DNA of 64,000 nt from Nemertoderma westbladi. Taxonomy: Eukaryota > Animalia > Xenacoelomorpha. The stretch is from positions 26,846-90,845 of the forward strand of contig JAUCBJ010003131.1 of assembly GCA_032718475.1 (NCBI GenBank). The letters are read 5' to 3'. Under the pieces are notes generated by a model, which ran no database searches, was not told where the DNA came from, and was given only the letters and a program-made list of their open reading frames with translations. The translations under genes and the position numbers were made by a program. Positions 1 to 64,000 of the stretch are shown in pieces. Every line of letters begins with the position of its first letter. Positions within the stretch are counted from its first letter, which is position 1.

Positions 1-82
1 AAGCCTTTATAGTCCTGTGTGACCTCTCGACTGGGCTCCCCTGTGGCCTGTAAGCACATGACGGTTTATTCTTCACCTCCCA

Positions 83-2380
83 TCATCTCAGAAATGCTTT
101 GAACTCCTTACTGCGAAAACCTGGACCATTATCATCTATTACTTCCTCTGGTGGTCCCCATTCCACAAACACTTGTTGTAATTCCTTTATTAATGTTTGA
201 TGAGTCTGATTAGACACTTGCCACCAAATTACAAATCCTGTTGCATAGTCAAGTATTGTTAGGTATTTTTTATTCTCATGTTCCGTAAAATCTGTAGATA
301 GTCTCTCCCATCCTTTTTCAGTTTTACAGCTTCCTGAGGCCATTCTAATTGGAGTTGGATCGATTGATTTACATCTCTCACAATCTAAACAACATTCTTT
401 AATCCACTCCCTAGGAACATCAATTTCATAATTTGTTACATAACATTTGAGTACGATCCGTACCTATATGAGCAATTTCATGAATCTCTTTAATTCTCTC
501 AATCACGTGTGCTTTGTTGCAAGGAACATTGTGTGCTTGTATTCCTATTCCTGCTATTTCCCCTATGTTTTTATTTTCGTCATTCCCCTTTAACCATAAT
601 TTCGGAACTCTGGTTAAGCAATCTGCCAGGTTCTTAGTAGATGTAATTTGCTGTATTGTCACCTTTATGCCATATTCATCCACAGTCCTCATTAATAGCT
701 CTAATCGTCTTCTTAATAACATTTTTGATAGATCTTTTGTCTTCAAATGGTGCTCATCATTCAACATTGATTTGATTCAACCATATGTTGAGCTCGAATC
801 TGTATATATCGTAATTGTTTTAAGACCCCACTCAATAGCAATGTTTAACCCCTCAATGATCTCAATCAGTTTTCTCAACCATGCTCTATCCTCGTCGACT
901 ACCCCACCAATCTTCACTAACGCCCCAATGGCTATTGTACTTGCATCGGCCCATACTTCTCCTACCTGAGTCTTCATTATTGGCCACTGACCTTGTGAGG
1001 GATCTACTTTATTGACTCTATCTACCACCTCAATGAGTTTCTTTCTAGTGTTCTCACTGATAGGATCATCCATGCTAACTGATGATTCTTGGCATTGTAG
1101 CCACCCACATGCAACGCGCAACCAACCAGAAATTAAATAATTACCTCAGAGTTGACCAATCACAGCCAAAAATTTTCGATGTGTCACTATCCCTTGAATA
1201 GATTCTAATATCGGTAAATAGCTGTCTCTGATCCATCGACCATCCTTCACATACACTCCCAATATTCGAGCCCCATTATTAACCTCCACTGGTTCTTTAG
1301 ATTCAAGCCCAAATTTCTTCAAATGATTTCTAACATCATCAGCTGTAATTCCAGAATCCAGGTCCACATAGACATCATCACGGAAACTTTCTGTGGCCTT
1401 CTCAATCTTCTCGGCTTGTTTTACAACAGTCTCTACAATATTGTAAAGTATCTTTGGTGCTGGGCTCAGTCCAAAACCAAGCTTGGTCATACAATATCGT
1501 TTGTCCTTATACTCAACAACTTGGTATGGATGCAGTTTAGAATCCACAATGACCTGCATATAGGCCCACTTCAAGTCAATCAGTGTTGTACTTTCACCCA
1601 TGGTAGCCCACTTTCTCAGTTTCTCAACACTGGCAGCTGATTCCGTTCCAGTTTCATTTATAATAAATTGATTGAATTCTCGAAAATCCATTATCGGATA
1701 TACTCGATCTTTTTTTGGTTCAGTTTTGTGCATTAGAGGAATGAGTGCTTTTGTTTCCCCGTGAAATTCTTTTAACCATCCTTTCGATATCCATTCACCC
1801 ATACCAATATCAAACTTATCCCGTAGTTCCTGGGGAATTTTGTACTGCTTTACTCTATTAGTCAGTTTGTCTGGGCTTTGACCAGTGATGAATCTATACT
1901 CTGTTTCCCACGTCTGCCCATTAAATTGAGCCACAAAGTCGCGCTTTTCTATTGTAATCAAAGGTTCAGGATTAATATTTCCAACTGCACACTCATTAAT
2001 TAGAAATTTGGGACTGAATTAAACAGCACACTAACAGTGTCTTTCAGCCCACATTGAATGGAGATCCCACCCATTTTTTTTATAATGTTCCATCCTATAA
2101 CTAAGTCTAAGCCCCCAACCATGTCTTTAATAACTAAAAATGCACATTTAGGCAAAGTGACATTATTAATTCTAATTTGTGTTTCAATTGTCCCCATAAT
2201 CACATCTGTTTTTGTACCATCTAACATTGAAATAGTGTTTCCAGCCATCTTTCAATCTAAAATCCCATTAATCCTAGCACTATATTTATGTGAGACAATC
2301 GACTGACTACAACCAGTATCTATTAACCCATCTACTGCAATTCCACCACATTCTGCCTTTATAATTGGCAGATTGGCCAT
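83..2380 (-). pseudogene. pol: pol fragments: aspartic protease, RT, RNase H, integrase
   Basis: LIDTGCSQS protease motif (~2300-2330). RT motifs IMDFREFN, IDLKWAYMQV, LGFGLSPAP and FRDD in ORF 1146-1961. RNase H WADAS...YTDS and KNLADCLTR in ORFs 426-1121. Integrase LSTD...ILDY...DDNGPGF in ORF 83-343. Confidence 0.85.
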
Positions 2381-2479
2381 TATTTTAGGGAAACAGCCAC
2401 TAGTGCATATGCCGTTCCCCTCTACTCGTTTCCCTGGCTCTGTAGCCTTCCACTTGGCCGCATGGAACTATCTGCTCCG

Positions 2480-3422
2480 AGTATGTTTCAGTACAGTTGC
2501 GAGCTGTGGTCTGGTCCTCCACATCTAAAACAATTACTGGCAATCAAATCCGTATAGTTGTGGTAACTTGATTCTCCCCAACATTCTCGTGCATAATGTC
2601 CACTTTTTCCACATCTGAAGCAGTTAATCCCAAATCCTTGGCGTTGACCCCGGGATATATTTACTTGCCCTCGGCCAATTCTGAAATTTCCTCCATCTCA
2701 ACCACGACCAGTTGTAAGATTGCCTATCTCTCGTCCCCGACCGAAACTTGTCCCATCTCGCTCTCGATGGAAACTTCCACCTCCTCGGGGATTTTGGAAA
2801 TTTCCAGGAAATCCTCCAGCAGCTCCAACAGATCCCATTGGATACGGTAGGCCAGCAACTAATCCCCCTGCAGCTCCTACGGTGGCAGAATCCTTATGTT
2901 GTTCTGACAATAATCTGCGGGCCTGAACAATTAGGTTGTTCAGTTCCAATCCATCAACTAAAGCTTTGACCTCCCCAGCTATCCTTTCAGGAAGTCCACT
3001 GACGAACTGCAGAGCAATAATTATATTAGATACAACTGTATCTATCGTGTTTAGTTTTATTTCATCAGCCACTAATCCAAACAGTCGTTTTAAATCGGCT
3101 AGGTACGTATCCGCTGCCTCCCCATCCTGCAGTTTCCGAATCTTAAACAGTTCATAGGCAGTATACTCGTTAACAGCAAATGCAGATATTAATGCCTTCT
3201 TTATTAGGTCACACTCTTGCTTTTCGGCATTAGATAATTGACTCACTACTTCATACGCTGGCCCATCTAACGACAATCGTAAATAAGTTGCCCGCGCCTC
3301 CTCTTTTAATCCAGCCTCGACCACTAATACATCATAAGTTTCATAAAAAATATCGCCAGCCACTGACTCGGATCTGTACTACCATTATACTTCTTAACAT
3401 AATCTGAGAGTTTTGGAGCCAT
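2480..3422 (-). pseudogene. gag: gag with two CCHC zinc knuckles (frameshifted)
   Basis: ATG at 3422 reads MAPKLSDYVKKYNGSTDPSQWL, then shifts frame into ORF 2698-3363 (YLRLSLDGPAYEV...QFVSGLP). Knuckles CFRCGKSGHYAREC (~2580-2625) and CFRCGGPDH (~2505-2535). Confidence 0.8.
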
Positions 3423-3812
3423 GTTGCCTGGTTAGCTTATAAGATATAATAAGTAATAGGCCTATCAATCGTAATATCATTAATATCAATCACACACTAC
3501 TCCAGAATCAGGTTTATATTAACTCCTGCACTCAATACACCACCGGTAGGCCTACTCAGTCGTTCCACCCTAACTATCTTATCTACCTGTTTGAATTTAC
3601 CGCCACCTTATATATATCGCAACTCAACCGACAGAGTCTCTTATTGTACCTTATAATTTCATTCCCGAAAATTAAGCGGTATGCTATTTTTCGTGCATCT
3701 ACGAAGTGGGCGTCGCACTGTGTACATATTTTGATTTCAGCACATTTTGTAGGTTTTCTTGGTCGCTGTTTCAAATGAAATTGCTCTAAAAATATGACTA
3801 CAAAGTAGTAGC

Positions 3813-4113
3813 TCATATTGGTGCACCAAAATTAGGGCGGTGCACTACAAATTTTAAAAAATACAAGATTCGCAAACTACACCAAAGTTGAGATTTTAAC
3901 GTATTTTTATAGGTTTTCTGGGCCGCTGAATCGATTGAAAGAAACAAATGAAAGAACCACAAAGACATGAGGCTTCTATATTACTTTCAATCGATTCAGT
4001 GGTCCAGAAAACCTATAAAAATGCTTTGAAATTAAAACTTGGGCATATTTTCCGAAACTTGAATATTTCAAAGTTTGAAGTGCCACGCCCTAATTGTGGT
4101 GCCCCAAATATGA
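3813..4113. mobile_element. Palindromic (foldback/MITE-like) element
   Basis: Outer arms tcatattggtgcacc..attagggcg / cgccctaatt..gccccaaatatga. Inner ~37-bp arms at 3905-3941 and 3984-4020 are near-perfect reverse complements. Confidence 0.6.
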
Positions 4114-4418
4114 CGTGCCAATACACGTACATACTTGTATAGAGCAGTGGAGTGCTCCATAGCAATCAGAATCAATAAAAACGACAAAACATCACTAAGG
4201 ACGAACTTATAAATGATCTTAAAAAATTCGAAAATTTAAAAAATATTTGTGTTGGGGACCAAATTTTTAGGTGGCACCCACATCGAAAAGTACAAATCCA
4301 ACTGCGACGCCGTTTTTTGCAAAAGATGCGCCATTAAATATGGCTAATTCTAAAAAAAATTGGGCTGATACATAATGTGGTTGTATAGATTTACAGCAAT
4401 TATAATCTAGGGGGGTTT

Positions 4419-4701
4419 TACACCTCCAAACTATTGGTTTCTCTATAAACAAGCACACCTCCAAACTATTGGTTTCTCTATAAACAAGCACACCTCCAAA
4501 CTATTGGTTTCTCTATAAGCAAGCACACCTCCAAACTATTGGTTTCTCTATAAGCAAGCACACCTGCAAACTACAGTATTGGTTTCTCTATTAGCAAGCA
4601 CACCTCCAAACTATTGGTTTCTCTATAAGCAAGCACACCTGCAAACTACAGTATTGGTTTCTCTATTAGCAAGCCCACCTCCAAACTATTGGTTTCTCTA
4701 T
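4419..4701. repeat. 35-bp minisatellite (~8 copies, some 40-bp variants)
   Basis: Unit cacctccaaactattggtttctctataa(a/g)caagca; period 35 (4421, 4456, 4491). Confidence 0.95.
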
Positions 4702-6359
4702 TTTGGATGTTAGTTTTTATGTTACGTATCTAAACTATCCGTTTGTCTGGTAGATGGTGGACTAACGTATTTCCTGACATACAAATAGACTGGGCTACCT
4801 TCTAGCAAACAAGAAAACCGACATTTGTAATGAGATCACCACCCAAAGATACTACACAATGAGAATTGTAGTTAAATTGTGACCAAATCACAACAAGCAC
4901 TAAAAATATCCATTACATTTAATCAGACTTACCGATATCACTAAATAACGATATATTTTGTTCTTGGTTATCATCCATACTCGGCCCGCAACTATTGAGA
5001 CTCAATGGAGACAAATTCCAACTCTGGTCATTGGCGTTGGCTACATTTTCCATTCTAGTTCTGTCCTGATCACGTCTTAATTTAACTTGGGCCGCAATAA
5101 CTCGCCTTCTTTCCCTGCAACAAAAAAGAAGTATCATTTAGTGTATGGCGGTAAGGTTAGGGTTAGGGTGCGATACATACTTGTATGTTGAGCATGTTTC
5201 AATATATTTATTTTTGTTTATGTCGTTTTTGTTTGTATTGTTTTTTATGGCCTTAGGGCTCAGCACTACTATGGGCGTAATGTCCTGATCCTATGTTTTT
5301 TGTTAGTTTGTGGGGTGTCAGACTCTAGTGTTTTACCCATAGATTTTACAAAAAATAATGGCAGATTCTGTAGGCCTATATTATTACCGGCAGACTCTGT
5401 ATTGTCACCGATGAACGGAACTAAAACAGAAGAAAATAACTGGAATATATTGCAGAGTAATGCCAAACACATTCAATTCATTTAATTTGAAAGTACAATA
5501 TCAGGTTACAGTTTTCAAGACTAACACTCAACTAGGATCAACTTTAATAATCTGATATCCGAATATATAACGAGTCCCCTGAATAACGTATGTATGTATG
5601 TTTGTTTGTTCTGTTTATCTCCTCCTAAACTACAGGCCATCCCGATATGGGGAAAGTACCGTTGGGTTCAGCGTGGTTTATAAGAAATATCGAGAATTCG
5701 AGAAAATCGAGAATACGAGAAACTCGATCAAATACCTGCTCATCCCAGTATCCGTCCATAGTCACCGGACAGCTGCGGTTTATTCACGTAGAACAGTAGA
5801 ATTCCCGCAGCTTCCGACCCAATTCGACAACGAATTCGCCTCACACTTTCGCGTGGCAGAGAACGTAATCCGGTGCGATACACATCTGCCCGACTTTCAA
5901 CAATTTCCCCCAAGCGATCCCAGGATCCGGCTGTCCGGGCCGCCGCTAAACCCAAATCGCAATCCTTTTGTCGATTCGTCCAGTCGTCGACGTAAGTCGG
6001 ACTCTTCCCACCACACTCCAAGGTGGGTGGCCTGAGTGAGGCATGAGGAACTTGGCAGTGGCCCGCATTACGATCCGACCGACTGCCGTATTCCCAGTGT
6101 AGTAAATAGAATTTTACTGACGAGCAAGCAATTTTGTAGTATTTATTCCTCAGTTAATCGCATCTTGATGCCTCTCGGCTGCTCGGGTCCAGATACATCG
6201 AACTGTCGGAAGCTGTTTAGATGAAGAAGTTGTTTAGATGGCCTTTGGCCTTGCCAACGACCAACGACCTGAAGACGGTACCGGTAACTCTGTACCACTG
6301 TAACTGTTAACAGTACCGGTACCATGCTGTAATACAGTAGTCTCCTAGCAACCAGCTGA

Positions 6360-6658
6360 TGCCAAGCCTAATAATTTTTGGGTAGATTAATTTATTATAA
6401 CTGTAAGACAGTTACACAGATGCTGCATGAAGACCCCACGCAAATTCAACTTGGAAAATTCCTAAACTTTGACCAGGCTACATGTGTACCAAGTTTGGTT
6501 AAATTTCATTAACATTTGACTGAGTTATTAACGTTTAAAATTGGACACGACAGAACAACAGATCGACAGAACGGCAGAACAACAGAACAACAAACACACC
6601 GATTGAGTTAGTGGTACCTGTATGCTAAGCTCGCTTACTTTCGTCGCTCGCCCCACAG
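6360..6658 (+). mobile_element. Helentron-associated (HINE/DINE-1-like) non-autonomous element fragment
   Basis: taccaagtttggtt core, cagaacaa-type microsatellite, then 3' ctcgc...ctcgccccacag. Same layout at 17990-18608. Left boundary approximate. Confidence 0.5.
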
Positions 6659-6691
6659 TAGTATCTACAGTATTAATAGATACTATTGTAG

Positions 6692-7193
6692 ACTAGCAAG
6701 CCTTGCGCGAGGAGCGTTATGGCTATCTTGCTATGTGTTATGCCGTAATAATTGGCTTTTAGTGGTTGTAGGGAGACCTAAGTGTAAAGCAAAGCAACAC
6801 CCCGTGACAATTTACATCAACAACAAATATTATTAACCAGCTAAGAATAAGAATGTATAGTCTATGGGAGATATAAATAAAATAAAATATTGAGGGTCTT
6901 TGGCTGGTTATATTATATTAAATATAGATATCACCAGCTAAAAACCCTCAATATTTTATTTTATTTCTATCATCCATACACATGTTACCGCTGGTGAATG
7001 TCTACCACTTCATCCGTTCGTTTAGTCTATGGACGGAGTGCCAGTACTGTAGTATATATTATGCAAAGCTGCTCATTGGCTATTCTGAACCTGAGGGAAA
7101 TTTCCCCAGATGCTTCTATATCTACAGCTCAAATTTTGTATAATATGTGTATGTATGTTTGTATAGCGCGCGAAGCGCGACTGGCTTGCTAGT
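6692..7193 (+). mobile_element. Non-autonomous Helitron-like/MITE element
   Basis: Inverted termini actagcaagcc / ggcttgctagt. GC hairpin cgcgcgaagcgcg just before the terminal CTAG. Internal inverted repeat at ~6874-6966. Confidence 0.55.
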
Positions 7194-7346
7194 ACCTTCT
7201 ATAACATCACATCACTTATCCTAATTAGGTATGTCAATTTATATATTCGCTCTCAAATTTTAGCTAAAAGTGTTTGGAAAATGTGCCTCCAACGATATCA
7301 TACTATATATAGTCATATGTACTGCAATTATTCTTAAAAGTAAAAG

Positions 7347-7504
7347 TAATAACTATTTACAAACTTGTGTGTAAAGTAGCACTTTACAGTGTGCTGATCC
7401 GAGTGCTTTGTTACACGAACGAACGTAGTGAGTGAGTGAAAATAAAGCCACGAGGATCAGACAACTGTAAAGTACTTTGCAACAAGTATGTAAGTAGTTT
7501 TATT
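7347..7504. mobile_element. Short palindromic element
   Basis: Arms aataactatttacaaacttgt..ctttacagt..ctgatcc / ggatcag..actgtaaag..acaagtatgtaagtagttttatt around the core cacgaacgaacgtagtgagtgagtg. Confidence 0.55.
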
Positions 7505-7582
7505 CCAAAATTATAACATTACGAAATGATTGTATATATTATAAGTGATAGCACACATTAAATTAGTTGCTGTATAAATAAA

Positions 7583-8173
7583 TGTAAGCGGATCCATCCC
7601 GCTACACGCCACCTACCAGCTAAGAGGGGAGATGGGCTGATTTACGAATCAGTTCAGGTATGTAGGCAATATTGCATAACAGAGAATGTAGGAAGCAATG
7701 TTAGCCAGGATATGGTTTTAACCCATCTCAGGGGAAAGGGGCTAACACAGGGCTGGGGGGACATGGGATTATACAAGTGGAATAAGCCGACCAATGGGAG
7801 GGCCACAGCTGGTGGTTTACAAGATGTAACGATTGGTTGGCAGGTTTACGTGTTAGGACTGTGTAATACATTCCCCCTAATTTTCCACATAATATATGAT
7901 TTCATCATATGACTACTAGTTATGTTGGCTATTATTCATGTACAGTGTCGCACAGTTTTCACCGTCGTCCGTAACATTTTTATACTGATTGAGCTGTATT
8001 CATTTAACGGTAATATTGAAAGCTATTATCAGCAACGATAAACCATTAACTCTTAATTTCAACCGGCCTACGGCCTTCAGTATTCTCAAGATACCACACG
8101 CGGCGACGCGTAGATAACTACGACCAGAGATTTACCCGGTCGGGATCCCATTGCCAACTCGGATCCCGTCACA
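7583..8173. mobile_element. Solo-LTR-like element, copy 1
   Basis: TG...CA ends (TGTAAGCGGATCC ... GGATCCCGTCACA). 5-bp TSD ataaa at 7578-7582 and 8174-8178. Confidence 0.8.
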
Positions 8174-8224
8174 ATAAATTTAAAAATGACATAAATTATG
8201 TTATAAAAAAGTTAGCTTATAAGG

Positions 8225-8392
8225 AAACCCCAGTACTCATTTAGCTACCACTTAAGGATGCAAGGCAGAGATGCGCCCTGGCTGATCCCTTTAAAGCATT
8301 CGTGCCGAAACGAAAACTGCCCTGGCCCATGTGAGGATCGAACCCACGACCTACGGGAGATGTGAATTCAATGCAACCACTACACCAAGGTG
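8225..8392 (-). mobile_element. tRNA-derived SINE (family B), degenerate
   Basis: Minus strand has A-box-like TGGTGTAGTGG and B-box GGTTCGATCC, followed by cagggcgcatctctgccttgcatccttaagtggtagctaaatgagtac. Homologous to 18895-19125. Confidence 0.65.
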
Positions 8393-8859
8393 GAATCTTC
8401 AACCTTACTTACTGCATTGTGGTGTTTGTAATAGTGGTTTGTTGGTACCGATGGAAAAGTGTCGTTCCAAGAATCCCAAATATGGATATTTATTTTGGGA
8501 TATCGCGGAGAAAAAAGTGTTCTAAATTATTTTCTCATGTTCTTATGTTTTCGGTATCGTGTGAATATTCTAGAATGAACAACCTTAGCAACTCTAGAAG
8601 TTTATTATACTTTTAGATCGCCTTGGCATTATATAATATAATAATATAGTAAGAGTAGAATGGAGTAGATAAACGTGGACTTTCCTTCTACTGTTGGCAC
8701 ATAGAATAATAAACAATCCAATCCGTAGCACAAGCCAACTCCGTGAAAGATACTGTACCGGTAGGATCGCCTAAACAGTGTTCCAAAATATGGTTCCGAT
8801 TAATAACATAGGTTTAATTAACAGTAGGTTCAAAAAAAAATTTAGTGCAATGCAAATTT

Positions 8860-9148
8860 GAGACAAGCTTGTATGTGCCGTAACTATAGAGACAAGCTTG
8901 TATGTACCGTAACTATAGAGACAAGCTTGTATGTGCCGTAACTATAGAGACAAGCTTGTATGTGCCGTAACTATAGAGACAAGCTTGTATGTGCCGTAAC
9001 TATAGAGACAAGCTTGTATGTACCGTAACTATAGAGACAAGCTTGTATGTGCCGTAACTATAGAGACAAGCTTGTATGTGCCGTAACTATAGAGACAAGC
9101 TTGTATGTACCGTAACTATAGAGACAAGCTTGTATGTACCGTAACTAT
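8860..9148. repeat. 29-bp minisatellite, 10 copies
   Basis: Unit agacaagcttgtatgt(g/a)ccgtaactatag; period 29. Confidence 0.97.
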
Positions 9149-10482
9149 AAAAATAAAAATATATAATATTGTCAGATAAAATTAAACTTACAGAATCAAT
9201 CTACATCGCTCACAATTACAATCCTTGAAGGGACAGTTGGGTTTGTGTCCCTTGAGAGGAACCGAGTTTATCTCGTGATTCCGGCATCTTGTACAAGTCG
9301 GTTTGCGTCCTTTCGTTTCCGGCATTGTCTCAATCGATTGCGTTGAAACAGCTCTCAGATAAATTTTATATATAACGCAGTAAAAAATAACCTTAAATAA
9401 TAGCTAACAGGTCGACAAAAGAATGATCTCTACAGTCAGGAGTAGATTCCTCCCATGCGGAGAATACCAGGTTTTCAGTTTTCGGTTCCACTTTTTATAA
9501 GAACTTTTTATATATTCAAAATCAAAATATCCGTAATATTTAGTTACAAAATCAACCCTGGGCTATGGATAAATAAAATATTTACAATAAACAAAAACAA
9601 ACAAAAATAATTTACAATATCATTATGTTTAAGGCTTAATGTTTGTTGGTAGTCGTATTAATTTGGCAAAGTATGTGATAATGCCAAAATTCGCCTGATT
9701 TGCCTCAGTTTACATCAAATTTAAATACTAAATTATATTGATTCTGTTATTCCAGTAACTTAATTTTTTGTACAACCTATCAAACAATTTCTTTTTGACC
9801 TCAAGATTAAGTTTTTATATATATACTGTAGATAGCAAAGATATTTGCTATATGAAAAGCGAAATCTGGAGCAAATTTTAAAGTCCAACCTATGTAAACA
9901 TTTTAGCTTAAGTTATACCAAATATTAAAGGCATGACTCGTAACAATGATAACCAAAGAGTTGCCCTTAAAATGGGCCTCCAAACCCGCCCACTATGGAT
10001 TAGGCACTGATTGACCAATGATAAGTAAGCACAACTCATTATCTTTTTATAGGGACCTGTACCCAAACCCATAAGTGATGTTTGTATGTATGGACTCAAT
10101 TAAAGTTGAACGGCCTTCTGGTTAAACCCTGCTGAGCGATCGGTTTGCATTATAGCCTTGATAAGCACAGCCGGTGCTGTTATGGTATAAATTAGATGTT
10201 CCCTGTATGACAAGACCTTATCTATAGATGCATTGTACAACACAATTAGACTTTGCTTGCATAAAGCCTACCTCATCAATCATTAAGGGATTTCTATCGC
10301 CATTACCAAACAGCGTTCACAAACAACTTGGACTCTGTTAGCTTTACATGATGGAATGTATTATTGTTTGCATTCTTTTGATATCAGGGTTTCCCAGAGC
10401 AAAAACATTCGCCCCCAACGTACAAAACGGCAAACATATAGGATCTGGAAAACTAATATAGTAATATACCCGTCACCTAAGA

Positions 10483-15743
<5,261 letters not shown>

Positions 15744-15947
15744 ACCTAAGAGATTTTCTATGTGTTATGGATGACTCATATTCTGAAGTTTGATTGTAAT
15801 ACTAAATCTTTTGTCTAAACGGGTGGGGATAAAATCATGAAAACTAATAAACTTATATAAAAAGGACAACATGGAGAATGCAGAGGAGTTCGGAAATACA
15901 TTTTCATTACCCTGAATACTAAATACTGAAGCTAGTTACAGTTGTTA

Positions 15948-16551
15948 TGTGACGGGATCCCCGAGTTGCGAGTTGGCGAGGGAATCCCGACCGGGTTTTG
16001 TCGTGGTTTAGATACGCGTCGCCGCGTGCTAGTGTGACTGAAGGCTTTGGGGCTGAAAGGCCAAAGGCCGGTAGAATAAATAAGTTAACAACTTAATGTT
16101 GATATAATGTCAGATGTACAGTATGTATAACTACCGGTAACACAGCACAATAATAGCAGTACTGGCGACGGTTGAAAACCGTCCGACTTCTACACTCTAC
16201 ATAGCCAACTGGAGGCACAATCAATATAGGTAACGGTTATATTATAATTACATGGGATACATTCCTACCTACTTTGGCCTAGCCAATGGATGCGCAATAA
16301 TTGATGGTAAACCGCCCCACCATTGGTTGATCTACTTTCTCTGGAGCCAAACCCATCTTTCCCCTTTGGCCTTTATGCTAGCTTCCACCCTGAGATGAGC
16401 TGGCATCTCTCCCTCTGGCTGGAAATGTATATTGCCCCGGTGTGTTGGTATGCAATATTATATTGCTAATATCGCATAGCCAATTATGATTCGTAAATCG
16501 TAACTTTCCCCATTTTCCGCTGGGTGGTGCAGCGAATTGGATCCGCTAACA
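15948..16551. mobile_element. Solo-LTR-like element, copy 2 (inverted relative to copy 1, diverged)
   Basis: TGTGACGGGATCC ... GGATCCGCTAACA. 5-bp TSD tgtta at 15943-15947 and 16552-16556. Shares reverse-complemented blocks (acgcgtcgccgcgtg, gattcgtaaatc) with 7583-8173. Confidence 0.8.
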
Positions 16552-17270
16552 TGTTACACCTTGTTACAGCTGTTACACCTAGTTACAGCTGTTACACCTA
16601 GATACAGCTGTTTCACCTAGACTAGTTACAGTTGTTAGACCTAGATACAGTACGTAGACAAGTTACAGCTGATACACGTAAACTAGTTACAGTTATTCCA
16701 CCTAGTTACAGCTGTTACACGTAGACTAGTTACAGTTGTTACACCTAGTTACAGCTGTTACACGTAGACTAGTTACCGTTGTTACACCTAGTTACAGCTG
16801 GTGTTGCACCTACTTACAGCTGTTACACCTAGATACATTACGTAGACAAGTTACAACTGTTACACTAGGCTAGTTACAGCTGTTACACGTAGACTAATAC
16901 AGCTGTTAGACCTAGAGTAGTTACAGCTGGTACACGTTGACTAGTTAGAGCTGTTTCGAGTTGCACCTGTTACATCTAGTTGCAGCTGTTACACGTAGAC
17001 AAGCTACAGTTGTTGCACCTAGTTACAGCTGTTACACATAGACTAGTTAAAGATGTTATACGTAGACAATTTCCAGCTATTACACCTAGTTATAGCTGTT
17101 ACTCTTAGATACAGCTGTGACACGTAAACAAGTTAGAGTTGATACACGTAGACTAGTTACAGCTTTTACTAAAACGTATACGAGTACAGCTGTTACACCT
17201 AGTTGGAGCTACCTAGTTGGAGCTGTTACACCTAGTTGCAGCAGTTACACCTAGTTGCAGCTGTTACACA
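16552..17270. repeat. Degenerate 19-24-bp tandem repeat
   Basis: Recurrent ctagttacagctgttacac(gtaga). The first unit lies left of the solo LTR at ~15932. Confidence 0.9.
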
Positions 17271-17989
17271 TAAAAACTACTATGAATTGAGCAACGATGA
17301 TGCTGCTTCTGTTGCATTTAAATCCAATGTTGCTTTACGTAAAGTCTACGGAATAATGTTGTACCATCTCCGTATCGCCCGGCCTTACTTGCCCCACCAG
17401 TTGTAATTAACACTTATTTTCGCGGCAATTTTCCCCAGTAGTAATTCACACTTTTTTTCGCGGAAATTTGCCCCATTAGTAATTCACATTTGTTTTCTTT
17501 ACAATAAAAGTAAACTTGACAGTTTTACTTTCATTTCTGTAGTCTTGATTATTTTACAAATATTTCAAAATTGTTAAAAATCATTTGTTATTGGCATGTA
17601 GGCCTACACTTTTGTTTGCTACAGCTACCGGTAATTAACCTGCTGCCTGAATACGTATTGTTTGGCAGAACCGGTTATCGGGCAGCTAACACTTACTACC
17701 TCCTTTGCTGTGTTATGGTCCGTTACGTCGTTAGTGCAATAAAGAACTTGGATCAGCACATTAGCTAGTTTAAACAAAAGTATGAAAATAGTTATAGTTT
17801 TTAAATCGTGATTCGTGTAACTTTTCGGAGACGCTCCCCAAACTTTCACGGTTTAATATACTAGGCCTATAGGTTGTCCGATAGTAAATACTTTCCTCAG
17901 TACTGTTTCTGCTTGGGATGTTGGCCTACCACATAATACTATTCCTTATTTATAGTTATACTGTAGTAGGCCTACCACAACACGTTCGT

Positions 17990-18608
17990 GGGGACTTCGC
18001 GCAGCACGAGACTGCATACATACAAATTTTGGATTAATTTCATCTGCAATTGCCCGACTTATTTCGGTTTTTATAAAAAGTCTGAAACCCCCGGTACCGA
18101 CTAACAGACTTGTCTTATTTCTGACCAAACTTCAGATACTTTCCAAACTTCTGATGGACTGCATTCGAACAAGTTTGGTTTAATTCATCATTTGATTGAG
18201 CGACTTATTTCAGCTTTTATCAAAAGTCAGAAACTACCGGTACCAAGTGTCAGACTGTCTCATTTTGGCAAAAACTCAGATTATTTCTAAACTTTTAACG
18301 GATTGCATTAACCACTCAGCTAACACCGCTTGAGGAAAATGAGGTATTCCTGAGAAATATAACATTTTGTAAAAAGCACATAATATGTCGTAGCTGACAT
18401 CAGACTGCATGATTTTTCACCAAACTTCAGAAATTTTCTAAACTTTCCCTCTACTACTTATCTACTAAGTTTGGTTCAATTCCGAACCAGCGTTACCGAG
18501 AAATTCGCGTTCAAAGATTTACCAGACAGACAGACAGACGGACATGCCCCATTGGAGCCTATATGAACCGTAGGCCAAGGCTCGCCGACTACCTGTCTCG
18601 CCCCACAG
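17990..18608 (+). mobile_element. HINE/DINE-1-like non-autonomous element
   Basis: Internal imperfect repeats (caaacttcaga..aaactt, aagtttggtt), (caga)n at ~18522-18540, 3' end ggctcgcc...ctcgccccacag. Left boundary approximate. Confidence 0.55.
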
Positions 18609-18894
18609 TCGGATATTCAAACTATGTTGGTGTTCGTCTGATGGTCTGCTATATGTGTTGGCTGCTGAATGATATCAGGTGCCCGGTCATATGGCATACT
18701 TTAAACAATGTGTGATATATGGTACTCTTTTTACCGTAATACTCTTTTTCTCCCTAGTTAGATAAAGTGCAACCTGAAAACCTGCAACTTCGTATACACA
18801 ATGGATAGAGAGGCAGTTTTCTAGAATAATTAATGAATAGATCGATGGAGAATCGATCGAAAATCGATGTTACTTGTGCGTTCAAGGTATTGGT

Positions 18895-19125
18895 CATATT
18901 TGCGTAGTGGTTTGATCCGCTGCTTTAAGTTACTATATCTGGTACCTGAAGTCGTGTGTTCGACACTAGCCAAGGTAGTTCACATGCTTTAAGTTACTAT
19001 ATCTGGTAGCTGAAGTCGTGTGTTCGACACTAGCCAAGGTAGTTCTAATTTCAGCAAAAATGTGGGAGTAGCCAGGGCTCATCTCTGCATTACATCCTTA
19101 TATGGTCGCTAGATGAGTAATACAG
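18895..19125 (+). mobile_element. tRNA-derived SINE (family B) with an internal ~65-bp tandem duplication of the B-box region
   Basis: gcgtagtgg A-box; tgctttaagttact...gttcgacactagccaaggtagttc occurs twice; then cagggctcatctctgcattacatcctt...gatgagta. Confidence 0.65.
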
Positions 19126-21638
19126 TTTGTCAATATTATTTGTATTTTTTATTGAAGTGCATCTTACTTGTGTGATATTTGATCAACAGTCCACGTCATA
19201 ATGTCACCCTTTATCACTGTCCTGATTAAATCAGTCCCTAATTATGACATATGAGTGCAATGCAAACAATATACGACTAGCTCACTCTTATCGCGATGAT
19301 GGATCTACTTCATATCGTTGTAATATTATTTACTTTTTTTATTTGTTATTTGAAACTGAAATGTTTAAACTCTATCATATTCCCATAGATTGGTTTTCCC
19401 GAGGCTTCGAAAACCCGTTACTGGGGATTTCGGTTGCATAACGGACATTTTTACAATTACAGTAGTAATGGAACTTAGTGACGGTGTGAGTTGTAAGCGG
19501 TAAAAGAGGCAACAAAAAATGTGAATAATATATCTTTATAATTAACAAGAAGCACAATTATCATATTAATAATCTGATAATAGTTAATATATATTACACA
19601 GCAGTAAATATTAAACAGAAATAAATATTAAACATTTAAACATATGTATTAAAAAGTTAATAATATGTAATAAACACCAATAAATATGTACCTAAATACA
19701 TATTCGATATCATCTAAAATGTCAGCCGAGAAGAAATCGATCGAACAACAATATTTATTTGGCGATATAATTTAGATCGTAAAATACCATTGATTTAATT
19801 GGTGTATAATAATAATTATAATTATAATTATTATTTTATTTTTATTTAATTACACAAGTATAAAAAAGTTCTAATCATAACGTGATTAAAGAGACAAAGA
19901 TTAGAAGTGTCGAATATAATTAAATATGCGCCGTTATTACCAATCGGAAATATTTTATCTTAATTAAGTATTAACTGTGATTATATAAGTTTTTAAAACA
20001 GTCTTACTCCATAATTAAATTACTTAAGACTATTAATATTAATAGCAAGAAGAACAATGAGTTAAACAGTGACACATTTGTGTTCAATCTACACGTACAA
20101 TAGTAGAATATATGAGTAGTAGAATATATGAGTAGTAGAATATATGAGTAGTAGAATATATGAGTAGTAGAATATATGAGTAGTAGAATATATGCAATAA
20201 TAGAATAGATATATAATAAAATAGATACAATAGTAGAATAGTACAATAGTACAATAGTAGAATATATAAAATAGTAGAATAGTACAATATATAAAATAGT
20301 AGAATATATAAAATAGTAGAATAGTACAATAGTAGAATATATAAAATAGTAGAATATATAAAATAGTAGAATAGTACAATAGTAGAATATATAAAATAGT
20401 AGAATAGTACAATAGTAGAATAGAACAATAGTATAATATATAAAATAGTAGAATAGTACAACAGTAGAATAGATACAATAGTAGAATACATACAATAGTA
20501 GAATAAATAAAATAGTAGAATAATACAATATTAGAATAGTACAACAGTAGAATAGTACAACAGTAGAATATATAAAATAGTAGAATAGTACAACAGTAGA
20601 ATAGATACAATGGTAGAATAGATACAATAGTAGAATAGTACAATAGTAGAATATATAAAATAGTAGAATAGTAGAATAGATACAATGGTAGAATATATAC
20701 AATAGTAGAATAGTACAATAGTAGAATATATAAAATAGTAGAATAGTACAATAGTAGAATATATAAAATAGTAGAATAGTAGAATAGAACAATAGTATAA
20801 TATATAAAATAGTAGAATAGTACAATATTAGAATAGTACAACGGTAGAATAGTACAACAGTAGAATATATAAAATAGTAGAGTAGTACAACAGTAGAATA
20901 GATACAATGGTAGAATAGTACAACAGTAGAATAGATACAATAGTAGAATAGATACAATAGTAGTATAGATACAATAGTATAATAAATAAAATAGTAGAAT
21001 AGTATAATAGTAGAATAGATACAATAGTAGAAGAAATAAAATAGTAGAATAGTACAATAGTAGAATATATAAAATAGTAGAATAATACAATATTAGAATA
21101 GTACAACAGTAGAATAGTACAACAGTAGAATATATAAAATAGTAGAATAGTACAACAGTAGAATAGATACAATAGTAGAATAGATACAATAGTATAATAA
21201 ATAAAATAGTAGAATAGTATAATAGTACAATAGTAGAATATATAAAATAGTAGAATAGTAGAATAGATACAATGGTAGAATAGATACAATAGTAGAATAG
21301 ATACAATAGTAGAATAAATAAAATAGTAGAATAGTATAATAGTACAATAGTAGAATATATAAAATAGTAGAATAGTACAATAGTAGAATAGATACAATGG
21401 TAGAATAGATACAATAGTAGAATAGTACAATAGTAGAATATATAAAATAGTAGAATAGTACAATAGTAGAATATATAAAATAGTAGAATATATAAAATAG
21501 TAGAATAGTACAATAGTAGAATATATAAAATAATAAAATAGTAGAATAGTACAAGAGTAGAATATATAAAATAGTAGAATAGTACAATAGTACAATATAT
21601 AAAATAGTAGAATAATAAAACAGTAGAATAGATACAAT

Positions 21639-21870
21639 AGTCAGTCAGTCAGTCGGCCGAGGCCGGAGGCGACCCGAAGGCTCCTCTTTCGATAGCTGCT
21701 ACCCGAGGGTAGGGATGGGCGCTACTCCTATCCATGATTTGCTCCCAGTAATTTAACTGGTACTCATTTTATCGACCCCAGTGGATGAAAGGCTGAGTGG
21801 AGCCTGGCGGGGCTGAACCTACAACCACTAGATTGCAGGCCCGGCGCTCAACCAACTGAGCTACCCCGAC
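21639..21870 (-). mobile_element. Full-length tRNA-head SINE (family A) with Deu/Nin-like core and (GACT)n tail, inserted in the satellite
   Basis: Minus strand: GGGGTAGCTCAGTTGG (A-box), GGTTCAGCCC (B-box), CTCAGCCTTTCATCC..GGTCGATAAAATGAGTACCAG core, tail GACTGACTGACT. Possible TSD atacaatagt. Confidence 0.85.
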
Positions 21871-24800
21871 GTACAATACAATAGTAGAATATATAAAATA
21901 GTAGAATAGTACAATCGTAGAATATATAAAACAGTAGAATAGTACAATAGTAGAATATATAAAATAGTAGAATAGTACAACAGTAGAATAGATACAATGG
22001 TAGAATAGTACAACAGTAGAATAGATACAATGGTAGAATAGTACAACAGTAGAATAGATACAATAGTAGAATAGATACAATGGTAGAATAGTACAACAGT
22101 AGAATAGATACAATAGTAGAATAGATACAATGGTAGAATAGATACAATGGTAGAATAGTACAACAGTATAATAGATACAATAGTAGAATAGATACAATGA
22201 TAGAATAGATACAATAGTAGAATAGTACAACAGTAGAATAGATACAATAGTAGAATAGATACAATGGTAGAAAAGTACAACAGCAGAATAGATACAATGA
22301 TAGAATAGATACAATGGTAGAATAGATACAATGGTAGAATAGATACAATGGTAGAATAGTACAACAGTAGAATAGATACAATAGTAGAATAGATACAATG
22401 GTAGAATAGATACAATGGTAGAATAGTACAACAGTAGAATAGATACAATAGTAGAATAGATACAATGATAGAATAGATACAATAGTAGAATAGATACAAT
22501 GATAGAATAGATACAATGGTAGAATAGATACAATGGTAGAATAGATACAATGGTAGAATAGTACAACAGTAGAATAGATACAATGGTAGAATAGTACAAC
22601 AGTATAATAGATACAATAGTAGAATAGATACAATGGTAGAATAGAAACAATGGTAGAATAGATACAATTGTAGAATAGTACAACAGTAGAATAGATACAA
22701 TAGTAGAATATATACAATGGTAGAATATATACAATGGTAGAATAGTACAACAGTAGAATAGATACAATAGTAGAATAGATACAATAGTAGAATAGATACA
22801 ATGATAGAATAGATACAATAGTAGAATAGATACAATGGTAGAATGGATACAATGGTAGAATAGTACAACAGTAGAATAGATACAATAGTAGAATAGATAC
22901 AATGGTAGAATATATACAATGGTAGAATAGTACAACAGTAGAATAGTACAACAGTAGAATAGATACAATGATAGAATAGATACAATAGTAGAATAGATAC
23001 AATAGTAGAATAGATAAAATAGTAGAATAGTAAAATAGTAGAATATATAAAATAGTAGGATAGTACAACAGTAGAATAGTACAATAGTAGAATATATAAA
23101 ATAGCGGAATAGTACAACAGTAGAATAGTACAATAGTAGAATAGTAAAATAGTAGAATATATAAAATAGTAGGATAGTACAACAGTAGAATAGTACAATA
23201 GTAGAATATATAAAATAGCGGAATAGTACAACAGTAGAATAGTACAATAGTAGAATATATAAAATAGTAGAATAGATACAATGGTAGAATAGATACAATG
23301 TTAGAATATATAAAATAGCGGAACAGTACAACAGTAGAATAGATACAATAGTAGAATAGATACAATGGTAGAATATATACAATGGTAGAATAGTACAACA
23401 GTAGAATAGATACAATGGTAGAATAAATACAATGGTAGAATAGATACAATGGTAGAATATATAAAATAGCGGAATAGTACAACAGTAGAATAGTACAATA
23501 GTAGAATATATAAAATAGTAGAATAGATACAATGGTAGAATAGATACAATGTTAGAATATATAAAATAGCGGAACAGTACAACAGTAGAATAGATACAAT
23601 AGTAGAATAGATACAATGGTAGAATATATACAATGGTAGAATAGTACAACAGTAGAATAGATACAATGGTAGAATAAATACAATGGTAGAATAGATAAAA
23701 TAGTAGAATATATAAAATAGTAGGATAGTACAACAGTAGAATAGTACAATAGTAGAATATATAAAATAGCGGAATAGTACAACAGTAGAATAGTACAATA
23801 GTAGAATATATAAAATAGTAGAATAGATACAATGGTAGAATAGATACAATGTTAGAATATATAAAATAGCGGAATAGTACAACAGTAGAATAGATACAAT
23901 AGTAGAATAGATACAATGGTAGAATAGTACAACAGTAGAATAGATACAATGGTAGAATAAATACAATGGTAGAATAGATACAATGGTAGAATATATAAAA
24001 TAGCGGAATAGTACAACAGTAGAATAGTACAATAGTAGAATATATAAAATAGTAGAATAGATACAATGGTAGAATAGATACAATGTTAGAATATATAAAA
24101 TAGCGGAACAGTACAACAGTAGAATAGATACAATAGTAGAATAGATACAATGGTAGAATATATACAATGGTAGAATAGTACAACAGTAGAATAGATACAA
24201 TGGTAGAATAAATACAATGGTAGAATAGATAAAATAGTAGAATAGTAAAATAGTAGAATATATAAAATAGTAGGATAGTACAACAGTAGAATAGTACAAT
24301 AGTAGAATATATAAAATAGCGGAATAGTACAACAGTAGAATAGTACAATAGTAGAATATATAAAATAGTAGAATAGATACAATGGTAGAATAGATACAAT
24401 GTTAGAATATATAAAATAGCGGAATAGTACAACAGTAGAATAGATACAATAGTAGAATAGATACAATGGTAGAATATATACAATGGTAGAATAGTACAAC
24501 AGTAGAATAGATAAAATAGTAGAATAGTAAAATAGTAGAATATATAAAATAGTAGGATAGTACAACAGTAGAATAGTACAATAGTAGAATATATAAAATA
24601 GTAGAATAGTACAACAGTAGAATAGATACAATAGTAGAATAGATACAATGGTAGAATAGATACAATGGTAGAATAGTACAACAGTAGAATAGATACAATA
24701 GTAGAATAGATACAATAGTAGAATAGATACAATGGTAGAATAGTAGAATAGATACAATAGTAGAATAGATACAATTATAGAATAGATACAATGGTAGAAT

Positions 24801-27800
24801 AGATACAATAGTAGACTAAATACAATAGTAGAATAGTACAACAGTAGAATAGATACAATAGTAGAATAGTACAACAGTAGAATAGATACAATGGTAGAAT
24901 AGATACAATAGTAGACTAAATACAATAGTAGAATAGTTCAACAGTAGAATATATACAATAGTAGAATAGTACAACAGTAGAATAGATACAATGGTAGAAT
25001 AAATACAATGGTAGAATAGTAGAATAGTAGAATAGATACAATAGTAGAATAGATACAATGATAGAATAGTACAACAGTAGAATAGATACAATAGTAGAAT
25101 AGATACAATGGTAGAATAGATACAATGGTAGAATAGTACAACAGTAGAATAGATACAATAGTAGAATAGATACAATAGTAGAATAGATACAATAGTATAA
25201 TAGATACAATGGTAGAATAGTAGAATAGATACAATAGTAGAATATATACAATGATAGAATAGATACAATGGTAGAATATATACAATGGTAGAATAGATAC
25301 AATTGTAGAATAGATACAATGGTAGAATAGTACAACCGTAGAATAGATACAATAGTAGAATAGATACAATGGTAGAATAGATACAATGGTAGAATAGTAC
25401 AACAGTAGAATAGATACAATAGTAGAATAGATACAATAGTAGAATAGATACAATGGTAGAATAGTAGAATAGATACAATAGTAGAATAGATACAATGATA
25501 GAATAGATACAATGGTAGAATAGATACAATAGTAGACTAAATACAATAGTAGAATAGTACAACAGTAGAATAGATACAATAGTAGAATAGTACAACAGTA
25601 GAATAGATACAATGGTAGAATAGATACAATAGTAGACTAAATACAATAGTAGAATAGTTCAACAGTAGAATATATACAATAGTAGAATAGTACAACAGTA
25701 GAATAGATACAATGGTAGAATAAATACAATGGTAGAATAGTAGAATAGATACAATAGTAGAATAGATACAATGATAGAATAGTACAACAGTAGAATAGAT
25801 ACAATAGTAGAATAGATACAATGGTAGAATAGATACAATGGTAGAATAGTACAACAGTAGAATAGATACAATAGTAGAATAGATACAATAGTAGAATAGA
25901 TACAATAGTAGAATAGATACAATGGTAGAATAGTAGAATAGTAGAATAGATACAATAGTAGAATATATACAATGATCGAATAGATACAATGGTAGAATAT
26001 ATACAATGGTAGAATAGATACAATTGTAGAATAGATACAATGGTAGAATAGTACAACAGTAGAATAGATACAATAGTAGAATAGATACAATGGTAGAATA
26101 GATACAATGGTAGAATAGTACAACAGTAGAATAGATACAATAGTAGAATAGATACAATGGTAGAATAGATACAATGGTAGATAGTACAACAGTAGAATAG
26201 ATACAATAGTAGACTAAATACAATAGTAGAATTGTACAACAGTAGAATAGATACAATAGTAGAATAGTACAACAGTAGAATAGATACAATGGTAGAATAG
26301 ATACAATAGTAGACTAAATACAATAGTAGAATAGTACAACAGTAGAATAGATACAATAGTAGAATAGTACAACAGCAGAATAGATACAATGGTAGAATAA
26401 ATACAATGGTAGAATAGAAACAATAGTAGACTAAATACAATAGTAGAATAGTACAACAGTAGAATAGATACAATAGTAGAATAGTACAACAGTAGAATAG
26501 ATACAATGGTAGAATAAATACAATGGTAGAATAGATACAATGGTAGAATAGTACAATGGCAGAATAGATACAATGGTAGAATAGATACAATGGTAGAATA
26601 GATACAATGGTAGAATAGATACAATGGTAGAATAGATACAATGGTAGAATAGATACAATGGTAGAATAGATACAATGGTAGAATAGATACAATGGTAGAA
26701 TAGATACAATGGTAAAATAGATACAATAGTAGAATAGATACAATGGTAGAATAGATACAATGGTAGAATAGATACAATGGTAGAATAGATACAATGGTAG
26801 AATAGATACAATGGTAGAATAGATACAATGGTAGAATAGATACAATAGTAGAATATATACAATGGTAGAATAGATACAATGGTAGAATAGTACAACAGTA
26901 GAATAGTACAACAGTAGAATAGATACAATAGTAGAATAGTACAATAGTAGAATAGATACAATGGTAGAATAAATACAATGGTAGAATAGATACAATGGTA
27001 GAATAGTACAACAGTAGAATAGATACAATGGTAGAATAAATACAATGGTAGAATAGATACAATGGTAGAATAGATACAATGGTAGAATAGTACAACAGTA
27101 GAATAGATACAATGGTAGAATAGATACAATAGTAGAATATATAAAATAGTAGAATAGTACAATAGTAGAATAGTACAACAGTAGAATAGATACAATAGTA
27201 GAATAGTACAACAGTAGAATAGATACAATGGCAGAATAGATACAATGATAGAATAGATACAATGGTAGAATAGATACAATAGTAGACTAAATACAATAGT
27301 AGAATAGTACAACAGTAGAATAGATACAATAGTAGAATAGATACAATGGTAGAATAGTACAACAGCAGAATAGATACAATAGTAGAATAGATACAATGGT
27401 AGAATAAATACAATGGTAGAATAGATACAATGGTAGAATAAATACAATGGTAGAATAGTACAGCAGTAGAATAGATACAATGGCAGACTAAATACAATAG
27501 TAGAATAGTACAACAGTAGAATAGATACAATAGTAGAATAGATACAATGATAGAATAGATACAATGGTAGAATAGATACAATAGTAGACTAAATACAATA
27601 GTATAATAGTACAACAGTAGAATAGATACAATAGTAGAATAGATACAATGGTAGAATAGATACAATGGTAGAATAGTACAACAGTAGAATAGATACAATA
27701 GTAGAATAGATACAATGATAGAATAGATACAATAGTAGAATAGTACAACAGTAGAATAGATACAATGGTAGAATAAATACAATGGTAGAATAGATACAAT

Positions 27801-30800
27801 GGTAGAATAGATACAATGGTAGAATAGATACAATGGTAGAATAGTACAACAGTAGAATAGATACAATAGTAGAATAGATACAATGGTAGAATAGATACAA
27901 TGGTAGAATAGTACAACAGTAGAATAGATACAATGGCAGAATAGATACAATGGTAGAATAGTACAACAGTAGAATATATACAATAGTAGTATAGATACAA
28001 TGATAGAATAGATACAATGGTAGAATAGATACAATAGTAGACTAAATACAATAGTAGAATAGATACAATAGTAGAATAGATACAATAGTAGAATAGATAC
28101 AATGGTAGAATAGATACAATGGTAGAATATTACAACAGTAGAATAGATACAATGGTAGAATAAATACAATAGTAGAATAGATACAATGGTAGAATAGATA
28201 CAATGGTAGAATAGTACAACAGTAGAATAGATACAATAGTAGAATAGATACAATGATAGAATAGATACAATGGTAGAATAGATACAATGGTAGAATAGTA
28301 CAACAGTAGAATAGATACAATAGTAGAATAGATACAATGATAGAATAGATACAATGGTAGAATAGATACAATAGTAGACTAAATACAATAGTAGAATAGA
28401 TACAATAGTAGAATAGATACAATAGTAGAATAGATACAATGGTAGAATAGATACAATGGTAGAATAGATACAATGGTAGAATAGATACAAAGGTAGAATA
28501 GATACAATGGTAGAATAGTACAACAGTAGAATAGATACAATGGTAGAATAAATACAATGGTAGAATAGATACAATGGTAGAATAGATACAATGGCAGAAT
28601 AGATACAATGGTAGAATAGTACAACAGTAGAATAGATACAATAGTAGAATAGATACAATGATAGAATAGATACAATAGTAGAATAGTACAGCAGTAGAAT
28701 AGATACAATGGTAGAATAAATACAATGGTAGAATAGATACAATGGTAGAATAGATACAATGGTAGAATAGATACATTAGTAGAATAGATACAATGGTAGA
28801 ATAGTACAATAGTAGAATATATAAAATAGTAGAATAGTACAATAGTAGAATAGAACAATAGTATAATATATAAAATAGTAGAATAGTACAATAGTAGAAT
28901 AGTAGAATAGAACAATAGTATAATATATAAAATAGTAGAATAGATACAATAGTAGAATAGATACAATGGTAGAATAGATACAATGGTAGAATAGATACAA
29001 TAGTAGAATAGTACAGCAGTAGAATAGATACAATGGTAGAATAAATACAATGGTAGAATAGATACAATGGTAGAATAGATACAATGGTAGAATAGATACA
29101 TTAGTAGAATAGATACAATGGTAGAATAGTACAATAGTAGAATATATAAAATAGTAGAATAGTACAATAGTAGAATAGAACAATAGTATAATATATAAAA
29201 TAGTAGAATAGTACAATAGTAGAATAGTAGAATAGAACAATAGTATAATATATAAAATAGTAGAATAGATACAATAGTAGAATAGATACAATGGTAGAAT
29301 AGATACAATGGTAGAATAGATACAATAGTAGAATAGTACAGCAGTAGAATAGATACAATGGTAGAATAAATACAATGGTAGAATAGATACAATGGTAGAA
29401 TAGATACAATGGTAGAATAGATACATTAGTAGAATAGATACAATGGTAGAATAGTACAATAGTAGAATATATAAAATAGTAGAATAGTACAATAGTAGAA
29501 TAGAACAATAGTATAATATATAAAATAGTAGAATAGTACAATAGTAGAATAGTAGAATAGAACAATAGTATAATATATAAAATAGTAGAATAGATACAAT
29601 AGTAGAATAGATACAATGGTAGAATAGATACAATGGTAGAATAGTACAACAGTAGAATAGATACAATGGTAGAATAAATACAATGGTAGAATAGATACAA
29701 TGGTAGAATAGATACAATGGCAGAATAGATACAATGGTAGAATAGTACAACAGTAGAATAGATACAATAGTAGAATAGATACAATGATAGAATAGATACA
29801 ATAGTAGAATAGTACAACAGTAGAATAGATACAATGGTAGAATAAATACAATGGTAGAATAGATACAATGGTAGAATAGATACAATAGTAGAATAGATAC
29901 AATGGTAGAATAGTACAACAGTAGAATATATACAATGGTAGAATAAATACAATAGTAGAATAGATACAATGGTAGAATAGATACAATGGTAGAATAGTAC
30001 AACAGTAGAATAGATACAATAGTAGAATAGATACAATGATAGAATAGATACAATGGTAGAATAGATACAATGGTAGAATAGTACAACAGTAGAATAGATA
30101 CAATAGTAGAATAGATACAATGATAGAATAGATACAATGGTAGAATAGATACAATGGCAGAATAGATACAATGGTAGAATAGTACAACAGTAGAATAGAT
30201 ACAATAGTAGAATAGATACAATGATAGAATAGATACAATGGTAGAATAGATACAATAGTAGACTAAATACAATAGTAGAATAGTACAACAGTAGAATAGA
30301 TAACAATAGTAGAATAGATACAATGGTAGAATATATACAATGGTAGAATAGTACAACAGTAGAATAGATACAATAGTAGAATAGTACAACAGTAGAATAT
30401 ATACAATAGTATAATAGATACAATAGTAGAATAGATACAATGGTAGAATAGATACAATGGTAGAATAGTACAATAGTAGAATAGATACAATGGTAGAATA
30501 GTACAATAGTAGAATATATAAAATAGTAGAATAGTACAAAAGTAGAATAGATACAATAGTAGAATAGATGCAATAGTAGAATAGATACAATAGTAGAATA
30601 GATACAATGGTAGAATAGTACAATAGAGAATAGTACAATAGTAGAATAGTACAATAGTAGAATATATAAAATAGTAGAATAGTACAAAAGTAGAATAGAT
30701 ACAATAGTAGAATAGATGCAATAGTAGAATAGATACAATAGTAGAATAGATACAATGGTAGAATAGTAGAATAGTACAATAGTAGAATAGATACAATAGT

Positions 30801-31939
30801 AGAATATATAAAATAGTAGAATAGTACAATAGTAGAATATATAAAATAGTAGAATAGTACAACAGTAGAATAGATACAATAGTAGAATAAATACAATGGT
30901 AGAATAGTAGAATATATAAAATAGTAGAATAGATACAATGGTAGAATAGATACAATGGTAGAATAGATACAATGGTAGAATAGATACAATGGTAGAATAG
31001 TACAACAGTAGAATAGATACAATAGTAGAATAGATACAATGATAGAATAGATACAATGGTAGAATAAATACAATAGTAGAACAGATACAATGGTAGAACA
31101 GATACAATGGTAGAATAGTACAATAGTAGAATATATAAAATAGTAGAATAGTACAACAGTAGAATAGATACAATAGTAGAATAGATACAATAGTACAATA
31201 GTAGAATATATAAAATAGTAGAATAGTACAACAGTAGAATAGATACAATAGTAGAATAGATACAATGGTAGAATAGTAGAATATATAAAATAGTAGAATA
31301 GATACAATGGTAGAATAGATACAATGGTAGAATAGATACAATGGTAGAATAGTACAACAGTAGAATAGATACAATAGTAGAATAGATACAATGGCAGAAT
31401 AGATACAATGGCAGAATAGATAAAATAGTAGAATAGATACAATAGTAGAATAGATACAATGGTAGAATAGTAGAATATATAAAATAGTAGAATAGATACA
31501 ATGGAAGAATAGATACAATGGTAGAATAGATACAATGGTAGAATAGTACAACTGTAGAATAGATACAATAGTAGAATAGATACAATGATAGAATAGATAC
31601 AATGGTAGAATAAATACAATAGTAGAACAGATACAATGGTAGAATAGATACAATGGTAGAATAGTACAATAGTAGAATATATAAAATAGTAGAATAGTAC
31701 AACAGTAGAATAGATACAATAGTAGAATAGATACAATAGTAGAATATATCAAATAGTAGAATAGTACAACAGTAGAATAGATACAATAGTAGAATAGATA
31801 CAATGGTAGAATAGTAGAATATATAAAATAGTAGAATAGATACAATGGTAGAATAGATACAATGGTAGAATAGTACAACAGTAGAATAGATACAATAGTA
31901 GAATAGATACAATGGCAGAATAGATACAATGGTAGAATA

Positions 31940-32383
31940 ATGGGAGTCCATGCTGGACTCTAACTGCTGAGGACACCAAATCTCTGGATGGCACATTCAC
32001 AAGAATGCTACGCCGGGTTCATTGTGTCAAGTACAATGCACACATCTCCAACCAGACACTATATAACATTGGAGGTGTCTCATTGGTTCCCCCAAGCTTG
32101 ACACTAGAACAAAATCGCCTCCGCTTTGCAGGACATTGCTTTCGCCGTGAGGACCAGCCAGTGCATAATCTTGTACTTTGGCAGCCTCATGGAGTGAATA
32201 AGCATGGTGGACAGCCCATGACTTTCTTGAGACGCATCTTAAAGGACACTGGCCTTGAAGATGCGGATGATCTAGCAAATGTCATGGGTGATAGGGAGTT
32301 GTGGCGGTGCAATTTTGTCGATAAGCCGGCACAGCATTCATAAAAATGCAGCTGCAATGCAGCATGCCGATCCTAGTAGTAGT
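31940..32383 (+). mobile_element. 5'-truncated RTE-like LINE 3' end
   Basis: Frame reads GSPCWTLT..LDGTFTRMLRR..RLRFAGHCFRR..LVLWQP..MGDRELWR (typical RTE C-terminus). (TAG)n tail. 11-bp TSD atggtagaata at 31929-31939 and 32384-32394. Confidence 0.85.
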
Positions 32384-32463
32384 ATGGTAGAATATATAAA
32401 ATAGTACAATAGTAGAATAGATACAATAGTAGAATGGATACAATGACAGATAAGTTTCAACTT

Positions 32464-32649
32464 TTAAAGTTGATTCATTCTGAGCAGCTGTTGACTGATC
32501 ATTCGTGAGTTATTTTCCAAAACATCAATCAAATCCTCTACTCGACTCACAATGACAACTCTTTCTATTTCTCGAATCAACGTATTGGGTGAAGGAACAT
32601 AAGAGATTGGCGCATGAACGGTTTCTAAGGGAACTCCTGCTGCGGGACC
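32464..32649 (-). CDS. Host gene, coding exon 4 (terminal) of predicted secreted helical protein
   Basis: Acceptor ttttttatgctcaatccag. The phase-0 frame is open: GPAAGVPLETVHAPISYVPSPNTLIREIERVVIVSRVEDLIDVLENNSRMISQQLLRMNQL*. Not in the ORF track. Linkage to the upstream exons is inferred. Confidence 0.7.
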   Translation of the reverse strand, partial: GPAAGVPLETVHAPISYVPSPNTLIREIERVVIVSRVEDLIDVLENNSRMISQQLLRMNQL

Positions 32650-32747
32650 CTGGATTGAGCATAAAAAATATTATAATTTAACAAATTTTAATATTTCTAA
32701 TTAGTTAGATTGTTACATTTGTAGAGTTATTGAAACCTTGAGCGATA

Positions 32748-32790
32748 AAGGCCATCCGTAATATATATTATTATATATTACGATGGCCTT
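32748..32790. other. Near-perfect DNA hairpin/palindrome
   Basis: aaggccatc-c-gtaatatata-ttat-tatatattac-gatggcctt (19-bp stem, one bulge). Confidence 0.85.
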
Positions 32791-32929
32791 CGCCTTCGTA
32801 TGATTCAATAATAGTTCAGTGAGGTGGCAAGTGGTCGTACCAAATTACTTTATTGGCAAACCAATAAGCAAGTGGCTTTATTTATTGCCATTAACAATGT
32901 GAGCCCCCATTTTTATCCACTGTGGGCGT

Positions 32930-33211
32930 TTAGTGTCGACGTGTGCACCATGCAATGTAAGTGTTTTGTGTTCATTTGTATCCAGTCTAGTGTCCACGTG
33001 TGCACCATGTAATGTGAGGGTTTTGTGTTCATTTGTATCCAGTCTAGTGTCCACGTGTGCACCATGCAATGTGAGTGTTTTGTATTTATTTGTATCCAGT
33101 CTATGGTCCACGTGTGCACCATGCAATGTGAGTGTTTTGTGTCCATTTGTATCCAGTCTAGTGTCCACGTGTGCACCATGCAATGTGAGTGTTTTGTGTC
33201 CATTTGTATCC
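32930..33211. repeat. 57-bp minisatellite, 5 copies
   Basis: Unit gtccacgtgtgcaccatgcaatgtgagtgttttgtgttcatttgtatccagtctagt. Confidence 0.95.
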
Positions 33212-33423
33212 TTAAAAAATACAAGCGCGATATCGCGCAAAGGTCCGCGTCTACTAACGCATGAACTGTCTCCTTGAACGTCTTACTACTAATCTTTCAA
33301 CAAAAAAACATTCACCGGAATGGGGGATTGAACTCGGTACCAATCCTGGGGCCGTATCAAACCCTAATACCAAAAGCTAGCGAGAAATTAACAACACCAA
33401 CAACACCAACAACACCAACAACA

Positions 33424-36400
33424 ACGGAATGAATGCTAGAGGTCTCGCTACGCGGACCTACTAACGGAGTAAATACTAGAGGTCTCGCTATGCGGACCTA
33501 CTAACGGAGTGAATACTAGAGGTCTCGCTACGCGGACCTACTAACGGAGTGAATACTAGAGGTCTCGCTACGCGGACCTACTAACGGAGTTAATACTAGA
33601 GGTCTCGCTACGCGGACCTACTAACGGAGTTAATACTAGAGGTCTCGCTACGCGGACCTACTAACGGAGTGAATACTAGAGGTCTCGCTACGCGGACCTA
33701 CTAACGGAGTGAATACTAGAGGTCTCGCTACGCGGACCTACTAACGGAGTGATTACTAGAGGTCTCGCTACGCGGACCTACTAACGGAGTGATTACTAGA
33801 GGTCTCGCTACGCGGACCTACTAACGGAGTGAATACTTTTTTTTTTTTTAAGTTACTAGTTTATTATATAATTTGCACAATATCAGCATAACTCTTTTAC
33901 AGGCACTTTATTAATAGAACAAAATGAATAATTCCTACACCGATACCGATAATAAAAAAAATAATAAATAAAGAAAGAAGGGCCTGTTTAGAGGCCTATG
34001 ACTACCACTGACAGTCAGTCTAGCCGGTGTTGGTATCAGCGTTAGTCAGGCGAATCGAGTCTGCGGACACCTGATGATAAACAGGGCGTTTGGTGGCGGA
34101 TCTCGCTCCACGGAGACACATCAAACTGGAGCGGAGAAGCGCGAAGCTTATCTTCCTCCGCGTCCAGCAGATACACTCAGAGTAGCTGAGGTCGCGACGA
34201 TCCGAGAGTTTAAGCGATAAACGCTTAACGAACTGTTGCATCGCTGGCGCAGTACCACCAAAGGCTGAAAGTATCAGAGGCACAAACGACGACAGTTCGA
34301 CCTCTCGGATGCGCTCCTCGTACTTCAGGCGTTTCCGCGCCTCGTGGTGGGAATAAGCGCCCTCGGTGGTCATGGCTGCGTTGGTGGCCGCTAGAGGGTT
34401 GTAGACCGAGACGTCGAAGTAAGTCTTCTCGAACCGGCCACCCCAGAACCCGCTGACAGAGACGTCCAACCTCGCCTGATCTTCTGTGGAGGTGGATCTG
34501 TGGGTGAACTCCTCACCTGTTAGAGGCTGGAGTGTTGGCTCTACTGCGACGTTGTGGGCTACTTCAGTTAGCGCGTCGGCAACGAAATCGCGTATCTCGT
34601 TGTGCCTTATCGAGGGATAACCCCCGGTGGGGCACGACAGGACGTGTGAAGGGGAAAATCGTTCCCCACAGACACAACGAGAAGGGAGCGACTTCGGTTG
34701 CCAGCCGTAGCGCAGACACAGAGCGTCGCGGAACTCTTCCTTAGACAGGTGAGTTTTGTGAAGGGTGACCGGTTTTGAGTTCAACCAAGCTGAAGCCCCC
34801 TTCTCCGACACCAGCTCCCTCAGATTCTGTTGGGACTCCGATAGCCGACCATGACATTCTGTTGTTTTGGTGAATACTAGAGGTCTCGCTACGCGGACCT
34901 ACTAACGGAGTGAATACTAGAGGTCTCGCTACGCGGACCTACTAACGGAGTGATTACTAGAGGTCTCGCTACGCGGACCTACTAACGGAGTGAATACTAG
35001 AGGTCTCGCTACGCGGACCTACTAACGGAGTGAATACTAGAGGTCTCGCTACGCGGACCTACTAACGGAGTGAATACTAGAGGTCTCGCTACGCGGACCT
35101 ACTAACAGAGTGAATACTAGAGGTCTCGCTACACGGACCTACTAACGGAGTGAATACTAGAGGTCTCGCTACGCGGACCTACTAACGGAGTGAATACTAG
35201 AGGTCTCGCTACGCGGACCTACTAACGGAGTGAATACTAGAGGTCTCGCTACGCGGACCTACTAACGGAGTGAATACTAGAGGTCTCGCTACGCGGACCT
35301 ACTAACGGAGTGAATACTAGAGGTCTCGCTACGCGGACCTACTAACGGAGTGAATACTAGAGGTCTCGCTACGTGGACCTACTAACGGAGTGAATACTAG
35401 AGGTCTCGCTACGCGGACCTACTAACGGAGTGAATACTAGAGGTCTCGCTACGCGGACCTACTAACGGAGTGAATACTAGAGGTCTCGCTACGCGGACCT
35501 ACTAACGGAGTGAATACTAGAGGTCTCGCTACGCGGACCTACTAACGGAGTGAATACTAGAGGTCTCGCTACGCGGACCTACTAACGGAGTGAATACTAG
35601 AGGTCTCGCTACGCGGACCTACTAACGGAGTGAATACTAGAGGTCTCGCTACGCGGACCTACTAACGGAGTGAATACTAGAGGTCTCGCTACGCGGACCT
35701 ACTAACGGAGTGAATACTAGAGGTCTCGCTACGCGGACCTACTAACGGAGTGAATACTAGAGGTCTCGCTACGCGGACCTACTAACGGAGTGAATACTAG
35801 AGGTCTCGCTACGTGGACCTACTAACGGAGTGAATACTAGAGGTCTCGCTACGCGGACCTACTAACGGAGTGAATACTAGAGGTCTCGCTACGCGGACCT
35901 ACTAACGGAGTGAATACTAGAGGTCTCGCTACGCGGACCTACTAACGGAGTGAATACTAGAGGTCTCGCTACGCGGACCTACTAACGGAGTCAAAGTCAC
36001 CTTTAGGTCTCGCTACGCGGACCTACTAACGGAGTGAATACTAGAGTTCTCGCTACGCGGACCTACTAACGGAGTGAATACTAGAGGTCTCGCTACGCGG
36101 ACCTACTAACGGAGTGAATACTAGAGGTCTCGCTACACGGACCTACTAACGGAGTGAATACTAGTGGTCTCGCTACGCGAACCTACTAACGGAGTGAATA
36201 CTAGAGGTCTCGTTACGTGGACCTACTAACGGAGTGAATACTAGAGCTCTCGCTACACGGACCTACTAACAGAGTGAATACTAGAAGTCTCGCTACACGG
36301 ACCTACTAACGGAGTGAATACTAGAGGTCTCGCTACACAGACCTACTAACGGAGTGAATACTAGAGGTCTCGCTACGGGGACCTAAAAACGGAGTGAATA

Positions 36401-36465
36401 CTAGAGGTCTCGCTACGCGGACCTACTAACGGAGTGAATACTAGAGGTCTCGCTACGCGGACCTA
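33424..36465. repeat. 40-bp minisatellite (~50 copies) interrupted by a LINE
   Basis: Unit tactagaggtctcgctacgcggacctactaacggagtgaa; preceded by an (aacaacacc)n microsatellite. Confidence 0.97.
33837..34869 (-). mobile_element. 5'-truncated RLE-type (CRE-like) non-LTR retrotransposon, second family
   Basis: ORF 34020-34811: CVCG..HVLSC, RHNEIRD, ARLDVS, FDVSV, KRLKY (CCHC + RLE). Poly(A) tail seen as a T-run at 33837-33849. TSD gtgaatac at 33829-33836 and 34870-34877. Confidence 0.88.
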
Positions 36466-37080
36466 ATAAGTTGCGTCTCTCATTTTTTCTCTGTACACTT
36501 TTTTCTGGCTTGTTGCTACCCAAATTAACCAATCACAGGCCTCTTGCCGGATATAACACATGAGTCGTATGCTAAAGATGGAACATGGGACATAATCACT
36601 TTCGACTCATGAGTCGTAATAAACGACTTATGACATACCACTGGATACGCTACCATTGAACCAATGTGTTCCATAATTTATTTCGACTTATGACATACGA
36701 ATTACGATTTACCAGTGGAGCACGAGCCTTAACAGTTTTACCGAGCATATTTCCAATTCAACTGAATTTCGATAAGAAAACATTAGATACCATGTTTGTG
36801 TGTCGGTAGGCCTATAGATCTGATTGTTCTACAATATTCCTAGCTCTCGTTTATTGCTTTGGATCCTTTTAATTCGCCTCATTAATCTGCTTAGTTTTAA
36901 TTAGATTAGATTGCTTAGATTAATCTGCATTAATCCGCTTGAGGCGTAGGTGGTGCAAGTGTCTGTGTTGGCATATGGCTGGATGTAGGTGTACCGCTTT
37001 CAACCACCACCCCCCCCCCCCCCCCCCCACCTGAATACTTTATTAGTCACTTAATAATAAAAACACTCTAAATCTGTATT

Positions 37081-37185
37081 AGCAAGCAAGAAGTCGGCCG
37101 AAGCTGGGGCAAACATAAAGGCTCCTCTTACCATAGCTCCTACCCGAGAAGGTGGCTCCAAGTAATTCAACTGATCCTCATTTAC
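37081..37185 (-). mobile_element. Degenerate 3' part of SINE family A
   Basis: agtcggccgaag..aaggctcctct..atagct..tacccgag..agtaatt.aactg..ctcattt aligns by eye with 21651-21770. Confidence 0.6.
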
Positions 37186-38664
37186 TCTATACTTGTATAT
37201 ATATATATATTAACGTTCATGTAGATCCATGTTTATTTGTTATTAATTTATATCAAAACCAAAAAAGACATTCAACGAAATTAAGAAAAAGTTTAGCAAT
37301 TCCGAATGCAACTTGATTACCAGTGATTTGATTTACAAATACGAGCTAATTAATGGGAGAATCTTTTAGGCTCGTTAAGCCTAGGAATGCCAAGGAAATA
37401 TGAGGTAATAATGTTTGTCCAACAGTAATATCCGGTACGCATCAGGTGTTCCCTGTGTGATATCCCCGTGGGCGTCAGATTCCCCATGGAGTGAGTTAGA
37501 AGATACTGAATGTCATTAAATCGCTAATTAATCATTTAGAATTCAGTAAATGAAGTAGTTACGTCAACACCGCCCACACATGCATCCTGCCATGTTACCC
37601 ACAATATTCATGAAAACTTGATCCACGTGGAACATAATGCGGACATTAAGTAACTTACAGTGAATAACATGTCGAACAACATTTATTAACAACAGCTGCG
37701 CCCTGCCCCTCTCAACGAAAAACTTAGGATTTAAATTACCTACAGTAAGTAATTAATTGGCTCTGCTAACCTCCACACTTTTTTCTCAATTTATTTGATA
37801 TGAAAGAATCTCACATTTTGGGGAATGGAATAATCTCACATGTATAAGGAAATGAAAAAACTCCACATTTAGGGAAAAGAAAAAATCTCACATTTAGGGA
37901 AATTCTCACAACTCGTAGTTAATTCCACTATCGGACCTACTGAACTACTTCCACAACAGATTGTATTATATTGCTGCAGATCTCTACGATCAACATTGTA
38001 TTCCAGAGCCATTGAACGGCATATTAGATGATTTGTTCACGAGTCATACTCTTCGTGAAAAGGATGTTAATTCACTGAGAATCTTTCCGTATCCCGACTT
38101 CCAAAAAATGACTTTGGACTTTTTCCAAAAAGTACGAGTCCTACATTATTTTTTAGAGATAAAGATACGCCTCAGGCGAGGCAAATTATAATATAACTAC
38201 GGTGAAATACACAGTATAGCACTGATTAAGATAAGGAGCACAATTATTATAATTATTTATTATAAATTAATTAATTTTTCTTCTTCTCTAATTTTTCTTC
38301 TTAATTAATTTATCTTTCTTTTGACTGTCACTTGAGGGAAGTACTGACAGAGGCGGGCAAGCGTCACCGTTTAAAAGGTTCACAGTATCGGTTGATCGCG
38401 GAACGTCTACAGAAGCGACAAATACATTCGGATGAGAAATCGTGGAAAGGTGAGTTATCGCAGCAGAGTTTGTGGTGAAAGCCGTGAACAGTCGTTCTCG
38501 TGATGATGTGACGGTTGCGTTGGTTCGAGGACTTCCAGAGTGTTGATCGGAACCTCGGGCCAGTTTGATAGTTGTCACTATGGAACTTGTTTTCTCTGTC
38601 TAATATGTAGAGTCCTACTATATTGTCTTCACTGGGATCTAAGATGTACTAGAAATGAAAGACT

Positions 38665-41600
38665 CTGTCCACAATCATAATCCTACCTATCTGTCCACAA
38701 TCATAATCCTACCTATCTGTCCACAGTGTATCATAATCCTACCTATATGTCCACAGTGTATCATAATCCTACCTATATGTCCACAGTGTATCATAATCCT
38801 ACCTATATGTCCACAGTGTATCATAATCCTACCTATCTGTCCACAATCATAATCCTACCTATCTGTCCACAGTGTATCATAATCCTACCTATATGTCCAC
38901 AGTGTATCATAATCCTACCTATATGTCCACAGTGTATCATAATCCTACCTATATGTCCACAGTGTATCATAATCCTACCTATCTGTCCACAATCATAATC
39001 CTACCTATCTGTCCACAGTGTATCATAATCCTACCTATATGTCCACAGTGTATCATAATCCTACCTATATGTCCACAGTGTATCATAATCCTACCTATCT
39101 GTCCACAATCATAATCCTACCTATATGTCCACAGTGTATCATAATCCTACCTATCTGTCTACAGTGTATCATAATCCTACCTATATGTCCACAGTGTATC
39201 ATAATCCTACCTATATGTCCACAGTGTATCATAATCCTACCTATCTGTCCACAATCATAATCCTACCTATATGTCCACAGTGTATCATAATCCTACCTAT
39301 CTGTCCACAATCATAATCCTACCTATCTGTCCACAATCATAATCCTACCTATCTGTCCACAGAGTATCATAATCCTACCTATATGTCCACAATCATAATC
39401 CTACCTATCTGTCCACAGAGTATCATAATCCTACCTATCTGTCCACAGTATATCATAATCCTACCTATCTGTCCACAATCATAATCCTACCTATATGTCC
39501 ACAGTGTATCATAATCCTACCTATCTGTCCACAGTGTATCATAATCCTACCTATCTGTCCACAGTGTATCATAATCCTACCTATCTGTCCACAATCATAA
39601 TCCTACCTATATGTCCACAGTGTATCATAATCCTACCTATCTGTCCACAGTGTATCATAATCCTACCTATCTGTCCACAGAGTATCATAATCCTACCTAT
39701 CTGTCCACAGTGTATCATAATCCTACCTATCTGTCCACAGTGTATCATAATCCTACCTATCTGTCCACAGAGTATCATAATCCTACCTATCTGTCCACAG
39801 TGTATCATAATCCTACCTATCTGTCCACAGTGTATCATAATCCTACCTATCTGTCCACAATCATAATCCTACCTATCTGTCCACAGAGTATCATAATCCT
39901 ACCTATCTGTCCACAATCATAATCCTACCTATATGTCCACAGTGTATCATAATCCTACCTATCTGTCCACAATCATAATCCTACCTATATGTCCACAGTG
40001 TATCATAATCCTACCTATCTGTCCACAATCATAATCCTACCTATCTGTCCACAGAGTATCATAATCCTACCTATCTGTCCACAATCATAATCCTACCTAT
40101 CTGTCCACAGAGTATCATAATCCTACCTATCTGTCCACAATCATAATCCTACCTATATGTCCACAGTGTATCATAATCCTACCTATCTGTCCACAATCAT
40201 AATCCTACCTATCTGTCCACAGAGTATCATAATCCTACCTGTCTGTCCACAGTGTATCATAATCCTACCTATATGTCCACAATCATAATCCTACCTATCT
40301 GTCCACAGAGTATCATAATCCTACCTGTCTGTCCACAGTGTATCATAATCCTACCTATATGTCCACAATCATAATCCTACCTATCTGTCCACAATCATAA
40401 TCCTACCTATCTGTCCACAGAGTATCATAATCCTACCTGTCTGTCCACAGTGTATCATAATCCTACCTATATGTCCACAATCATAATCCTACCTATCTGT
40501 CCACAGAGTATCATAATCCTACCTATCTGTCCACAATCATAATCCTACCTATCTGTCCACAGAGTATCATAATCCTACCTATCTGTCCACAGAGTATCAT
40601 AATCCTACCTATCTGTCCACAGTGTATCATAATCCTACCTATATGTCCACAATCATAATCCTACCTATCTGTCCACAGAGTATCATAATCCTACATGTCT
40701 GTCCACAGTGTATCATACTCCTACCTATATGTCCACAATCATAATCCTACCTGTCTGTCCACAGTGTATCATAATCCTACCTATATGTCCACAATCATAA
40801 TCCTACCTATCTGTCCACAGAGTATCATAATCCTACCTGTCTGTCCACAGTGTATCATAATCCTACCTATATGTCCACAATCATAATCCTACCTATCTGT
40901 CCACAATCATAATCCTACCTATCTGTCCACAGAGTATCATAATCCTACCTATCTGTCCACAGTGTATCATAATCCTACCTATATGTCCACAATCATAATC
41001 CTACCTATCTGTCCACAGAGTATCATAATCCTACCTATCTGTCCACAATCATAATCCTACCTATATGTCCACAGTGTATCATAATCCTACATATCTGTCC
41101 ACAATCATAATCCTACCTATCTGTCCACAGAGTATCATAATCCTACCTATCTGTCCACAATCATAATCCTACCTATCTGTCCACAGAGTATCATAATCCT
41201 ACCTATCTGTCCACAGAGTATCATAATCCTACCTATCTGTCCACAATCATAATCCTACCTATCTGTCCACAGAGTATCATAATCCTACCTATCTGTCCAC
41301 AGAGTATCATAATCCTACCTATCTGTCCACAATCATAATCCTACCTATATGTCCACAGTGTATCATAATCCTACCTATCTGTCCACAGTGTATCATAATC
41401 CTACCTATCTGTCCACAGAGTATCATAATCCTACCTGTCTGTCCACAGTGTATCATAATCCTACCTATATATCCACAATCATAATCCTACCTATCTGTCC
41501 ACAGAGTATCATAATCCTACCTATCTGTCCACAATCATAATCCTACCTATCTGTCCACAGAGTATCATAATCCTACCTATCTGTCCACAGAGTATCATAA

Positions 41601-42315
41601 TCCTACCTATCTGTCCACAGGTATCATAATCCTACCTATCTGTCCACAGAGTATCATAATCCTACCTATCTGCCCACAGTGTATCATAATCCTACCTATC
41701 TGTCCACAATCATAATCCTGCCTATCTGTCCACAGAGTATCATAATCCTACCTATCTGTCCACAATCATAATCCTACCTATCTGTCCACAATCATAATCC
41801 TACCTATCTGTCCACAGAGTATCATAATCCTACCTATCTGTCCACAATCATAATCCTGCCTATCTGTCCACAGAGTATCATAATCCTACCTATCTGTCCA
41901 CAATCATAATCCTACCTATCTGTCCACAATCATAATCCTACCTATCTGTCCACAGAGTATCATAATCCTACCTATCTGTCCACAATCATAATCCTACCTA
42001 TCTGTCCACAGAGTATCATAATCCTACCTATCTGTCCACAGAGTATCATAATCCTACCTATCTGCCCACAGTGTATCATAATCCTACCTATCTGTCCACA
42101 ATCATAATCCTACCTATCTGTCCACTATCATAATCCTACCTATCTGTCCACAGAGTATCATAATCCTACCTATGTGTCCACAGTGTATCATAATCCTACC
42201 TATCTGTCCACAATCATAATCCTACCTATATGTCCACAGTGTATCATAATCTTACCTATCTGTCCACAGAGTATCATAATCCTACCTAAATGTCCACAGT
42301 GTATCATAATCCTAT
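38665..42315. repeat. Minisatellite of interspersed 30-bp and 26-bp units (in intron 3 of the host gene)
   Basis: Units tcataatcctacctat(c/a)tgtccacag(t/a)gta and tcataatcctacctatctgtccacaa. Confidence 0.98.
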
Positions 42316-42369
42316 ATTTGTAATTTATCTCTCTACTTCCACATAATCACTGTAAAGAGTAAAACTTAC

Positions 42370-42549
42370 CGTACGCCTCAATGATGTAAGTAGCAAATCC
42401 AACCGCCCTGCAAGTTCAAGTAGATTTTCTCGTAAACCTAGGCGAATTAATGATTCAGCATCAAAACCCTCGATTAGATTAATAATCTTCATATATATGA
42501 CGATATCTCTGTACACGTATCGAATATACTGTCTCACAGCTAGTACTTT
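42370..42549 (-). CDS. Host gene, coding exon 3
   Basis: Acceptor cttgtattgcag, donor ACG|gtaagt; 180 nt, phase 0/0; KVLAVRQYIRYVYRDIVIYMKIINLIEGFDAESLIRLGLRENLLELAGRLDLLLTSLRRT. Confidence 0.8.
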
Positions 42550-43019
42550 CTGCAATACAAGTATAGAAATTGTAAATAAAACGTCTTGTTTAGTAAAATA
42601 GAATTATGAGAAAAAATAGAGGAACAATTGGGCAGAGATGGGCTGTATTGAACCGTTTCAGTTACTATCACGTTGACTTTCGTTTAGGTATAGACAGTTT
42701 GGAACCACTGTAATGGGATCCACAACTCTAATAATAAGGCTCTGGACATAATGACAATTTATCTCTCCAGAGGAAAATCGACGCAACTAACAGCTGATTG
42801 CTCTAACAAATCAATCTGTAACCTGTGTTATTAACTTTGTATATTGTTTTGGTTATAATAACGTGTCACTGTCACCTGCTCCTTTCCCTGAGATGTGATT
42901 TGCTTCCTATCACTCGGTCTTGATGCAATCTTTTATTTACTCTACCCAAAAAATTTATAAAAAAAAAATATATATATATATAAAAATATATTTAATTTAC
43001 CTATGGAAAAAATACAAAC

Positions 43020-43181
43020 CTGTGTATGAGAAATTCCAGTATCATTTAACAATGTGGCATTCATATTTGTCACATGAAGATGATCACCAGAATTGTCTGC
43101 GTGAAGAGAGTTTATTATTAAGTCCTCATCTAGAAACCTCTTACTATTCGCACCCGGAAATTGTAATTCATAATAATTTTC
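43020..43181 (-). CDS. Host gene, coding exon 2
   Basis: Acceptor atttttctgcag, donor CAG|gtttgt; 162 nt, phase 0/0; ENYYELQFPGANSKRFLDEDLIINSLHADNSGDHLHVTNMNATLLNDTGISHTQ. Confidence 0.78.
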
Positions 43182-43896
43182 CTGCAGAAAAATATTTAAA
43201 ATTATTTAGGAGCTAAAAATATTAAAGATTTGAAATCGAAGATCAAATTAAGCCTTTTTTATCATTTCAATATCTGAACATCGCATATCCAGGATTAAAC
43301 CTGGATTTTTTTTTACTTTACTTAACCTTCATTGTGTTCATTGTATTTTAGAATGCATATGCAGTATACATACAGGAACCAAGTGTCGCAAATGTGTCGT
43401 ACATCACAGCGACAATTAAAACGATTTTAATTTAAGCAAGATGGACGCTAATTTAGACAATGATGGACCTATCCTTTACCCGCTACATCGCCTAGCATAA
43501 GACGTATTTGTAAATCATTGCATATGCGTGATTAGACTGCCAGCAAACTAAATTATTAGCGTCGCATTTCCAAAATGTATTGTGTGACCGTTTTTTGTCA
43601 TGGCAGTGATTTTTTATATCCGTTTATTTGACTTTTTTTGTCCGCCTTTTTTTACGAATTGTGCATAATGACTTTTGTTGTCCCTTTAATGACTTTTGTT
43701 GTCCTTTAATGACTTTTTATGTATGTATTTCTTCAAACTGTCACCTGCTGATTTCTGAACTGTCAGACAGTTGATTTCAACATGCCTATGCCAAAACATT
43801 CAAAATTTGTTGATTTCTGGACTGTCAGACAGTTTAATTTACAATAATTGTGGCAAAACATTCAAAATTCCATGATTTATAGACTATGAGATGATT

Positions 43897-44360
43897 TAAC
43901 CAAAACAATAAACAGTCACTTTACTAAATGAAGGAAAGGAGCAGGTTACAGAGGCGGGCCTTTCTAACCAAAACAATAAACGGTCACTTTACCAAATCAG
44001 GGAAAGGAGCAGGTTAGAGAGGCGGAATTTTCTAACCAAAACAATAAACAGTCACTTTACCAAATGAAGGAAAGGAGCAGGTTACAGAGGCGGGCTTTCT
44101 AGGCAAAACAATAAGCGGTCACTTTACCAAATCAGGGAAATGAGCAGGTTACCGGGCGGGCTTTCTAACCGAAACAATAATAAACAATCACAATTACCAA
44201 TTGAGGGAAAGAAGCAGGTTACAGAAGCGGGTGTTTCTAACCAAAACAATAAACTATCACTTTAGCAATTGGGGAAAGGAGCAGGTTACAGAAACGGAAT
44301 TTTCTAACCAAAACATAAAACAATAAACGATACCAATTTACCAATTGAGGAAAAGGAGCA
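43897..44360. repeat. ~68-bp degenerate tandem repeat (~7 copies); related copies at ~56118-56310
   Basis: Unit aaccaaaacaataaac.gtcactttaccaaat..gg.aaaggagcaggttacagaggcggg..tttct. Confidence 0.85.
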
Positions 44361-45055
44361 TTTTATGGCGGCATTATTTGACATTATGTACAGTTGTATA
44401 TCCTTATTGGGACAACCTCTTTGCTTTTTAGCTAAACCGGCCCGATATTTTCGATATCAGTGTGTTTTCGCTATCAAATGAGGAATAAGTACTGTAGATT
44501 TTTCGAACACATTGTATGTGGACCGATCTGTTAGTTTAGAACTACATTATAGATTTAGAGGTACAACTACAGCTACCCATAACATTCAAGTTGTCATGAT
44601 CCATTTTAAATGCATTATCCAGATATGTATCAATTATCTAAAATTTATTAATTATTTAAAAGGTAGCGCGGTCAGCCGGTACTAAAATTCTGAAATAAGT
44701 TTATTAATTACCATCATTCTCTCATTTACAACTGTTTAGGCTACATATCAGAGTACCGGTATCAGTATCTATTGTACAGTAGCTGAGTAGATATATATTA
44801 TAACCTATTATAATGCTATATAATTCTTTCTAAGGCATAGGCTTTATACCTACATACAATTCAGCAATACTGCAAAATACTGCTAGGTAGATTTCTGGAG
44901 GACATTAAAAAAAAGAGGACATTATGAGTGATTTAAACGCACAAGAAAAATTATTGCGTTTTGTCATTATAATTAATAACCGGTATATATACCCTATTAC
45001 CAATCAATAGTCAATAGTCATTCGCTACAGTTACAGAAATGTTTCCAAGACTTAC

Positions 45056-45214
45056 CAAGTCTTCAACTATTGGTTTCAAAAATCTGCGCAGATCGGAGGA
45101 TTGCGCCTCTATTAGAGCGAATTCTCTTGACAACCCGCTGATATTAGGAAATGTAACTGATTGGGCCATGCAGGCACCCAGACAGAAGATGCAGACAATG
45201 TACATAGAAGTCAT
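45056..45214 (-). CDS. Host gene, coding exon 1 (signal peptide and first helix); the exon begins at 45234
   Basis: Acceptor tttacag at 45235, ATG at 45214, donor TTG|gtaagt. Reads MTSMYIVCIFCLGACMAQSVTFPNISGLSREFALIEAQSSDLRRFLKPIVEDL, with a hydrophobic N-terminus and a plausible CMA|QS cleavage. Confidence 0.8.
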
Positions 45215-45778
45215 TGCCACAACAGAGAGTCTACCTGTAAATAGTTATTATAAATATAGGAGAATTTAAAACCAAATTACAAATAAAAATATATTTTAAA
45301 AATATTCAGGGACAAGGTCCAAGAACGCATAAGTTAAACCTAATAATCTACAATGGTGAAAAAATGCTATCAAACAATTTATTATTTTTATTTTATTTCT
45401 ATGAACATGTCTCGTCATACAGGGAACTCAATCTACACTAATAAATAGGCGGACAAATGTAATAAATTGCTGCTACTGCACTGATATAGTTGATATAACG
45501 GTTGAGAATTACTCACTAACACTTCAATAACTGTCATTTAACCCTATAAGTTGGCAATAAAATGCCCCATTATAATTTGCTTCTCAGATTAAACAAAATT
45601 TAATATAATAATATGGAGCACAATTGTGATTCTAGCACCAGTAACTGCGGGATGGAGTGGATTAATGGAGTGGAGAAATGTAAACCAATTAAGCAATATG
45701 GATTGATAATAAACTCTAATTCACATACCGAGTCCCGCTTTACATTCCAATCGTGATAGGCCAGATCCTTTTATTAAA

Positions 45779-48700
45779 TTATATTAATGGCGGATAAGCC
45801 TTTATAGACCCCACCTCATATTAATGGCGGAGAAGCCTTTATAGACCCCACCTCATATTAATGGCGGAGAAGCCTTTATAGACCCCACCTCATATTAATG
45901 GCGGAGAAGCCTTTATAGACCCCACCTCATATTAATGGCGGAGAAGCCTCTATAGACCCCACCTCATATTAATGGCGGAGAAGCCTCTATAGACCCCACC
46001 TCATATTAATGGCGGAGAAGCCTTTATAGACCCCACCTCATATTAATGGCGGAGAAGCCTTTATAGACCCCACCTCATATTAATGGCGGAGAAGCCTTTA
46101 TAGACCCCACCTCATATTAATGGCGGAGAAGCCTTTATAGACCCCACCTCATATTAATGGCGGAGAAGCCTTTATAGACCCCACCTCATATTAATGGCGG
46201 ATAAGCCTTTAGACCCCACCTCATATTAATGGCGGAGAAGCCTTTATAGACCCCACCTCATATTAATGGCGGATAAGCCTTTATAGACCCCACCTCATAT
46301 TAATGGCGGAGAAGCCTTTATAGACCCCACCTCATATTAATGGCGGAGAAGCCTTTATAGACCCCACCTCATATTAATGGCGGAGAAGCCTTTATAGACC
46401 CCACCTCATATTAATGGCGGAGAAGCCTTTATAGACCCCACCTCATATTAATGGCGGAGAAGCCTTTATAGACCCCACCTCATATTAATGGCGGAGAAGC
46501 CTTTATAGACCCCACCTCATATTAATGGCGGATAAGCCTTTTAGACCCCACCTCATATTAATGGCGGAGAAGCCTTTATAGACCCCACCTCATATTAATG
46601 GCGGAGAAGCCTTTATAGACCCCACCTCATATTAATGGCGGAGAACCCTTTATAGACCCCACCTCATATTAATGGCGGATAAGCCTTTAGACCCCACCTC
46701 ATATTAATGGCGGGGAAGCCTTTATAGACCCCACCTCATATTAATGGCGGAGAAGCCTTTATAGACCCCACCTCATATTAATGGCGGAGAAGCCTTTATA
46801 GACCCCACCTCATATTAATGGCGGAGAAGCCTTTATAGACCCCACCTCATATTAATGGCGGAGAAGCCTTTATAGACCCCACCTCATATTAATGGCGGAG
46901 AAGCCTTTATAGACCCCACCTCATATTAATGGCGGATAAGCCTTTATAGACCCCACCTCATATTAATGGCGGAGAAGCCTTTATAGACCCCACCTCATAT
47001 TAATGGCGGAGAAGCCTTTATAGACCCCACCTCATATTAATGGCGGAGAAGCCTTTATAGACCCCACCTCATATTAATGGCGGAGAAGCCTTTATAGACC
47101 CCACCTCATATTAATGGCGGAGAAGCCTTTATAGACCCCACCTCATATTAATGGCGGAGAAGCCTTTATAGACCCCACCTCATATTAATGGCGGAGAAGC
47201 CTTTATAGACCCCACCTCATATTAATGGCGGAGAAGCCTTTATAGACCCCACCTCATATTAATGGCGGAGAAGCCTTTATAGACCCCACCTCATATTAAT
47301 GGCGGAGAAGCCTTTATAGACCCCACCTCATATTAATGGCGGAGAAGCCTTTATAGACCCCACCTCATATTAATGGCGGAGAAGCCTTTATAGACCCCAC
47401 CTCATATTAATGGCGGAGAAGCCTTTATAGACCCCACCTCATATTAATGGCGGAGAAGCCTTTATAGACCCCACCTCATATTAATGGCGGAGAAGCCTTT
47501 ATAGACCCCACCTCATATTAATGGCGGAGAAGCCTTTATAGACCCCACCTCATATTAATGGCGGAGAAGCCTTTATAGACCCCACCTCATATTAATGGCG
47601 GAGAAGCCTTTATAGACCCCACCTCATATTAATGGCGGAGAAGCCTTTATAGACCCCACCTCATATTAATGGCGGAGAAGCCTTTATAGACCCCACCTCA
47701 TATTAATGGCGGAGAAGCCTTTATAGACCCCACCTCATATTAATGGCGGAGAAGCCTTTATAGACCCCACCTCATATTAATGGCGGAGAAGCCTTTATAG
47801 ACCCCACCTCATATTAATGGCGGAGAAGCCTTTATAGACCCCACCTCATATTAATGGCGGAGAAGCCTTTATAGACCCCACCTCATATTAATGGCGGAGA
47901 AGCCTTATAGACCCCACCTCATATTAATGGCGGAGAAGCCTTTATAGACCCCACCTCATATTAATGGCGGAGAAGCCTTTATAGACCCCACCTCATATTA
48001 ATGGCGGAGAAGCCTTTATAGACCCCACCTCATATTAATGGCGGAGAAGCCTTTATAGACCCCACCTCATATTAATGGCGGAGAAGCCTTTATAGACCCC
48101 ACCTCATATTAATGGCGGAGAAGCCTTTATAGACCCCACCTCATATTAATGGCGGAGAAGCCTTTATAGACCCCACCTCATATTAATGGCGGAGAAGCCT
48201 TTATAGACCCCACCTCATATTAATGGCGGAGAAGCCTTTATAGACCCCACCTCATATTAATGGCGGAGAAGCCTTTATAGACCCCACCTCATATTAATGG
48301 CGGAGAAGCCTTTATAGACCCCACCTCATATTAATGGCGGAGAAGCCTTTATAGACCCCACCTCATATTAATGGCGGAGAAGCCTTTATAGACCCCACCT
48401 CATATTAATGGCGGAGAAGCCTTTATAGACCCCACCTCATATTAATGGCGGAGAAGCCTTTATAGACCCCACCTCATATTAATGGCGGAGAAGCCTTTAT
48501 AGACCCCACCTCATATTAATGGCGGAGAAGCCTTTATAGACCCCACCTCATATTAATGGCGGAGAAGCCTTTAGACCCCACCTCATATTAATGGCGGAGA
48601 AGCCTTTATAGACCCCACCTCATATTAATGGCGGAGAAGCCTTTATAGACCCCACCTCATATTAATGGCGGAGAAGCCTTTATAGACCCCACCTCATATT

Positions 48701-50228
48701 AATGGCGGAGAAGCCTTTATAGACCCCACCTCATATTAATGGCGGAGAAGCCTTTATAGACCCCACCTCATATTAATGGCGGAGAAGCCTTTATAGACCC
48801 CACCTCATATTAATGGCGGAGAAGCCTTTATAGACCCCACCTCATATTAATGGCGGAGAAGCCTTTATAGACCCCACCTCATATTAATGGCGGAGAAGCC
48901 TTTATAGACCCCACCTCATATTAATGGCGGAGAAGCCTTTATAGACCCCACCTCATATTAATGGCGGAGAAGCCTTTATAGACCCCACCTCATATTAATG
49001 GCGGAGAAGCCTTTATAGACCCCACCTCATATTAATGGCGGAGAAGCCTTTATAGACCCCACCTCATATTAATGGCGGAGAAGCCTTTATAGACCCCACC
49101 TCATATTAATGGCGGAGAAGCCTTTATAGACCCCACCTCATATTAATGGCGGAGAAGCCTTTATAGACCCCACCTCATATTAATGGCGGAGAAGCCTTTT
49201 AGACCCCACCTCATATTAATGGCGGAGAAGCCTTTATAAACCCCACCTCATATTAATGGCGGAGAACCCTTTATAGACCCCACCTCATATTAATGGCAGA
49301 AGAGAAGCCTTTAGACCCCACCTCATATTAATGGCGGAGAAGCCTTTATAAACCCCACCTCATATTAATGCCGGAGAAGCCTTTATAGACCCCACCTCAT
49401 ATTAATGGCGAAGAAGCCTTTATAGACCCCACCTCATATTAATGGCGGAGAAGCCTTTATAGACCCCACCTCATATTAATGGCGGAGAAGCCTTTATAGA
49501 CCCCACCTCATATTAATGGCGGAGAAGCCTTTATAGACCCCACCTCATATTAATGGCGGAGAAGCCTTTATAGACCCCACCTCATATTAATGGCGGAGAA
49601 GCCTTTATAGACCCCACCTCATATTAATGGCGGAGAAGCCTTTATAGACCCCACCTCATATTAATGGCGGAGAAGCCTTTATAGACCCCACCTCATATTA
49701 ATGGCAGAAGAGAAGCCTTTAGACCCCACCTCATATTAATGGCGGAGAAGCCTTTATAGACCCCACCTCATATTAATGGCGGATAAGCCTTTATAGACCC
49801 CACCTCATATTAATGGCGGAGAAGCCTTTATAGACCCCACCTCATATTAATGGCGGAGAAGCCTTTATAGACCCCACCTCATATTAATGGCGGAGAAGCC
49901 TCTATAGACCCCACCTCATATTAATGGCGGAGAAGCCTTTATAGACCCCACCTCATATTAATGGCGGAGAAGCCTTTATAGACCCCACATCATATTAATG
50001 GCGGAGAAGCCTTTATAGACCCCACCTCATATTAATGGCGGAGAAGCCTTTATAGACCCCACCTCATATTAATGGCGGAGAAGCCTTTATAGACCCCACA
50101 TCATATTAATGGCGGAGAAGCCTTTATAGACCCCACCTCATATTAATGGCGGATAAGCCTTTATAGACCCCACCTCATATTAATGGCGGAGAAGCCTTTA
50201 TAGACCCCACCTCATATTAATGGCGGAT
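45779..50228. repeat. 37-bp satellite (~120 highly homogeneous copies)
   Basis: Unit atattaatggcggagaagcctttatagaccccacctc; period 37. Confidence 0.98.
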
Positions 50229-50421
50229 ATTAAAAAAATTGTATTATACATGAAACAAGATAAAGCATATTATAAAGTTAATACATAAACCACCCCCAAT
50301 GTCGCAATGTCGTAATGAAAACCCTATAATTATTTTCCGGTCAGTCAGTCAGTTGCGTGCAGTTAGTTTTTCGATAAATTTGATGTACTCTTATGTTTAT
50401 TCATTCTCTGTAACTTGAGGT

Positions 50422-50994
50422 ATCCCCGTACTGATTCCCCGCACTGAACTCCCCGCACTGATTCCCCGTACTGATTCCCCGCACTGATTCCCCGCACTGA
50501 TTCCCCGCACTGATTCCCCGCACTGATTCCCCGCACTGATTCCCCGCACTGATTCCCCGCACTGAACTCCCCGCACTGAACTCCGCGCACTGATTCCCCG
50601 CACTGAACTCCCCGCACTGATTCCCCGCACTGATTCCCCGCACTGATTCCCCGCACTGATTCCCCGCACTGATTCCCCGCACTGATTCCCCGCACTGATT
50701 CCCCGCACTGATTCCCCGCACTGATTCCCCGCACTGATTCCCCGCACTGATTCCCCGCACTGATTCCCCGCACTGATTCCCCGCACTGATTCCCCGCACT
50801 GATTCCCCGCACTGATTCCCCGCACTGATTCCCCGCACTGATTCCCCGCACTGATTCCCCGCACTGATTCCCCGCACTGATTCCCCGCACTGATTCCCCG
50901 CACTGATTCCCCGCACTGATTCCCCGCACTGATTCCCCGCACTGATTCCCCGCACTGATTCCCCGCACTGATTCCCCGCACTGATTCCCCGTAC
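50422..50994. repeat. 13-bp minisatellite
   Basis: (ctgattccccgca)n. Confidence 0.97.
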
Positions 50995-52413
50995 TTAGTT
51001 CCAATTTAAGCCTCATGCGAATTTAGTTCCAATTTTGGCGAATTTAGTTCCAATTTTGGCGAATTTAGTTCCAATTTAGGCGAACTTAGTTCCAATAACT
51101 AGAGAAAAACGAAATCGAATTTAGTTCCAATGTAAGCGAATTTAGTTCCAATGGATGCGAACTTAGTTCCAATGCAAGCGAATTTAGTTCCAATGGATGC
51201 GAATTTAGTTCCAATGAATGCGAATTTAGTTCCAATGGATGCGAATTTAGTTCCAATGGATGCGAATTTAGTTCCAATGGATGCGAACTTAGTTCCAATG
51301 GATGCGAATTTAGTTCCAATGAATGCGAATTTAGTTCCAATGGATGCGAATTTAGTTCCAATGGATGCGAATTTAGTTCCAATGGATGCGAACTTAGTTC
51401 CAATGGATGCGAACTTAGTTCCAGTGCAAGCGAATTTAGTTCCAATGGAAGCGAATTTAGTTCCAATGTTTCAGGTGTGGGGCGAGCCACGTAGTTGGTG
51501 AAGAATCTGTTTAATACCACTATTAGGTGGATGGTTAAATAATAATTGTAAATAACTAACCCAAAACGCCCAACCTCCTAACCAAAACAATCTTATCCCA
51601 AACAACGCCCAACCTCTTAACCCAAACAATTCAATTAAATTCATTTATATTTAATCATTTAAAATGATATTCATTGTAAAAAAACAACGCCCAAGCTCTT
51701 AACCCAAACTACGCCCAACCTCCTAACCCAAACTACGCCCAACCTCATAACCCAAACTACGCCCAACCTCATAACCCAAACAACTGGTAAATATTGTATT
51801 TCGTGTGAAAATGGCACAATGTGCATGACTTGAGTATATAATACTATACAGACTCAGTCAGTCAGTATCAGTATACTCGTGATTAATATATATTTACAAT
51901 TATTGTTGACCCTGACCCAAATAGTGGCAATACGCAATAGGCTTCGCCTACTACATGGCTATCCCCACGATTGAAACATGTACCCATTGGAACTAAATTC
52001 GCTTCCATTGGAACTAAATTCTCATGCATTGGAACTAAATTCGCTTCCATTGGAACGAAATTCGCATGCATTGGAACTAAATTCGCTTCCATTGGTACTA
52101 AATTCGCTTCCATTGGTACTAAATTCGCTTCCATTGGTACTAAATTCGCATGCATTGAAATGAAACTAAATTCGCATGCATTGGAACTAAATTCGCATCC
52201 ATTGGAAATAAGTTCGTTTTGATATTCTGGGATTGGAACTAAGTTCGCCTTCGCCTCGATTGGAACTAAAAGTTCGCTTTGTAAAATTTATTTTGGAACT
52301 AAATTCGTTTCAATTGGAACTAAATTCGTTTCAATTGGAACTAAGTTCGCATTTGAAAATGTGCGATTGGAACTAAGTTCGCATTTGAAAATGTGCGATT
52401 GGAACTAAGTTCG
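50993..52413. mobile_element. Foldback structure: inverted arrays of 21-bp repeats plus inverted unique arms (two head-to-head HINE-like elements or one foldback element)
   Basis: (gcgaatttagttccaatggat)n at 50993-51467 versus (attggaactaaattcgc..)n at 51985-52413. Unique arm 51464-51554 is the diverged reverse complement of 51889-51980. The spacer holds taacccaaac repeats. Confidence 0.75.
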
Positions 52414-52638
52414 TGCTACCCCCTGCACTGCATAATATTCGTCATCAAGGTAATCATTTTGGTCTACCGATAAAACAGGAGACACATTTTGTGTCACAAA
52501 CCACCATCTACAACACAAAAGAAGTTACTACTACCTCTGGCAGCTGTCAATTCCAGCACAATACATTGCCTTACAAATACAAGTGAACAGAACGCTGTAT
52601 TTTTATTATTGTGAAAAAATAAAAAGATTAAAACTTAC

Positions 52639-52930
52639 CGCTATTAAATATTTTGGGTTAATTAATTAATTTGACACCCAGGTGTAGAGAAGTGTGCAAA
52701 TAATTGTATCAATTTACTTGTTCTAATAACAACAACAAATAATAACTTTCCAATAAAACTTTTAACAATAAAACTGTTAGCAAATTTAAAAGGTTCTAAA
52801 GTGACAAAATTTAGAGCACTTATAGTCGAGTCATAAAGACGTCGTATGTTGTCATTGGCTAAATAATAGAGGGCCTCCTAAACTGTTCCCCATCTAACTG
52901 GCTTACTGGGAAATCCCTTGGCCAATGATA
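52639..52930 (-). promoter_or_regulatory. Candidate non-coding first exon and promoter of the host gene
   Basis: Strong donor CG|gtaagt at 52638. TATA-like TATAAG at 52824-52819, CCAAT boxes at ~52854 and ~52922, kB-consensus GGGAAATCCC at 52908-52917. Linkage to the gene is inference. Confidence 0.35.
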
Positions 52931-53320
52931 GTGTACCTCAATCACAAAGCTTCGGTAATTTACCTAACATCAATGAATAATGATGTATAATACCGACTTG
53001 CATTGAAAACCCCGTCGTAGTTATTCCTAGTGAATGAACAACATGGTTCTCAACCTTTAGCCCACCACGAGAGCTACAAACATGTAAATATAAAAAACTT
53101 ATATAGAACACTATTTCAACCTATAAGATGCATAATATAATTAGCACGAATGTAGAGACTGTTGCTACTGTACAGTACTGGCATATGCTGAGGGAGTAAA
53201 GACCTGGAGGATTAAAGGTAACAGGCGAGAGTCAAGAGAGAGGAGCCTTTAGGTCGCTTCTGGTGTTTTCGTGTTTCACTTTTACCATTAACTTTACGTA
53301 CTATTTTAACAATATACTAC

Positions 53321-54909
53321 AGTTAGTACCTGGTGGTACCACGTCACTCAGTACAACGACCGGTTCAGTTAGTACCTGGTGGTGCCACGTCACTGAGTAC
53401 AACGACTGGTTCGGTTAGTACCTGGTGGTGCCACGTCACTGAGTACAACGACCGGTTCGGTTAGTACCTGATGGTGCCACGTCACTGAGTACAACGACTG
53501 GTTCGGTTAGTACCTGGTGGTGCCACGTCACTGAGTACAACGACCGGTTCGGTTAGTACCTGATGGTGCCACGTCACTGAGTACAACGACCGGTTCAGTT
53601 AGTACCTGGTGGTGCCACGTCACTGAGTACAACGACCGGTTCAGTTAGTACCTGGTGGTGCCACGTCACTGAGTACAACGACCGGTTCAGTTAGTACCTG
53701 GTGGTGCCACGTCACTGAGTACAGCGACCGGTTTAGTTAGTACCTGGTGTTGCCACGTCACTGAGTACAACGACCGGTTCAGTTAGTACCTGGTGGTGCC
53801 ACGTCACTGAGTACAACGACCGGTTCAGTTAGTACCTGGTGGTGCCACGTCACTGAGTACAACGACCGGTTCAGTTAGTACCTGGTGGTGCCACGTCACT
53901 GAGTACAACGACCGGTTCAGTTAGTCACTGAGTACAACGACCGGTTCAGTTAGTACCTGGTGGTGCCACGTCACTGAGTACAACGACCGGTTCAGTTAGT
54001 ACCTGGTGGTGCCACATCACTGAGTACAGCGACCGGTTCAGTTAGTACCTGGTGGTGCCACGTCACTGAGTACAACGACCGGTTCAGTTAGTACCTGGTG
54101 GTGCCACGTCACTGAGTACAACGACCGGTTCAGTTAGTACCTGGTGGTGCCATGTCACTGAGTACAACGACCGGTTCAGTTAGTACCTGGTGGTGCCACG
54201 TCACTGAGTACAACGACTGATTCGGTTAGTACCTGGTGGTGCCACGTCACTGAGTACAACGACCGGTTCAGTTAGTACCTGGTGGTGCCACGTCACTGAG
54301 TACAACGACTGATTCGGTTAGTACCTGGTGGTGCCACGTCACTGAGTACAGCGACCGGTTCAGTTAGTACCTGGTGGTGCCACGTCACTGAGTACAACGA
54401 CCGGTTCAGTTAGTACCTGGTGGTGCCACGTCACTGAGTACAGCGACCGGTTCAGTTAGTACCTGGTGGTGCCACGTCACTGAGTACAACGACCGGTTCA
54501 GTTAGTAGAGCTGGTGGTGCCACGTCACTGAGTACAACGACCGGTTCAGTTAGTACCTGGTGGTGCCACGTCACTGAGTACAACGACTGGTTCGGTTAGT
54601 ACCTGGTGGTGCCACGTCACTGAGTACAACGACCGGTTCAGTTAGTACCTGGTGGTGCCACGTCACTGAGTACAACGACTGGTTCGGTTAGTACCTGGTG
54701 GTGCCACGTCACTGAGTACAACGACCGGTTCGGTTAGTACCTGATGGTGCCACGTCACTGAGTACAACGACCGGTTCAGTTAGTACCTGGTGGTGCCACG
54801 TCACTGAGTACAACGACTGATTCGGTTAGTACCTGGTGGTGCCACGTCACTGAGTACAACGACCGGTTCAGTTAGTACCTGGTGGTGCCACGTCACTGAG
54901 TACAACGAC
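53321..54909. repeat. 46-bp minisatellite (~34 copies)
   Basis: Unit gttagtacctggtggtgccacgtcactgagtacaacgaccggttca. Confidence 0.97.
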
Positions 54910-56676
54910 GTGTTTGAGTGCCCAGTTTTTGTTAAGCTGTTAACTCTAAGAAACTAACTTGGGAACTGTATAAATATTACTCAAAGCTCAGATAATAATA
55001 ACAATATAACATATTTTCTGGTAGTGAATGCATTTATACGTAATCTTCATAAGTGGCTATGATCGTTTCTAAAGACCGTAAATTTGAAAACTTGAGACAA
55101 AACCTAAATCATCTTTCTGGGTTTATTAAATAAATACAACAAATATTTACTGTTAACTTACAAAAGTCAGTGGATAAAGGTCACGCTATCGCTTACAATT
55201 GCTAGGATGGTGGTACGTAGGCCTACCTACCAAACAGCATTATCATTAGGCCTATGTAGATTATCAGATTGTGTTGCCACCCGTTAATATAAAGAAGGGT
55301 CCTACTAAACTCCCAAAATATCCCAAAAAAAACCAAAAGAACACGATAGAACCCAAAAAAACCTAAATTTGTTATGAACATTAGATTTTACTTCCAAATC
55401 TGCTGCAGATGTCCTTTTGCCCAGATTTTCAGCCACTTGTGTTTGAATATATTCTTCGAATTACCTAACCTAACTGATCTAAACCCGGCCTTATAGAATA
55501 CTGCTGACATTCTACTGTAAGTTACTTGTTAAGTTACACAGAAAACCTCAAGCACGAAGCACACAGTAGTGGAAGGCTACTAATAACTACGAAATGCCGG
55601 CAGATTATTAACGAATCAGCTTTATAATCTTGCAGCGTAGCAGGGCCTCTTCTATGCGGCTTGGAGGGGGCATCTAAATCTGAAAATAACCGATAAGTGT
55701 ATGAGTAATCGGAAAGTATTATTCCATAAAAAAAGGAATTCAGACATTTCGCCATCTAGCTGAAGACTGTTGAATAGATGGTGTTTAAAAGTCTCTAAAA
55801 AATCGAAAGTTTTGCGCTCATTGATGCCTACAAATTTAAACTTTTTTATTTAAACTTTCTTTAAATTTAAACAGCTTTAAATCCGACAAAGTTGGATCCC
55901 CAGCCACTCCCTAACTGTGTCAATGCGTAAAGGCTCTGCAAACTTTGTGGCTCGCCCCACATAAGACAAGAGTGAAAACAAATAACTCAAATCAAACATT
56001 AGGCTACGATACCTTATACTAAATCAGTCGCAGTCTCGAGAAATGCAAGATTTTGGTTTAGATACATATTGGTTATATAATATTACAGTAGGCCTACTGT
56101 CACAGAAGATAGCTTTTCCAACCAAAAAGAATAAACGTTTTCTTTAGCAATACAGGGAAAGGAGCAGGTTACAGAGACGGCCTTATCTAACCAAAACAAT
56201 ATTCCGGTAAGAATACAGGGAAAGGAGTAAGTATCATATGCTTGTTTTTCTAACCAAAAAAAAAACTACAGTATCTCATTACCAATTGAGAGAAAAGAGC
56301 AATTTACAGAGTAGGTTATTTAAAACATACCACAGTACTAAAATTCTGAAATAATTAATTTTTTAGTAAATATAAATAATAGTCACATTTCCAATGCCAA
56401 GACGTAGCATTTGCCTTAACGCTGCAGATGGTTTCTTGTCGCCCTATTCTTGCGTTGCAAGTAACTGACGCAATCTGCGGTTGTCGGTATCTGCCAAATG
56501 CGAAAAAAAATGCGATTTTTGATACTTTTTAAAGTTTATAGACATACTAGCAGGCAATACCCGAGGCATGTTACCCGGTATTTCCCGCTACCGGCATAGG
56601 CCTACTGGCGTACTGGTACCGGAATAGGCCTACTGACGTACCGGTACTTTTCGAAAAGTGGCCTATAACGACCACG

Positions 56677-56714
<38 letters not shown>

Positions 56715-57636
56715 ATTTGCATGGAGCCCTACTGTTACCTCCCAGTGCCAGACTAGCCCTCTGGCTACCCATTCGGATTCACAACAAGCCCTCCAGTGAC
56801 ATTAGGCCCTACGGTTACAGGTAATGATAGGGCGCAAGCCCTATGGTACCTATTGTGGCCCTATAGCTACTTGTGATATTTATAGCTTTTCATTGGCTGT
56901 TAGTTCTATTATTGGTGTACTTATACTATATATTCAGACCATGCTGCTGCTCATTGTAGTTATGTATTTGTTAAAGTATTTGTAATGTTTTTGCATTTTT
57001 GTACTTAATCGAGTATTAATTCTGTTTTGTTTTTAGACATTTATCCAATTACAATACAATACCGGTACAAGTTACAATGTTCTATTACTGCACCTGTACT
57101 TATCTCCCTAGCTTGCTAACCACTAGGCTAATTATAGTGTGTTAAACGTAGGCCTACAATCATCGCGTTTCATATTTTCCAATATTTCGTCACCCATCGC
57201 CATCATATGTTTTGTTGCAGCGACCAGTTTTTGCAAATCTCGCTATCTTCTACCATTGTTTCCATTTCATTAGTCACCCCCCCCCCCCCCCCCCCCCCCC
57301 CCTATATGTTATTTGTAACGTTCACAGAATCCGTCAGCATTTGTTCTTACGCCCCTGTTTGTTTCGCTTGTCTTATATTATCGAAATTTAGGCCTATTTT
57401 CTTGTTATCTGTCAAGTACAGTGGGTACCGTTATTAGGACCTCGTTAAGTAATTTTTGTTTGTCAGTTGTCTGTTTGTCAAACTTGGATATCATATTGCT
57501 GTATTGTGTCAATAAATCACATAGGCCTACATACTGTACATCCATATGACACAGAATACTTACCGGTACTGAAATATGAATATATCTATTATATATATTA
57601 TATTATGAATATATTATTTTATTATAATATAGGTAT

Positions 57637-58139
57637 TGTGAAAGTAACCCAACTCTCCTATAGAAAGAACCTCAAGTGGATCCAAGCCTTTGGGACGGAC
57701 AGTGGAGTGACTTGTGCCGGTTATCGTTGTCGTGCTGTTGCTACATGTTGGCGTAAACACCGCGACGACGGTACATCGGCGCTGAGAATCCCACTGTCCG
57801 GGGGCAAAGAGAGGTAGGCAGCGACGCCCGCTCGCCTAAACATAAACTCATTTGATATTAATAAACTCAGATAGCAGATATGACGGAGTTGATAGAAGAT
57901 GATCTTGGTATTAGGGAGCGATATACTCTACCTTTGCAAGCATTTGTGGATAGCTTAATACGCGGGAACCCTGATCTATTGTGTCCGGCGTAAAATACGG
58001 AGGTTATTTATTTACATATCTCTCCGTAATCGTATAAAGTGCTAGATTACAGGACATGAAATATATTCAGTATCTGTAACTGTATGTCTCTAGGGAACCC
58101 GAAGATAAATATCATACTGGGTTATTAAGAATTCTCACA
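57637..58139. mobile_element. Possible solo-LTR-like insertion just upstream of the recombinase ORF
   Basis: GC-richer ~500-bp island in an AT-rich flank. Ends TGTGAAA..TAACCCA / TGGGTTA..TCTCACA. TSD imperfect (gtat/ttat). Confidence 0.45.
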
Positions 58140-58175
58140 TTATAATTATTAATAATATATAAACTTTATTTTGAA

Positions 58176-61100
58176 TTGAATCCTAAGAAAGACTACAATC
58201 AGCTAATGTCTAGAATTGATTTAGATACAAGTTCCGATAGTAACAGTAGTGAGAATGAAATTGACTGTGATTCAGACACTGACTATCGCCCTCCTCATCG
58301 GTGCACCTCTACTCCTAATCAGAATTTATCCCATTCATTTGATGATAATATAGTGCCACCAACTCCTTTGCAAGGATGTTCTCACTGGGATCTTGACCCC
58401 AAGACTAGCTTATCAGATCTTCCCTTGACAACAGAAACAGAAAGAGTACCACAACTACTGGTTGCTGCTAATGAAGCTGGAGTCAATAAGAAACGGCCTG
58501 CAAAGGTATTTTATTGCTGGTATTGTGAAGTACGATGCCAAAATATATGGAGACATGGACGATCTCTTCATAAAAATATTCTGAAAACGGAGCAGCATGT
58601 CAATTACTTTGCACAAAAATGTCGTGAACTAACTGCAGCCAAAATGGCAAATGAAGATCAATGTAAGAAGAAATCATCTTACAGATTTAGCAGGTGTCCT
58701 TTGTGCCCTAAATGTCCGGTGCGATTGGCAAATCATTTAACCGTAGTCCATGGTATTCCTACCAAGAAAAAAGACAGCCATGGAAAGTTTGTTACCAATG
58801 ATGTTAGATTGAAGTATTTAAATACTGAGACAAGACACAAATCCTTGTTAGTTGAAGAATCTTCGAAGAAAGTTTATGACATTGTTGAAGAAATTCCTTT
58901 AATTTCTACGTTTAAGGATTTCCTTATAGTTCGCAGGAAAACGAATAAGGAAGCAGAGTTTTATGCTAAATGTGTTTCACATTTTTATGATTTAATGCGA
59001 AACCGCCTCAGTGAACGGTTTTCGATAGAATCAATGTTTAATGGAGATAAAATTGAAACAGCATTTATGGATTTACAGGAAGAAAAGATTTATAGTGGTT
59101 CAAAGGTTCGTGAAGTTTCATCCATTGCTGTGTATTGCCACAAATTGTTGAAATTCATGAACTTTTCATTACAAAAGACCAGTCTAATTTTTTCAGAATC
59201 TTGTGGAAAAGTTTCACATGAGATGGTGGTATCTGCAAAAGCAGTAATTGAATCTCTTCAGAACAGTTTGTCTCGGGATCTAAAATCGCACCAGCACCAG
59301 GTCTTAAAAGAATCAACAGATGCAATGCCGTCTAAAAAAGAGGTGGACGAATTCATAAAGTCTAAGGAATCCGGCGCTATCCTATCGGCTATAGATAACC
59401 TGACAGAGGACTACCCTGTTAACTCACCATGGGCCCTATGGCAAATGCAAGCGTATCTAATGGCGGCGATAATGCTCCCAAACGGTGTTAGACCTTGCAA
59501 TATTACTGATATGACAGTACAACATGTTGAAAAGAGGAAGCACATTGAGTTTGACAAGACAATTATTAGAATTCCACATCATAAGACTTCTGCTACTTTC
59601 GGAGGCCAGGATTTGGTTATGAGTCGGGCGATATATTATGCCCTGAAGAAGTGGTGCTACTATGGGCGTGGTTTATACTCGAAAGAGAAAATAATTATCG
59701 ACAATGTGTTCACGACAACTCTCGGAAAAGAAATGGATAATGTTTCACGTCAAGTCCAACGGTTATGGCACATCCTCTGTCCCAATTCATCATCCACGAT
59801 GACTGCCACTGCTAATAGACACTGTATTTCTACCTGCAATCAACATACAAGTAGCGTTACTGATCCTAATTTGCAGCAACGCATTTCAAATCACATGAAG
59901 CATTCAATGAATACACAACGCCGCGTTTATGCTGCTGCTAATACTGAGGTTGAGGCTGTGGAGGCATACAAAATCATCGAGAACTTTTGTGATATTACAT
60001 CAACTACTTCAAATAGTGATGAACACCTCATTCCAAAGGAAAATGATGTACTGTTATCTCAAGCCTCTGTAGATTCGACTGAAGACAATTTGCTTAAAGA
60101 AATAGTTTCTGAGATTCCTCAGTGTGATACACAAGTAGACGTGGATGGTCAAACGTATATAGAATGTGACTTGATGGACTTTGAGAAGATTCTGGATACT
60201 TGCGAGAGTGTAATTCGCGTCACAGCTTCTCAATCCCAGCCGCTGGTTAACGTCCCCATGGCTACCGCTTCTCAATCCCAGCCGCTGGTTAACGTCCCCA
60301 TGGTTACCACTTCTCAATCCCAGCCGCTGGTTAACGTCCCCATGGTTACCACTTCTCAATCCCAGCCGCTGGTTAACGTCCCCATGGTTACCACTTCTCA
60401 ATCCCAGCCGCTGGTTTACGTTCCCATGGTTACTGCTTCTCAATCCCAGCCGCTGGTTAACGTTCCCATGGTTACCACTTCTCAATCCCAGCCGCTGGTT
60501 AACGTCCCCATGGTTACCACTTCTCAATCCCAGCCGCTGGTTAACGTCCCCATGGTTACCACTTCTCAATCCCAGCCGCTGGTTAACGTCCCCATGGTTA
60601 CCACTTCTCAATCCCAGCCGCTGGTTAACGTCCCCATGGTTACCACTTCTCAATCCCAGCCGCTGGTTTACGTTCCCATGGTTACTGCTTCTCAATCCCA
60701 GCCGCTGGTTAACGTTCCCATGGTTACCACTTCTCAATCCCAGCCGCTGGTTAACGTCCCCATGGTTACCACTTCTCAATCCCAGCCGCTGGTTAACGTC
60801 CCCATGGTTACCACTTCTCAATCCCAGCCGCTGGTTAACGTTCCCATGGATACCGGTTTTCAATCGCAGCTGTTGGCATTAACCTCATCTAATGATTATT
60901 CGATACTTCCATCTCCTCTTAAAGAAATGGACTTTAATAAAGCTACGAAAAAGAAACCGAAAATTAGAAGAAATTTAGACGAAGGTGTGAGAAAAGCTGT
61001 TTCCAATAACAAACGTATCTTATGGTCAAAAGAAGAAGTTGATATACTAATCGATGAATTACGTCCGTTCCTTAATGGAGTTCTGTTTTTCCGTGGTGGA

Positions 61101-61217
61101 AAAACGAAGGAAATCTACTTAAGTAAAGCGGCCCAGCGTCTTCCAGGCAGAACCCCTCTTCAGATATATGATAAATTTAGAGACATGAAAAAAACTCAGA
61201 AAAACCGTGATTGGTAA
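58176..61217 (+). CDS. Tyrosine-recombinase-domain protein with N-terminal C2H2-like fingers, a 14-aa repeat tract and a C-terminal Myb/SANT-like domain (first ATG at 58206)
   Basis: Uninterrupted ORF. CWYC..H...H and CPLC..HL..H fingers. YR-order catalytic motifs NGV[R]P, HH[K]T, TATAN[R]H, HMK[H]S...V[Y]. Tail WSKEE...LPGRTPLQIYDKF. Confidence 0.75.
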   Translation: MNPKKDYNQLMSRIDLDTSSDSNSSENEIDCDSDTDYRPPHRCTSTPNQNLSHSFDDNIVPPTPLQGCSHWDLDPKTSLSDLPLTTETERVPQLLVAANEAGVNKKRPAKVFYCWYCEVRCQNIWRHGRSLHKNILKTEQHVNYFAQKCRELTAAKMANEDQCKKKSSYRFSRCPLCPKCPVRLANHLTVVHGIPTKKKDSHGKFVTNDVRLKYLNTETRHKSLLVEESSKKVYDIVEEIPLISTFKDFLIVRRKTNKEAEFYAKCVSHFYDLMRNRLSERFSIESMFNGDKIETAFMDLQEEKIYSGSKVREVSSIAVYCHKLLKFMNFSLQKTSLIFSESCGKVSHEMVVSAKAVIESLQNSLSRDLKSHQHQVLKESTDAMPSKKEVDEFIKSKESGAILSAIDNLTEDYPVNSPWALWQMQAYLMAAIMLPNGVRPCNITDMTVQHVEKRKHIEFDKTIIRIPHHKTSATFGGQDLVMSRAIYYALKKWCYYGRGLYSKEKIIIDNVFTTTLGKEMDNVSRQVQRLWHILCPNSSSTMTATANRHCISTCNQHTSSVTDPNLQQRISNHMKHSMNTQRRVYAAANTEVEAVEAYKIIENFCDITSTTSNSDEHLIPKENDVLLSQASVDSTEDNLLKEIVSEIPQCDTQVDVDGQTYIECDLMDFEKILDTCESVIRVTASQSQPLVNVPMATASQSQPLVNVPMVTTSQSQPLVNVPMVTTSQSQPLVNVPMVTTSQSQPLVYVPMVTASQSQPLVNVPMVTTSQSQPLVNVPMVTTSQSQPLVNVPMVTTSQSQPLVNVPMVTTSQSQPLVNVPMVTTSQSQPLVYVPMVTASQSQPLVNVPMVTTSQSQPLVNVPMVTTSQSQPLVNVPMVTTSQSQPLVNVPMDTGFQSQLLALTSSNDYSILPSPLKEMDFNKATKKKPKIRRNLDEGVRKAVSNNKRILWSKEEVDILIDELRPFLNGVLFFRGGKTKEIYLSKAAQRLPGRTPLQIYDKFRDMKKTQKNRDW
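60219..60848 (+). repeat. In-frame 42-bp coding repeat, 15 copies (VTTSQSQPLVNVPM)
   Basis: Seen directly in the DNA and the translation; the Y/A variant pair recurs at a 6-unit period. Confidence 0.97.
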
Positions 61218-61446
61218 TTAATTATTAATTAAACGGGAATTTATATTTGCAATTATTTTTGATCTTAAACTGTCCTCTAATTTACTTAATATTTTTTGAA
61301 GCAGAATTTTCAGGTTTAAAAGTTGTGTTGTTTGTTGTTTCCTTGGTCGTTTTGTTTTATTAGTTATTTACATTAAAGTGTTTTTTTATTGTTTACAATT
61401 ATTTAGGAGTGATTTATTTACAATAAGAAATAATAGTCATTAACCA

Positions 61447-61620
61447 TTCCATCTCCTCTTAAAGAGATTATTGACTTTAATAAAGCTACAAAAAAAATAA
61501 AAATTTAGGAGATATTTAGAACAAGATGTCAGACAAGCTGTTTCCAATAAGAAACGTGTATTATCGTCGAAAAAAGTGCTTGATATACTAATTTATGAAT
61601 TTCGGCCATTCGTTAACGGC
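61447..61620 (+). pseudogene. Degenerate tandem duplicate of the 3' end of the recombinase ORF
   Basis: ttccatctcctcttaaaga..gactttaataaagctac..aagctgtttccaataa..ttgatatactaat matches 60907-61078, with indels. Confidence 0.85.
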
Positions 61621-61702
61621 AATTGGCCGGGGGGGGGGGGGGGGGGCATTTATATGCATGAAATTATTTTGGATTTTGGATTACTTATTTACATTTGGTG
61701 AG

Positions 61703-62022
61703 TCCTTGGTCGTTTTGTTTTATATTCCTTGGTCGTTTTGTTTTATATTCCTTGGTCGTTTTGTTTTATATTCCTTGGTCGTTTTGTTTTATATTCCTTG
61801 GTCGTTTTGTTTTATATTCCTTGGTCGTTTTGTTTTATATTCCTTGGTCGTTTTGTTTTATATTCCTTGGTCGTTTTGTTTTATATTCCTTGGTCGTTTT
61901 GTTTTATATTCCTTGGTCGTTTTGTTTTATATTCCTTGGTCGTTTTGTTTTATATTCCTTGGTCGTTTTGTTTTATATTCCTTGGTCGTTTTGTTTTATA
62001 TTCCTTGGTCGTTTTGTTTTAT
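61703..62022. repeat. 23-bp minisatellite (~14 copies)
   Basis: (ttccttggtcgttttgttttata)n. Confidence 0.97.
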
Positions 62023-62911
62023 TAGTTATTTACATTGTTTTACATACAGTGTTTGTTTATTGTTTATTGTTATATCACATTTTTACACAATATATTATTA
62101 GGTAGATATCTTCTTTTATAATTAGTAGTCCTACTTGCAAATAGTTCATTATTGTGCTACTTTTTCATACTGGTACTTATTGCCTTGAATGCTAATAATT
62201 ATTGCCATTCATTTTCCTGTAACGTTACAATGGAATAGTTATTCGAAAAAAGGAAGTCAACGGATAACTATAACTGTACTTTCTTTCTATCATACATTTC
62301 CAATTGGCAATTCAGAAAGAGCGAAATTCAGATATTCTGCCTTGGTGTATTGTGTTTTGTACTCGTTGGAATTTAAACACTCGCTACTGTCGTCTATAAA
62401 CCTACCAACTCAATGAGGGCAGAATAATGAATATCGCTCATCGTCGTTCGGTCGTCATTTTTTCGAATATATTTTTAATTAAATGCAATTTAATAATTGT
62501 TAATCAATCAGAATGATTTGTTTGCATAATACTATTAATAGTGTTTATAATGTCATAATAATGATTGCTGTCATAATTCACCACAACTGATTCGTTTTCA
62601 AACTCTGCCAACGGAATATAACTTATCTAAGAATGCATGTGGGGTGGGTGTAAGAAATATGATCCTAATCCTATGTGAAGAATATCATCGTTTCAAAAGA
62701 ATCCATACATGACGTCATGCTGGCAAGGGGATCGATCGGGTACGCTTTATTATAACTGTTTTATAGTGAGTTTCGAAATATTATTTGACAAATTGTAAGT
62801 ATTGACGTAATGACGTGACGTTAAGTGACGTCATTTATGGAAAATCCTGTCGTTGTCCAGTCACAATTCCGATTATCCGATTTAAAAACCCCGTAATACA
62901 AAGTGATTTCA

Positions 62912-63019
62912 TTATATTGCATGGAAGCTGAGGGGTCCTCCTCCTTTAGATCGCGTTCCTGCAGAGTCCACAAAACCTTGGATGGCATATACTCCCAAAT
63001 GCTGGGCACTTGTTACTGT
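62912..63019 (-). CDS. Candidate terminal exon of a neighbouring host gene that extends beyond the window
   Basis: Acceptor gtgtgttatag. The phase-0 frame reads TVTSAQHLGVYAIQGFVDSAGTRSKGGGPLSFHAI*. AATAAA lies downstream on the minus strand (~62750). Product not recognised. Confidence 0.35.
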   Translation of the reverse strand, partial: TVTSAQHLGVYAIQGFVDSAGTRSKGGGPLSFHAI

Positions 63020-63169
63020 CTATAACACACATTATTGGACAAATAAATATTAGGACATTGAAAGCCGCTGGTAAAACCAAGCCCTCCCTTCATATACAAT
63101 TATATAATTAGTGCAGAGCACATAAATTACCAGTAGGCCATATACAAAACGAGAAGATAATCTGACGCA

Positions 63170-64000
63170 TATGTCTGTCTCCTAAATAACGTTACGTATA
63201 TGTGTCTCCTAAACAACGTTATGTATATGTGTCTCCTAAACAACGTTATGTCTATATGTCTCCTAAACAACGTTATGTATATGTGTCTCCTAAACAACGT
63301 TATGTATATGTGTCTCCTAAACAACGTTATGTCTATGTGTCTCCTAAACAACGTTATGTATATGTGTCTCCTAAACAACGTTATGTATATGTGTCTCCTA
63401 AACAACGTTATGTATATGTGTCTCCTAAACAACGTTATGTATATGTGTCTCCTAAACAACGTTATGTATATGTGTCTCCTAAACAGCGTAATGTATATAT
63501 GTCTCCTTAACAATGTTATGTATATGTGTCTCCTAAACAACGTTATGTATCTATGTCTCCTAAACAACGTTATGTATATGTGTCTCCTAAACAGCGTAAT
63601 GTATATATGTCTCCTTAACAATGTTATGTATATGTGTCTCCTAAACAACGTTATGTATCTATGTCTCCTAAACAACGTTATGTATATGTGTCTCCTAAAC
63701 AACGTTATGTATATGTGTCTCCTAAACAGCGTAATGTATATATGTCTCCTTAACAATGTTATGTATATGTGTCTCCTAAACAATGTTATGTATATATGTC
63801 TCCTTAACAATGTTATGTATATGTGTCTCCTAAACAATGTTATGTATATGTGTCTCCTAAACAACGTTATGTATATGTGTCTCCTAAACAACGTTATGTA
63901 TATGTGTCTCCTAAACAGCGTAATGTATATATGTCTCCTTAACAATGTTATGTATATGTGTCTCCTAAACAATGTTATGTATATGTGTCTCCTAAACAAC
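63170..64000. repeat. 27-bp minisatellite running off the window end
   Basis: (gtctcctaaacaacgttatgtatatgt)n. Confidence 0.97.

Follow-up and report, generated by a model that had tools for sequence, protein, structure and literature searches.

A candidate long-chain helical cytokine gene in four exons within repeat-rich DNA of Nemertoderma westbladi

A 64,000-nt stretch of genomic DNA from Nemertoderma westbladi (hereafter the window) very likely harbours an unannotated spliced gene, whose four minus-strand coding exons (Table 1) join into a single ORF. Taking models of individual exons together with the exon layout, we lean slightly towards the reading that the product is a four-helix cytokine, class I and long-chain, of the IL-6/IL-11/G-CSF-like type, predicted to act via a gp130/Domeless-type receptor and JAK/STAT. 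Its role as a JAK/STAT ligand is a more tentative, candidate assignment, and its membership of any named cytokine family stays putative. We propose that the protein would be secreted and glycosylated, that it would adopt the fold of a long-chain four-helix bundle with a core apparently free of disulfides, as in IL-11, and that this bundle could join gp130/Domeless-type receptor chains, with putative activation of JAK and STAT.

Table 1. Features of the candidate gene; positions are counted from the first base of the window.
Feature	Positions	Strand	Description
5' stretch	45215..45234	(-)	20 nt from acceptor (first exon base 45234) to ATG; 5' UTR or N-terminal extension
Coding exon 1	45056..45214	(-)	159 nt, residues 1-53; signal-peptide-like segment and most of putative helix A
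Coding exon 2	43020..43181	(-)	162 nt, residues 54-107; end of putative helix A and long low-moment loop (putative AB crossover), 2 sequons
Coding exon 3	42370..42549	(-)	180 nt, residues 108-167; predicted helix B, short helix and helix C
Coding exon 4	32464..32649	(-)	186 nt including stop, residues 168-228; Pro-rich coil (putative CD crossover) and predicted helix D
Intron 3	32650..42369	(-)	9,720 nt; 6,134 nt in tandem arrays, 7,004 nt (72%) with retroelement fragment added
Possible 3' UTR remainder (speculative)	19835..20094	(-)	AT-rich; ATTTA motifs (20020, 19925); AATAAA first occurs at 19840

The earlier note on this DNA had described four exons with canonical AG/GT sites, joined in phases 0/0/0 into one ORF, and re-translation of the window reproduced both its coordinates and its translation of 228 codons. 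Every exon length is a multiple of three, the introns measure 1,874, 470 and 9,720 nt, the acceptors are all CAG, and the donors are GTAAGT, GTTTGT and GTAAGT. When minus-strand sites were ranked using generic splice weights and masked repeats, the candidate donors took ranks 17, 46 and 4 among 2,056 non-repeat GT sites, and the acceptors ranks 6, 24 and 8 among 1,965 non-repeat sites. Their scores (2.7–6.5) fall within the range of those obtained on the same scale for a Dmrt gene in the window (0.7, 4.9 and 9.5). The 20 nt preceding the ATG are open in frame, as the same note had observed in allowing for a phase-1 upstream coding exon; the acceptor at 45234, which ranks 50, is indeed in phase 1, and an upstream exon is therefore probable. 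Among the 24 upstream donors within the window, six are accompanied by an in-frame ATG, none of them convincing as a tiny first coding exon. The two best upstream donors, at 57563 and 52638 (minus strand), are strong and lack an in-frame ATG; they are candidates for the donors of non-coding 5' exons of the cytokine-like gene.

Could such a chain of stop-free stretches and splice-like signals have arisen by chance? We consider this most improbable. Scanning both strands of 23,432 unique bases for open exons of 50–100 codons, we retrieved exons 2 and 3 as the sole symmetric exons above thresholds, and as terminal-type matches only exon 4 and a read-through form of exon 2; the plus strand yielded none. 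At least two symmetric exons appeared in 1 of 200 local dinucleotide shuffles, a significance that is overstated because the thresholds were set post hoc so that the observed exons pass; this fitting of the thresholds, like the generic splice weights, works in favour of the chance explanation. Against it stand also the codon-position base asymmetry (chi2 24.8 vs a null mean of 9.9), which does not draw on splice sites and is reached by only about 1% of 3,000 stop-free random ORFs (P ~0.01), the GC content of each exon, which exceeds that of both flanks, and the amphipathic helices, which are modelled with confidence. The asymmetry test is insensitive, since the two (shorter) exons of Dmrt score only 8.3 and do not pass it. 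It is likewise rather improbable, if less so, that the exons are real and the model is wrong or dead, with exon 4 foreign, an exon missing, or the gene silenced by repeat insertions by its stop codon and upstream. Such a fate would be in keeping with a last intron of 9.7 kb, with a 4.4-kb tandem array 550 nt 5' of exon 1, and with the retroelement fragment and 12-kb satellite that follow the stop directly, beyond which, 12,623 nt past the stop, lies the first AATAAA outside repeats, so that no poly(A) signal is nearby. All four exons are nevertheless intact: none has an in-frame stop, and stops are confined to the alternative sense frames, which carry 2–8 each. The acceptor of exon 4 is also the top one of the 33 between exon 3 and the start of Dmrt, the single acceptor with a longer in-frame run being antisense within a retroelement and weak in score, and the last intron is largely made up of repeats (Table 1).

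The 228-aa product contains 33 Leu residues, and its mature chain is acidic (pI 5.4). Hydropathy over 19 residues peaks at 1.84 (residues 4–22), the best later window attaining 1.07; the N-terminal segment is thus the sole strongly hydrophobic one and no transmembrane segment is apparent from hydropathy, which bears out the signal-peptide-like N-terminus previously proposed. The sequence suggests a signal peptide of approximately residues 1–17, with cleavage near residue 17, and the protein is probably secreted. N-glycosylation sequons and a lack of mature cysteines had also been claimed for it, in agreement with our counts of four sequons (residues 24, 94, 99 and 213) and of cysteines at residues 8, 11 and 15 only. 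The helical moment is high at residues 29–62 (maximum 0.64 at residues 41–58), falls to 0.05–0.25 over residues 57–110 in the exon 2 region, and is high again in exons 3–4. This profile points to a helix A followed by a non-helical AB crossover of about 50 low-moment residues, as judged on a propensity scale only.

For exons 3 and 4, each folded alone as a single sequence, we obtained AlphaFold2 models. The exon 3 model (pLDDT 81) comprises helix B (residues 109–133, 25 residues), a short helix (138–143) and helix C (146–166, 21 residues), and that of exon 4 (pLDDT 86) consists of a 20-residue Pro-rich coil and a 40-residue helix D (188–227). The BC connector, of 12 residues, thus includes the short helix, and the CD connector, of about 20–21 residues, is a coil. 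The order put forward in the earlier note (helix, long loop, helix, short loop, helix, Pro-rich loop, helix) is upheld by these models, exon by exon, for helices B, C and D and for the CD coil; helix A, like the AB loop, derives from the helical moment. Taken together, the two lines of prediction give the long AB and CD crossovers and the short BC connector expected of class I cytokines. Since the models cover exons 3 and 4 singly and not the joined chain, we infer an up-up-down-down topology from the loop lengths. Isolated amphipathic peptides easily model as helices, and the exon models therefore back the layout, not the family. In their hydrophobic patterns, helices C and D would resemble IL-11 and G-CSF. 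Phase 0 is the commonest intron phase, so that the 0/0/0 pattern alone is weak evidence. The class I plan described for IL-2 genes in the available part of PMC6070626 comprises four exons and three phase-0 introns, with the signal and helix A in exon 1, the AB loop in exon 2, helices B and C in exon 3, and the CD loop and helix D in exon 4; all three introns of the candidate lie in phase 0 at these module boundaries, and the likeness to class I genes that had been pointed out before extends to the exon-to-helix plan. The length of the candidate and the sizes of its helices suit the long-chain class.

Two other identities of the protein must be weighed against a class I cytokine. The gene may encode a real secreted helical-bundle protein that is no cytokine (e.g. 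a lipid-binding, matrix or gland protein), with exon 2 structural and the helices up-down, which we find unlikely but deserving of serious consideration. Our searches revealed no sequence link to cytokine families, exon 2 is long and lies outside the modelled exons, and helix B is unusually hydrophobic, which would fit any buried helix; besides, the helical hairpin in the exon 3 model is a generic shape that counts against the cytokine reading. An up-down bundle, however, needs no long-short-long connectors (about 50, 12 and 21 residues here), and three of three introns lie at class I module boundaries. According to the part of PMC11339341 at our disposal, class I cytokines combine four helices and long loops in an up-up-down-down arrangement, a combination found only in helical cytokines, and in class II cytokines helices replace the long loops. 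A class II cytokine (interferon/IL-10-like) whose last exons have fused is a rival because four-exon interferon genes exist in lamprey: the accessible text of bioRxiv 10.64898/2026.05.30.728932 gives Ifn2 and Ifn3 four exons in phase 0-0-0, and describes IFNs as proteins of about 200 aa that carry a signal peptide. We regard this as improbable, since helices in place of the crossovers would bring the total to five or six, whereas in the model of the isolated exon 4 the CD connector is a Pro-rich coil and the exon supplies one helix, not two. According to the same portion of that preprint, the non-chordate proteomes it screened yielded no IFN fold.

Homology searches were run using single exons of 36–79 residues as queries. 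Sequence searches gave 346 and 39 candidates, with none at E≤10, and a large search of 1.84 billion sequences retrieved none at E≤0.001. No exon matched Pfam at E≤0.1, and neither in Pfam nor among PDB sequences was there a match to IL-6, IL-11, LIF/OSM, GH/PRL, G-CSF or Unpaired, the queries being pieces of 36–61 residues that confer little power. The window itself contains no paralogue of the candidate. A Dmrt exon run for comparison in the word search also drew no match, which suggests that the lineage is poorly covered or that short queries lack power; these blanks are therefore weak, and show neither novelty nor absence. The available part of PMC4063663 states that ordinary sequence methods fail to recognise helical cytokine families, and a lack of matches is thus the expected outcome.

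The surroundings of the candidate are dominated by repeats, the masked tandem arrays taking up 29,500 of the 64,000 bases, and the long ORFs of the window belong to retroelements and to a tyrosine-recombinase-like gene. The Dmrt (DM-domain) gene, like the candidate on the minus strand and 23 kb downstream of it, may be used as a synteny marker; its exon 9325–9192 matches the Pfam DM domain (E 2.4e-16) and continues in exon 5114–4933. A phase-2 intron interrupts its DM domain, which has one residue inserted when compared with DMRT1 and Doublesex. No further Dmrt exons were found in the window; DM-domain genes are not known outside animals. An intact non-LTR retroelement ORF of 1,282 codons (10988–14836, plus strand), which we take to be CRE/NeSL-like, encodes a reverse transcriptase (E 2.8e-14) preceded at the N-terminus by a Ulp1-type protease (E 1.7e-15). 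It shares 25% identity over 201 aa (E 4.6e-8) with the 5'-truncated retroelement in intron 3 of the candidate (33423–36469, minus strand), which has a poly(A) tail (~34870–33835) and an apparent target duplication of 7–8 bp, lies inside a 40-bp tandem array, and is possibly a satellite-targeting element. The 12-kb satellite (20095–32444, 17-bp unit) begins 19 nt past the stop of the candidate and is interrupted by a LINE-like fragment (31936–32343). A dispersed family of repeats with units of ~68 bp and 70–80% identity is present in intron 1 (43897–44319), in intron 2 (42837–42891) and upstream (56099–56311). At 58146–61217 (plus strand) we found an intronless ORF of 1,023 codons with an in-frame 42-bp tandem array; its match to Pfam Phage_integrase is weak (E 0.0097, below the cut-off), NCBIfam gives none, and the ORF is a candidate for a Crypton-like element or a piece of a larger mobile element. 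A fragmented element with gag-, RT- and integrase-like pieces (83–3378, minus strand) is presumably of the Gypsy-like class.

A 2026 survey, in the part of PMC13203501 available, finds IL6R, JAK and STAT in many invertebrates, yet most of these are without an IL-6-like ligand, the exception being insect Upd. Within the class I interpretation, the candidate could, at somewhat less than even chances, be the founding member of a lineage-specific IL-6/IL-11-type family from a non-insect invertebrate, a ligand of a gp130/Domeless-type receptor in which the vertebrate exon-to-helix plan is kept. If this were true, the long-chain cytokine gene and its intron positions would go back at least to the ancestor of bilaterians. 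For one more lineage, a secreted protein built on the cytokine exon plan would provide a testable ligand, and it would back the view that such ligands have been missed through fast divergence beyond the reach of BLAST and through short exons in repeat-rich DNA.

Genes of the IL-6/G-CSF/GH group share intron phases 1-0-0-0, and the AB-loop exons of IL-6-family genes encode about 30–40 aa. The candidate differs from the gp130/IL-6 group in lacking detectable sequence similarity, in its longer AB exon (54 aa, exon 2), in its acidic mature chain, in the lack of the FxxK site-III motif at the start of helix D, and in that no tiny first coding exon was found, an ATG in good context being present in the helix-A exon. 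With insect Unpaired (Upd1-3), named in the accessible part of PMC13203501 as the known invertebrate Domeless/JAK/STAT ligands, we found no shared sequence, nor a Pfam match for any exon (E≤0.1). The intron-containing interferons of lamprey and lancelet, found by a screen for exon phase and signal peptide and including the four-exon 0-0-0 genes of lamprey (bioRxiv 10.64898/2026.05.30.728932, in the part available), have five helices and helical crossovers, whereas the CD crossover of the candidate is a coil in our model. Short-chain class I cytokines of the IL-2 type are alike in their four coding exons, three phase-0 introns and exon-to-helix assignment; salmonid IL-2, however, measures 135–147 aa with an exon 2 of 36–48 nt (PMC6070626, same part), vs 228 aa, 162 nt and helices of 21–40 residues in the candidate. 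The candidate resembles IL-6, IL-11, G-CSF, LIF and CNTF, with which it has in common a length of ~200–230 aa and, as predicted, a signal peptide and the phase-0 plan A / AB / B+C / CD+D. In the available text of PMC3271213, halibut IL-6 has 226 aa and five exons, and IL-11b is a Leu/Pro-rich protein of 201 aa; mammalian IL-11 is without cysteines, and the first intron of IL-11 lies 7 nt past the ATG, i.e. in phase 1. The candidate is likewise Leu-rich and free of mature cysteines, and its acceptor at 45234 shares the phase of that first IL-11 intron.
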